Source: Podarcis bocagei
Lineage: Eukaryota
Direction: 5' to 3' (one strand)
Assembly (NCBI GenBank): GCA_964188305.1
Contig: OZ076893.1
DNA length: 64,000 nt
A model generated the notes under the pieces. The model saw only the letters and a program-made list of their open reading frames with translations, was not told where the DNA came from and made no database searches. How positions within the stretch are numbered: the stretch's first letter is position 1; each line of letters opens with the position of its first letter. Below, in pieces: positions 1 through 64,000 of the stretch. Made by a program: the position numbers and the translations under genes.

Positions 1-679
1 AGCACAATGTGGGCAGCTGCACATGGGAGCATAATAGCAAGGCACAACATACACCTTTCCACTGCTAATCTGGAAGATTGGTGGGACCAACTTTTCCCAT
101 ACTAGCCCATTAAGGTTCTCATCTGAGAGTCTTCTCTGTATGCCCCCACCTTCTGAGGTGGCAACAGCAGGAGATAGGACTTTTTATTGTTTGTGTCTGG
201 TCTTTTGACCAGTATCCCTAGGATAGTGTTATGGCTCTGGGCCAGAGGGCATTGGAGGCAGAATCCTCAAGCGGTCATAGCTCTGAAGGCAGCCCTGTTT
301 AGGGAAGTTTTTAATGTTTGATGTATTTATTGTGTTTTTAATATTCTATTGGGAGCCGCCCAGAGTGGCTGGAGAAACCCAGCCAGATGGGCAGGGTATA
401 AATTGGGACAAGATGTGGTACCTTCTCTAAAAGTCTATGATTCTATGATTTACCGTTAACTAATAAATTAAAGGTGTCATTCCCTTTCCAAGTGCTAAGA
501 GTGAGAATGCAGTTTCAGGATTTTTGTCCAAAATATAATCTGACCTACTTTTCAATATTTCTCTCCCAATGTGCCTCCATCCTCCTTTTTTTTTAATTTA
601 GTTTAGCTAAGGTGTTATTTTATTGGGGTCAGGCTTCATTTGAAGTTCTGGTACTATACAGAGGATTCCAAGAGTGACA

Positions 680-680
<1 letters not shown>

Positions 681-710
<30 letters not shown>

Positions 711-770
711 CTTCTTCTTCTTCTTCTTCTTCTTCTTCTTCTCCTCCTCCTCCTCCTCCTCCTCCTCCTC
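681..770. repeat. Compound microsatellite (CTT)n(CCT)n
   Basis: Read directly from the sequence. Confidence 0.97.
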
Positions 771-1700
771 TGAGGAGCAGATGGATCCTACCCAAATAGC
801 TCTACCAGATTCCCCACTGAATGCCAAACATTTGACATCAGAATCCTTGGAGGACTGGGAAAGTTCTGAGGAACATTCCCCAAATGATGCCCCAAAACTC
901 AAAACTCAGTTGCCCAGAAGAGGCCAGCAACTGTATAAAAAGGCACCAGATGCATCACTCAAAGGGCAAAGCTTTAGTATTGACCCTTTAGATCAGATTA
1001 ATAAATTGCTCCATGCTGAGGCAGCTTGTTCCTTCTGTCTCAGCTACAGTATTGCTGCCTGTGGTATTGAAATGCAGCTACTCAGCTCTGAGCCAGAACT
1101 TCTGACCCCTGCCAAGGCCCTGAACTTGCCACAACAGTGCATCAGCCCTGGAACACGAAGCCTACCTTTCTCCACCTCACCTGGGCCATAGCCTCCTCTC
1201 TATCACAGAGATCATGATGGATTAGGGAAGGATATTTTCCTGGTGCCTATAGTGATGTAATTTAGGAACCTTTCAAAATTGTCTTGGGTCCTTTTAAAAC
1301 CCTTAAACCCAACGGTAGCACTGTGTGTTTTATTCCACCTTGTTCTTTGAATTTTAAGTGCTGTGTGGCTGAATTAATATACTGTCATTTCACTTGTGCT
1401 AAATTGTATTTTAGATACCTAATTTTAATGGGTAATGCCCTGGGAACACTTTTTTTTTTACAATTAATTTTATGCATTGTAAGTATTTTAGCACCACCCT
1501 TCAATAATATTCCCAGGTGGGCTTATAAAAAGAATAAAACAATTAAAATATAAATACCAAAACAAAACAAAATGAATAATTATAAGCAAAAAGTTACAAA
1601 GTAATAGAAGCAGTATGAAACTGTGAGCTGGGTGAAATTGCTTCTAAAGCATCGAGAAAATATAAAAGCGAAGAAATCCAAAGAAGTTATTCTACTTGTA

Positions 1701-1930
1701 TACAGTGGTACCTCAGGTTACAGACACTTCAGGTTACAGACTCTGCTAACCCAGAAATAGTACCTCGGGTTAAGAACTTTGCTTCAGGATGAGAACAGAA
1801 ATTGTGCGGCTGTGGTGCGGCAGCAGCGGAAGGCCCCCAAAGCTAAAGTGGTACCTCAGGTTAAGAACTGTTTCAGGTTAAGAACAGACTCCCAAAACGA
1901 ATTAAGTTCTTAACCCGAGGTACCACTGTA
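1701..1930. mobile_element. Tc1/mariner-type MITE (same family, 3'-truncated, at 21080-21318)
   Basis: TIR CAGTGGTACCTC/GAGGTACCACTG with TA on both sides. Confidence 0.85.
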
Positions 1931-3916
1931 ATGGTTTTTGAGCTACTAATACAAGAGGTCAGTCAGATGATTTTCAGCCTGCCTGCTATAATTCTCTGCA
2001 CCATCTAAATATCTCTTTACAGTTTTGTTGGAGCCTCCAGAACAGCATGGGGAAAAGTGGTGGGGGTGAAAATCAAAGAAAATCACGTCACCCTCCCTTT
2101 TTTTACATAAGCAGATACCTCCACTAGAGGAGCAGCTATTTTATGAGCAGAACGGAATGCTGGATTTCACTCTTTCCCTGGAGCTGAAAGAGCAGTGTCA
2201 GATGAACCAGTTCACAAGTGGGGTGCCACCACTAAGAAGACCCTCTCTTTGAAGAGAAGACCCTCTCCTATAAACTATGGGGTTTGAAGGTGTAGGGTGT
2301 TAATTTAGAACATCTGCTTTGAAATCAAATATAAAATAAGCAAAATGATTGTTTATATAGAAACTGCTTGCTCAGCATTCTGCCGGTGGAGCTCAACACA
2401 TGATGGACTCCTAGGCAGAATGGTCTTAAGTAGTGGGAGGTTAGAATGACTTTCTCATTAGGGCTGCTGATTAGGAGGAAAAAACAACCCAGAAAGCAGG
2501 ACCTTACATGAGTTCTTCTTACTTTTAAAAGAGTTAATTGTACTATGCTAGTAGCTACAGACCTCAAAGAAATAAGGCCTCTCATCAAATGCTGCTTTAA
2601 ATAACAAGGTCTCCCACACCTTCATTTATTCAGCAGTCTCGACTAGTATAGCCCTGGGTGACCCTCAATTTCAACTTTTTTGGGGTGGGTGGGAGGAAGA
2701 AACTAGATTTCAGAGGTGCAAATATCCCCCCACCACCACCACTGAGAATCAGAGCAGATGCATTGAAACTAATGGGCAGGATTAATTTAGGTCCATTAAT
2801 TCTGGTCTACTTTGAGCAGAACTTAGTTGGAGATCATCCAGGCTATGCACCCAACCCCAGATTGTTCTTTTTCCTGGACTAGTCACATGGGTCATCCCAC
2901 CCAATTAAAAGAATGCAGTGAATAAGTAGGATGGCATCACAGTCCCAACCATATAGGGGTTATGTGATGATGTGTCTCTGAACACAAGTAGGAACAGAGC
3001 AAATATTTCCACCAGGAGTGCTGAAATGTTCTTTTTTCCCTTCCAAGTAGATAAATAAAGGAGAAGACATTTTTGTGGGCTTGGAAAAATCTTTGTGACA
3101 CATTTGTCAAACACAAGTTGAGCACAGCTCGAATCTTGATATCAGCTTGTTGTTTATGACATCTCTCTTCCAGCCAAGACTGCGATTCATATTTCTTTTT
3201 ATTGATCAAGAATAGTCTCATTTATTAAGCTGTGTTGTGAGGTAGCCATCGGATACCTCTGTATCCTCTGAGCCTGCTAAATTGCCAAAGCACCTATAGA
3301 TGGCAGCATTTCACAAAGAACTCTCTCCCTCCACCTCCCCCCTCCACCCAACCTCCAAAGAGAAAACAGTTCTGTAATCTGTTGACAGGATTAAGAATTC
3401 CTGTTGTTTTACAGGAAGTAAATAAATCCTCATGGTCTTTTGGAAACCTCATAAGTATATGAGAATGGTTAAAAATTGTTTATACTATGGTAAAAGTATC
3501 AAATGGATATTTACAGCATTTAAACCATTACCTCAGATTGATGTGGATTGGTCTGAAAGGGCAGACTGTTTGCATTATCCCGTTTAGCAACATCTGTCAA
3601 ACTCTTGTGTGATGGGTATAATCGTCAGGGGTTTGGGCTTTTCAGTTTGCATGGGGTCTATTTCGCTCATAAGGAGTAAGCCGGAGGAGGTTATTGTCTT
3701 TGGCCTTAAATGCAGCGTGCAGATTCTGGAGAATAAAAGAGAAGCAATGTATTGTCTTTAAATACATTAAATGGTGGCAACTGTGGTGTTTCTTGAGTGC
3801 ACACAGAGTGCCTTCCTTTGCTAAGATGAGTTAACAGCTGTTCCCTCACATCTAGGAATAGGGAGCAAGGCTTTCTCATCAGAGGACTGGATCCAAGCAC
3901 CTTTCATTTTAAGAAT

Positions 3917-4071
3917 TACCGTATTTTTCCATGTTTAAGACTATATTTTTTCCTAAAATAAGAGGTCGTCTTATACACAGATAGCGCATAGTGCATTTTC
4001 TTAATTTTGAGTCCCCAAAAATAGCGGGCGTCTTATACACAGGGGCATCTTATACATGAAAAAATACGGTA
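3917..4071. mobile_element. pogo/Tigger-like MITE (related copy at 59036-59293 with a long internal palindrome)
   Basis: TIR TACCGTATTTTT/AAAAATACGGTA. Confidence 0.75.
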
Positions 4072-4987
4072 AGCAGTGTTCACAGGCTTTTGAGTCACAT
4101 GGAATTCCTCATTGGGAGGAATGGTAAGGCGGAAATTCTCATCAATGAGAGGCAAGTGTCCCAGTAACAAACATGTCACCATTTTTAAAAATGCATATTA
4201 CAATGTAGTAAGACCTGAAAACAAAGGGTTTACTGTAAATTCAATTTAATGCATAAAATTCAGTATCCTATACCTCTCCTTTAAAAAAGAGAGCGATCCC
4301 CATTGCGCCCTTAATACCCACAGTGCTGCAGGGATAGAAGCAGAAATAGGTGAGACAAAGAATTGTACCTTCTCTGCATCTCTTCAAGCTCTCTGGTTCC
4401 CAGTTTGTGCATTTCTTCCTCTGTCCTCTCTTCTTCCTACCTGCTGTTTCCTCAAGATGATGTACATCACCAGCAATGGCTGGGACTACTCGGGAAGGAT
4501 GCAGTTACTCCCAACAACAGGTACAGCCAGAGCCAAGAACAGCCAGACCCAATTAATTCTACTTTTGCTACCATATTCCTCCCGGCTGAGTTCTACAAGG
4601 ACCACACTGAGACAAAGGAGGAGTTGGTGGTACAGTGTCCCATTCACTCTCAACAGACCAACTTCTGCCATATATCGGTCAGCTGCTTGCTCTGCCCCAT
4701 TGCCTTGGCCATCTTGTCTCTGGGCTCACTGCTTCTTAAAATTCTTCTTAAAATTTCCTATCTTCTGCGGCCCTCTCTGATTGGGATTCACCTAACCAGC
4801 CCTGTCAGTGGAAGTCCCATGCAAGGACTTGATGGGGGGGGGGGAGTCAGGAGAACCCCCCAGAACACAGGAGCAGGAGAAGAGGAGATTTTGTTTTATC
4901 TTGCAAGCTGGAATGCTTGTGCAGACAGAATGATTGGGAGAATGCAACGTTGAATCCCATCCTATATGACTGAGGACTCAGCTATAT

Positions 4988-5232
4988 TACAGTGGAACCT
5001 TGGTTCTCGAACACCTTGGTACTTGAACATTTTGGCTCCCAAATGCCAAAAACCTGGAAGTGTGGGTTCCAGTTTTCAAATGTTTTTTGGAAGCCAAACG
5101 CCCGATGCAGTTGTCGGCTATTGTTTCCAGGGCACCTGCGCCAATTGGAAGTCGCGCCTTGGTTTTTGAACGTTTCAGAAGTCGAATGGAATTCTGGAAT
5201 GGATTATGTTCGAGAACCAAGGTACCACTGTA
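4988..5232. mobile_element. Tc1/mariner-type MITE
   Basis: TIR CAGTGGAACCTTGGTTCTCGAAC/GTTCGAGAACCAAGGTACCACTG, TA flanks. Confidence 0.85.
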
Positions 5233-6185
5233 CTCCAAAAACAGAGCTTTGAATGCGTTATAAACATGCAACTCCAGACGGTGCTAGAGAACAAAAAATA
5301 ATTCTTTGCAATTTTACAGAGTGTTTTTCTTCTTTTGTTATAATGAATTAATTTCTGACTTATTTATAGCGTGTTTTTCCTCTGTGTAGATCCACCCCAA
5401 CTGTCCTGCTTCACAGAAGATGGATGGTGAACCCTCTGAGCATCACAGCAGCCCAGCCAATGAATATCCGAACCCTTAAATATAGATGGAGTGATGTATG
5501 AATATAAGGACCTTGCTGCTGGAACCAGTGTCCTTTCATATTAAACTGAAGTGGATGCTGAGCATATTTACTCAGAAATAAGTTGACTCCTGAAGAATCA
5601 TGGTTGGCCCCTACCCCAGGTAGGCTTCTGCAGCAGCAGGACTCAAGAATCCACCTTTGCATTAGATCCATGCAACAGGACTTCACATCTTATGTTTTCC
5701 CCATGTTATGGAGGATAATCCCTGAAAACAGCACCAGCCCAGGACATTTTGGCACCTCACACGAACCACAAAATATCTGCCTTTCTCCCTCCCTCCCAGG
5801 GAAGAAGGGAGGAAGTGAAGATTGACATCTGGAATGAAGGGAGAATAAAGATCTACGTCAAGATCTGCTGCCCCTGTGGATCCTGCTGCCTAAGGCTGCA
5901 GCCTCACCTTGCTACATCAGTGAGCCAGTCCCGCCTGAAAAATATATAAAGGGTGCTCACATCAGCAAAACCTTGGGGAGGTGACATATGGGAACAGGAT
6001 CACCCTTGCAGAGATTTTCAAAGTATCTGGATTATTTGGCAAAGTTTAAAAAAAGACTCCAAGCTCACACAATCTTCCTGTTGTGCTGTGCATTTTGCTT
6101 TCAATATTTTGCTCCATGAACAATTAAACAAGTTCAAAACACCAAAACACTATTAATATGGCTGAAGCTGTATTTATGGCATTTA

Positions 6186-6222
<37 letters not shown>

Positions 6223-7860
6223 GAGCCTTGCTCAGTGTGATTAGAAAAGTAAGCAAAGGCATCTTGCCTAATTTTTTCTCTCAGTGGGAGAGCAGAAGGC
6301 GTCCATTGGAATGCTTTTCCTAGCGGGTGGAATAACTAATATTCTTACATACAAATTTCCCCCTCAGTTATTCCACATTTGAAAGACTATTATGATTAGG
6401 TAGCCTGAGAACCTATTTAATTTTCCAGTAGTAGCTCTTTTTAAGTCTGGCACTCATTCCCCTCTCCCCCGCACAAAGTAACTTTTACAGTTTTTAAGAG
6501 GCATAAACTCCTGGGAATTAATTTAGTTGTGCTTTCTGTATCAGAGATCTTGTTCTGCAACCTGTAAAAATTATGCTTCATTTACTCAGAAGAAAGTCCT
6601 GCTGTGTTGAATGAAGCTTGTTCCCAGCTTGTGTGTACAGAACCCATAGCCTTATTTATGTACTGCTAGTCACTATGAGGCAATAAGCTCCGCACTGAAA
6701 AGTCACACCCTGACCACCAGAAATTCCTTCCTCCACCTCAGTTTTTTGATTTGATGACGTACATCCTTAGCCATATGGACTAGATACTTAGTTATAATGG
6801 AATATCTTATGGAGTACCAGTTGTGCAATCATAGGGCTGCCAAACGTCCGGGAATTGGGCAGGAAAATGGTGTCTGTGCAGATTTTCGGCAAATTGGCAA
6901 AATGTCCAGGGAAACCCAGCAAGGGGTGTGTGTTGATATATTTATTATTTTTTAAAAAACAACAACACACACGATCATTTAAAAATTCAAAAAAAGGCCA
7001 GAAACTTAGATTGGCTATGAACCAGTGTATAAATATTAAAAAAATTATGGACTATATCATCTAAACAGGGACACTAGTGCAATGGCTCTCCTTTTCCCAT
7101 GCAACTTCTTTGAACTCCTAAATCTGTTCTGGGGTCTCCCCCAGCACCCCAGAGCAGATTTAGAGGGCACAGTGGCATAACCGTCAACATTACCCAGACA
7201 AAAATCAGGATCTGAGAGCACGGCACTAAAATACATGTGTCTTTTGGTTCTGTACTCTCTCGCAAGCCTGCGGACCCGCACGACACCAAAATACGTGCAT
7301 CTTTGGTTGCTGCGCTCTTACCCAAGTCAGTGGCACCACTGCAAATGCCAGCACCAGCTGCAAGCGCTGGCTCATCCCTGCAATATTGCAGGCTCAAACC
7401 AGAAGCCGATATAGCTTCTGTAATTCCAGGAATGTCCCATTGAAATAGGGACTGTTGGAGTGTGTACTGGGGGAGAAGAGGGTAGCAAAGTTACACTGTG
7501 GAGCTAAATATTGTTGTGCTGGCATGACTGTTAGAGCTGAATAACACCTCAAAAAATTGAGAAACATTACAGCAGGGTTTCTGAGCTGGCACAGAATGGA
7601 TGTACAACCACACTATTTTCCTCTGCTAGGAAGAAAGCACCAGCAGTGGTGATATGTGTGGTGTGGACACCACTTTGACTCCTCTCCAAGGCAAGCATAA
7701 GCAGACCTGGAAAGTCCAGTGGAACTGCTTGGAAGATGCCATCACTGAAGATGCCTGTGTACAAGCTCGACGGTAACTATAGGAATGAGGCTACGCGACG
7801 AGATCATAAATCTCAGAGGTTGGGGACCTGAGCACATGTTGACCAAGTCCACAGAATGCA

Positions 7861-8277
7861 TTGCGTGTTGAGTCACAGTAGCCCCCCAATAATTCACACT
7901 TCACACATCAATTTTGTTTAAGGTTTTTTGGCATAATTTTGGCCACAACTTTATTCAAATACAAAAAATGTGAGTGGTTGCTTAGGCACTGGTTATGACT
8001 AACTGTCCTTGCCCTCAGGGACAGAGCTGGCCTTCCGGACACCGGCGGAAGCCAGCGTGGGAAACAAGTATTGGGTGAGAAATAAAGCCGGGAACCAGAC
8101 CATTATTTCTCACCCTCATGTTCCGGTGGGGCTTGCACGGCCCAAGTCCGACTCCGGGGACAAGGACGAAAGAATGGCAAGCCCCTGGATTTCCTTTAAC
8201 GGAATTCCCATTCACATCATTTGGAGGGGTAGGCACTTACCCCTCCAAGCACCAATTTAACCAGTGCCTAACCGCCA
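7861..8277 (-). repeat. Ngaro repeat B2 (3' terminal)
   Basis: Copy of B1. AATAAA on the minus strand at 7950-7955, with a GT-rich tract downstream. Confidence 0.93.
7950..7955 (-). terminator. Polyadenylation signal in repeat B2
   Basis: AATAAAGTTGTRGCC is conserved in all four families: 7950-7955 and 8757-8762 (minus), 19600-19605, 43094-43099 and 61579-61584. Confidence 0.7.
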
Positions 8278-8305
8278 ACCTTACAAGTTGTGACGATTTG
8301 CTACG

Positions 8306-8362
8306 TAGTAGGCAAAAATCAACTGGCACCAGCCAATCAGCCAGATGGCAAAATTCCTACTA
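8306..8362 (-). promoter_or_regulatory. ENE-like RNA element (U-rich internal loop flanked by helices) in the A2-B2 spacer
   Basis: The minus strand reads UAGUAGG-AAUUUU-[upper stem-loop]-UUUUU-G-CCUACUA. The same pattern occurs at 19165-19221 and 61183-61232. Confidence 0.6.
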
Positions 8363-8456
8363 GGCCCCCGCACCAAGGCGGACGACCCCATGACAGGCAA
8401 TAGCAAGGTCAAGCGAACAAAACAAAAAACCACCCTATAAAAGGGCGGGAGGGCGG

Positions 8457-8671
8457 GTGATCCGAGGAAAAACGGCCAAGAGGCCGTGCCAAAGTCTGGC
8501 CCCTGTATATATAGACTCTGACCCCTCCTCCGAAATGGTAACACTCAAAACACCCAGCAACCCAATTTAACCATTTAAGTGGCCAAGATTCAGCTAAATT
8601 TGCCTAGTCACAGGAGGGTGGCCTGTTCCCAACCGCAACACGTGCTCTCTGCTAGGGAGAACACGCTTTGC
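8457..8671 (-). repeat. Ngaro repeat A2 (internal copy, abutting B1)
   Basis: Copy of A1. It shares TTGC (8668-8671) with B1 at the junction. Confidence 0.93.
8506..8513 (-). promoter_or_regulatory. Candidate TATA box in repeat A2 (same motif in A1 at 15484-15491)
   Basis: TATATATA lies ~30 nt upstream of a pyrimidine-rich tract near the 3' end of A. TATTTAA sits at the equivalent position (19024-19030) in the solo unit. Confidence 0.55.
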
Positions 8672-9084
8672 GTGTTGAGTCACAGTAGCCCCCCAATAAT
8701 TCACACTTCACACATCAATTTTGTTTAAGGTTTTTTGGCATAATTTTGGCCACAACTTTATTCAAATACAAAAAATGTGAGTGGTTGCTTAGGCACTGGT
8801 TATGACTAACTGTCCTTGCCCTCAGGGACAGAGCTGGCCTTCCGGACACCGGCGGAAGCCAGCGTGGGAAACAAGTATTGGGTGAGAAATAAAGCCGGGA
8901 ACCAGACCATTATTTCTCACCCTCATGTTCCGGTGGGGCTTGCACGGCCCAAGTCCGACTCCGGGGACAAGGACGAAAGAATGGCAAGCCCCTGGATTTC
9001 CTTTAACGGAATTCCCATTCGCATCATTTGGAGGGGTAGGCACTTACCCCTCCAAGCACCAATTTAACCAGTGCCTAACCGCCA
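8668..9084 (-). repeat. Ngaro repeat B1
   Basis: Matches 7861-8277 at offset 807 with one mismatch (9021 vs 8214). AATAAA on the minus strand at 8757-8762. Confidence 0.93.
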
Positions 9085-9112
9085 TAGAGCCCTCAGCTCA
9101 CCGCCAAACCAC

Positions 9113-9706
9113 TCACAGCCCCAGCCAAGCCCTCAGCTTGGCCACCACCGCACCTAACCAAGCCTCATTCCCAGAAGCAGAAAGGTGCACACCATCAGCT
9201 CTAAAGAGAGCTGCCGCAGGATAGGAGATTTCATGGTGAAAAATCACCTCCCCACCCAGCTCCACAATCCTTTTAGAAACGGCCGCATTGATGCGCTTCC
9301 TGGCCCTTTCCGTGGCCACCGGGCAACGACTTCCCAACCAAACACGTCGTTGCAAAAGCTTAGACCAAAATAACTTGGCTGTGGGCACCATTTCCCGCAG
9401 TGTCTCCAGGTCAGCCAAAATTGCAGCACGTAAAGAGAAGCAGTCCATGGCAACCAGGTCATTCTCCCCCAGCTGTACCACAATAGCCGCTGGCGGCCCT
9501 TCCAGGAGCAACTGCCTTCGAATTCGTGGCAAAAACTCCGACCACCGCATTCCTCGTCTAGACAGCCAGGACACTCGAACATGTGAAGGAAGGCCGAGAC
9601 CTGGACCCAATCCGGACTGCCGTGCTGCGACACCAGCCCAATGGATGATGCTGTGCCCCACCATCCAGATGCGTACAGCTGACAAACCTGGGATAAAATA
9701 AACCAC
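9113..9706 (-). CDS. SGNH/GDSL-family hydrolase (esterase-like) ORF of the Ngaro element
   Basis: Block I IWMVGHS, block II RGMRW, block III VQLGEND and block V DGVHLS are all present in an intact 197-aa frame. Confidence 0.88.
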   Translation of the reverse strand: MVYFIPGLSAVRIWMVGHSIIHWAGVAARQSGLGPGLGLPSHVRVSWLSRRGMRWSEFLPRIRRQLLLEGPPAAIVVQLGENDLVAMDCFSLRAAILADLETLREMVPTAKLFWSKLLQRRVWLGSRCPVATERARKRINAAVSKRIVELGGEVIFHHEISYPAAALFRADGVHLSASGNEAWLGAVVAKLRAWLGL

Positions 9707-9729
9707 AAAAGGTATCAGACACTAACTGG

Positions 9730-10700
9730 TTAGCGAACATATCCCCTGAACGCATTCGACTTCCAGCGACCTAAATCCTGAATTCTAGCAGCTGACAAAC
9801 CCCAATGAGCTGCGGTCGTGGCAGCCCCTATCCTGAAGGAATGGGGGGCAAAATCAGAAGCTACTCCGCCACAGGCCCGAATAGCCTTACGCATCACCCC
9901 TGCGAACTGGTGCCTTGTAAGGGGTGACCCATTCTCGTGTAGAAGCAGCGGCCCATCCCCCTGGGCCCGCACCACTAGATACTTGTTAACATCCTTTACT
10001 GGGCAAGGGCCTGTCGCCCCAGTGGCAGGGAGCCGAATGAGGGCCCCCTTACCCCCTTGATCCGTTTTTGAATGCCTAATCATAATACCCACTTCCGCAG
10101 GGGATAGTCGCACATCCTGGAGTAGAAGGCCCCTGGAGCGACCATCTCCGTGGTCCTCCACCACTAATTCACCCACTCTCAACGCTCCAAAAAAGGCGAT
10201 TGAGAAGGCAGCTGAAAACAGGCGGGCCTCGTAATCAGACCAACACACCACCCGCAGCTTTTTGCGCATCTTGCTCAACAATTCAAAAGAGATGGGGCGA
10301 CGGTTAGGTGGCCGAGCAGGACAAAGTCGACCCCAACCCTCAAGGGCTTTGCGAACCACAAACTTCGCACAAGGATCTTTGTCAAAATATGTCTTACAGA
10401 AAAATGCTATAGCAGCTGCCTGCATCCTAAGAGTCTTGGCCGCACGCCCCATCTCAAATAAATGGGCCAAATATTGTAGCACCTGCGAGGAGGTGGGTGG
10501 GGCCCCAACTATTCCCCTAGCTGACTGGCGCAGAAATGCCAGAAAATCAGCCCAAGCTTTTCCGTAGGATCTCAGGGTAGAAGGGGAAACCGATGCCGCT
10601 ACTCCCTGAAAAACTAATTGCTGCCAAGGTTCCAGAGATGATCCGGGAAATATTCCGGACGAATCCGCGCCTCTGGAACCAGAAGTCTGAACCGCTCCAT
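9730..10700 (-). CDS. Tyrosine recombinase (YR); the frame is open upstream of the listed GTG start at 10482, to about 10720
   Basis: Catalytic set R (FFGALRVGEL), K (HSKTDQ), HxxR (HSFRIGAAT), W (LGRWKS) and Y (FRGYVR). The upstream in-frame segment VSPSTLRSYGKAWADFLAF resembles the N-terminal domain of DIRS/Ngaro YRs. Confidence 0.93.
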
Positions 10701-12815
10701 CTGAAAACGGGACAGAGCATCAGCAATTTCGTTAGACACCCCAGGAATAAAACGTGCGGAAAAAACTATATTACAACGTAAGCAATGCAGTACAAATGCC
10801 CGCAAAAGGGGGGACACCCTGGGTGAGCGAGATGACAGTTTGGCCAGCACAGTCACCACCGCCTGGTTATCGGTCCAGAAGCAGACACATCGGTTCCTGA
10901 ACTCCTCGACCCACAAGTGCACTGCCACTGCAATTGGAAAAAACTCAAGAAAAGTTAGGTCACGCGTAATCGCACTTCCCTGCCACCCAGCCGGCCAACG
11001 CTGAGCGCACCAACGACCTTTCCAGTAAAGACCGAACCCCAATGAACCTGCAGCATCGGAATGCACCTGGAAATCATTATGCAAGTTCAAAGTGTCTTGC
11101 CATAATGACACCCCATTGAATTCCTCCAGGAATTCGAGCCAGATGCGAAGATCAGCACGCACCCCACTAGAGAGGCGAACCCGATGATGCGGTGCCTTCA
11201 ACCCTACTGTGAGACGCGCCAGGCGTGAACAGAAGGGGCGCCCGGGAGCCACTACTCTGCAAGCGAAATTCAGATGTCCCAAAAGCGACTGGAGTTGCCT
11301 AAGCGACACTTTTCTTAAAGGAAGCAGCTCCTCAATGATCTTCCTGAGGGCGACCAACTTGTCCCCAGGCAAGCTGGAAGTTTGAGCCACTGTATCCAAG
11401 AGGATACCCAGGTAAGTAAGCTGGGTTGCAGGACCCTCCGTCTTGTCAGCGGCGAGCGGAACCCCCAATTCCTGTGTAAGGTCAGCAAAGGCCTGCAGCA
11501 ACACCGCGCAATCGCCGGTATCACTCGCCGAGGCCAATAAAAAATCATCCAAATAATGGGTGACTCCGCCCAAACCTGTTTTAAATTTTAGGGCCCACTC
11601 CAGAAAGGTACTAAATGCTTCAAAAGCGGCACATGCGACAGAACATCCCATAGGCATTGCCTTGTCAAAGTAATAACTGCCCTCAAATTTAAAACCAAGT
11701 AGCCAAAAATCCTCCGGGTGAATTGGCAAAAGGCGAAAAGCTGATTCGATATCGCATTTTGCCAATAAGGCTGCACGGCCAAACTTCCTGATCATCTTGA
11801 TCGCTTGATCAAGAGAAGCATACCTCACGGAGCAGAGCTCCGACGGAATAACGTCATTGACTGACGTGCCCGTGGGATGTGATAAATTATGAATTAAACG
11901 AAATTCACCAGGAGCCTTTTTTGGCACGATACCCAATGGGGATACATGCAAATTATGAAAGGGGGGATTATCAAAAGGGCCAGCCATACGCTGCATGGCT
12001 ACCTCTTTCGCAATCTTCTTACGAGCAACCTGAGGCAGTTCGCGAATTGACTTTTGATTAGCGGGGTTCTGTGCCACGGGAGGCATGGCTACAGGAATTC
12101 GAAAACCTACGGAAAAACCATTGTTCAGATAGACCGCAGCCTCCCTATTGGGGTAAGACTGCAGCCATAATTGCAGGGGCTGCAAGCGAACCGGGGTGTA
12201 TGCCAAGGAGGTCAATGCGTTATTTCCCTGCTGTAGCAGGGGAGGGGGTTGGTTTTTGGGTTTGCTGAGAACCCCCTCTGCCACCTCGAAAGGGCCGGCG
12301 ACCACCAAAACAAGAAGAAGCAGCATGCGAACCATTGCACCTCTCGCATACATGGGCAAATCTGCACCCTTGCCGCTGACAGGAACCTTTGTTAAAGTCC
12401 CAGCATAGGAGCCGGCGGCCAGTTCTAGAGGCTGCCGGTTTGAATTTCTGCTGTTCTGGTGCTTTCTTATCGATGAGTGGGGCCACGTGGGTGGTCCAGA
12501 CATCGAGATCCCTACGATCCCAACGGGCTGTAGGAATTTTTGCCGCTCGGCGCCTGAAATTCTCATCATATTTGATCGCAGCCTTCTCACCAGCTTTGGT
12601 GAAGGCAGAGCGAACAATGGATAAGTAAACAAACAAGTGAAGAGACCTCCGAGGATAGGCTGCCACAACAACACCAGCGAAGACTTGAAAACAATCGAGC
12701 CAATGCTCGAATGTCCTGTCTCCAATGGCGGCACCAGGGCGCTTCTTGGAAGAAGGCCCTTTCTCCTGATCCTCTGACGGCGGGGCCAATTTGAAAATGT
12801 CAACGTAACGGCCAT
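10614..12815 (-). CDS. Reverse transcriptase / RNase H (DIRS/Ngaro type); true start uncertain
   Basis: RT motifs SPLGIVPKK, FRLIHNLS, KCDIESAFRLLP, MPMGC, HYLDDFL and TYLGI. RNase H motifs HSDAAG, LEFFPI, WTDNQAVV and ADALSR. No stops or frameshifts. Confidence 0.95.
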   Translation of the reverse strand: MAVTLTFSNWPRRQRIRRKGLLPRSALVPPLETGHSSIGSIVFKSSLVLLWQPILGGLFTCLFTYPLFALPSPKLVRRLRSNMMRISGAERQKFLQPVGIVGISMSGPPTWPHSSIRKHQNSRNSNRQPLELAAGSYAGTLTKVPVSGKGADLPMYARGAMVRMLLLLVLVVAGPFEVAEGVLSKPKNQPPPLLQQGNNALTSLAYTPVRLQPLQLWLQSYPNREAAVYLNNGFSVGFRIPVAMPPVAQNPANQKSIRELPQVARKKIAKEVAMQRMAGPFDNPPFHNLHVSPLGIVPKKAPGEFRLIHNLSHPTGTSVNDVIPSELCSVRYASLDQAIKMIRKFGRAALLAKCDIESAFRLLPIHPEDFWLLGFKFEGSYYFDKAMPMGCSVACAAFEAFSTFLEWALKFKTGLGGVTHYLDDFLLASASDTGDCAVLLQAFADLTQELGVPLAADKTEGPATQLTYLGILLDTVAQTSSLPGDKLVALRKIIEELLPLRKVSLRQLQSLLGHLNFACRVVAPGRPFCSRLARLTVGLKAPHHRVRLSSGVRADLRIWLEFLEEFNGVSLWQDTLNLHNDFQVHSDAAGSLGFGLYWKGRWCAQRWPAGWQGSAITRDLTFLEFFPIAVAVHLWVEEFRNRCVCFWTDNQAVVTVLAKLSSRSPRVSPLLRAFVLHCLRCNIVFSARFIPGVSNEIADALSRFQMERFRLLVPEARIRPEYFPDHLWNLGSN

Positions 12816-13911
12816 TCAATATCCTAGACCTAAGCTTTGTAGCCAAGTGTGAACCAGGGATAATGTCCCTGGCCGAGTTGGTAGAGACCTTAGTGTCAGG
12901 TACTAGCACGCCATCCCTACACTCTTGAACAGCACCGTACTTAGCACGGTGCGTATTTGCCCTCCGTTCCCAGGCCCACCTCGGGAGCCCTGAAGCCGTC
13001 TCGCCAAAAACCCAATACAGTTCCATAGGTTTATCAGCCTCATCATCAGAGCTAGATGACGTACCCGTATATGATGAAGAAGAGTCCGCCCTTCTACGTT
13101 TGGCATGTTTTCGGGAAGATCTTCTGCGATGACGCTTTCCCCCCAAGGATCTCTTGGCCGGGACTGGTAAGCTATCTTCCATAGAAGAGGCCGAGTCAGA
13201 ATTTGGCTGAGAAGCACCCGGATCCTGCGCTACAACTGGAGCAGAATAAGAGGAAGATGTGTCGTCCCTCCTCCGTTCGGCGTGCCTCCGGGAAGACCCC
13301 TTGCTGTGACATTTTCCACCTGAAGACCTTCTGGCAGGAACTGGTAAACTGTCTTCAACAGAAGACTCAGAATCGGGATTCGGCTGAACTAGACCTGAGG
13401 CCGGTGGAGAAGAAACAACACGTGAGAGACCAGAACCGGACGCCACTTCGGCAGGGGGCTGGGCAATCCTGCCTCTACGTGCAGAAGATGACGAAAGGTT
13501 CCCTCTTCCTGAGGCCCTTCTGGACGAATAAGCTGACCTCCGTGTGCGGCCACGAGCAGCGGGTAAGTTACGGGGCCGGGTTAACTGAGGGTCACTTCCC
13601 ACAGCCCCAGTTAACAACCCTTCTCTCCCATTCTCGCTAGATAACGACGATGCCGGAGACGACGCCCCCACCGGATGAGGCATCCCTGCCGATGTGGAAG
13701 GCTGACTGGAACATTGTTGCAGAAAACCGTCCATTTGCTCCGCGAAACGAGACAAGGCAGCTGGATCACCGGCCATGCTAGCCACCAGGGACTGCACCCA
13801 CCCCATTGGCGGTCTCGAAACAGGTGAGCGCAGCGCCTGGGAAGGGCCTCTAATAGGCCGTTTTGCGGTGGAAGATGAGCCAGGGCGGGCTGTGGCTTTC
13901 TTTGGAGCCAT
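12220..13911 (-). CDS. Ngaro ORF1 (gag-like) with C-terminal Cys/His zinc-finger motif
   Basis: Open frame of 563 aa from the ATG at 13911 (MAPKK...). It has an S/R-rich N-terminal half and the C-terminal motif CWDFNKGSCQRQGCRFAHVCERCNGSH, and it lies upstream of the RT. Confidence 0.85.
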   Translation of the reverse strand: MAPKKATARPGSSSTAKRPIRGPSQALRSPVSRPPMGWVQSLVASMAGDPAALSRFAEQMDGFLQQCSSQPSTSAGMPHPVGASSPASSLSSENGREGLLTGAVGSDPQLTRPRNLPAARGRTRRSAYSSRRASGRGNLSSSSARRGRIAQPPAEVASGSGLSRVVSSPPASGLVQPNPDSESSVEDSLPVPARRSSGGKCHSKGSSRRHAERRRDDTSSSYSAPVVAQDPGASQPNSDSASSMEDSLPVPAKRSLGGKRHRRRSSRKHAKRRRADSSSSYTGTSSSSDDEADKPMELYWVFGETASGLPRWAWERRANTHRAKYGAVQECRDGVLVPDTKVSTNSARDIIPGSHLATKLRSRILNGRYVDIFKLAPPSEDQEKGPSSKKRPGAAIGDRTFEHWLDCFQVFAGVVVAAYPRRSLHLFVYLSIVRSAFTKAGEKAAIKYDENFRRRAAKIPTARWDRRDLDVWTTHVAPLIDKKAPEQQKFKPAASRTGRRLLCWDFNKGSCQRQGCRFAHVCERCNGSHAASSCFGGRRPFRGGRGGSQQTQKPTPSPATAGK

Positions 13912-15434
13912 ACCTACTATTTTGGAAACAAAGTTGACAGTCAAAAAGGTCCCACAAATCAAAGACAGCCAAGCAAAGCCAACGAGCGTCAGGGGGAACT
14001 GGCTATGGCCAGTCAGTTACCCCCCAACAAGAGCACCACTGTTGACTTTATCTGCAACTATATAAAAAAAAAAAAAAACCTTGTACCTAATTGGAAACTA
14101 ACTAATACTGTATGACTTAATAAATTCAAGTAGCGAGTAAAATATCTATTTACGCGATTTCTTTGAAATATGCACTCAGTGCACCCCCTCAGGCCGGCCA
14201 GGAGGGAGCACTAGCCGGTGGCAATGCAATTAGAGGAGGTGCAGAAACCGGCTAAGCCACCACAGGTAGGCTGGCACTCCGTGGTAGGCTCACTTGCGTA
14301 TGACAGGTGCTAAAATAATAATTACTTTCAACTCCCAAACAGCCAGGTTAAACTAACAGGCTAAATAAAAGCAAAAGCAAAATCAAAATTAAATTAAATT
14401 AAATTAAATAGGTGCAATGCCCAGGCCAACCAGCAGATGGCTCTAGCTTGCCTGGCTGAGTCAACAAGAGGGAGATGCAATTACTTGCTGAGCCACTGGG
14501 GGAGCTCAAGCGCCTGCAAGCTGCAATAGCTCCCAGCGGCCACAAGAGGGCCAGCCGACCTCAGCAAGCAGCACCAGCGCTCTCTCCGACCTGTGCGACG
14601 TTCAACACGGCGAGCCCTGGGCGATACAGCCAAAATCGCCCACAAACAAAAACAGGCCGCGCCGAGGCCTCGGAGGCCCGCGCGGGCTCCGCGCCGACCG
14701 CTGCAACGGCGGGCAGCGACGCCAGAAAAAACGCCCCAGAGCCCAGGCGAAAGCGGGCAGCCACAGCGCCTCCTAATTTATTTATTTATTTTTCTTCCCT
14801 ATTCTCCGACGATAGCGCCGGAAAGCGGGAGCGCTGCAGCGGCCGCTGCCAACCCGGGGCCGGTGGCGCTTCACCCCCACACACCGGAACAACCAGGTAA
14901 GCCCTTTTAAACGTCCAGGTCCCTGGCTCGCTCGTGGGGGGGCGGGTCACTTCGGCGGTCGCCGCCGCCGCCACGCCGCGTTCCGAGGCCCGGGCTTCGA
15001 CCGGGAGTGCGCCGATGGGGGGGTGTAAGGGGAAAGGGACCCAGCTGCGCTCCGTGATTCGGGCAATGGGCCGTGGGTTCCCCGAGCCTAGTAAACGGCC
15101 CCAATCCTTCCCACCCCCAAGAAGAACCAGGTTTTTTTTTTTAAAAAAAAAAAAACCGCGTTGCCGGGGAGGCAAGGCCTCCCCCGGGCTGGGGGGGGGT
15201 CCCCACCCTCAGCCTCTGCACAAACGGGGGTAGCTCGGGAAATACAATAAAATTCGGAAAAACCCCCAGGGCCCAACACAAGGAAACAAGAGCGAAGAAA
15301 GTGGGGACGGAAAGAATACAAAGAAGGGGGAGGGTGAAGGAGAGAGAGGAGGCCAAAGCGGCTAGAAGAATATGAATTAATTAGCAAATAATTAGCAAAT
15401 ACAACCGGCTCAAGCGCTGGCTGCTCCTTGATCC

Positions 15435-15649
15435 GTGATCCGAGGAAAAATGGCCAAGAGGCCGTGCCAAAGTCTGGCCCCTGTATATATAGACTCTGAC
15501 CCCTCCTCCGAAATGGTAACACTCAAAACACCCAGCAACCCAATTTAACCATTTAAGTGGCCAAGATTCAGCTAAATTTGCCTAGTCACAGGAGGGTGGC
15601 CTGTTCCCAACCGCAACACGTGCTCTCTGCTAGGGAGAACACGCTTTGC
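15435..15649 (-). repeat. Ngaro repeat A1 (5' terminal, promoter-bearing)
   Basis: Matches 8457-8671 at offset 6978 with one mismatch. TATATATA at 15484-15491. Confidence 0.93.
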
Positions 15650-16734
15650 AGGCGATAAACGGCATGAGGATCCACGGGGGAAAGGAACCTCTTGCGAGCA
15701 GTCTTAGCAAATAACAAAACAAAAGCAACACCATTGCTATGGACTACACAGTGAAGATTGGTTTAATAGTCATTCTGGCTCCACTGAGAACCCCAAGAAG
15801 CCTAACAGAGAATGATCAACACTCTCATGAAACTAGAATTGCCAGAATTCTTTGAGGGAGGAAGCCATTCCAGTTAAGTTGATGTCGATAGCTTGTCATG
15901 TGACACATCCACTGGAAACTCATGCCCCATAGCATCTTGGGATTTTGCTATTTAAAAAATATCATATTATCCTGCTTATGTTTCAGAGCCTGGTTGTAAT
16001 ATTACAGACAAGATAAACCCATCCCAGTCTTAGGAACTTAACCATCATTGGGCTATGTTTTGCACAAAAAATGTAGAAATGATATTAACAGTTAACAGAA
16101 TCTGTCAACGAGCAGCAGCAAGTAGAACTGAAAGGGAATAAAAAGGATATTTTCATGAATGAAGATTAAATGTTGGTGATGTCACCATTTTGGTTTTATC
16201 TTGATTTTTCTTTAAAAACAACAAGAAGAACAGGATTTACTGATTACCAATATTTGCTTTGAAAATTAGAAGCTGAGCAGAAGTATATGTGAAGCAGAAA
16301 TTCTTGCTGACGTGCTAAGATTTTTATCAGTCAAGGTATTAGGTCCTTATTCTTTTAAATTGGGCCTTACAGGTCTGTAATAGTGGGGAAAACTTTTGAC
16401 GGTTCAGCTTGCTTTTTAGATAGGACGGTGCTTTGATCACACATTTGACAATGAAGGTGGGGTTGGGGAGGTAAGGCTGAGTTGCTGACATAAGCAAGCT
16501 GGTTTTCCTCATGTCTCTAAGTGAAAGCTTATGATCATATTCTTAGATGCTTTTTGTCTGTCTCTATCTTTCCTTTTCATCTAATGGTGCCTTTTAAAAA
16601 AAGTTGGCATATGACTGAAATCATAAAAATGAATTTCTTTATTTTATTAGGAAACAAGGCTGCTGTTTCAGATGACTTTTTTCCCCTGGTTATGACAAAA
16701 TTGTCAAAAGGGATTTAACTTCCTTTCTTTCCAG

Positions 16735-17018
16735 ATCACATGGCCGATGTAAAAACACCAGTGCCCAGCAAAGGAATGCCTCTGACTGTTATTAAAGACA
16801 GATCTGATCCTTGCGAAAACCCTGTGCTATTTTTGAGATAAGTAAACGGCACGGAAATAAACAATGTGACATTTTACTTCTACACTCTGCCCAAGACGCA
16901 AACCACATACTGCTTTGGAAATATGAAACATGACAAATCACTGTTTTGTTTTGTTTTCAAACTTCAAACCAGAGAAATTGTACACTTCCTTGTGAATTAT
17001 ACCACTGCGTTTTCATAG
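16735..17018 (+). other. Candidate host exon (284 nt), gene unidentified
   Basis: Acceptor TTCCTTTCTTTCCAG and donor TAG|GTAAGT in non-repetitive sequence. Confidence 0.35.
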
Positions 17019-17148
17019 GTAAGTTGCAGTTCTTTCTCTGCTCAGAACTTTGCCAGGCTCTGTGCAAGAATGTGTCACCGAAAACAAAACAATAATGTAC
17101 ATTCTTCTGTTACATTAAAAAAAAAATGTTACTACTTAAAATAAGGCA

Positions 17149-17495
17149 GGGACGCGGGTGGCGCTGTGGTCTAAACCACTGAGCCTCTTGGGCTTGCCGA
17201 TCAGAAGGTCAGCGGTTCAAATCCCCAAGACGGGGTGAGCTCCCATTGTTCGGTCCCAGCTCCTGCCCACCTAGCAGTTCGAAAGCACATCAAAGTGCAA
17301 GTAGATAAATAGGTACCACTCTGGTGGGAAGGTAAACGGCGTTTCCGTGCGCTGCTCTGGTTCGCCAAAAGCGGCTTAGTCATGCTGGCCACATGTATGT
17401 ATGCCGGCTCCCTCGGCCAGTAAAGCGAGATGAGTGCCGCAACCCCAGAGTCGTCCGTGACTGGACCTAACGGTCAGGAGTCCCTTTACCTTTAC
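17149..17495 (+). mobile_element. Sauria-type SINE
   Basis: GGGACGCGGGTGGCGCTGTGG head, tRNA-like B box GGTTCAAATCC, (ACCTTT)n tail, TSD TACTTAAAATAA. Confidence 0.9.
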
Positions 17496-18865
17496 TTAAA
17501 ATAAATATTGGCTCTTAGGAAATAAATCTTTAATATTGACTCATCAAATGAGCAAGCTAAAGTATCATTTCCTAAATCTGTGATCCACAAAACACTTAGG
17601 GCAGATCTGCAATGACTGCAGCATCATATGTTAACTTGCTCACACCAATGAGCCATCATAGAGCCAACATCACATATCTTCACATGTCACATCAGATGCC
17701 ATATTTTGCAATGGAGTTCATTCACATATTGAGGGTGCAAACACATAGCCATGTTCATCTGTGCTTCCTACAAGCATTGGTAGTTTAGTTATTTCATTGC
17801 TCTGTGCAGATGCATTCCACTTTTACCTGAAAAAGTTGGTTATTCAGGGACATGCAATGCAGCAAAATAGTTTAGCTGGCCATGTAAGAGCATGCAACAT
17901 GCTTGAAAGTGTGCTGGATTCAGGTAGCTTCCCAATATCATGGAGACTGCTTCATTGATAACCATCTTCAGGATGTTTCGGCACTGAAGTTGCTCCACAT
18001 GATTGTTTGGTTTGCACACCTGAACAGTGCATTAGGAAAGGCTATTGCCTCACCGTGTTTCAGTGTGCTGATTATTATAATATGTCAAAAGTAACTAAAT
18101 GCCTTTATCATACTTTACTTATTTTTTTTTTTTTTTTTTGGGGGGGGGGACTTAATCTTGAGTACATCTAAGAATGGGTCTATGTCTTTGCCTCCACTAT
18201 GAGATGCCCAGAACCTTAAATTGTTTTTGACAATTTCCTCTTATAAGGCTCAAATCTGAATTCTCACATTAAATAAACTGTCAAAACCTAAGCCTGTTTA
18301 CATGTAAGTAACTCCCACAACAGTCAATGAGACTCGTGTCCTATGAGAGTGTTCATAGAACTGCAGTCAAGCTCTTTTCAGGGACTATTGAAAGCCAATA
18401 ATATACCAAAGTATGTTATTGTAGGTTGAATAAAAACTTTGACAGATGGACCACTATAAATTGTTCAAGGTAGAATCTGCTGAAAGCATATTTTAAAATG
18501 AGGAATGGGCTATAGGCATCTATAGGAGGAGAGGAATAGCGCCCCCCCCCCCGGTGAACCGTAATCCTCAGATTACCCAGTTTCCCTTTTTAAAAAAAGT
18601 AGATTATTTCCCTTAGGATGCCCCTATTTTTACAGGAGAAATGTTGGAGAGTTTGGAGTTATGCAACCCTTGAGCAAAGAATAAGTAACTATACAACCTT
18701 AAGAAGACATCTGAAGGCAGCCTTGTATAGAGAAGTGTTTTTTTTTTAATGTTTTATTGTGTTTTTATATATGTTGGAAGCCATCCAGAGTGGCTGGGGC
18801 AACCCAGTCAGATGGGCAGGGTATAAATATTAAATTATTGTTATTATTATTTTGGAATAGGACAT

Positions 18866-19701
18866 AGCGTGTTCTCACTAAAGGAGAGCACGTGTTGCGG
18901 ATGGGGCCAGACAAAGCACCCTGCAGTGACTAGGCAGGTTGGAATTAAGGAGCCTAGTGTTGGTTGGTGTTTGCGTTGCTGGGGCAAATTTGATGTTGCA
19001 AATTTAGGGGTGGGATCAGAGGATATTTAAGCAGGGTCCACAGCAGGCTACTTTCTCTTTCGCTGTGGACATCGGATCACCCGCCCGCCCGCCCTCCCTT
19101 GTTTGGGCTTGTGCCTTGACCTTGCTATGCCTGTCATGGGGTTGTCCGCATTGGTGCGGGGGCCTGGTAGGAATTTTTCCAATTGGCTGATTAGTGTGTG
19201 CCTTTTGGGTTTTGCCTACTGCTTAGCAAATCGTCACAACTTGTAAGGTTGGCGGTTAGGCATTGGTTTAAATTGGTTGGTGGAGGGGTATGGATTGGCT
19301 GTGCCTGCCCCTCCAATGCTGTTGCTGCACGGGAATTCCGTTAAAGGAATTCTGGGGCTTACCATCCCCTCGTCCAAACCCCTGGAATCGGGTGCGGGCC
19401 ACGTAAGCCCCTAGGAGCATGCAGGGAGAAGCTGAGGGTCTGTGTCACAGCTCCTTTTATCCCTGAACTTGTTCCTCCACACTGGCTTTCGCTGGAATCC
19501 GGGAGCCAGTGCTGTCCCCAAGGCGGGGGGCGGGGCGGGGCAGGGGAACGACAGATAGTCATAACCAATGCCTAAGCAACCACTCACAATTTGTATGCTA
19601 ATAAAGTTGTGGCCAAAATTATGCCAAAAACCTTAAACAAAAATTATGTGTGATGTGTGAGTTATTGGGGTAAGGGTGTTTTGGGGGACCTCAGCACGCA
19701 A
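18866..19701 (+). mobile_element. Solo A-spacer-B unit of a related Ngaro subfamily
   Basis: Begins AGCGTGTTCTC and ends CAGCACGCAA, like the termini of the full element. It is colinear with the reverse complement of 7861-8667, 836 bp long, with no element ORFs. Confidence 0.9.
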
Positions 19702-19883
19702 CCCTATTTTCACTGGAGAAATGTTGGTGGATATGTGATTGCACTTGTCCCTTCCAGCAGCTGTCAGCCAAAGTGCCTCTTAAGGATGCATGAGGAATGA
19801 TGGTAGGAGCTTTCGGAACTGCAGTTCTTGAGTGAGCATGTCACATAAAGTGGCAGGCACACTCCTCTCTGTCATCAAGCTAT

Positions 19884-20100
19884 GAATCATAGAATCATAG
19901 AATCATAGAGTTGGAAGAGACCACAAGGGCCATCGAGTCCAACCCCTTGCCAAGCAGGAAACACCATCAGAGCACTCCTGACATATGGTTGTCAAGCCTC
20001 TGCTTAAAGACCTCCAAAGAAGGAGACTCCACCACACTCCTTGGCAGCAAATTCCACTGTCGAACAGCTCTTACTGTCAGGAAGTTCTTCCTAATGTTTA
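19884..20100 (-). mobile_element. CR1 LINE 3' end
   Basis: (ATTCTATG)n tail; encodes NIRKNFLTVRAVRQWNLLPRSVVESPSLEVFKQRLD. Confidence 0.9.
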
Positions 20101-23100
20101 TGAGTCCAAGAGTTTTCTGTACAATCATCTTCTTTCTGTTGCCTTCATTTTTAGAAGACGGCCTGGCCCAGCAGCTCACAGTCCAGAATGTTACATATTC
20201 CATTCCAACACAGCTTCTAATTTACTCTTGGGAATCTCACAAACCGTTACAATACCTGGACCTCCCATGGAGGTCCAGAGAAAAAAGTTTGCAGAAACAT
20301 CTTCATGCATGACCCCCAAGCATGCCTCCGGTAATGGGTCTTGACTGTGATCCAGTCTCCTCTGGGCCTAGGGGAAGTATCCACTTCCCCCAGGCTTCGG
20401 CCCCAGGGCCAGCTCAACCGTGCAACAACCCAGGTGGCTCCCTTAGGAGTGCCATTTTTTCTGAGGACCCATAAAGCAGCATGCAGTCATAGAGCTGTGA
20501 CTGAGGTGCCCTCAGATTCTTTGCAAAAGGCCCACAGACTCTCACCTCTCTAATCGCATGTATCTGCCTGTGATTCCTCAGCATCTTCTGCAGTCCTCCA
20601 AGTGGTCCTGGGTTTTGCCTCTCAGAGGTGATTGCCAACATTAGGGACAGGAAAATGTCTTGGGCCTGCCCCACACTTACCAGAGGCACCAGCTTGCAAA
20701 GGCCAACGTCGCCCCGACATTGGGAGGAGCCTGGGGCAGAGCCGAATGCAGCAGCTGTGTAGCTTCAATGGCGGGTGGCTCCTTCTTCGCCTCCTCCTGG
20801 GGCCACCACCAGTGAGGCTGATTCAACTCTCCTTTCCCTCGAGGGCAGAAGGAGAAGGAAAAGGAGTCATGCTTGGCTCCATGTTTCGCCTCCATGTTTT
20901 TTGGATTGGGGGCAGCACCTACCCCAAAAAGTGGGTGGCAAAAAGGGGCTCGGCCCCCAGGAGCTGGTGCCCCTGAGACCTACCATTACCAGATGCCAAC
21001 CCTTCCCATTTCAGCTTCCATTGCTTACCCTCCAGTCTGGTTGCAGCCTATTCTGCGTTTCCTCACTTGGATAACCTTCTACAGTGGTACCTCGGGTTAC
21101 GTACGCTTCAGGTTACATATGCTTCAGGTTACAGACTCCGCTAATCCAGAAATAGTACCTTGGGTTAAGAACTTTGCTTCAGGATGAGAACAGGAATCGT
21201 GCTCTGGCAGCACAGTGGCCGCAGGAGGCCCCATTAGGTAAAGTGGTGCTTCAGGTTAAGAACAGTTTCAGGTTGAGAACAGACCTCCGGAACGAATTAA
21301 GTACTTAACCCGAGGTACATGCTTTATTTTCTTGCAGCCAGCAGACTCCATGGATTTCCGGCTCCTTTCCCTGACCTTCCCTTATCTCATCCACCTGAGC
21401 AGCTTTCAACAGCATAAACATATTCTTTTGTGTGGGCATGCAAAGAGGAGCCTGAATCGATGCCACCCACCCACACTCGACTCCCTGAGATATGAGAAAG
21501 ATCTGAAATACAGCCTTGGGTGACATAAATTTTAGATACGGGAGTGGCTCCAATTCATCAGGCCCATCGGCAACAGATGCTGCTATGAGTTGAAGTTTTG
21601 CCCAAGTATGAAGCTCCATGTATTTTTGCATTGAAAGGAAGCCCTGTTTCATAGGGTAGAACCTCTGCTCATGATCATAGCTGTCAACGTTTCCCTTTTT
21701 TAAAGGGAAATTCCCTTATTCCGAATGGATTCCTCGCAGGAAAAGGTAAAAGTTGACAGCTATTCTCATGATGGTGGTGGCAGACTCTTTTTTGTCGTTT
21801 TGAAAATTGACATTTTACTAGCAGAGGAAACACATTCAAGATTTTTGTAGTATGTTTTTTGGAAGGGAAGTAGGATACACACACAGAAAATGAGGCCTTT
21901 CATTTTCATGATGAAATTCTGGATAGATTGCCACCTGCCAAGTATATTATACGTCGCTGTTAAATTATTTTTCATCTCTCCAGTAATGGCTGATTAGCTT
22001 TGCAGAAACAAGAACTGTACGTGTAGCACAGTTTCATTCAGCATTTATAATCTCTTTCCAACCCCCTCCTCACATTTGCCATCTTTTGCTTTAACGGGGA
22101 ATTCAAAAAAACAAAACAAAAACAAGACACACTGTAAGCTATTTGTGCAAACGAATAATTATGATTGTCACAGATTTCCAAGTCTAATTAGATATAATAA
22201 TGTGGAGCTGGGGAGCTTTGTTTACATGTTGCAAAACATGGAAATGTGTGCTCTTTGCCGGGAATTTCTTAACTCATCAATAATAGTTTTGCATGTACCT
22301 TTTTTTAAAAAAAAATCAGAATTTATTTTTACAGCTTAATTAGCTGTAAATAAATAAAGATGCTATAAATACCAAGCTCGTAGCAAAATTAGAGGCACAT
22401 TAAAGATAACGCACTTTGGGGACTTGCAGATCAGTTAGCAAGTCGCTGGAAATTGCAGAGGGAACTGGCAGCTGCTTTGAGTCAGCATAGCAACCCAAAA
22501 TGCTGTAGGTACAGCAATGTGTGCACTGATCATTTAAAGGCTCACTTTACCTTATTTACATTTTCAGCCCCTTTGGGATTTAAATAGCCCTGCTCTGATT
22601 CAGGAAGAAGAAGGAAAACATGCTGTACTAAACAGCTTGCTTGGCCTCTCCTGGCAGTAGAGGAATTTTGCTAGGTTTTCTTGAATGTAAATGAATGACG
22701 ACTTGTTTACTCATTATGTTTCTTACTTTATGCCCTGGTGATTTTTCTCCTCCGCTTAAGTTTTGGAGACTTAATATCATTTGTTGTCGTTCAACATGGC
22801 AAAGGATAGACAACAAATTTCTGGAGCTCAATTTCCCCTGCTTCCTTATCCTCTGGGCCCAATATTTATCACGATCGTCTCGGCAGAGAGGAGCACTGGA
22901 AAACCACTCTAGTCCTTTCCTTGAAGGACACTGAGTTCAGGGTTTTCCCAGCTCACATGTGCGCTAAGAAATTTGAGGCATATCCTATGAACTTTGGGAA
23001 ATCACACACTTGTCCAAGGTTTTGCTAGAAATTTTAGACAAGCTCACCTGTTAGGCTTTGGATTTCAAAGCCCTGGTGGCTAACTCACCTCACAGAGAAG

Positions 23101-24326
23101 TTCATATCGTAGCTCAGTAATAGAGCACATATGTTGTGGCTCAGCTGCAATCCCTGGCACCTCTTGCTAATTTTTTTATTCCATTCATTTACAAATTTAT
23201 TATCTACACCAGAGTTTCCCAAACTGGGATCTCCAGCTGTTTTTGGACTACAGCTCCCATCATCCCTCACTAGCAAAACCAGTGGTCAGGGATGATGGGA
23301 TTTGTAGTTCAAAAACAGGTGGAGACCCATGTTTGGGAAACACTGATCTATACTTTTATATATATAAAAGAAGCAAGCAGAGTACAAGATATAAGGATAA
23401 AATCAACAAAGTAAACCCCCGAAAGCATCATAAAACATTATGTTAAACCAATCAGGCTGCAGTTGGATGTGGGTGGCTAGTGGTGGGGCAGAAATTTGAT
23501 TCAGTTCACATTTAAAGAGGGACCTGGCAAATTTGCATTTTCTGAATCAATATGCATACCGGAATACAGGCACCCTTCAAAATTTGCACTTCTCCAAATT
23601 TTGCGGTGCAAATTACGTTGAGAAAAAATGCATATATTTTGGGGAAATGAGCATTAAAAACAAACGTAGTGAAAATAACATACGTACACAAATGTATGAG
23701 GAAATGACTTGCAAAAAATATGTACCTTACTCAGAAAAGCATGCAAAAATGTGCTTTGCACCAAGATGCTGACCAGTTTTTAATCACACGCACACCCAAA
23801 TGGCGGCAGAAGTGCGGAGAACTGAATTTCAAATGGTGAAACCGAGAAAACAAGAGAATTGAGATCGCAGACCCCATGATTGGTGAGGCCGGAGCTTGTT
23901 GCACATCTGTGACATCACACGTGTTACACATGTTGTGTGATGTCACACACATCTTCCAGTGCCATGCAGGCCAGACCGGTGTGGTCTAGTGGAAGTCTGC
24001 AACAGTCTGTGTGGTGTCTGGAGTTGCTGTGCAGGTTGTGTGCACAGGAGGACACAGCCTTCTGTTGATGCTGTGCTGAGCCTGGCTTGGTGGTTGGGCC
24101 TCCTCTGCCCTCTCAATATTCAGAGTGCTGAGACTCCTGCTAAGGAATATTGACTCCGCCCCCTGGAGTTGCCACACTTGACTGAGATGGACAGATCAGT
24201 CCATTCCTAATCAGAAGTAGATCATGCTATGGGCAGGCTATCCAAAAGACCATGTATGAGGCTGCAAGGAGCGGCAGGTTTCTAAACATTCATATGCCCA
24301 GAACTTTGCTCAGCAACTAAATGATG

Positions 24327-24565
24327 TACAGTGGATGCTTGGGTTGCGAACGTGATCCGTGTGGGATGCACGTTTGCAACCTGTGCCTGCACATCTGCAC
24401 ATGTGCAGGTAGCGATTCAGCGCTTCTGCACATGCACAAAGCACGATTTAGCACTTCTGTGCATGCGCGACCACCCAAACCTGGAAGTAACCCGTTCTGG
24501 TACTTCCGGGTTTCGGCAGTCTGCAACCCGAAAAAACGCAGCCTGTAACCCGAGGTATGACTGTA
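24327..24565. mobile_element. Tc1/mariner-type MITE
   Basis: Imperfect TIRs TACAGTGGATGCTTGGGTT/AACCCGAGGTATGACTGTA. Confidence 0.7.
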
Positions 24566-25443
24566 AACTGAATTGTAAGTTGAGTAGACTGCTGGCAGAT
24601 TCTCACCTTGTATTTGTTGAATGACTGCGCACACGTGCACAGCTACATCCATTTTTCCATGCTGGGGACACCTGCTTTTTGCACTCCTGGTGCTGCACAG
24701 TGTGTCTAGCAACAGGGAAAACCTGGTTTGTTGTTGGGCTAAGAAACAATGCTGCTTAATCAGGTGTGCAGTGCTGGCTTATTACTTTTGCCAGCAGCTT
24801 GGCTTTTCCTCGAATTGCATAGTTTTGTAAGAATTCAAATGCCATTGCAATACTGCTGAAGAAGCTTTCTGAGATGTGTGCCTGACCATAACACCGTGTC
24901 TCCAGGGGACTCAGTGAATGGCAGCAAACAAGAGGCACTTTTCTCTCCTTCTCGGGAGAAAAATAATCAACTGACTGCCGAATGTGTCCTCGCTTGGAAA
25001 CGTAACAGAAACCTACTCCGATAACAGGGGAAACTGCATATAATAAAAAGTCTCAGTGACAGTACAGTTACAGCTTTTATTTCACATCAGTCCTCTAAAG
25101 TAATCGAGCACAGCAAAATTGTTTGAATGACAGCAGTATTTAGGTGGGGCTGACTGATTTGGGGCCCTTGCACAGTGTTTAATTAGGGTTTAAACCCCTA
25201 ATTAAACATGCAATCGGGAGGGAGGTAAGAGGAGACACACACCCCTCTCCTTGCCACCAGACAGCCCCCCCCCAATTTTGATGGCCCCATATTGCTTCAG
25301 GTGGGTACAGTCTGACTTGGGCCAATCCAGATCTGCCTCAATGCACTCTGGTTGAGTAAATTGATCTGATTCCTACAGCATCGCTGCCATTTTTCATTTA
25401 AATTAAAAGTCTACCCCCACAAAAGAGGCATGGTATTGTGTAA

Positions 25444-26250
25444 GTGACTGGGAGTGGTCGCCGAGACCATATAACACCAGTCCTAAGAGATCTGCATTGG
25501 CTCCCAGTACGTTTCCGAGCACAATTCAAAGTGTTGGTGCTGACCTTTAAAGCCTTAAACGGCCTCAGCCCAGTATACCTGAAGGAGCATCTCCACCTCC
25601 ATCGTTCTGCCTGGACACTGAGGTCCAGCGCCGAGTGCCTTCTGGCAGTTCCCTCATTGCAAGAAGCGAAGTTATAGGGGACCAGGCAGAGGGTCTTCTC
25701 GGTAGTGGTGCCCGCCCTGTGGAATGCCCTCACATCAGATGTCAAAGAAATAAACAACTATATGATATTTAGAAGACATCTGAAGGCAGCCCTGTTTAAA
25801 GGTAAAGGTACCCCTGCCCGTACGGGCCAGTCTTGACAGACTCTAGGGTTGTGCGCTCATCCAACTCTAGAGGCCGGGAGCCAGCGCTGTCCACAGACAC
25901 TTCTGGGTCATGTGGCCAGCGTGACGAAGCTGCTCCGGCGAACTGGCACCAGAGCAGCACACGGAACGCCGTTTACCTTCCCGCTATAAAGCGGTACCTA
26001 TTTATCTACTTGCACTTAAGGGTGCTTTCGAACTGCTAGGTGGGCAGGAGCTGGGACCGAACGACGGGAGCTCACCCCGCCGTGGGGATTCGAACCGCCA
26101 ACCATGCGATCGGCAAGTCCTAGGCGCTGAGGTTTTACCCACAGCGCCACCCGCGTCCCTGTTTAGGGAAGTTTTTAATGACTGATGTTTTAATGTATTT
26201 TTAACCTTCTGTTGGTAGCTGCCCAGAGAAATAATAAATTATTATTATCA
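25444..26250 (+). mobile_element. L2-clade LINE 3' fragment (interrupted by a SINE)
   Basis: Encodes RDHITPVLRDLHWLPVRFRAQFKVLVLTFKALNG, typical of the L2 ORF2 C-terminus; (ATT)n tail. Confidence 0.85.
25797..26159 (-). mobile_element. Sauria-type SINE nested in an L2 tail
   Basis: Reverse-complement head and ACCTTT tail; flanked by CCCTGTTTA duplication. Confidence 0.9.
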
Positions 26251-27115
26251 TAGTAAGTAGTTCTGCACACACTGAGGGATTTTTTTTTTAATTACCTGTG
26301 CAATTTTGTAGATGCCACACTGGATTTGATATCTTCTTTTTAAATAATTATTCATCACCCAAAGTGTTTTAACTGAAAATACTTCCAGCACATCAGTATG
26401 CGCTCGTATGAATTATTGCTAAGTCGCAGAAGTACCAGTGGCAAATTACCCACAGCTGACATTTGTGTGCCAGTGTGTGGTTATAGAAGACATTCCCTGG
26501 TGAAATTTAATGACGGCGCACACCATCCAGCTATGGAATCAGCAACAGAAATTCTCCTCGGGTGGACCAAGCCGGGTAGATGTGCCCTTGCTCAAGTTTT
26601 ACGGCATTACGGCAATCATAAACTCCAAACAATTTTTTCTTCTTTGCAGTTCCATACAGCAACAGGCTCAAGGCAAAAGAAATCTGGCATGTAGAGCATC
26701 TTTAACTACTAATGGAAACTCTGAGCAACATGGAACTCACACAAATTATCCCATTTGGATGCCAGAAACTCAGCAATGAAAGCCGCATTTAAATGGCTGA
26801 GACTGCCATTCCAAATGCATTTGCTCACACGTAGCAGTCCCTGGTGCCAGGCGGGTGAAAGCTGATTGCCTGGTGGGGCAGAGCTGCTATGCCAGCTTCC
26901 CAGCAGGTGGGGTGCTGTTGTATACCAGGAAGGGGAGGGGCGAAGGGGAGGCGGAGCTCAGAGCTCAGACAGAACCAACTTGGTTCTCCTGCCAATACAT
27001 TTGCAGCCTACCAGCCTTTCCACCACGTTGACTTTCCCTGGCTCCCTAAAGTAGCAATCTTTAATGTGAGAAATGGATATTACAAACACATTTGCCCTCA
27101 TGTATGATAACATGA

Positions 27116-27431
27116 GGGACGCGGGTGGCGCTGTGGCTTAAACCACAGAGCCTAGGACTTGCCAATCAGAAGATTGGTGGTTCGAATCCCTGCGTCGGGG
27201 TGAGCTCCCGTTGCTCGGTCCCTGCTACTGCCAACCTAGCATTTCGAAAGCACGTCAAAGTGCAAGTAGATAAATAGATACCGCTCCGGCGGGAAGGTAA
27301 ACGGTGTTTTCGTGTGCTGTACGCTGGCTCCCTCAGCCAGTAAAGCGAGATGAGTGCTGCAACCCCAGAGTCGGCTGTGACTGGACCTAATGGTCAGGGG
27401 TCCCTTTACCTTTACCTTTACCTTTACCTTT
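27116..27431 (+). mobile_element. Sauria-type SINE (internally deleted)
   Basis: Same head, (ACCTTT)n tail, TSD TATGATAACATG. Confidence 0.9.
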
Positions 27432-28090
27432 ATGATAACATGGGAGAGCATGAGACTCAACCCACTGGAAGTAATAGACTGGCATTAACTATGTTCATTA
27501 TTTTTGATGGGTCCACTCGGAGTAGGAATAAAATGTCTACAACCCAATGAGAGTGGAGATCACTTTTTTTAAAAAAAAATCTCCAACATGCAAGGCGGTG
27601 ACCATTGCCTATAATCCGTAAGAGGTGGATATGTACCGGTGGAAACATGGTGAGGTTAAAAGCATGTTGATCTACAGGTGAGATATAACAAAGAGAGACA
27701 GACTGCCAGGCACTGTTGAAGGCAGATGATAAGATGTACAGCACAATTATTAAGATAGGAGTGGTGGCATGAAAAAATCTTACAGAACTGAGTGCATAAA
27801 TATGGAGCAATCTCAAGTTGTCATGCTGTCTGTTGTTTAGCCAGCTGCCAACAAATCCAAACTTAGTCTCTTGCTCTGGCTCACACTGCAGTCAACTGAT
27901 TTTTTCACACAGTGTTTATCAGTGTATGGCAGTATATTGTTATTTACACCTTGCCCTTGTCCCCTGACTATTTTCTGACTTTTATTTAGCTTTCTTAGTC
28001 CCTATGAAAACACATCAGCAAAACAGCAAGGACTATCAACACTCTTGTCAAGTCTTAAGACACTGGCCAGATATTCCGATATCATTCAGA

Positions 28091-28512
28091 CAGCGGCGTA
28101 GCGTGGGTTGTCAGCACCCGGGGCAAGGCAAATAATTTGCGCCCCCTAACCCAGGGCAAGGCAAGTAATTTGCGCCCCCTAACCCCTAACCTGCCACCGC
28201 TGCCAGCTTCTTCTTGCTGCTGCCTGGTCTGGTCTGGTGTGGTTCTCTCCCGCGCTCAGCGCTGCGCTTGGTGGCCGCTGCACTGTCCCTCCCCCAGATA
28301 GTCCCTTGCTCTCTCTCCGCACCACACGCCTGGCACCCACCCCCTCCACAGTGGGCGGCGACCCGGCGGCTCGGATCGGATTCGCACAGCCAGCACTGAG
28401 AGAGTGAGTGAGTGAGCCAGGTAGGGGCAGAGAGCTGCGAGTGCGAGCGCCCCCCCCCGATGTTGCGCCCAGTGCGGCCGGCCCCCCCTGCACCCCCCAA
28501 GCTACGCCACTG
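28091..28512. mobile_element. hAT-type MITE, GC-rich
   Basis: TIR CAGCGGCGTAGC/GCTACGCCACTG; perfect 8-bp TSD CATTCAGA. Confidence 0.85.
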
Positions 28513-29233
28513 CATTCAGATGCTGATGGACTCCAACTCCCATCATCCCTGACCACTGGCCCTACTGACTAGGCTGGTGGGAGTTTTAGTCCAAGAGCAT
28601 CTGCAGGGCTACCCTGTCATTAGGGAAGCCTACACTGATAGTTCTACTCACAGAAATCTGATAGGAAATCCATAACAGCTTCATATATATATATATATAA
28701 ATGTGCATTTTCTCTCTCTATTGAAATTCATATTAGGATACATTTGGATTACAGAGAACTTCGTCACAACATTTGGAGAAATGGAAAATCCCATACAGTA
28801 GTTCTGATCTGCAAGTTTTTTGTTTCAATTTATTCTTATTTTATTTAATCATATTCTTCACATTATTCATGATATTATGTCCTGATCTTGCCAATATCAA
28901 ATTCCTTCAGCATTTCTACATTTTCTGTCCTGGCCCAGCTGTTTACCCCACCAGTAAGTCAAAGGAATTATGCTGGGTCCCAAGGGCATGATGGGAGCAG
29001 CAGGGATTGGAAAGGGTTATGTTGTGATGGGGGGGGTGTGTGTGATCAGCTGCAGGGGGAAATCTATAGTTTTTACTATTTGCAAAATGGATGATTCAAA
29101 CCAATGTTTTGTAAGGCAATGGTGTGAATGTGAAGTTGTTTTTTTTACTGTATGTTGAATGTTAGGATGCTGAAGAAAAGAACTGTACAGAGAAACTCTA
29201 TACAGACCCAAGATTCACACAGAGATTATTATA

Positions 29234-29455
29234 CAGGGCCTTCTCAGTAGTGGCTCCCACCCTGTGGAATGCCCTCCCATCAGATGTCAAGGAGATAAGT
29301 AACTATACAATCTTTAGAAGACATCTGAAGGCAGCCCTGTGCAGAGAAGTTTTTAATGTTTAATGTTTTATTGTGTTTTTGTATAGGCTGGAAGCCGCCC
29401 AGTGTGGCTGGGGCCAAGCAGTCAGGTGGGTTGGGTACAATTATTATTATTATTA
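29234..29455 (+). mobile_element. L2-clade LINE 3' tail (shorter tails also at ~283-403 and ~42130-42303)
   Basis: Shared AGAAGACATCTGAAGGCAGCCCTGT...GCCCAG.GTGGCTGGGG core and (TTA)n tail. Confidence 0.8.
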
Positions 29456-31876
29456 GGCAACCCCCCAATTATATGGTAGTTGATAGTAGCATTGTACCAA
29501 GTGGCTTCCATTACTGAGCTATGTGGTCCTCTCTCTTTCCTTTTTTGTTGTTTCCATGTTGCAAACAGCTTGAAAAGATTCTGCTGTGGAATTGTTGAGT
29601 CATTGGAAACAATTGTTGTGACTGGCAGTCTCATCTGATAGCTTCCTTGAAGTTGGCTTCGGGTCAAGCAAAAGCACGCCGGCCGCAAAACCACATGTGC
29701 CTGATGCCGTATGAAGGGACTCAACGAGTCTTCCCAGTTCTAACTAGGTGCAATCATTTTATTGCTTCATAAACTCACTACTCGGTGTTTAGCAAAGAGA
29801 GCACCAACTCTGTAATTACTTTGGTTCGTGTCGAGTCTATTCGATGGCATCCTGTTTTTCCGTTTCTGTGGTTGGTTACAAGCCATGGCGTAAAGGTAAA
29901 GCGTTTTTGCTCTTCGTCTCGGTGCTGCTTTAACCTGCTCTTTGTGAAGTTGTATAGAAGCGTCTAAGACAATCTTGCTTTACAGGATCTGTGTAGAACT
30001 GAACTTTAAAAGAGGCTGCCACTCCTGAGCTTTTTATTTGTGTTTCCTTGGCTTTATTTATGGATTCCGATATTCTGCTAACTTATCTTGCATTTCACTC
30101 ATAGTGGAAAAAAATGTTGACAAGAAGCACGTGCATCAGGGAAGGGGTGAGGGAGTTGAGTGACACAGGTGAGATAGCCGTGAGAGAAAGATGGGTGACA
30201 GAGTCGGAGAGATGTGAAAAAGCACCGTGTGTGAGAGAGGGAAGCTGGCAAGGGAAGATGGGAGAGGTGGTGAAGTGACAGACAAGCACACCAAACAGAA
30301 AGAGATTAGTTACAGACAGATGTGACAGACAGACGTGCCCACAGATAGAGACTAGTGACGCCACTGCAATTACCTGGTTTTGATTGCAAAATTGTACAGC
30401 CTTTTTAACACTGTGCTATGCTTTGCTCCAAAAATGATCACCATATACCCTGAAAATTATTCTCTGTTCTGGATTTTAAACGGGGATGGTGGAACTTGTC
30501 ACCCTCCCTTCCTGGTGCTGCAGTGCCAAGCTCCCAGACCATGGGAAACAAAATTTTCCTAGGGCACCTGAGCTCTGGAAATGATATGCCCGGGGGGGGG
30601 GGGTTGCACTTGGAATTCCTACTTGGCAGCAACTGGGGAATGAAAAATGGACCTGATTTATGATCAGGGTCACTTTCCTATGTGTTTATTCCGAATGAAT
30701 GAACCTCTTTAATGATCTCTTCCTCATCTGGGATTATCTCCTCCTTATTTTCATACTTAGCTTGCTCTGGCAATTTACTATTGCACTTACTATTGCCGTC
30801 ATGCCCATTTCACAGATGGGGAAAACGGAGGCTCAGTTGCCACCTTATCCAAGACAATTTAAGAAGCCCGTAGCTTGGATGGGGTTGAAGTGCAGTATTC
30901 TGTCCCCTGGATCTGAGTACCGTCCACTTGAAGCAGACGATCACGTTTCTCTTAAAGGTCTGACACCCAGTATTAGAGGCTCACAACAAAGTGAGAGATC
31001 TGCACCTGCATTTTTCTGCATTAATCTGTAGGTTAAAAAACCATATGAAAATTCATATTTAAATCCATATTTATATAGCCACAAATATTTCAATGCATTT
31101 CTAATTATTTTTTTATCCTGAAATATACACATGTATGCATACTGGTATGTTTTGGGGCCTAGAACGATAGAATCACCACATCCAGAGACATTTGCAGTCC
31201 AAAGGGAACCAGTGTGGTATTGTGTGCTAGAAAAATATGGGAGAGAAAGAAAGACTGGGCATATATTGGGTCTGTTGCTGGCAGATGGGAGAGGAGATGG
31301 GATGTGTGCATTAGCATTTACCTGCCATATAATTGGCGACAGGCCTCTAGGGCTTATAATGTTGTGTTAATGATTGTAATGATAAACTATTAACATGATG
31401 CTTGAAAGTGTTCCCAAAGAATACCTGCATCCTGTATCAGACCCTCCAAGTGTCCCTATTTTCCAGGGATGTCCCTGGTTTAGGTAAGCCATTCCACTTT
31501 CTGATTTGATCCTGTAATGTCCCACTTTTCATTGGAGAAATGTTGGAGGGTATGGAGTTATTCGACCCCAGAGCTATCTGAACACAATCCTGTATAGGGA
31601 ATTTTTTTTTAAATTAATGTTTAATGTTTTATTATGTTTTTATACATGTTAGGAGCTGCGCACAGTGGCTGGGGCAACCCAGTAAGATGTGTGGGGTATA
31701 AATAGCAAAAATATCATTATGGAATGGGACGTTCATCGGACAAATGTTGGAGGGTACTGTATGCTGTGTTACAAGGGTACAAGGGCCTCATTCTTATGAG
31801 GCCAAATCTCTGAGGACCAAGTGAGCAGGTCCAAATTATATTCATGAAGTTGGTGCTTTTTTGAACAGCAGCAGTG

Positions 31877-31939
<63 letters not shown>
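31877..31939. repeat. (CA)n(GA)n microsatellite; others at 6188-6220 (GT), 35512-35553 (CAT), 36982-37014 (GAT), 40626-40709 and 40900-40982 (CT/CA), 45023-45068 (GA)
   Basis: Read directly from the sequence. Confidence 0.95.
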
Positions 31940-31945
<6 letters not shown>

Positions 31946-31970
31946 TGAAGGTATCTGCAAATGCCTAGTT

Positions 31971-32227
31971 TACAGTGGTGCCCCACAAGCTGAATGCCTT
32001 GCAAGAAGAAAAAATTCGCTAGACGAAAGGTTTTTCGGTTTTGCGTTGCTTCGCTAGACGAATTTCCCTATGGGCTTGCTTCGCAAGACGAAAACGTATT
32101 GCGCTTTCTTCTTAAAGCCGCTTGAAGAGGCGCAGTTGCGACAGACCGTGCTTCGCAAGACGAAAAACATCGCAAGACAAAAAGACTCGCAGAACGAATT
32201 ATTTTCGTCTTGCGAGGCACCACTGTA
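31971..32227. mobile_element. Tc1/mariner-type MITE
   Basis: TIR TACAGTGGTGCC/GGCACCACTGTA; internal CGCAAGACGAA repeats. Confidence 0.8.
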
Positions 32228-33177
32228 CATTCAAACTTTTGTTGTCATGCAACTGCTTTGATTCATTATCTGCAGTAAAAAACCCTGGAATTATAACAGC
32301 ATATTGGACTGCTATAGAGATGGATCCAATTGCAACCTGAATCTCTCTTGTGAGGATCAGCAATATTTGAGCAAGAAGACCGTTCCTGCTAATTTTGCTC
32401 CTCTACTGTTCTATACCACCGGGATAGAGAGCATATTATGCCTGACTTCTTCGGTAGTTCTCTTCTTCGGTAATACTCATTTCTTGCAGTGTAAGACAAG
32501 ATGCTAAATTTATATCATTTGTCTCCAGCTAGTGGGTCATGACCTACAAGGAGGTCACGTCACATCCTGGCCTGAGATGTGCTGCATTAGCAGCGCTATA
32601 ACTGCTTTGAAAGGGAAAAGATGGGGTGTTGTTTTTTAAGGAAAGAAAAGGAAAGAGGAGGGGCATCAGGCAGGCACAGATAGAGACTGAGGACAAAAAG
32701 GAACACACACAAACAAAATAAACCAAAGTGGATTCCATGGTTGCAGAATGGATTAAAGCAAGGTATCCCAGGGCTCAGCTAGACTGATAAAGAAAAAGCG
32801 ATTTATATGCGTTGTATGTGCGATATAACATTGTGCCCCACCGGATGGCGATGTGGAGTCCCGTTTTTCTCTACCTGTTTTCCCTATATAAATTTACAAT
32901 ACTTTAAAATGAAACATTTCTTTGATGTGTCTAGATCCAGGCCAAGATTTCCTCTGAGGGATTTTCCAGTTGGCATGGCTAGTGCTCCTATCAAGTGCCT
33001 GGTCTTGTTACAGAATGGTAAGATGGGAAGGACCACTGATGTGATTGCTTCGAGATGGCTCTCCAGTGCAGAGGAGACTGATGTGGTCCTCTGTGTTCCC
33101 AGGAGCGACTGACAATGAAGCCAGCTAGTGTGCAAGTGGTACAAGGTAATAAATACACTACCCCACGGCAGGGATAG

Positions 33178-33534
33178 TAATGATAATAATAATATAATAA
33201 TAATTTATTATTTATACCCCGCCCATCTGGCTGGGCTTCCCCAGCCAGTCTGGGCAGCTTCCAACTGAATATTAAAAACAATACAGCATCAGACATTAAA
33301 AACTTCCCTAAACAGGGTCGCCATCAGTTGTCTTTTAAAAGTAAAATAGTTGTTTATTGCCTTGACATCTTCTGGGAGGGTGTTCCACAGGGCAGGCGCC
33401 ACTACTGAGAAGGCCCTCTGCCTGGTTCCCTGTAACCTCACTTCTCTCAGCAAGGGAACAGCCAGAAGGTCCTCGGAGCTGGATCTCAGTGTCTGGGCTG
33501 GATGATGGGGGTGGAGACGCTCCTTCAGGTATAC
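33178..33534 (-). mobile_element. L2-clade LINE 3' fragment
   Basis: Encodes RAFSVVAPALWNTLP; (TAA)n tail on the plus strand. Confidence 0.85.
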
Positions 33535-33873
33535 ATAAGTAAGCTTATGTCTTTGCCACTTTTGTAGCTGTCCAGAAGAGCTCTTCAGAGTGGTCAAGGG
33601 TCACAGCCAGGAGTATCAACACCCTCTGAGGCCCACTGTGAAAAAATTGTCTTTGGAGGATAAAGTCACTTTTTTCACTCTTAATTTGTTGTCACAGTTG
33701 GCTCAGTTTCAGCTGAGGCATCCAGAGCTCCATCTGGCCATGTTGTTTGGAGTGAGTCTTAGTTATTGAGGGCTGAGGATGTACAGTAGATGAAGTGCTT
33801 GAATGAGTGTGGACTGCTGCTTGCTTTCTCAACCCTTAGCCGGTTTGAATCTTAAAGCTAGTTGAAAAAGAGA

Positions 33874-34264
33874 TGGAAAGAAGATGAAGTCCCTACCAGA
33901 GAAGAATGAAAGGTTAAGCTGATGGACTGTGCTGAAATGGCAAAGCTGACTGGAAAACTTGGGAACCAAGAAAACAAAAACTTTGAAAAAATAATGGGAA
34001 AATTTATAAGTTATTTAGGAGACCACTGCAAGCAGATGGGAACATTAGCAGGATTTTACACTCACTTGTAATGTAACAAATAGCATGGATAATATAGATT
34101 ATGGAATAATATGCAGTTATAAATGTTGAGAATAAGAACCACGGAGGGAGTGGGGGGAAGTTGTGAGATTCAGAGGAATCTCTATATATGGATATGCATT
34201 TGGTTTGTCATAATTTTGTATTTGTAAAATCAAATAAAAATTATTTTAAAAATAAATAAATAAA
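33874..34264 (+). mobile_element. Degenerate L1-type LINE 3' end
   Basis: WKEDEVPTREE*KVKLMDCAEMAKLT resembles the reptile L1 ORF2 C-terminus; AATAAA and an A-rich tail follow. Confidence 0.6.
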
Positions 34265-35509
34265 GCTGGTTGAAAAATGTTGATTGGTGAGTCTAGGGAG
34301 TTGGTAAATGCCTCACTGTGAGAAGAAGTTGCTTCTCTTGGCTTGAAAGAGAGAGAGGTGCACAACCTCCTATGGAGTATCCTGTGAGGAGAAGAGCTGC
34401 CCAGAGTGTAATTTGGAAAAGGGAAAGACTGGCTAGAGAAATAAGTACGCATTCTGCCCTTCCCTGACTGTATTCCTGCTGTAATGCAATGAGTAGTATA
34501 ATTCCATACATTATGCCACTCCATGCATGATCCTATCTAGCAAAGTGCTATTTTATGGGAAATAGACAAGCCTGGGCCTATCATTAACCTGAGGTTTCTT
34601 AAAACATATTTTGGCAATGAAGTGGATTAATGAAACACACAGCATGTGGGTGAGGCTTCAAATTGTTCTCATGTCTCCTCTTTGTCTTAGTGAAGACTGA
34701 AAATTGGGGGGAACTCCTGCAGTTTATAAATATTCCCATTGCAACACTGCAATATTTTTTTTTTATCAGAATAGATTGTTATCACATGGTGAAAAGTAAC
34801 ACTGTGTCAATCTATGTTGGTTTCTGTGCATGGTAGAATCTTTGTGGAGAACCTGAAAAGGGAGAGATGCAATGCAAAGGCTGCCATTCGTGGGAAGAAG
34901 GGGGCTAAAAAACCAAAGGAAAATGTGGGTGCAAGGAGGTTACGTTGGAAGTGACTACAATATGTGAGACCATCAAACATGTTTGCTGCTTGCGTGGTGC
35001 AGAAATTAAGGCCAGTTGCCTTAACCCGCTTCTCATATTATTATTTTTTAAGTGTGGATCATTTCCAACACTGCTGTTCCACTCTTGCAGCAGACTTCCA
35101 CAGGCCATCCTTCTCTTCTCCTCTCACCTCCAACCCCCTCACACACCTTCAAGATCTGCTCCAAAGAGTTGGGGGACCCTTGGGAGCAGATGTGTATGTC
35201 TCCTTTTGTATGAGAATTCACAAATAATTCCTCAAGCATTGCTAGGGTTGGCCAACACTTGTCAAAATCAGCACCTGGAAATGAGCAAAGCATTTCCATG
35301 AACTCTCACCCACCAATAAGCTGGTGTCTCCTTTGTGAACCGGCTGAAGTTTCCTACTTTTTATGCTTTGGTGCTATGTTCAAAGGGTGGACTTGAGAAT
35401 CTTTCCTGTTACCAACCTACCATGTGGGAGATGTGCAAATTTTCTACTTCCCCTTACTTTTTTTTACCACACAGAGCCTTCCTTAGGCTTCCCATCTACT
35501 GGTACATCC

Positions 35510-35553
<44 letters not shown>

Positions 35554-36981
35554 AGGACCTCCTTGAGTAGGGAATAAGCATGCTTTGAAGCAATCTCATA
35601 TCACAACCACTGTTTAAACTTCAAAAGTCCTCCACATCTTTATTTCACTCTGGGCTGGAACCGAGACGTGTTGGTTGGGGTGGGGGGTGGGGAAGCAGGC
35701 AGCACAGGCCCGGATTTGGCCCAGGGGCTGCCCGTTACTGATCCATACCATGCACTATTGGAAAATGACAGGACTTGCTAATGAACAGGAGTGTGACTCT
35801 TCCTGCACTAATGTCCAAGCAGCAGCTGAGCCTCATTTGCATCTCTCTGCTAAATGGTTGAATTAATTTTCCATAGTGCTTACAGACTAGTTTTAATTAG
35901 CAGTTAAATCCATTCTGTTAACAGGGGGAAAAATTGTAAGGTGTTTACTAGCATGCAAATCACAACGGCGCCTTCTCAAGGCTCAATTCAAACAAAAGTT
36001 CCAAACCATTGATTCTGGATTTCTGGAGGCCTTACTAAGAAAAAAGTGCATCTTCTTCTTTTCACATCAATAAAACATCGTGTTTTATGATTCATTAACC
36101 AACACACCTTCCCCTCCTTCTCCTTTTTCTTCTGTGCCCCCACTTCCCCAATTTGGAGGGGATGACACCCCATGAAGTAGTAATAAGGCAGGGCAGACCT
36201 TGCTAATATGGCACCCTGTGCAAGGCCAAAAATTTTCAGGCCTACATAGCCCTCATGGTGCCTTCCTAAAGCTGGGTAATGGAGGTGCCAGGGTTAGGGA
36301 AGGAGGCACGAGGCTCATCTGGCAGCGTCCTTGAACCCTTCTTCCTCATTCCCAAAGCTGGGCAAGCACTAAGCAGGCTTTGGTCCTCTAGGATCCTGTC
36401 AGAGCCCTCACACCTCCTTCCCAAAGCCCAGTGCTTAAGGAGCTTTGGGAAGGAGGCAGGAAGGCACCTGCAGCCTGTAGGGGGAAACTGGCTGTGCTGC
36501 CCTGAGGCCACCTCTGAATAGGGAATCTAATAGACATTACTTGGAGGATAGTGTGTTTCACTAAACAGGCTGGTGAATGGTGCCACCAGTGGTTGGGACA
36601 CTCAACCTCAAGCCAAGAGGGCTCAGCATTAGTTTGCCTTGCTGCAGGAGTAGGAGAACCTGTGGTCCTCTGCGTGTTGGACTCCAGCTCCTTTCAGCCC
36701 TAGCTGGTGGTCATGGATTAGGGAAATTGCAGTTCACCAATATGGGGAAGGCAGCAGGCTTCCCACTCCTGCCTTAGTGAGATGTAAGCCCATGGTTGTG
36801 CTCTTGTACAGTCAGGTCCTGTGAGGGTAATTCTGTGGTTTTTAACCTGAGGTTTTGCTCACTGCAAAATAACTTGGGTTATGTTGTTGACACCCCAGCT
36901 ACTTCTGGCAGTACTGTGTCTTCTCCCATCAGTAAGGGTACATCTGTTCCACAAACCCCAACTGGTTTCATAATTATTCCA

Positions 36982-37016
<35 letters not shown>

Positions 37017-38723
37017 CTTCTCAGGGATCAGTGACCAGAGGGAGAAAAATCTAACAGAGAATTCTGAGCAATCTTACCCCAATACTACCAACACTTTAAA
37101 CTGTATACATTTTATACAGGTAAACAAACTTCATAGGTATGTCTTAAGTTGATCAATCAGTTGGTTAAGCACAACTGGATAAGTGTCATGAATGGATGGG
37201 CTCAAAACCACACTCGAAAAAGTTATTGTACTATGGAGAGCTCCAGAAAGCTATAGTGATTGAATATTATTTTTCCTCTTGCAAAATTTGTATCACCCTC
37301 TCACACACACGAAGATCACAGACACTACAGACAGCAGTGTAATTGGTGTGAATGCTAAGAAAGGAACCCGGGTCTAACCACAATTCCTCTGGAAGAAGCT
37401 GGCACCTTCTCTGCCTGCAGGGAGGTATTATTTAGCCATTTACTACAGATCAAAGACAGTAAGTGTAATTATTTTTAGGAATTAAGTAGGTAATCAGTTT
37501 GGAAAACAAAAACACAATTAAAAAAGAAATAAACCTCAGCTCTTGGAGCCTGGAGAATTACTTAGCTGGAATTCTTCCCTGTCTGCTGTTTTATTCTAGT
37601 GTTAAATTTAATATTATTAATATAATGTCATAAGCTATTCATGAGATGTCTTAAGCACATGTTACAGAGGCTTCTACTTCACTTGGATGGAAACATTCTC
37701 TGTGTATAATATGGTAGATATCTTTAGTATGCTTTTCCTCATAGATTGACTTCTGTCTTGTGGCTCTTAGCAGTAATCAGATCTGAAGATGACCTAGACA
37801 TATAGTTGTGCATTTGGATTGAGAGTTTGGTGGATTGGAAGTGGGGGAAATTAAATTTTCTGTTTCACTCTGCTCTTGTCCTCTGTTTCTCTGCCCTATA
37901 CCACCCTTTGTTTTCATATGACAGTCTTTTGGGTTAGAGGAGCTCTGGCTTGGTGGTGCCACTGCTGTCTAACAGGAGCTTCCCTGACTTCATGACTCCA
38001 TAAACATCCCAGTCAAGCCAACAAGCAGCAAAACCAGAAAGTCGGATCAATCCCTTGGTGTGGTGCCATACATGACTGGTGAACTGGACCACAAAGTGAG
38101 CCACCTTGCCCTTGAATTCAGAATGGTACTAAGGAGCGATAAGTACAAGATTACTCGGCCTCAAGGCAGGAGGCAGGAGGGCCTGTCCAACTATGTTTTG
38201 CAATTGGAATTAGGGAGTCACATCCAAGACCGAAATGAGAGATTACAAGAAGTGGTTTTCATGGATCAGAGCCAACCCAAGACATTTCGCTGCCTGAAGC
38301 AAAGGATATGATTGTGCTCTCTCTCCTGTTCTATGGCCAGACAGGCAGTTGGATCTTACTTTAACACTGTTGATGGGCCAATGTGGTGGATGTTCCCTGT
38401 TGTTGTTCAGTGCCACAGCATCATTGTTGATAAGGAGAAGATGCTATTGTACATGCCAGGTCAACAGCAGTCGGGTGACAGAAGTGGCCAGTAGGATCCC
38501 AATTGGTCCTATAAAGCTATTGACTTTGGTCACTGCTGCTCAGTTGCCCTGTTTCTCTAGATGCTCAGCTTATCTTCCCTAGTGCTGATGTGCTATCTTT
38601 CTCTTCAGAGTTTCAAAGCACATCCTAGTGCACATTTACTCAGAAGTAAATCTCATTGTGGTCTCTGAGGCTTACTCTAAGGTAAATGTGTATAAGATAG
38701 TAATTGTATTAAGATAGATAGAT

Positions 38724-39132
38724 ATAACACCGGTCTTGAAAGACGTACACTGGCTCCCAGTACATTTCCGAGCACAATTCAAAGTGTTGATGCTGACCTT
38801 TAAAGCCCTAAACGGCCTCGGTCCAATTTACCTAAAGGAGTGTCTCCACCCCCATTGTTCTGCCCAGACACTGAGGTACAGCTTCAAGGGCCTTCTGGCA
38901 GTTCCCTCACTGTGAGAAGTGAGGTTACAGGGAACCAGGCAGAGGGCCTTCTCGGTAGTGGCACCCACCCTGTGGAACCCCCTCCCAGCAGATGTCAAAG
39001 AGAACAACAAATACCAGACTTTTAGAAGACATCTGAAGGCAGCCCTGTTTAGGGAAGCTTTTAATGTTTAATAGGTTATTGTATTTTAATATTTTGTTGG
39101 AAGCCGCCCAGAGTGGCTGGGGAAACCCAGCC
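38724..39132 (+). mobile_element. L2-clade LINE 3' fragment running into the assembly gap
   Basis: Homologous to 25470-26230. Confidence 0.85.
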
Positions 39133-39320
39133 NNNNNNNNNNNNNNNNNNNNNNNNNNNNNNNNNNNNNNNNNNNNNNNNNNNNNNNNNNNNNNNNNNNN
39201 NNNNNNNNNNNNNNNNNNNNNNNNNNNNNNNNNNNNNNNNNNNNNNNNNNNNNNNNNNNNNNNNNNNNNNNNNNNNNNNNNNNNNNNNNNNNNNNNNNNN
39301 NNNNNNNNNNNNNNNNNNNN
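39133..39320. other. Assembly gap
   Basis: Run of N. Confidence 1.
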
Positions 39321-40636
39321 GTTTCGCTACGGATAGTATCTTTTCCTGGATGTAACAACAATCCAAGTTTGCAATGTGTGTTCCATCACATGAGCGCATG
39401 GCACTGCGTCATTTGTGATGCTGATGCAGGAAGTTAGGAAGCGCGACTCCCGCAGCTCTCAAAGCCGGTGGCACTTTCATAGGCCAGCCTTTCATCAAGT
39501 AAATTCCTGAATGTTGACCAAACTCTTCCAAAGCCAGGCAGCTAATGGAGCAGGATGCATGTGATACACTTGCCATTACAGAGTCACCGATAAAAATCCT
39601 TTCCCAGAGGTCCTGTATGAATGGAGATTTTTTTTTTTTAAAAAAAAGAAAAATAATTTCTCTTCAGTGGTTTCTTTCATGGCACAAGAAGGGAGGTCAT
39701 GTGTTTTAGTTTAACTGATACATTCCAATAAAATGATTTTCAAAGGGAAAGGACAAATAATGGGTGTTTTGCATATGGTGGCTGTGGATGTCAGATGGAG
39801 TTAATTTCACTGTAAACAATGTATTTGTTATTCTGAAAGCTGGTTGCAATTCATTTGAGAGGTTTCTTCTCTCTCTTTTTTTGAAAAAATTAAGTTTATC
39901 TAACAAACTAATAAAATGTCCTGTGAAGCCTTTATGGCTGTCACAATATGATGACTGATGAGACTATGTTTCTTTAGCACAATAAAGATAAAGGTTACTG
40001 TCACAGAATGTTCTCTCTCAAGTGCAAAATGGAGATATTTAAAGGCATATCAGCTTGTATTTAAAGGCAAAAAGCACTATATTAAGAAAAACTGCTTTGC
40101 AAAAATGCGTCTATTAGGAAAAATTCACATTAAAATGCTGCTGAATTTTAAGGAGGGATATTTTTTTTGGAAATGCAAAGTGATGTGGAAATGTGGAAAA
40201 CTGAATTTAAGATTGGAAAAATGAGTCCTGGTAATGACTTTACACTGTGCTCAAGGCCTTGCAATAATTCTATTGTAACTTACCTGTAATGTGTTACGCT
40301 CTTGTTTATAAAACTTAATATGTTAGAATTTTAGAAAATGAAAAAATGAGAAACTGCAAAAAACTGAAATCGAGAGATCTTCCCTTCCTTAGCTGTGGCC
40401 ATTCGCCATATCACATCAACAATTGCCTATGATATGTGGCTGATAAATGGTGAAGTGGGCAGTAAGCTTGTTGATGTTTCTCTCCAGCAGAGAATAGCTA
40501 AACTTACAGCCCCTTTGACTGGCTGGCTGGTTGCTCAAGATTTTAATTAGTGCTCACTTCCACTTTACAAGTAATCTCCTTAATCTTATGAAACACAGAG
40601 GTGCTGTTTCTCAGACCATTCTCATTCTCTCTCTCC

Positions 40637-40709
<73 letters not shown>

Positions 40710-40895
40710 ATTCCCACTAATAAAATGCATTTTCTATTATATATAAATACTATGTTTTTGCTCCTAATGTACACATTTTTGTGCAGTTAGGTTTTTTGGC
40801 TGCACAAAACTTGAAGGCATGTGAATTTTGAAGGACAAGTGTGTTTTGGTTCACATTTTGTTTAGGATGTGTGAATTAGACAGACCTGATTGATT

Positions 40896-40944
<49 letters not shown>

Positions 40945-40946
40945 CT

Positions 40947-40984
<38 letters not shown>

Positions 40985-42257
40985 GCTACCTATCTAGAAT
41001 TTTTGCTACTGACCATGATTTTAACCCAATGATACCAATCGTGCCATTTTTATTTGATAGTATCACAAGGCTCAGTGATGTATAATCAGCCTTCCGGGAC
41101 AAGTTTCAGCCTCTGCTCTCTGTGTGTGGCGACTTCCTTTCTCTCTCTGTTCCTGCACACCACTGACAGGCAGGCATTGTCCCTTCAGCGAGCTCTGCGA
41201 TATTACTTTGACCCCGTCCCATCAATCTGCCTCAATTGGATAATGATCTGTAATCGCTTGCTTTCAGGGGAGTCTATAAATTTGCCAAGGCCCCTTTTCT
41301 CCTCTGAAGGACTCCTTATGTTCGCTCCCAATTGTGGAAGCGCTCTCTCTTTCACAGCGCTAAATAGCCACGCACATGGTACATTCTGTTCAGGGGCGCC
41401 CGGCTGTTGTTCGCTGTCGATTTTCCATGGGCTCTTGCACTCGAAAGGCGAGGCTAAGCATGACATGCCGGCACTCAGTGGGGAAGCTGGCCCAAGTTGC
41501 GCCACTTCAAGAGCAGCCACTTTTCTCATTAAGGATGACCGGTCATTAGGCCGCTTTGTATGGGCCCGCTAATCGATGAGCTGACCATGTAGTGCTTGAA
41601 AAATAAAAGAAGCTATTAAGAAGGAGAGCGCTGGGGTGGAGTGGAGGGAAATGAGGACATCAAAACCAAGTTAATGGAGAATTCTGACCTTTATTTGTGG
41701 TCTTTCGGCCCAAAGGCAACATTAACAGGGATGCTTCGAGGAAGCTAGCAACAGTCAAACCCTATTGTGCTTAATTCCTCAACCATTCACAGGCCTGCTC
41801 CTTCATTTAGTTGCCCCACCAGATCAAATGAGCAAAAAGTGGGGTGGCTGGGGAAAAGCTTATGTCCTTCCTTTGTTCTCTGGGCCCTCTCCTTTCTCAT
41901 TAACAGGGATCAGGAAGCCTTGTGAGGACCACTTGGGGGGAGAAGTCTGGGGATCACAATAACCCATACATAGGCACACCACCATAGAGCATTGTGGGTG
42001 TTTTAAAACAATCCTTCCAAAACAGATTAGTCAGCTTTAAAATACAGGGATTTAAACTGTCATTGGGCAGCATTTGGTCTGACCTTATTTGCATTATAAA
42101 TAATATAAATAACAAAATTATTATTCACAACTTTTAGAAGATGTCTGAAGGCAGCCCTGTATCAGGGATTTTTTTTAAATGTTTGATGTTCTATTATGTT
42201 TTTATATGTGCTGGAAGCTGCCCAGAGTGGCTGGGGAAACTGAGCCAGATGGGTGGG

Positions 42258-42303
<46 letters not shown>

Positions 42304-42442
42304 CTGATCTTATGCCATCAAAATAATTCAATTGTGCCTTCAATCCACTTAATAATAAATTGTCTTCAGCTGCCACAATCCCTTTAAGTACAGTTCCTTC
42401 AACTTAAGTACAGTTGCCCCCTTTCATTTCCAAGTTGCAGCC

Positions 42443-43193
42443 TTAGGCATTGGACGCGGGTGGTACTGTGGTCTAAACCACAGAGCCTAGGGCTTGCTGA
42501 TCAGAAGGTCGGCGGTTCGAATCCCCACAACGGGGTGAGCTCCCGTTGCTTGGTTCCTGCTCCTGCCAACCTAGCCGTTTGAAAGCACGTCAGGTACAAG
42601 TAGATAAATAGGTACCGCTCCAGCGGGAAGGTAAACGGTGTTTCCGTGCGCTGCTCTGGTTTGCCAGAAGCGGGTTAGTCATGCTGGCCACATGACCCGG
42701 AAGCTGTCTGTGGACAAACGCCGGCTCCCTCGGCCTATAGAGCGAGATGAGCGCCGCAACACCAGAGTCATCCGTGACTGGACCTAATGGTCAGGGGTAC
42801 CTTTACCTTTAAGCCTTGTTTATGGGAGGGGAGGTTGTTGCCTCCACCTGCCCCTCCTCGTTAAGAGTATCCCATTAAAGGGATCCGGGGGGTGGTTCCT
42901 GTCCAAAGCCTGGGTGTGGGCTAGGGCCATGTCACAACCCCATTGGGGACCCTGGGGGTGCTCTTAATTAATGTATATCATAGGGGGGGCTATCGGTGGT
43001 TGACACTTCAGAGACTTCCAGCAGATGGGCAGGAGTCAGGATATAGTCTGTCTTCACCCAAATGCCTAAGTCCAACCGCTCACATCTGTAACCAATAAAG
43101 TTGTAGCCTAATTGATCCCATTAACCCAACATATTCGTGTTTGTGTGTTTATTTCTGGGGGGGAACTGCTGGGCCTGGGGCTTCACCATGCAA
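42443..43193 (+). mobile_element. B-repeat-only Ngaro fragment (fourth family), interrupted by a Sauria SINE
   Basis: TTAGGCATTGG, then the SINE, then GAGGGG...CCCCTC, ATCCCATTAAAGGGAT, AATGCCTAAG and AATAAAGTTGTAGCC, ending ATGCAA. Confidence 0.72.
42452..42810 (+). mobile_element. Sauria-type SINE nested in the Ngaro B fragment
   Basis: GGACGCGGGTGG head, GGTTCGAATCC B box, ACCTTTACCTTT tail. Confidence 0.9.
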
Positions 43194-45018
43194 GTACAGT
43201 TACCTCCTCTCATTTCCAGTTTGCAGCCTTATTTTACCCCCCCCCCCATTGAATCAGCATCTCATAAGATTAAGAATGAGGCTTTCCACCAGAAGAGGAT
43301 GGTCCCTTAGAGGGAATGAGGCACTTCCCCACCAACCTTAGCCTGATCTTACTTACCTGCCTTTTTACTTGCATCCAGTCCATTGGGTAGTACAGCCTGT
43401 CAGCTTCCTCTTCCTGGGTGTCAGTGTTGCAGCAGGGAGAGAGATGGGGACTAGAATTGGCTCTGGTGCCACCTACTGTTTGGCTCCCTACATTCTGCCC
43501 TACCAGGACCAATAATCATCAATCACCACTGGTTTCAACATACACACAATGCCAAAACTAGTGCCCTTCCACCACACTTTGGACTCAAAGAGGCTCTCAG
43601 TCAGTCAGTCAGGGTAGAAGTCAGTGTTGTTTATTCTTTGGCAGCTGTTCTTTGGTGGCTCAGTTCTGCTTCCCAAGGGCTGCTGTTACACTGCTATTCA
43701 GGGCCAGATCTTCTCAAGCTTCTGAATGCAGCCGCCTTTGTTGCATTATGGGTGTGCAAGAGCCTCAGTGGCTTCCACCAATTGTAAATATATGCTGGCC
43801 AATGGTAACCAAGGGTTACTTCGGGCAGTATACCATGAAGTGCAAGTGCACACACACAAATCTGTAATGGGTTCCCCCCCCCAACACCCCTGAACAGTTT
43901 GGGGGAGGGCATGGGGGGCACATGGGGGTGGGAGAGGGAGGGGAATTGTGATTGTGCAAGCAGAAGTCCTGGCGATCCAGGGGTGCCAACTGGAATAAAA
44001 TATTGGGGGAACCAGGCAACCCCCCCCTGCATAATCAACCACAAGACACAGCACACACACACCATTTGAATGGCAACTTCCATCAATGGGGGGCCAGCCT
44101 CCTCAAATATTTAATAGGAGGGCTGAAGGGACCTCAGCCCCTAGGAGTTGACTTCTATGTTGTGATCGCAGAAGCTCATGGTTGGATACTGCCCATATTT
44201 ATTTCCTCACTTTTCAACCCCAACCTAAATCCATAACTCCTTCCCCCAAACCACTGGTCTTGGATGGATGGTGGAAAGACCCACCAGGCCTGAAAGTCTG
44301 TTACCACAGTGGTCAACTAGATGCCCACGGGAAAGGCGGTATGCTTCCAGTTGCTGAAAACCACAGGAGAGAAGAGTGCTCTTGCATTCTGGTTCTGCTT
44401 GGGGGCTTCCCGTAGGCAGCATGTGAGACCATGTCCAGATCTGATCCATGGTCTGATCCAGCAGGCTCTTCTTACTTTCTAAATGTCAGTGGTGTTGCAT
44501 GGAGAGGCCAGAGGGCCGTGGCCCCAGGAGCAAATTTATGAGGGGGTGCAACCAGGTGCCCCCACAACAGGCTACCTCCTTGAGGCTGGAGCCTCAGGGA
44601 AGCAAGTCATGTCTGGGCCAGGCCTTTATGACTGTGGTGGCAGCGGTGCCTCCTCCTCTGGTCAGTGAAGGGATGGCGGTGCATTCCCCATCCCCGGGCT
44701 AGCTGAGAGGAAGGGAGGAAGAGAAATGTGGGAAAGCCCTGTTGTAGTCACGTGCAGGAGACCACAAGATGGTGCCCATGGCTTTGTGTTTCTCTGCCTT
44801 ATCTCTGCTCCCAGGTTGGGGCTAGTTTGAAAGGAGAGGCTCCCTTGATTAGATGCTGTCTGGTGAAGGGACTGAGCACTGCCCAGTCCACCAGGGGTGC
44901 AACACCTGCACTGCCCCGGGCTCCAGCAACCCATACTACACCCCTGCTGAATGTGCATACATGTCAGTGCATCTCTTTGCATGGAGTTCTTACATTACAC
45001 ACTACCTTATTGCATGGT

Positions 45019-45073
<55 letters not shown>

Positions 45074-47533
45074 GTGCCTGTCTGCTCTTCCACCATGTGA
45101 AGCAAGATCCACAGCCAAGAGAGTGCATGAACCAGCCCTTTGTATAAGTCCCTTCTGAGATGAATCAAAGCGCTGAGATACCCCTTCAAAACAACATCTG
45201 TCCGATGCGTTGTCCTCAGCCAGCATTCCTTTGCAGGCGCTCTGCTTTCCCATGGGGTTTCCTATTGCTGTCAGAGGCAAGCCAGCCAGACCTCCTTTGA
45301 CTCAAACCAGAGCTGCCTTGCGGTCCGTTTCTAGTTGGTGGCCAGAGCTCTGGACAAGATGCGTGCTCTGCCATGACTTTGTTTTCATTACCGCCAGGAT
45401 TATGAATGATAAGCATCTCGGAGGTAATTTGTTTCCACTGTGTTAAAAATTCCATTGGAAAGTCGCCTCCCATTGTAACTATTAAACGCCTAATTGATAT
45501 CATGTAACAAAAAGGAGCCTTTTTTATTTTTTAAAGCTTTTCTGAATTCTCTGGAGCCCTAAATGAGCTGTAGTAGAAACTGAGGCTGTTGCTGTTTCAA
45601 AGCTCTGTTGTTGCCTTCCAGTCATTCATCATCGCTGTGAACACATGGGAAAAACTCTTCTTGAAAAATAGCCTATACGGGATCCATATCCTAGAGAGAT
45701 GGAGAGAGAACCCAGTAACATTTGAAATCAGTAATAACTTATGAACAAATGGGAGGGGCAAGATGTGGATATTATCTATATATTTATTTTCAAAGCCAAT
45801 GCCGGCTTTGAATAATTACAGTGTAAATTCACCATATTTATCTCCCTCAGAATCACCAAATCTAAGTTGTTTATCATTTGTAGAAGACACAAACCAGAAA
45901 AATTGCACACCTTGTCCTTGGATTGCCTAACAGGCATCAGGTGACCTGTTTCTGCTTCTGGGGGATATTCACCAAAGTGGATATATCTCACTTCATCATT
46001 TGGACCCAGTCTGGCAAATTCTTCTGGAGAAACCCATGAGGTATCCAACTAAAGCACAGAAATTGCGAGAAAATAGCTGTTTTGCCATTCTACTCCCAGA
46101 ATCAGATTGAGGCAAAGGAACAAAACCTGAGGTAAAGACCTGGAAATGCCTGTTGCTATTGATTGAGAGATCTCTGAATTCACTAAATTGAAATAAGTCA
46201 ACCCTCACCATTTGTTCACCTGTGGTAGCAGACGGTGTAGTTTGGTGAAACTGCGGCTCACTTGACCTTTGATCAGTCATGCTGCTGATGCTTACCAGGA
46301 GGTGGAGGCAGGGAGGTTGGTTTGTGCAAACACACTAGTGGAACAAATCCAGTACTCCCACTGGTGCGTTGGCACCATGCAGGCCTAGCCACCACTTTGT
46401 CCCTCCCCCTCCTCCTCCTGGTGAGCAACGGCAACATGACCGATTGAAGTTCAGGTTAGTGTTAGCACCTCACCATGCCATCAGTTACTGCTCAAAATGG
46501 CAGGGAGACTGGTGCAGTGAAAACTCACTGGTAGGAACACCTATTGGACTCTGCTGGTGCATATGCACTGCACCAACCTGTCTGCTATCTCCTGCCTTCC
46601 TTGCTGACAAGCAATAGTGACCTACCTGTTGGGAAATCATTCATTCATCCATTTTATTTGTATGCTACTTACACACATGCAGGCTTCCTATGTACCTGGG
46701 TCTTTCTGTGGACAACCTGAAATTGTGTTTTCTACCACTGAGTCCCTGATTAAATATGTGGATTTTTGAGTTCCACTCCAGTCATGGAAGCACAGGGAAG
46801 TTTTGCTTTACTGGAACTTCTAGGACAGAGTGGAGGGGAAGAATATGTGAGTTTGCTGTTTTTGGTCCTGACCAAACAATTTATTAATCTCTCTTAAATA
46901 TTAATAAGTTGCCTTTTTGAACTGTGTCCACCCAAGGTGGCAAACAACAATGCAATTGTAAAAGGCACTATCCTAATAAAACTCTCACAATTCCAAAGCC
47001 ACAGAACCAGCCATATGTTAGACCAAGCAATATAAAACCATTTCCAAAATCATCGCAATAAACCGCTGAAATAGCTGTATAAAGAATACAAATACAATAG
47101 CATGTCCAAAAGATACATCAGTTAATTGAAATGGGTAGGGTTTTTGTTTTTGTTTTTACTGCTACAACTGGAGCGGCTAACCGTGCATCTCTTGGGAAGG
47201 AGTTCCATAAGACAAGGGCCACCACTAGAAAAGCCCTGCCAATCAAACCCATCTTAAGGGTAGGCCACCAATGAGGGTCCCCGGTGCTGATCTTAAAGCA
47301 CTGGCAGCAAGTGGCACAATGCAATGGCAGGTAATATAAGGCTGGTGTCCATTTCTCTACTGTAAAGCATCTCATCAGAAGACACTTTGCAATGGAGAAC
47401 CTGAGGAATGAGTGGACACTCTCAAAGCTACAACTGTCCCCTGGAAATTGCAGCACTCACCTAAGTTAGCTAACCCCCGCTCCCAGAACACTTTCCTAGT
47501 GCATGTAAATTGCACTTGCCTAACATGCTTTGT

Positions 47534-47881
47534 GGGACACAGGTAGTGCTGTGGGTTAAACCACAGAGCCTAGGGCTTGCCGATCAGAAGGTCGGTGGTT
47601 CAAATCCCCACGACGGGGTGAGCTCCCATTGTTTGGTCCCAGCTCCTGCCAAGATATCAGTTCGAAAGCAGGAAGTGTAAGTAGATAAATAGGTACTGCT
47701 CCGGCGGAAAGGTAAACGGCGTTTCCATGTGCTGCTCTAGTTTGCCAGAAGTGGCTTAGTCATGCTGGCCACATGACCTGGAAGCTGTACGCCGGCTCCC
47801 TCGGCCAGTAAAGCGAGATGAGCGCCGCAACCCCAGAGTCGGCCACGACTAGACCTAATGGTCAGGGGTCCCTTTACCTTT
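47534..47881 (+). mobile_element. Sauria-type SINE
   Basis: Same family; TSD TAACATGCTTTGT. Confidence 0.9.
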
Positions 47882-50800
47882 TAACATGCTTTGTAGTTAA
47901 GACATGTTGCACATGGCTGCATTGTAACATGTAGTTTGGCTCTACATGATCCATTACTTCATAATGTTTCCCCCCAATACTGAGGTCTAATTGGAGCTGG
48001 CCTTCTAACCAACTCTCATCAGAAGTTCTCCAGGGCTGTTTTACTTTTAAATCTTCTTTGTTATTATGGTCGACATTTTGTTTACTCCAAAGCACGTTGG
48101 GAATAATTGGTTAGGATGCACTGCATCACGAAGGCACAGATGGCAGGCCAAAGTCTCTGCTGATCTGAAGACAGTGTTAGCATTTTTTTAAAAGAGAGAG
48201 AAAGAAAGAAAATAAAGTAGAAAGTAGGGGGTGTTGAATAGGGCCAGCAATGGTAGCACTGTACAAAGGATGTTGTGGGTGGTCCATTGGGAAAGTTGTT
48301 AGGAATCTGCGATATGTCCACTACAATCAACAGAAAGACACAATCGCGCCTCCGTAGGGAATTGGGAGGGAAGAACTTGTTTAAATAAAATCGCAGGGTT
48401 GTCAGAATGTTAAGCTAATTCTCTAATGTTCTGTGCATTGTCTGGGGAGCTTAGGCATTGCATCATTTGATGTACTGAAGTAGTGACAAAATATTTTAAT
48501 AGCAGTGCGTTTGGAAAGTGTTAACATCTTTTTGATCGTTTGAAAAGACTTGACTGCGTGTGGCGAAAGTAAAAAAAGAAAGAAAGAAAATGCTGTTCGA
48601 GAAAAGCAACTCGTTCCATAGGCTGCTTTGTTTTCTGCTTTAGATAACTGCACAACGTGATTCTACCAGTCTCTGGGACATATTTATGCCAGTGGTTACG
48701 TATAAGTCATTACCATTACAATGCAACAATGTCCGAGGCTTGTTTTGCTGTTCTGTTAAGTGTCCCTTCAAGGGCTCAACAATGGAAGTGTTTTAACTTA
48801 CAGGATGTATTGTCAAGTTTTTGTTTTGTTGAAGCTGCGTGACAGGCTGGAATTCGGCAGGAGAAGTTTTTTCTAGCCTGCAGGTAATGCAAGAGACAAT
48901 AATTCTGCTCAGTCATATGTATTCCCAGTTCTAATATACAGTGGGATTCCTTCTCAGGTATTCTCCCATGTAGGTACCAGCTCAGTAGACATGGGTGGAA
49001 CTGTTAGTTTTGGTTTTTCTCAGTTTCTCTTTTTTCCAATCTTAAGTTTATTTCTCCAAATTTCCATAACAGTTCCCATTAAAAAAATTTCTTGTGAACA
49101 TTTATCCACATCTTAGTGATAATTTCCCGTAATATCACATTTCCCCAAAGCAATGTCCCATAATCTAATGCATTTTCCTATGTTCTTTTCACTAATATTT
49201 TTATCTTATGCAAACTTTAGGATATGAATTTTTGCACACATTGCAGGCTGGATAGCTGTATTGCAAAATTCAGAGAACTGCAAATTTTGATAGATGGCTG
49301 TGGTTCAGTTCATGTGTTGTTTTTGGAAACAGTGAATTAGTTAGGTTCACCTTTAAAATACCCCAAAGCAAAAATGTCTCAGTCTGGCACCAAAAAGATG
49401 ACTAAGAGCACTTCCACCTGTCTTACGACTTTCCCCTGGGAAAATCTGCTGCTTACAAATGAATCAGAACAAATGTCAATTGGTTTTTCTATGATGTTGT
49501 TCCGATTCAGTAATTCTAACTCACTTGGACTTACTTCTGAACAGGCATTCTGCAAAACACACATAAATCCCATATACTTCATCAGGCATTTGGTTAAGTC
49601 AGTGTTTCTCAAGCTTGGGTCCCCAGCTGGACTACAACTCCCACCATCCCTAGCTTGCAGGACCTATGGTCAGGGATGATGGGAGTTGTAGTCCAAAAAC
49701 AGCTGGGGACCAAAGTTTGAGAAACAGTGGTTGCCTTCATTGTCAGAGTGCTTCTTGTGAAGATGAATCATTGATGGACTTCAATGTTCTTTTGATGGAT
49801 AGATGCCTCCAGATAATTTGACACAGTTCTTTTGTATCTTTTAAAAAGTGTATACTTCTTTTATTTTTGGCAGTTAAAAAGATGTGACCAGGGCGTAACC
49901 AGGCACCAAAAAATGTAATCAAAATACCCTAAAATGAAAACCCAAATATAAAACTCAGCTGTTAGAAAGCATCTCCCCAGTAAATGTGTAGTTAAAAAAT
50001 GAGCCACGTTATATCACCATGATAGGATTTCTCTCCCCTCCCTTTCATTGGTTGCCACATATGGGAGTAAGAAAATATTAAAGCAATAACAATGTCATAC
50101 CCCCCCATTCCTGTGATGATGTGGGGAAGAGAAACACAGGTCAGCAGCTCACACAAGTTTGCCTGTAAAATGCAGTCTGGAAGGGTGGGATTAAGATGTG
50201 CTGAGGTCCGAAACTGTGCCAAATTTAAGAGGCCTCATAGTGTTATCCCCAAAATGTGTAAAAACCAAACCTCACCTGCCACTGTTTCACAAATTATGGA
50301 CACCTGGCCTAATGATATATATTTTTAAAGATAAATTATGGTTATTTATGAACAGATTTATAAACACAACCATTAAGCATACTTTGGTCATATCTAAACA
50401 ATAATGTTTGTTTTAGAGTCCCCATTTCCTTTATTTATTTAACCAATTATGCCACATTTGAAATTTAAGGAGCAGGGATTTTTAAAAAGACCTCTTGTAA
50501 TCTGAGACCCTAAACCATAGTTTACTTAGTTTGTGTGCAAAGCTGGCACTGAGTTTGGGCCTAAGGCAGGTATGGAGAACCTGTGGACCTCAGAAGGTTG
50601 TTGGACTCCAACTCCCATCCACTTCAGTCAGCACAGTCAGTGGTCAAGGATGATGAGAGATGTGGCCTTGCAATATACAAGAGGCTACAGTGTCCTCACC
50701 CCTGGCCTGAGGGAAGTACTCCTGATTCTGGTGTAAATTTTCTGCAGCCAGTCTTGAGTTCAGTTTTGTGTTGGGACATGACATGAAATGAGGATTCCAT

Positions 50801-52691
50801 TCAATCTGAGCCTATCTTCTGTGCTTCTTAGGAATATTCTGCATTGACTTCAAAGAATTTGAAGACTTTGTGATGCAAAGAAGCTTGTGTGTGACCCTCA
50901 AGCTTCTTGAACAAGTACCATCATTATGGACAACGTTAATTTTTGTTCCAGTTTGTGACCTACCTTAAGCAGAAATTGCCAACAGACCTAAATTGCTTGG
51001 TGGCTTGTTGAGGCTGAAAGATACCCTCTGTGGACTAAACTCATTAGAGATAGAGAGGGATTTATTAGAGACACTGTCAAACAGGCACGTTAATAAGTGA
51101 GGAATAACACACAAAGCAATTATGATTTTAATGCAATGATGTTAGCATGCTGCCTTTTAACCCATCCCCCAACCTGACACTCCTTCATTGAAAATAGGAA
51201 ATAAATGGGAATGGACAACCTCCACTGCCTTGCAGATCCATGCCATCACATTTCAGTGTGACTTGTGTAGAAAGAGCACTCAATGGACTGTGCTCTTGGG
51301 CTGCTGCTCAGCAGTGTGTATCAAATGCATGATACAACTGTCTGATAAACTATAGCCTAATGGGCCACAAGTCAGAAAGCTGCCCTAACCAGTGTGTTAG
51401 AGACTGTGCATGACTGCTCTCTGTCCCCAGGATGCCAGGATTGTTCAGGCAAAAGTGGCTGTGAGGGGCAATCCTGGCCAAATCAGGATCTCAATGGGAT
51501 GGAGAAGCAGTTATGTACACATGCCAATATTTGCTTACATCTTCTAATGACATGAGTCCAATGTATGGATGAGCCAGGAGGATGCCTCAGGAGGCTGCCC
51601 TGCTAGCAGTGGCAGGCCTAAACCACAAAGCCCTGTATCTCCACTCATGCTTTGAAAATGTGCATGGGCTCATCTGAACCTCCTGCCATCAAGTAAGTTT
51701 CTCTTCCTCCTGTGTTGCCTGCTCTTTGGATACCCTGACCACAGCTTCCTTTTACATCTCCTGCTGGCCATCCCATTAGCTGCAGAACTCCATATTGACA
51801 GGGTGGCCCTCACCTGATAGCATGAACTCTCCCCTGCAACATAGCAGACATCAATGGTGGCATGCTTCTTCTACCTACTAAACCCACATATTTTTGCTTG
51901 GCCATTCCCAGACCATTGATGCCAGTTTTTCACCAGCATCTATGCTGTGACCTTGATGTTTTTTGCTGTATTGTTATGATTTATTGTTTCACTGTAAAAT
52001 TGCTTTGGGGTTGTGTTAAATGAAAAGTGGTCTAGAAAAGTATTGGAAATAGATGCATCATCTGGAATGAGTGGGTGTTTTGTAAACTACTTTTTTTATT
52101 TCTGTGTTAAGCATTATTCTCTCCTGTTTAGTTTTAAGCTGTTAAATTATTATCATTATTATTTTGCAATGCATTAGAATGGGTTTTTTTTTGTATTTCA
52201 TATATATTTAGATCTATCTATCTATCTATCTATCATCTAGCTACCTATCATCTATCTAAATCTACTTAATTGTTCACTCAGTATGTTGTGAATATATTGT
52301 AAATTGCATCATGTGAAGTGATCCTTAAATGTAATAAATAATAATATTCAAAATTTGGAAAGCTAATGTGTGATATTTTGCAATTGCCACCTGCTTTTTG
52401 ATAGCCTCTATTACCTTGACACATGTTGGTGCCAAACAACAACTACCAGGGCTACATCAATGTTTAAATAAAGTGCTAGTAGGAACTGAATGTATGTTAT
52501 TGGATGCTTTACAAGTTTGTGAGCTGCTACTGAACTGTGATTGGATAATAGGATAATACATCATATGACTTATCTGTTACCTGCTTTCCCATTTAGAAAA
52601 TGTCCGTTTGTATATAGGTAGATACAGATTATATGCAATGCTTAAAAACAAGTTATCTGACCCAGGCCTAAGAATGGGAGAAGCTATAGAC

Positions 52692-52827
52692 CAGGCACCC
52701 CCAAACTCGGCCCTCGAGCTGTTTTAGGACTACAATTCCCACCATCTGTGACCACTGGTCCTGTTAGCTAGGGATGATGGGAGTTGTAGTCCCAAAACAG
52801 CTGGAGTGGCGAGTTTGGGGGTATCTG
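52692..52827. mobile_element. Short hAT-type MITE (related copies at 23210-23345 and ~49600-49728)
   Basis: Palindromic GGACTACAA..CCCA/TGGGAGTTGTAGTCC body; 8-bp TSD CTATAGAC/CTATAGAT. Confidence 0.8.
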
Positions 52828-55800
52828 CTATAGATTTAACACAGCAGACTTTTTAGGTTTTAATCCTGTACACCTTTACACGGGAGGCAGTCTCATTAAA
52901 CTCAGCGGGATGTACGTCAGAGAAGACATTGGTTGGGTTACATGAATAAATACAACCTCTCATAGTACAAGAATATAATTTATGTAGAGATTGGCTTTTT
53001 TCAAATTATTGCCTAGGACTATAATTCCCAATGGTGTGTGATGATCAGACCATTTGGGAAAGCATATAAACCTCAGTCAGAGTTAGGCATGTTATGGGCT
53101 AACGGGGTGGGGGTGGGGTGTTAATCTTGGAATATATTTCGTCCCTTATTTTTCCTCTCTTACGGCCTTGGGTTCTTCACTCCTCGGTGATTACAGTCCT
53201 GAGAATCTTCTCCGAGGCTAGTCTCTTCCCCACAACCCTAGTGTGCTAAATAAGTTTTCTACGGAAGGATAAAAATCGCATCAAAGGTAATTAGACAAAA
53301 GGTCAGTGTACATTTATTTTTTCTCCCCCTGTATATATCTGCAGCATTATCATCACCTAAGTGTCTCTTACTTACAGCTATGTTGTGACACTGTAAAAGC
53401 TATTTTGGCTGCTCTGTTGTGATGGCCGCTATTTATGGAACATAAAAGGATACGAAAAGGTTTGTAAAGACCAGGGCAGGATCAGATAAAGGAAAACGGG
53501 AGAGAAACAGGCATCTTGGGATGGTAACTACCCTGCCATGTACTGACAGGGAGGTTGTATATTTTTAGAATATACTGGAAGGAATGGTGCTTTTACTTAG
53601 GTTTTTATGTTTTACCATGAGATGCAATTTTCTGGCCTTATATGCAGTTGTAACAAAAGTCAGAGAGATTTTATGATAGCTGCCAGAGTTCATAAATGAT
53701 GGCATACACTAAAATATTTATAGAACTGTAAAATCTTGATTTCTCTCTGGTTTAGCAGATGGGGCCCTAAAACCAGTTTCTGGATTGTCACATTTCTTTA
53801 CCCTTTGATGACAAAGAAGTCTATTATCACTTTCCCCCTGCTTCTCCCCCTCTTCCAATCTTGCAAACAAGTTCACTAGTGTGATGAGGATCACACACTC
53901 TCTCCACTTCTTTTTTTAAAATCTCCACGAGGGATCTCTCTATTGAGAGATGTCACCCATAAAAAGCTGTACAGTGATTTCAGATAACCCTTCCCGTCAT
54001 CAAAGATTCAGTGTTTGCGCAATGTAGATGGCCCTTTATTTGTTTGTTTTACACTTTCTGGTGTAATTGCATGCAAAGGGGATTGGCTCCCTTTCTGAAT
54101 CTCGGCACAATGTCGCCGATAAGAGAGATAAATTCTACTTAAATGCCAAGACTCGTCCGCCTCGGCATCTTATGTATTATTACAGCTATTTGTGTCTGCT
54201 CAGAGGGTGTAATGAATTTCTATAATGCTGCTAAATCTGGTCAATATCAAAGATGGGCAGAGTTTGGGATGGAGATTAAAGAAATAGTTGCAGCATGGAA
54301 TCATCAGCGTCAGAGAATTTCCCATCTGGATGGAAACCGAAGAGTAGAATTGTGCATCTGGAAATTGTGTATCTGTCTCTGTAATGCTGTAGACTGCAAA
54401 GGAATGATTTTACCACTTATGCTTTTTACTTCATCTTCATATTAAATTGAGGATACATCAAATTTGTCCTGTGGTGTAACCCATGCTGAGCCAACAGCAT
54501 GTGGTTTCACAGACACACCCCTTCCCATTTCCCCCCCTTTCTCACATCCTGTCCTCAACATTCTAACACAAGTCTGGGGGAACTTTGGCTCAGATACAGC
54601 TGAACTACAACTCCCGGCACCTCTGGCCACTGGTCAATCTTGGTGGGCCTGGTGGGAGTTTCAGTTCAGTAACATCTGGAGATGTTTCGCACACATAGTC
54701 TATCATGTTAGAGCATGGCACAGAATTAGAACGCAGAGAGGGAAAATGCAGATTTGGAGGGCAGGCTGATGTAAAAAAAGGACTGGGTTTCACTCTCCAT
54801 CACTTCATTTCATGGGAAAATTTAAATGGGATGCCATTTTTCAGTGTGAACCCCAGAGGTGGGATGGAAGGGGGCAATATTAATCCCTCTTCCCAGAGGA
54901 ATCCCTGAGTGCACCCCTTTGTTTTCCCCATATCATTAAAAAAAATCATTATTTTTTTAAATCAGGAAAAATAAGTCAGCGGAGATGGAAGGAGGCATAC
55001 CCAGCACTGCAGTGGGGTCATAGGAAAGCTAGCATGTCAAGAAGGGCCCTGAATCATAGATTCTGTGGGCTAGATTTCACAATTTCATGCTACTTTTGAA
55101 GGTAAATGAGAGAACGGTAATCACCAAGCTGCAATCTGAAGTGGTACATTCCAGGAATGGGTAAAACCAAATGGGATTGTCTCAGTTTCCGGATTGGGCT
55201 GAAAATCTGGCCTAGGCTGCAAGACTGTTCTTATCTTTTTGGGGGTGTTAATTTTATGCATGTTTTAGTCCCATGGTGTTCAGTGGGAATATTTCCAAGT
55301 AAGCATGTACCGGATGGCAGCCTTGGCAGGTGTAGATTAATCTTCTTAGATGCAATGGTTTTTCTGCAGGTAACATCATTGATTTGAATAGGTTTCATTC
55401 CCCTTGCAGTGGGTGAGAAGGCAGGGTTGGTGCTCAGCAGAGTGGAGGTGGCCAATTTGTCCCCGAGCAATAGAAAACTCATCTCAGCCACGCGCCAGAG
55501 AGGAGGAAAACTGCTCAGCTTCCTGAGGGAACCTTGGTAAAGAGGGGTGCTGAATGGGCATGCCAAACATTCAAGGCATGGCCAAGTCAACTGCATTTTA
55601 TTTCTCTAAGCTCTTGCTATCCTGGAAGACAGGGAAGGACTTCAGTGCAGCAGGGTGAAAAGCAGGGCTTGCTTTGGAAAGTATAATTTGAATCCAGGAA
55701 CATGACTTAACCTTCAGCTGTGGGTGAAGAAGGTGGCAATATCGTTTCAAGCCTGAGCCTGTGTGAGTCACCCAAAATAAGACGCTGCTTGCCAGAGCCG

Positions 55801-55914
55801 GTGGTGCAGATGTTTTACGATATAATTGTGCATGCTACTGACTGGTCCTTGGTGGAACTTATATAGGTCCCTGCAGTTGCTGTTATTCCTAGCATTAATG
55901 AGGAACATATAATT

Positions 55915-56409
55915 AGTACTGTTGAGAGTGTATTAACTTATGGTCTGTGTGTGTGGTTTGGGAGCTGCACGGTCAGGGAAAAAACAATGCTGTCCAGGGT
56001 TGTAAAGACTGTGGAGAAAATAACTGGGTGCACTCTTCCGACCTTGGATCAAATCTATGCTTCCAGGTGTCATAAGAAAGTTGCAGAGATAGTGCAGGAT
56101 AGTACACACCCCAAAAATGATCTCTTTCAGCTTCTGCCTTCTGGAAGGAGGTACAGGGTTATAAAGACTAGGACTAGCTGCCTGAGAAACAGTTTTTATC
56201 CAAATGCGATTTTGGTTTTAAATGCAGTGTGAGGTAGTCTCTATGGGAGTATATTGTATTTAATTATGGGGTATCAGAGTTTTTAGGAGGTTAACCAGGC
56301 TGGGATAGCTGGGATAGCAGGCTTGTTGGTGTTTGAATGTCTGATGTAGATTTTTTTCAATTTCGTTGTTCTGTATGGGACAGTGACAATAAAGATTATC
56401 GTATCGTAT
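55915..56409 (+). mobile_element. Rex1/Babar-type LINE 3' fragment
   Basis: Encodes ESVLTYGLCVWFGSCT...DSTHP...FQLLPSGRRYR...TRTSCLRNSFYPNAI; AATAAA followed by a (TATCG)n tail. Confidence 0.8.
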
Positions 56410-56910
56410 TGTAGACTACACATGCATGCAGCCCATCCTCTGCTGAAGGACAGAATTGAATTGGAGGGGAATAGTAGCAGCACAAGTGTTGTAAATATTG
56501 CAGATATCATGCAGGATAATTCCTACATCGGGAGTAGGATATTGGTTTCACAGTCACTGTGCACACATTGCTCTATTGCTTGTAGGAGCATTGGTGGTGT
56601 GTATTTCAGGAAGTAAAATTTTGGACACAGACGTTGTTAAGCTTTTTTGGGGAATCACAGACATTTTGCCAATTTCCCACCACCACCCCGGACGTTATTC
56701 CGGATGTATAGTAATCCTGTGTAGGCAGTGTGTAAGCAATGATAGCATATACACACACAGATATGGATTCCCAGATTAAACAGAAGAGTGTCTTTGCATT
56801 ACAGCGTGCACAACATTTAAATTCCTGCCAGTCTGATCACATCCAGGGTGAACTGTCATGAGCAGAATATCAGTCTCTGGAGGATCCAATATGGGCTTGT
56901 GCATGTAGAA

Positions 56911-57147
56911 CAGGGGTCAGCAACCTTTTTCAGCCATTCAGCCACTGTCCCTCAGACCGTGTGGTGGGCCGGACTATATTTTGGAAAAAAATAATGAACG
57001 AATTCCCATGCCCCACAAATAACCCCAGAGATGCATTTTAAATAAAAGGACACATTCTACTCATGTGAAAACACACTGATTCCAGGGCCGGATTGAGAAG
57101 GTGATTGGGTCGCATCCAGCCCACAGGCCTTAGGTTGCCTACCCCTG
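56911..57147. mobile_element. hAT-type MITE
   Basis: TIR CAGGGGT...AACCT/AGGTT...ACCCCTG; perfect 8-bp TSD ATGTAGAA. Confidence 0.88.
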
Positions 57148-59470
57148 ATGTAGAAGCACCCAGCTTAGATTCATCACATAGGAGGTGGAAGTAGTTGGCT
57201 TTCACACAACAGCCTCAGCTTATAGCAAGACAGCTAGAAGTTGGACAAGTGCATCTGGAAAAAATAAGAGCTGTAAATAAAGGCCATATATCGTAACTAC
57301 CAGACTCTGAAATAGTTTCATGGATGAGCTCGTCAGCAAACAGTGGCCTTGCAAAAGACCATAGGTAGGAGGGTGTCTGAACATAGTCGCATGTAGGTAA
57401 TGCCAATTCATGTCAGTGGGATGGGAGACTGGTTCTCTGGTGTACCAAGTGGTTCCAAGGGCCAAATCAGATGCAACATTTGTCATCTGGTACAGAATGG
57501 ATGCCATTTTTTTTTCTAAAAAGAAATAGCTAATTTGGGCCCAAGACATGGGAAGAGGGTGGGTGGGACTTTAATCTTTTGTCCATGCCAATATGAACTA
57601 CCCCCATGCTTGTTATGTGCAATGTTATGTTATGTGCTATGAAGGATAGCTTCAACTGATGCCAATATATGGAAATTCTGAGTGGGATGGTGGCAAGGGC
57701 AAAGAGTTGAATTTCTCCACATATCATGGACCTGATCTGGCTCCCACCAGGAAATTTTCTTAAAATAATCTGCCAAGCCATGATGAGGTTATGGATGATT
57801 AAGTAGGATACAAATCCTGATAAAAAAATAAGAAAGAAAGAAGGCCAAACCACGTCAAAAATGTTATGTCTAGTTGACTCAAGGTTGTATGTGGCTTTGT
57901 GATGAAATCCACAGTTGGTAAATAAATATTTCAAAACTTCAGGATCATAGAGGGTTACATAAATGTTTGTATTTGAGCCAAACATAGATATTCAAGTACA
58001 GACATATCCAAGTGCAAGACTGTTATTAATGAAATTACAGATAAATTGCTAGATAAATTACTATTCATTACTTCTGTAGGCATGTTTTAAAAATTTCCCA
58101 GATTAAATCCCAAGAACAAGTGATTTCTCCAGTTGCTTGACATAAGATATAAGTGAAGTCAAAGTTGAAAGTATCTCTTTTTTCATTCCTCTACAGGGCC
58201 AATGTAGTGCATCACCAGCTCTTCTATGCAAGCCTTTTAGAAGAGGTACACAAGACTGCCACCTTGCTGAAGTTCAGCAGGCCTGGGTCTAATCCAGTTT
58301 CTGGAGGGAAGACCAAATGGGACCTACATGCACACTGTCTTGTACTTTGTGATGGATGAAAAGTGGGATATGAATGTAAAAAATAAAATGAAATGACTCT
58401 TCCTTAAAATCACAATAAAACCATCAACATGTGCAATGAAATAATCATGTTTCTGCCCAAGCTGAATTCTTTGAAGTCTGCTTTATTTAATTTTTTTTTA
58501 AAAAAATAATAATAATACCCAGATCTTCCTCCAGATTGGAGCACTGGAGAGCTTACAACACAACATACAATATCAACAGTATTACAAAATGTAATTGATT
58601 CCAATAGGAGAGTTAAGCTAATGCATTAAAATAGCTCCCATCAAAGTGAGTGGCCCTTCAAAGGGCTTAGCTTTGGCTGGATCCTGCTCAGGATTTTAAA
58701 TATAAAACCAGCTAATTCTCCCAAGGCTTTATGAAAGAGCAAAGTTATGAACTTGACATATGTTTGCAAACTCACATTTGTTGCGTTCATACATTACATT
58801 TTTAAGTGCACAGTTGCCCTGTTCCAACAAGTGTGAAGGCCATGCAGTCATCTGGTAGAGATAGCAAGAACAGATGCTGAAAGGCAGAGAATGGGCAGTA
58901 AATCAAAATGCCAAGAACTGGAATTGGAAAGTAAGAATGGTCAGTGGCAGGTCTTTCAGAACCCTGGACAGGTCTCTTCAAACAGGTCCTATGGGGAAAA
59001 CAATTTGTCCTAATGCATACTGGATGTAAACTGTACACCGTATTTTTGCTCTATAAGACTCACTTTTTCCCTCCTAAAAAGTAAGGGGAAATGTGTGCGC
59101 GTCTTATGGAGCGAATGCAGGCTGCGCAACTATCCCAGAAGCCAGAACAGCAAGAGGGATTGCTGCTTTCACTGCGCAGCAATCCCTCTTGCTGTTCTGG
59201 CTTCTGAGATTCAGAATATTTTTTTTCTTGTTTTCCTCCTCCAAAAACTAGGTGCATCTTGTGGTCTGGTGTGCCTTATAGAAAAATACGGCAATTCCTG
59301 ACTTGGTCTTCCAAGCCCAAATCTTTTGCTAGAGAATGGAAATATTTAAATGAATAGCCACTTGGTTGTCAGTGCAACTCCATTAATTGAGCTGTGGTAA
59401 ACAGGTTTGACCTGTGAGGTCTTTGAGGGCAAGGATGCTGGTTCCTCAGTACAGTATGTGCAACATGGGG

Positions 59471-59559
59471 CATAGCTGTCAACTTTTCCCTTTTTTAAGG
59501 GAAATTCCCTTATTCCGAATAGGATTCCTTACAAGAAAAGGGAACAGTTGACAGCTATG
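59471..59559. mobile_element. ~89-bp hAT-type MITE (copies at 21676-21764 and ~61726-61814)
   Basis: TIR CATAGCTGTCAAC/GTTGACAGCTATG; 8-bp TSDs ACATGGGG here and CTCATGAT at the 21676 copy. Confidence 0.85.
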
Positions 59560-60868
59560 ACATGGGGACTGCTGCTCCTGAGGATCCTGGTTTGGGGTAG
59601 GATCTTAGTTTTAGTCTTAATCTTAGTCTTTAGTCTTAGATTTAAATAGTTTTTGTTTACTGGGTGCAAGCTCAGTGCCAGGGTCCACAATGAGTGCTTC
59701 TGTGAGTTGTGCTCCTGATTCACTTGGCCCCGATCCTTCTAAGTCAATTTCCAAGGCACAACTCGTGTCAGCATCTTGGGTGCAGTGTGTGAGGCAGAAC
59801 TCAGGTCATCACTTAATGGGGACCCGATGCTCAGGTCCAAGTCAAAGATAAGCCCCAAAGTATTTCTGCAAAAGTGTTTCCCTGTTGCCGGCTATCAACT
59901 TGTCATTTAACACCTCCATTTTTGTAGACGAATAGCACCAGTTTCTGTACACTGATGAGCTTGTTGGGGAGATGGATGTTGAGTCGAGCCTTCTTTTCTT
60001 ATTTCAAACATACCATGAGCTGAAGGAAAGGCATTACTCCCTGCAGTAAGGTAGATCTCAGACCAACTATGCAATGCGGCCGCACAGAACACGAATCCTA
60101 CTGTCAGAAGTGCTACTAATTATTCTAATCACTTTTGCATGGCTTCAGCAAATCCACTTTCCCCACTCCCCTTTCAGAAGCCATAAGACCAATGCTCCCA
60201 TTAACCCGTTTCCTGGAACAATGCAGAGCTGGCAAATAAGCCCCATTATTATTCCGTTCCAGAGGAAATATAAATGATTTACATTTATATGCCAGCGTTT
60301 CCCTCCTTGTTGCCCCAGTAAGAGCTGTGAAATGATTTATAAGGATGCCGAAGTGCTGGCACAGATGTTATACAGCTTGAGCCTGTTTGCCTTGCACAGT
60401 GTGAGAGGCCATTCTGAGAGCGTGCCAAGGCACAGGTAGGCTATGAAATGACACTTGTGCCAGAGGCATCCGCGCAGTTGCAACACGAGACCAGCAGGGA
60501 TCTTGATGGTTGTGAAAATATTTTGGCACTCTTCCTTTGAGGAGGGTGTTTCGGTGCAGGGCAAATGGAGGGGGGGGAGGGAGGATGCTTAGTTCTCATA
60601 ATTAGCTGCCTCATTTAAATTCCTAATGGACTTCTGGTTCACGAAAACCATTCTGCTGTAGAACAGTAGGCAGCATTGTTGGGCCCTTCCTGAGGTTTCC
60701 TTTCATCAAAAGGAAGGTGAAAAGCTGATTATGCAATGGCTGCCTCCATGTCTCCTGCTGGGAGGAGGCCGATGGTACCAGGAAGATAGCAATTTTTGAC
60801 AGGAAAGAAATATAGCAATTTTTGACGAGGAAAGCAAGGGCCTCAGACTGTTGCAGAGGTGCCATGAA

Positions 60869-61671
60869 TGGTGCAATAAAGACTCTCCTCGCTGCAAGAG
60901 AGGGGAGTGGTTGTGACCGGGAGCCGGACTCCGCTTCAAGCAGGGGGCGTTAGCCCCCTGCCTCCCCCTCACCTGGCTGGCGCCCACGCCCAGGCACCCA
61001 ACCAGGTGCCTTCAAGGGGGCGTGTACAGAAGCCTAAATTGCTGTGGCGCCAGCCTCCCGGTCTCACTTTTCGTCGTCCCGTCGCGAGTCACTCACCCTC
61101 CACTCCCTTAGAGCAGGGTTTCAGTTTTCTTTTGGCCTTGCTATGGACCTTAGGTTGGTCGCCCTGGTTGTCCGGGGGGCCTGGTAGGAATTTTTCCATT
61201 TGGCATTAGGCTTTTTGGTTTTTTCGCCTACCTCGTAGCAATCGTCACAACTTTCATGGTATTGGTGGGTAGGTTAGGCATTGGAATAATGTGTTGTGGT
61301 GTCGAAGGGCTAGGTGTGGCCATCGCCTACGCCTTCAATTTTTGGGTATTCCGTTAAAGGAATCTGGCGGTCGTGTATTCTGTCCGATGCCTGCGTGGCG
61401 GGAGGCCATGGCAAGACCCTTGGTGACTTCAGAGGAGAGCTTATAGTTGGATTAGCATCAACAGGCTCCACCTACTGGTGAATAAACCCCCTTGTTTTAG
61501 ACTCACCCCTCTCCGAGTGGGTGGAGTCAACTGATGTAATCCAATGCCTAAGCCAATACCTTTTCACTTGCTGTAATCAATAAAGTTGTGGCCTTTTCTT
61601 GCCCATTAACCTTATATCACGTGTCCTTGTGTTTCATTCCCCTATGCGGGGATCGGGTCCTCGAACCACAA
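60869..61671 (+). mobile_element. Solo A-spacer-B unit of a more divergent Ngaro family
   Basis: Shares the ordered motifs CCTTGCTAT, GGGGCCTGGTAGGAATTTTTCCA, GCAATCGTCACAACTT, TTAGGCATTGG, TTCCGTTAAAGGAAT, CCAATGCCTAAG and AATAAAGTTGTGGCC. Length is ~803 bp; the ends are inferred. Confidence 0.8.
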
Positions 61672-62690
61672 CAAGTGTAAATGTTATCTTATAGTGCGGT
61701 GGCTTGGAATCTTATAGTGCAGGGGCCTAGCTGTCAACTTTTCCCTTTTCTTGTGAGGAATCCTATTCAGAATAAGGGAATTTCCCTTAAAAAGGGGGGA
61801 AGTTGACAGCTAGGGGCTAGGGGCCAAATACTTAACCTCTCTACCTGGTGCTTTGGTCTCTTCCCATCACACCCCCCTTCGCAGTCACATCCACTTTCCC
61901 CAGGCCACAGCCAAACCCAACCCTTACTTCTTACCCTTCCTGAGTGTTTTTGCCTGTCTAGAACATGTCCTTGGACTCTGATCATGCTTCTCACATGAAG
62001 CGTGGATGTGCGAGTGTGTAGAAATGTGCCTACTGTATGAAAGTAAAATGTCTATTTGTTCCTCCAGCCTCAAAATTGGCCGGTTTTTGCACCTGGAGAA
62101 AGCAAATATCCCATGGGTTGCATTCATTGGAGTGCCCTTGTACACGAAGAGCCTGAGCACAGTGTCTGGATTTAAAGAGCAAATTAGAGACTAGTGACTC
62201 TGTATATTGGTGTTCATTTCCCCCATGGGTCTCCCAAATAGACTATCTTTCTCATTCGGCTCAGAGAGATCTCAGTGCACCGGTTCGTAAGCAACCCAGG
62301 CATTTTAGTGCACTTAGATTTTTCTCCCAGGAGCTGCTCTTGGCTCGCACTGCACTCCCTTTATCTCAGCTTTAATCTTAAACAGCATGATTTGGGTCTT
62401 GTTTACATGTGGGCATGCGCACTCCTCACATGTGATTCCTAAGCTGACAGCTACCTTTTTGGCAAACTGAAAAAAATGTGCCCGAGCCCAAGTCTCACTA
62501 TTCCTTGCATCTGCATATTTAATTATTCATTTTGCATTTTATTAGAGTGCTACCTGATCCATTTTTTAAAATTGTAGTTGCAGTGTACCAAAAATAAAAA
62601 GTAACAAAATAAAGAATGCTTGACCACTTCTGATAACTGGCTACTGGCTTAAAAAATAACCAGCAGCAGAAATGTGGGGCAAGAGAAGTA

Positions 62691-62735
<45 letters not shown>

Positions 62736-64000
62736 ATAAATCTAGTCCCCTTTTACCAGCCCTAATGGCATTTATAATAATTATTAATATTTATTGGAAC
62801 TGTCTTTCGTCACCTTATATATTAAATATTCAGAACTCTGCTGTGGTGCTGAACGCCATTTCATCAGGTGGCTTTGCCTTAAATCATTCCCTGTTTAATT
62901 TTGTAGCTGGATTCTGCCCATCCACAGCCTCTCATTTACCTCCTTTTCCAGAATGACTCACAACACAAGACAAAACAGCTTGATGCCTTACCATAGTTTT
63001 CTTTTTCTAGCTGGTACCACAAGAGCAGGGAAATCCATTAAGAAAAATGTAAGCTCTCTTTCTCCTCCCCAACCCCGGCCACTTCTCCTCCTTCTAAAGC
63101 TGCATTTCAGGGAGAATTGGGCTGGCTGGCTGGGAATGGTTTTCTTTCAAAAACCATTAACCTGAGCTTGCGCCAGGGTTGCCACAAGTATGCATTGCTT
63201 CCCATCTCCCGTTCAAGACATGTTTCTGGTTTTGATTCTTTGTCTGCAGCGTTCCACGACAGATGGTGTTTTAATAAAGTCCAGTAGGAATATTACTGTG
63301 AGTAAACAATCCAGGGCATGCCAATTTTATAATTGCTGGGTACCGACGCAGCCTCTTACCTGCTGAATCCAAATTGGGAAGGAACCAACTGTGCACACAC
63401 ATATACCTACTAGAGGCAGCCAAATTCGCAGCTGTGGTATGCTCCAGCCCTGTGCTTCACCACGGAAGGTAAATTGCAGCTCCAATCAGGCGCCTTGGCA
63501 CTGGGTGTGAGGAACTACTGCCATCTGGCTTGTCATCAAAGCGCGGTCACTGAGTTTTGGGGAGATGGAATGACTTGCTTTTAAAAAACAAAACCAAAAA
63601 AAACAAAACAAAACAAAAACCCAACCTTGACGAGCAGGGAGATTGCTATCTCCACCATTATAGATTCATTTTAAAATAACATTCTTGGCTTTCCTTGCTG
63701 ATTATGGAACTGGGATTTTCTACTTTAAGTCATTCCCACGCCCTATGGGGGAAATGAGAGTCTAAACCTGTTATATGCTAATTAAGGATTCACACCCACA
63801 TGACTTGTCAAAAAGATAAATCTTGCTCATTTGTTTTCATCATTAGCAGGGTTTTTCTTTTTTTTGAAAAAGAAAAGAGCACAAGGAGTATGTCCTTAAT
63901 ATAATATTGATCCAATAAGAAATGTTTCAAAAGATGCTTAGGTTTCATTTTCATCATCGAAAAGCAAAAAAGCAAAAAAGAAAGAAAAAAAAGGCAACAG

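Follow-up and report, generated by a model that had tools for sequence, protein, structure and literature searches.

Predicted RNA folds around two identical poly(A) signals in an Ngaro-type retrotransposon of Podarcis bocagei

A 64,000-nt stretch of the Podarcis bocagei genome (hereafter the window) carries what its repeats and reading frames identify as an intact Ngaro-type retrotransposon, in which the AAUAAA signals of repeats B1 and B2 are identical, lie 807 nt apart and are predicted to stand in different RNA folds. At B1 the end of the SGNH hydrolase gene is predicted to pair with the segment leading to the signal (the lock); at B2 the spacer is predicted to pair with the end of the signal itself (helix (ii)). 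The reading of these models in which the lock damps B1, cleavage takes place at B2 and the tail is carried to an ENE-like loop by helix (ii) is evenly poised between acceptance and rejection. Its fuller form, a two-context switch in which the SGNH coding end locks B1 and an ENE triple helix in the spacer takes up the B2 tail, would be tentative. The element class is known, as are the principles of signal occlusion and of the ENE; their arrangement here was not found described in the literature search. Transcription and copying of split-direct-repeat retrotransposons are almost unstudied, and the lizard element has to ignore a first poly(A) signal and end its transcript at an identical second one, 807 nt on. 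The named helices, the cut site and the natural long-lock and short-lock subfamilies make the question testable by a simple reporter.

Organization and classification of the element

The element is 7.8 kb long (Table 1), with GCAA at either end and again at the B1/A2 junction, and contains four long open frames: gag-like, reverse transcriptase/RNase H, tyrosine recombinase and SGNH hydrolase. Three features by which Ngaro elements are recognized were found, namely, the split direct repeats A1-B1-A2-B2; frames of reverse transcriptase/RNase H and tyrosine recombinase, the PF00589 match of the latter being just under the cut-off; and a frame of SGNH hydrolase, with a PF13472 match under the cut-off, without methyltransferase, for which no match was obtained among the four frames scanned. 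No Pfam match was obtained for the gag-like frame. The nearest named proteins belong to Podarcis lizards, with identity up to 93%. In young elements A1 equals A2 and B1 equals B2 right up to the outer ends.

In its A1-ORFs-B1A2B2 split direct repeats and its RT/RH, YR and SGNH hydrolase genes, the element resembles the Ngaro superfamily, for example, Xenopus DIRS-53_XT (PMC9210276); B is 152 bp long in DIRS-53_XT, whereas in the lizard element it is about 420 bp long.

A pyrimidine tract with YAG is located ahead of the SGNH frame (~9715-9688, minus strand, with CAG at ~9690) and was present in all six subfamilies printed. According to this conserved predicted splice acceptor, SGNH hydrolase is probably made from a spliced mRNA, and the same evidence suggests that this mRNA could well end at B1.

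Table 1. Positions of the element, its predicted RNA features and related copies in the window
Feature	Position	Strand	Basis or remark
Full-length Ngaro-type tyrosine-recombinase retrotransposon, A1-ORFs-B1-A2-spacer-B2	7858..15649	-	Repeats, frames
Repeat A1	15435..15649	-	TATA box 15491-15484; differs from A2 at one position
gag-like open frame	12220..14016	-	Position and C-terminal Cys/His cluster
Reverse transcriptase/RNase H frame	10614..12815	-	PF00078, E 4.6e-12, over cut-off
Tyrosine recombinase frame	9730..10719	-	PF00589, E 9e-6, 26 bits vs cut-off 27.1 (just under)
SGNH hydrolase frame	9113..9721	-	PF13472, E 1.6e-5, 25.9 bits, under cut-off
Predicted B1 lock, 5' strand UGUGAGUGGUU	9107..9117	-	Spans SGNH stop codon
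Repeat B1	8665..9084	-	
Helix (i), 5' strand in B1	9065..9078	-	Partner 8802-8789
Predicted B1 lock, 3' strand AACCACUCACA	8776..8786	-	Just before U run, UGUA 8770-8767 and AAUAAA 8762-8757
B1/A2 junction, palindromic	8660..8676	-	Putative recombination site
Repeat A2	8457..8671	-	TATA box 8513-8506
Spacer, 179 nt	8278..8456	-	Single-copy within element
Predicted helix (iii), 5' strand	8400..8406	-	Partner 8304-8298; closes arm of ENE-like loop
ENE-like stem-loop	8308..8360	-	Lower stem GUAGG/CCUAC and upper stem CCA/UGG (damaged here) around a U-rich internal loop
Predicted helix (ii), 5' strand GUCACAACUU	8285..8294	-	
Repeat B2	7858..8277	-	
Helix (i), 5' strand in B2	8258..8271	-	
Hairpin with GUUAAA loop within B domain	8191..8204	-	Conserved, stem covarying
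Helix (i), 3' strand in B2	7982..7995	-	
UGUA and AAUAAA of B2	7950..7963	-	UGUA 7963-7960, AAUAAA 7955-7950
Predicted helix (ii), 3' strand AAGUUGUGGC	7942..7951	-	
Inferred cleavage/poly(A) site	7924..7931	-	~19-26 nt past hexamer, GU-rich tract after; analogy with retrocopy L442, another subfamily
Solo A-spacer-B unit, sister subfamily (19-kb copy)	18866..19701	+	
Solo A-spacer-B unit, long-lock subfamily (61-kb copy)	60878..61671	+	
B remnant without spacer (42-kb family)	42442..43193	+	Split by dispersed short repeat (~42452-42812)

Abundance and comparison set

In the genome, a spacer motif has 3,397 exact matches and an SGNH-end motif has 964, as against none for the reversed controls; the Ngaro family of the window element is large. 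The starting set of 195 spacer-B and 65 SGNH-B1 stretches, in which some loci were hand-picked for diversity, was reduced to 54 and 37 representatives; 47 of the 54 spacer-B representatives were aligned (seven old copies, one family, were dropped), as were all 37 of B1. Two other searches were set aside: with PF13472 in the same genome, all 30 loci examined were LINE ORF1 esterases, and the 119 stretches from a metagenome pattern scan were taken as chance.

Two shortened forms are common. Among 49 SGNH-B loci, 16 run on to A2-spacer-B2, and most of the other 33 stop exactly at the B end; a B copy is located upstream in only 2 of 70 spacer loci. Recombination between repeats, or resolution of circles by the recombinase of the element, could have produced such forms. 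In Cafeteria Ngaros, solo A-B units have been described (PMC8547959), and SIRE corresponds to the A2-B2 part of VIPER (PMC6681497).

Poly(A) signal and cleavage site

The AAUAAA hexamer is intact in 45 of the 47 spacer-B representatives, UGUA, the site of CFIm, is located 2-7 nt upstream in 42, and a GU-rich tract is present downstream. A search for tailed copies gave two matches, L441 and L442, and a second pattern again gave only L442; L441 was rejected as a retrocopy, its A run being an expansion inside B. L442 (G000:C13:13749860-13750460) is a tailed Ngaro B-end retrocopy located inside another repeat. It consists of a 5'-truncated B end of 140 nt from a divergent subfamily, too short to be assigned to B1 or B2, with 12 A starting 24 nt past the hexamer and a target duplication of 15 bp; the empty site was found in two window repeats. 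On the evidence of this one retrocopy, the AAUAAA is a real, working poly(A) signal with cleavage ~24 nt downstream, and LINE-type machinery can copy Ngaro RNA. With this cut site, the 3' strand of helix (ii) remains in the mature RNA.

Helix (i) and the B domain

The sequence-only reading had proposed that 8271-8258 pairs with 7995-7982 over 14 perfect base pairs, with counterparts in other families at 19256-19268/19563-19575, 61274-61285/61540-61551 and 42442-42451/43061-43070; each of these was confirmed as an exact complement. No long-range perfect complement of 14 bp arose in 200 dinucleotide shuffles of spacer and B2, where the longest was 13. Changes on both sides were found at 3 of 11 pairs among the 47 spacer-B representatives and at 2 of 11 among the 37 of B1, one subfamily altering up to three pairs together, and RNAalifold returned helix (i) from the spacer-B alignment. 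Helix (i) is very probably a conserved RNA helix, and the proposal that it folds out the B domain gains support from this covariation. The helix lies 2-8 nt inside the left edge of B in all 69 elements with both copies.

Within the domain, the GUUAAA-loop hairpin, present at 8204-8191 and 9011-8998 (minus strand), is kept in nearly all subfamilies and is a candidate for a protein or tertiary contact. Pairing of the RNA 5' end with GGCCAA downstream of the signal, seen in the window fold, was rejected as a general feature, not being evident in other families.

Predicted pairing of the SGNH gene end with B1

In the window fold of B1, the SGNH stop region pairs with the segment ahead of the U run, the 5' strand of the lock being provided by the final SGNH codons. 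This window-based prediction was followed by the finding of a longer lock in B1 copies of the 61-kb and 42-kb families, in which pairing of the D-W-L-Q-x-stop codons extends across UGUA and into the hexamer as far as its AAU. The long form, a helix of 25-28 bp as compared with 11-13 bp in the window clade, was present in most subfamilies among 50 further SGNH-end loci, retrieved with a search pattern that did not contain the lock. In the tree of 26 coding stretches, which has long branches and no outgroup, the short-lock rows cluster (2 changes vs 7.7 shuffled).

The distal 12 pairs of the lock are 85% paired in the 37-row alignment, with double changes at 4, and in one subfamily UGUA is changed to UGAA together with its lock partner. 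The whole B1 structure has 39 double-change cells vs 15.0 +/- 3.0 in shuffled alignments (0 of 500 as high), a control that leaves kinship in, so that such counts overstate independent events. RNAalifold on the mixed B1 alignment did not return the lock, giving a weak helix of GGCGGCGA and UUGUGGCC instead. Both strands are under other constraints, from the protein and from the poly(A) motifs. In all 26 long-lock rows tested, the real codons pair better than the mean of random synonymous recodings, the margin being wide in few rows, and a cross-family duplex test gave a modest result: the own partner was best in 5 of 37 rows and among the top five in 15, with a median rank of 8.

The cost of opening the UGUA-to-hexamer segment as it emerges was calculated with the B interior omitted, a full-length check being made for three elements, for 18 elements that include near-duplicates. 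In long-lock elements it is predicted at 12.1 kcal/mol for B1 vs 3.0 for B2, with B1 higher in 11 of 11. For the hexamer alone, 30 nt later, the values in the long-lock clade are 3.65 and 3.55, with B1 higher in 6 of 11. In the window clade, the opening of the same UGUA-to-hexamer segment costs 1.8 kcal/mol for B1 vs 2.1 for B2, with B1 higher in 2 of 7; the short lock thus predicts no asymmetry between the two signals, and B1 is probably simply leaky there. The window clade contains many near-identical young copies. The earlier proposal that the two signals are structurally non-equivalent is borne out to the extent that B1 and B2 are predicted in different folds; the stronger asymmetry comes from the B1-specific helix of the SGNH end, of which that proposal had made no mention.

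It is possible, if somewhat unlikely, that these folds are structural and do not select poly(A) sites, the B domain serving packaging, dimerization or reverse-transcriptase binding and strand transfer, with B1 merely leaky. The constant position of helix (i) at the left edge of B would fit a template-switch boundary, the inner hairpins of B covary, and the short-lock clade thrives without predicted occlusion; for this element class, moreover, the primer is unknown (PMC7192593). Against this stands the extent of the long lock, whose far end falls precisely within AAUAAA and which, in most subfamilies, includes UGUA, and a structural role and a poly(A) switch can both hold.

Predicted pairing of the spacer with B2

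Helix (ii) was claimed for all three spacer-containing copies of the window, and in each of them GUCACAACUU (8294-8285, 19233-19242 and 61244-61253) was found to pair with AAGUUGUGGC through nine Watson-Crick pairs and one G-U. Its overlap with the end of AAUAAA likewise holds, the last two A being covered, and RNAalifold on aligned spacer and B, the check suggested with the claim, recovered 8 bp of the helix. Among the 47 spacer-B representatives, 95.5% of cells are paired; the strands are nearly invariant, and the sole variable end is the one overlapping the hexamer (unpaired in 4 of 47). A search with a distant SGNH protein, covering 30 loci, gave no subfamily with changed helix (ii) strands.

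In single-sequence folds of the whole RNA, the probability of the helix (ii) core is 0.52 in the window element, 0.00 in the 19-kb copy and 0.75 in the 61-kb copy, while four genomic relatives have 0.95, 0.43, 0.02 and 0.98; the range for two copies of the 19-kb family is 0.00-0.02. Such low values would be expected if helix (ii) were absent and its strands conserved separately, through local GUCA/UG(A/G)C pairing, a post-signal UGG..CCA hairpin, or motifs bound as DNA or by protein. This reading, which is unlikely, also draws on the lack of a double change at any of the 10 pairs and on a GTTG(C/T)G-like motif in A near the junction. In addition, the GUCA end of helix (ii) can pair locally with upstream UG(A/G)C equally well, and the only variable pair of this alternative keeps A-U, G-U or G-C in 46 of 47 representatives. 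The local alternative leaves a 6-bp core of helix (ii) in place, though, and the blocks conserved on the two sides are co-extensive and complementary amid varying neighbours. In trimmed folds the probability of helix (ii) is 0.55-1.0 in 16 of 18, and an equally good partner arose by chance in only 11 of 2000 shuffles of the upstream sequence. On invariance and energy, helix (ii) probably forms.

The claim that helix (ii) can form only in the B2 context is correct for GUCACAACUU itself; B1 has other upstream partners. The earlier reading that helix (ii) alone distinguishes the signals, B1 being unstructured upstream, is quite improbable: it agrees with the main predicted hexamer difference of the window clade (2.8 kcal/mol for B2 vs 1.6 for B1), but under it the more hidden signal would be that of B2, where cleavage has to occur, which would weaken the needed signal, and B1 carries a conserved helix of its own.

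Spacer arm and ENE-like loop

A U-rich internal loop between two flanking helices with adjacent G-C pairs, the structural mark of an ENE, was found in the spacer of all 47 representatives. All 47 have U runs of 3 or more on both sides of the loop; in 35 the runs reach 4 or more, and in 11 they reach 5 or more. The stems are 95-97% paired, RNAalifold recovers both, and double changes are present at 2 of the 6 pairs of the lower stem. In the window copy, the upper stem has two changes relative to its closest sibling, L002, and the lower stem has a fold probability of 0.07 vs 0.85-1.0 in six other copies. A search of Rfam with window positions 7500-20000 gave six matches, all far below the gathering score, none of them in the spacer. 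On paper the spacer loop resembles an ENE and is a candidate member of this class.

The sequence-only reading had the tail brought back ~350 nt to the U-rich loop; counted from the inferred cut site, the distance is ~390 nt. With helix (ii) and the spacer helices formed, about 16 nt and some 12 bp would separate the tail from the loop.

Transcripts and proposed mechanism

In the proposed mechanism, helix (i) would close each B repeat into an RNA domain, after which come UGUA, AAUAAA, a cut at about +24 and the GU-rich tract, and the sequence just upstream of the domain, which differs between the copies, would govern the presentation of the signal. At B1, the segment from helix (i) to the hexamer would be paired with the last SGNH codons and the stop. 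In most subfamilies this lock would hide UGUA and the AAU of AAUAAA on emergence, many transcripts would read through, and these would copy the B1-A2 junction used to rebuild the element ends. At B2, the spacer could not form the lock, UGUA-AAUA would be open, and the RNA would be cut and tailed; helix (ii) would then close the B2 domain beside the spacer arm, and the tail would reach the U-rich ENE-like loop and be protected.

Since the RNA starts past the TATA box of A1 and ends before the end of B2, the missing ends would have to be copied from the internal B1-A2 junction, and some transcripts, at least, would consequently have to run past the B1 signal. Such read-through agrees with the internal-template model of DIRS-1 (PMC7192593). 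Given the predicted splice acceptor before SGNH and an mRNA that may end at B1, the B1 signal is likely damped and not silent.

Four raw-read runs (2026) gave 74, 62, 69 and 119 reads on L004:1-1700, 11 of the 324 being at least 99% alike. These sparse, mixed reads have depth on spacer and B and near zero on SGNH, with an element-sense lean in two bulk runs; there are no start or end pile-ups on this stretch, and none of the 22 loose ends listed carries an A tail.

Comparison with known systems

The element recalls the polyA hairpin of HIV-1, where an identical AAUAAA is present in two repeats and pairing hides the signal of the read-through site (PMC2645353). Occlusion of this type, with the read-through site the more paired over UGUA and hexamer, is predicted in 11 of 11 long-lock elements and 2 of 7 of the window clade. 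HIV-1 has the same local hairpin at both ends, together with 3' enhancers; no such shared local hairpin was found at B1 and B2, where the partners differ and lie outside the repeat. Unlike in HIV-1, the partner in the lizard element is ~350 nt away and belongs to coding sequence for B1 but to the spacer for B2; the two signals both lie close to the 3' end.

A large folded domain joining distant parts of a 3' end is also known in the Rex response element of HTLV-1; there the fold bridges hexamer and cut site (PMC3694450), whereas in the lizard element these adjoin and the fold brings upstream partners.

With ENEs of KSHV PAN, plant and fungal transposable elements and Evade, the spacer arm has in common a U-rich internal loop, G-C-rich stems and a position upstream of a retroelement tail (PMC7583470 and PMC12501189), and a second small pyrimidine loop above the U-rich loop recalls double-domain ENEs. 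Unlike known ENEs, the lizard loop has U runs of 3-6, often interrupted by G or C. Transposable-element ENEs reviewed in PMC7583470 and PMC12501189 come from plants, fungi, slime mould and stickleback; lizards and YR elements are not represented.

The literature search, which covered its sources in part, gave nothing on ENEs, poly(A) site choice, RNA ends or RNA structures of Ngaro repeats; the papers and supplements of Tycowski 2016 and of Goodwin and Poulter could hold an Ngaro entry. The Tycowski 2016 tables reportedly contain about 200 ENEs of transposable elements. If the reading is true, an ENE is present in a tyrosine-recombinase retrotransposon of a tetrapod, and ENE-type tail protection reaches a new class of mobile elements in a land vertebrate. 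The solo A-spacer-B units, which number in the thousands and each carry a TATA box, an ENE and a poly(A) site, would then encode a stable structured RNA of 550 nt.

Other observations

At the B/A junction (8676-8630, minus strand, and ten further loci), a longer hairpin was observed, in which CGCAA or CACAA at the B end is matched by TTGCG or TTGTG ~30 nt inside A; the two co-vary between subfamilies. A G-rich stretch located 15-25 nt upstream of the B end, at 8694-8687 and 7887-7880 (minus strand) in the window, is present in all subfamilies seen and occupies the place of a polypurine-tract primer. Window positions 39133-39320, outside the feature studied, are 188 N. On contig C19 (G000), young, near-identical copies of Ngaro and LINE elements accumulate, as on a non-recombining sex chromosome.

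Follow-up and report, generated by a model that had tools for sequence, protein, structure and literature searches.

ENEs are the best-understood means by which an RNA protects its own poly(A) tail, and in 2025 the mobility of a plant retrotransposon was found to be boosted by one. By definition of the class, the third strand is a poly(A) tail or A-rich tract, and the ENE-like elements already listed come from plant, fungal and slime mold transposons and from stickleback retroviruses (PMC7583470). The KSHV PAN ENE forms five U-A-U triples and carries an AU bulge at the base of its loop (PMC13541005). In the ENE of the Evade retrotransposon, the U-tracts and the flanking G-C pairs are both essential, and the element, which is placed in the long spacer before the terminal repeat, raises RNA stability as well as mobility (PMC12501189). 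Plant and fungal transposon ENEs (for example, TWIFB1 and Arabidopsis Evade/Copia93) are mostly double-domain and are carried by LTR retrotransposons or hAT transposons. Vertebrate ENEs, such as those of MALAT1 and MEN-beta, clamp an A-rich 3' end within a U-rich internal loop; in MALAT1 this is an encoded A-rich tract left after RNase P cleavage, and the U-tracts are broken by C/G resets. Two identical poly(A) signals in terminal repeats are dealt with by retroviral upstream poly(A) enhancers and by RexRE-type folding in HTLV-1, where unique upstream sequence precedes the 3' copy only and folding joins distant elements.

No paper linking Ngaro or DIRS with an ENE or triple helix was found in the searchable literature, and we know of no cis-acting RNA signal described for this class of element. 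An earlier note on the window (the whole 64,000-nt stretch of Podarcis bocagei DNA analysed here) had proposed that the unique spacer of a Ngaro retrotransposon encodes an ENE-like element. Here we compare that locus with the systems above; the predicted juxtaposition of the module and the poly(A) site by two long-range helices, the presence of the module in a second split-repeat family and the contrast with a gecko Ngaro are new here.

A Ngaro element with a single-copy spacer

Element A is organised in the order A1, ORFs, B1, A2, spacer and B2 (Table 1). Its ORFs comprise an unassigned upstream ORF, a reverse transcriptase (RT; 12815-10614; Pfam RVT_1, 4.6e-12), a phage-integrase-type tyrosine recombinase (10482-9730; Pfam Phage_integrase, 5e-6) and, in addition to these two, an SGNH/GDSL hydrolase (9706-9113; Pfam Lipase_GDSL). 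No Pfam match to a methyltransferase was found in element A. RT and tyrosine recombinase occurring together without a methyltransferase match, and a recombinase followed by split direct repeats (A1 ... B1 A2 B2), are characteristic of Ngaro, and the earlier identification of the element as a Ngaro is retained. The same split-repeat layout was present in a second lizard locus (L032) and in a gecko element (L031). No Ngaro coding sequence was found outside element A in the 64,000-nt window.

Repeat borders were set by position-by-position comparison at fixed offsets, together with blastn, and the single-copy spacer emerged with exactly the 179-nt borders that had been claimed for it. It is crossed by short ORFs only, the longest being 87 aa with a GTG start, which agrees with its description as non-coding. 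Both B copies carry the same AATAAA, as the earlier note had stated, and its view that the module is confined to RNAs reading through B1 holds in that the spacer is the single-copy segment before B2. A run of 188 Ns (39133-39320; gap or masked) and an unrelated repeat family with four direct copies that are 64-92% identical (17187-17495, 27152-27415, 42487-42812 and 47570-47883) also occur in the window.

Table 1 Features of element A and of the related module copies in the window.
Feature	Position	Strand	Evidence
Full-length Ngaro retrotransposon (element A)	7861-15649	-	Pfam RVT_1, Phage_integrase and Lipase_GDSL matches; repeats
A1 repeat; TATA-like box 15491-15486	15435-15649	-	Offset identity
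B1 repeat; AAUAAA 8762-8757	8668-9084	-	Offset identity
A2 repeat; TATA-like box 8513-8508; 4-nt overlap with B1	8457-8671	-	Offset identity (offset 6978, equal to 15435-15649)
Unique A2-B2 spacer, 179 nt	8278-8456	-	No identity at either repeat offset; blastn matches itself only
Three-way-junction module, copy A: P1 8406-8401 / 8303-8298, P2 GC hairpin, ENE-like arm	8298-8406	-	MFE folds, pair counts
ENE-like arm, copy A	8306-8362	-	MFE folds and alignment
GUCACAACUU, 5' strand of H1; once in element	8285-8294	-	Folding, consensus fold
UUAGGCACUGG, 5' strand of nested H2 (partner 7992-7982)	8261-8271	-	RNAalifold consensus, 8 sequences including gecko
B2 repeat; AAUAAA 7955-7950	7861-8277	-	Offset identity (offset 807, equal to 8668-9084)
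CCAGUGCCUAA, 3' strand of H2	7982-7992	-	RNAalifold consensus
AAUAAA (7955-7950) overlapping AAGUUGUGGC (7951-7942), 3' strand of H1 in B2	7942-7955	-	
Copy B: solo-like A-spacer-B unit, related family; module 19122-19229; AAUAAAGUUGUG ~19600-19611	18863-19670	+	
Copy C: module of third family; U5/U6, the longest U-tracts; AAUAAAGUUGUG ~61579-61590	61138-61241	+	

A structured module shared by four lacertid lineages

The module, a three-way junction of ~110 nt, has three parts: the outer UUGCUA/UAGCAA helix, the GC hairpin and an arm in which opposed U-tracts lie between a lower and an upper stem. In copy A, which scores 138 bits with covariance model R1, the lower stem of the arm pairs 8362-8356 with 8312-8306 and the upper stem-loop spans 8348-8319, leaving AAUUUU(G) (8355-8349) on the 5' side of the loop and UUUUUG (8318-8313) on the 3' side. 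The three strings on which the proposal had been based were located at 8362-8306 (minus), 19166-19220 and 61183-61232, and the outer helix was present in all three window copies. The spacer core had been described as the best-conserved part of these elements, and this was borne out: element A and copy B are 72% identical over 835 nt and 88% identical over the 144-nt core, and copy C can be aligned with element A over ~100 nt of core only. The earlier note spoke of three Ngaro families; conservation of the module across diverged families was upheld, but element A is the sole complete element of the window, copy B being solo-like and copy C a fragment. For the C-type, the missing context was supplied by L032, where the module lies within the A2-B2 spacer of a split-repeat Ngaro family; the recombinases of this family and of element A share ~60% identity. 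Palindromic MITE-like repeats of ~88 nt (CATAGCTGTCAAC...GTTGACAGCTAT) were also seen at 21676-21763, 59471-59558 and 61726-61813, one of them ~140 nt downstream of the poly(A) signal of copy C.

Protein matches put the source genome in or near Podarcis muralis. Lizard loci fetched with the hydrolase and recombinase ORFs were scanned by HMM and then with covariance model R1, recovering 13 intact module copies and one split copy. These represent four diverged lacertid lineages (A, B, C and d types) and 12 distinct sequences. Upper stems range from an irregular stem of ~30 nt to a 5-bp hairpin, the latter being all that is found in the d-type (CCUGC-AUUG-GCAGG). Copies with this minimal upper hairpin occur at L007:42104-42200, L001:17877-17968 and L004:12878-12975, each preceding its own B-like domain and AAUAAAGUUGUG, and these units may be non-autonomous. 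At L007:8653-9152 (minus), a C-type module is apparently split by a ~380-nt insertion in the apical loop, and its halves still match the covariance model (36 and 31 bits).

The same three-way junction, with the U-tracts unpaired, was obtained in the MFE structure of all 12 distinct copies folded singly, and the U-tracts remained unpaired when folded in 440-520-nt contexts; for copy C, the fold had a z of -4.1. In the covariance-model alignment of the 13 copies (A3), 89.7% of cells contained standard pairs, compared with 37-49% in slid controls in which partners were moved by 1-3 columns. None of 500 shuffles equalled the observed number of paired cells, the changes on both sides of a pair (counted as pairs or cells) or the covariation score, though with about four independent lineages among the 12 distinct copies these statistics represent consistency rather than formal proof. 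Covarying stems were recovered in this alignment, with compensatory changes at four of the six pairs of the lower stem (P3), where every cell is paired, and also in the inner part of P2. Lower-stem variants include GGUAGG/CCUACC, AGUAGG/CCUACU, GGGAAGG/CCUUCCC, GGAAAGG/CCUUUCC and GGGAAGA/UCUUCCC, and the changes among them comprise U-A to A-U, G-C to A-U and an A-U / G-U / G-C series. There were 43 G-U cells, and pairing fell from 89.7% of cells on the sense strand to 78.5% on the antisense strand; the fold is therefore assigned to the sense strand, as RNA or plus-strand cDNA. Taken together, these results leave little doubt that the unique A2-B2 spacer is occupied by a structured cis-RNA domain that is conserved and belongs to the sense strand.

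A strict scanner, which required a lower stem (6 bp or more) closed by two G-C pairs, a run of four or more U on either side and an upper stem of 3 bp or longer, gave a background of 0.1 matches per shuffled window over both strands, and nearly all of its matches across 335 kb of lizard and other loci were these modules. One small stem / U-run / hairpin / U-run / stem match, at 14632-14652 (minus) in the 5' part of element A, is probably due to chance. In A-type copies only, an upstream GGGUGG (8437-8432) can pair with CCAUCU of the upper stem (8343-8348), giving an alternative ENE-like configuration that uses an upstream U6GU4 tract; being specific to this type, the pairing was judged incidental.

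Split repeats and the module were absent from L002, L006 (Phrynocephalus) and L008, despite the presence of SGNH ORFs, and the module was also absent from L009-L011 and L025-L030, which are distant Ngaro elements or short contigs. More distant Ngaro elements from metagenome or Logan contigs likewise lacked it. A search of metagenome contigs with the TAGCAAAWCGTCACAACTT pattern returned 13 loci, two of them labelled human-gut, all of which were dismissed as chance 19-mer matches (~16-22 bits by covariance model). In viral contigs, neither a match to the TAGCAAAWCGTCACAACTT pattern nor a relative of the recombinase protein was found.

RNA reads of the species from two single-cell and two bulk runs were mapped on 7700-9200. 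With 6-39 reads per run, and no molecule ends, poly(A) loose ends or joints among them, the reads are too sparse to place 3' ends. Coverage was highest on the conserved core, in part from other families (loose ends at 8276, 8305 and 8414), and X24 had a strong excess of first mates on the plus strand, as expected of sense RNA provided that the library was stranded in the usual way. At 8319 and 8323, the X21 and X23 reads had the letters of the family consensus (T>C and C>A on the plus strand), which restore the CCA/UGG base of the upper stem. These reads therefore derive from other copies, and the two odd letters of the window copy are private to it.

Predicted long-range helices at the poly(A) site

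Immediately 3' of the module, CACAACUU is complementary to AAGUUGUG, which lies just 3' of AAUAAA in B; this pairing is referred to here as H1. In element A, CACAACTT occurs a single time, at 8292-8285 and 3 or 4 nt past P1, and its complement, AAGTTGTG, directly follows AATAAA in both B copies. The A, B, C and d lineages share the same order, namely module, GUCACAACUU (CACAACUU), a B domain of ~290-370 nt and AAUAAAGUUGUGGCC. In an RNAalifold consensus of eight sequences, including the gecko, all ten H1 pairs were formed in all eight, and the same consensus contained a nested helix, H2 (UUAGGCAUUGG with CCAAUGCCUAA), with some compensatory changes. Covariation is silent on H1 itself, as this helix never varies. 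Folding of the stretch that starts at the module and ends 22 nt 3' of AAGUUGUG placed H1 in the MFE structure of L032C (base-pair probability 1.00), the gecko (0.94) and L003a (0.66), and not in that of copy A (0.51), copy C (0.42) or the decayed copy B (0.00). As the 5' strand pairs equally well with AAGUUGUGGC of B1 (8749-8758) or B2 (7942-7951), an exchange of one partner for the other could have a bearing on which poly(A) signal is chosen, or on template switching as the element replicates.

H1 covers the last two bases of AAUAAA. Together, H1 and H2 are predicted to close a B domain of ~300 nt, so that the B2 AAUAAA would come to lie directly 3' of the junction. The sequence distance from module to poly(A) signal is 340-370 nt, and their closeness in space would depend on these predicted helices. 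Cleavage is likely at a CA ~21 nt past AAUAAA; were this site used, the tail would start ~13 nt beyond H1 and might be within reach of the loop, which lies ~13 bp away via P1 and P3. The predicted placement of the poly(A) site beside the module strengthens an ENE-like reading of the arm.

The Ngaro of the gecko Eublepharis macularius (L031) is young, with repeats that are 98-99% identical, and retains GUCACAACUU and AAUAAAGUUGUGGCC as well as H1 and H2. Its A2-B2 spacer is a pyrimidine/U-rich stretch of 47 nt (L031:12242-12288) directly 5' of H1, and the three-way junction and ENE-like arm are absent from this element. The module is therefore restricted to certain lineages rather than being a general feature of vertebrate Ngaro, and is either an addition in lacertid-type lineages or a loss in the gecko.

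The U-rich loop and its possible functions

ENE criteria were taken from the reviews PMC7583470 and PMC13541005 and from PMC12501189. The opposed U-tracts proposed for the loop were found in every copy: its 5' side reads AA-UUU and its 3' side UUU..G without exception (13/13), and the next U on each side is usually present. Tract lengths are U5/U6 in the C-type, ~U4/U4-5 in the A and B types and U3/U4 in the d-type, giving a predicted capacity of ~3 triples in the d-type, ~4 in the A and B types and 3-5 overall. The loop is flanked by G-C pairs, with CC/GG starting the upper stem (A, B and C types; the d-type was read by hand) and two successive G-C pairs ending the lower stem, from which the U-tracts are separated by the conserved AA (5') and G (3'). 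An AAUAAA lies 290-370 nt downstream of the module in every lineage, as expected of an ENE by position. The claimed ENE architecture was thus upheld as regards the stem / opposed U-tracts / stem arrangement and the G-C closure, but the invariant core amounts to three U per side, and similarity to curated Rfam models, which may not include every ENE, was not found: no match reached the gathering score in the window, and at E <= 10 the A, C and d types returned noise only. The loop was also considered as an Sm site (AAUUUUG), a reading that was rejected because the B, C and d types do not conserve the G and because the motif is part of an internal loop.

Among the described systems, the arm resembles the KSHV PAN ENE in being a stem-loop with a U-rich internal loop, opposed U-tracts and flanking G-C pairs, in having extra unpaired nucleotides at the base of the loop and in its location in the 3' part of a polyadenylated RNA. 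The extra nucleotides have a precedent, since the base of the PAN loop carries an AU bulge (PMC13541005). In contrast to the five triples of PAN, three U per side are invariant in the lizard copies and 4-6 are present in most; the lizard arm also differs in the AA/G preceding its lower stem and in being one branch of a three-way junction, and its host is a cellular retrotransposon rather than a herpesvirus lncRNA. No sequence or covariance-model similarity to the PAN ENE was detected. With the plant and fungal transposon ENEs, the module shares a location in the non-coding spacer that separates the last ORF from the terminal repeat, but it is single-domain and carried by a reptile Ngaro, and its role as an ENE is predicted. 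Similarly, it shares with MALAT1 and MEN-beta a vertebrate host and a U-rich internal loop, predicted here to clamp an A-rich 3' end, but in contrast to MALAT1 an ordinary AAUAAA signal and tail are expected. Retroviruses, including HTLV-1, offer a possible analogy in that they and the lizard Ngaro both have identical poly(A) signals in their terminal repeats, but retroviral and HTLV-1 enhancer folding lacks the U/U internal loop of the lizard arm.

We consider it plausible, if still tentative, that the arm works as a poly(A) clamp. According to this model, H1 and H2 would close the ~300-nt B domain and bring the B2 poly(A) site beside the three-way junction, the tail of the B2-polyadenylated RNA would fold back into the U-rich loop of the module, and the docked tail would form ~3-5 U-A-U triples and so be shielded from deadenylation. 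RNAs ending at the B1 signal would be left unprotected, as they contain neither the module nor the 5' strand of H1. The analysis itself establishes the fold with its conservation, covariation, strand and position, and the complementarity of the long-range helices; that the tail docks, that the RNA is thereby stabilised and that B1 and B2 ends are told apart is what we infer. A more specific version, in which H1 and H2 deliver the nascent tail to an ENE-like clamp in the sole single-copy segment of the 3' region, as a two-part device that solves the problem of duplicated poly(A) signals and was gained after the split from the gecko, is speculative and, as a whole, somewhat unlikely.

The same long-range helices could instead serve the choice of poly(A) site, with the module acting as an upstream U-rich enhancer of 3' processing that is brought to AAUAAA by H1 and H2 only at B2, so that B1 is read through and B2 is used; by analogy, this would follow the logic of retroviral U3 upstream elements that separate LTR poly(A) sites. 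The spacer and the 5' strand of H1 lie upstream of B2 only, H1 overlaps the last two bases of AAUAAA, the U-tracts are invariant, and the gecko retains H1 and H2 next to a plain U-rich spacer of 47 nt without the ENE-like arm, which suggests that the ancestral job was at the poly(A) site itself. However, a simple U-rich enhancer has no need of a covarying stem / loop / stem arm with opposed U-tracts, and UGUA is present in the A and B types only, and we regard site selection as an unlikely function. A role in replication or packaging is also rather unlikely, if slightly less so. In this case the reverse transcriptase encoded by the element, or the product of the unassigned upstream ORF, would recognise the junction, which could flag the 3' region as the place for cDNA synthesis to begin or for templates to be switched, with the U-rich loop as a protein contact or tail-positioning site. 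Such a role would be consistent with the strong conservation across families with recombinases just ~60% identical, with conservation of the whole junction (P1, P2 and P3) beyond the U loop, with conservation of the flanking AUCGUCACAACUU as far as the gecko, and with a position directly ahead of the terminal repeat, a site at which priming signals are found in retroelements; we know of no primer site described for Ngaro. Nevertheless, the gecko family has replicated without the module, as its near-identical repeats attest, and nothing points to a specific protein or primer.

Two further readings dispense with an RNA function and both are far less probable. An element acting as DNA, whether a transcription-factor site (GGAATTTCC resembles a Rel/NF-kB site) or an inverted repeat bound by the recombinase, could account for the invariant GGAAUUU, for the d-type sequence GGAATTTCCC and for stem arms that form an inverted repeat. 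We consider this very unlikely, given that G-U pairs are tolerated and antisense pairing is markedly worse, that the arms are 34-50 nt apart with an intervening sequence of variable length, and that the expected recombination junction is B|A rather than the spacer; furthermore, the unit is not palindromic, because both of its T-tracts are on one strand. That the hairpin arose by chance and hitch-hikes in young copies has some basis in several A-type copies being near-identical and recent, but this is hardly tenable for a fold that is common to four lineages with unalignable flanks, that shows compensatory changes and that stands against a scanner background of 0.1 per shuffled window.

Were the proposed two-part device of long-range helices and clamp to operate, tail protection would be confined to replication-competent RNAs that read through B1, together with short RNAs started at the A2 promoter or transcribed from solo A-spacer-B units, and the clamp would be the first ENE known from a tyrosine-recombinase retrotransposon and from the genome of a reptile. 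Even without poly(A) binding, the module together with H1 and H2 constitutes a well-supported cis-acting RNA domain. A reptile ENE would carry the mechanism into a tetrapod genome and, through the little-studied Ngaro/DIRS order, into a different mode of replication; reading the module as an ENE offers a testable answer to the question of how elements with split direct repeats handle their duplicated poly(A) signals.
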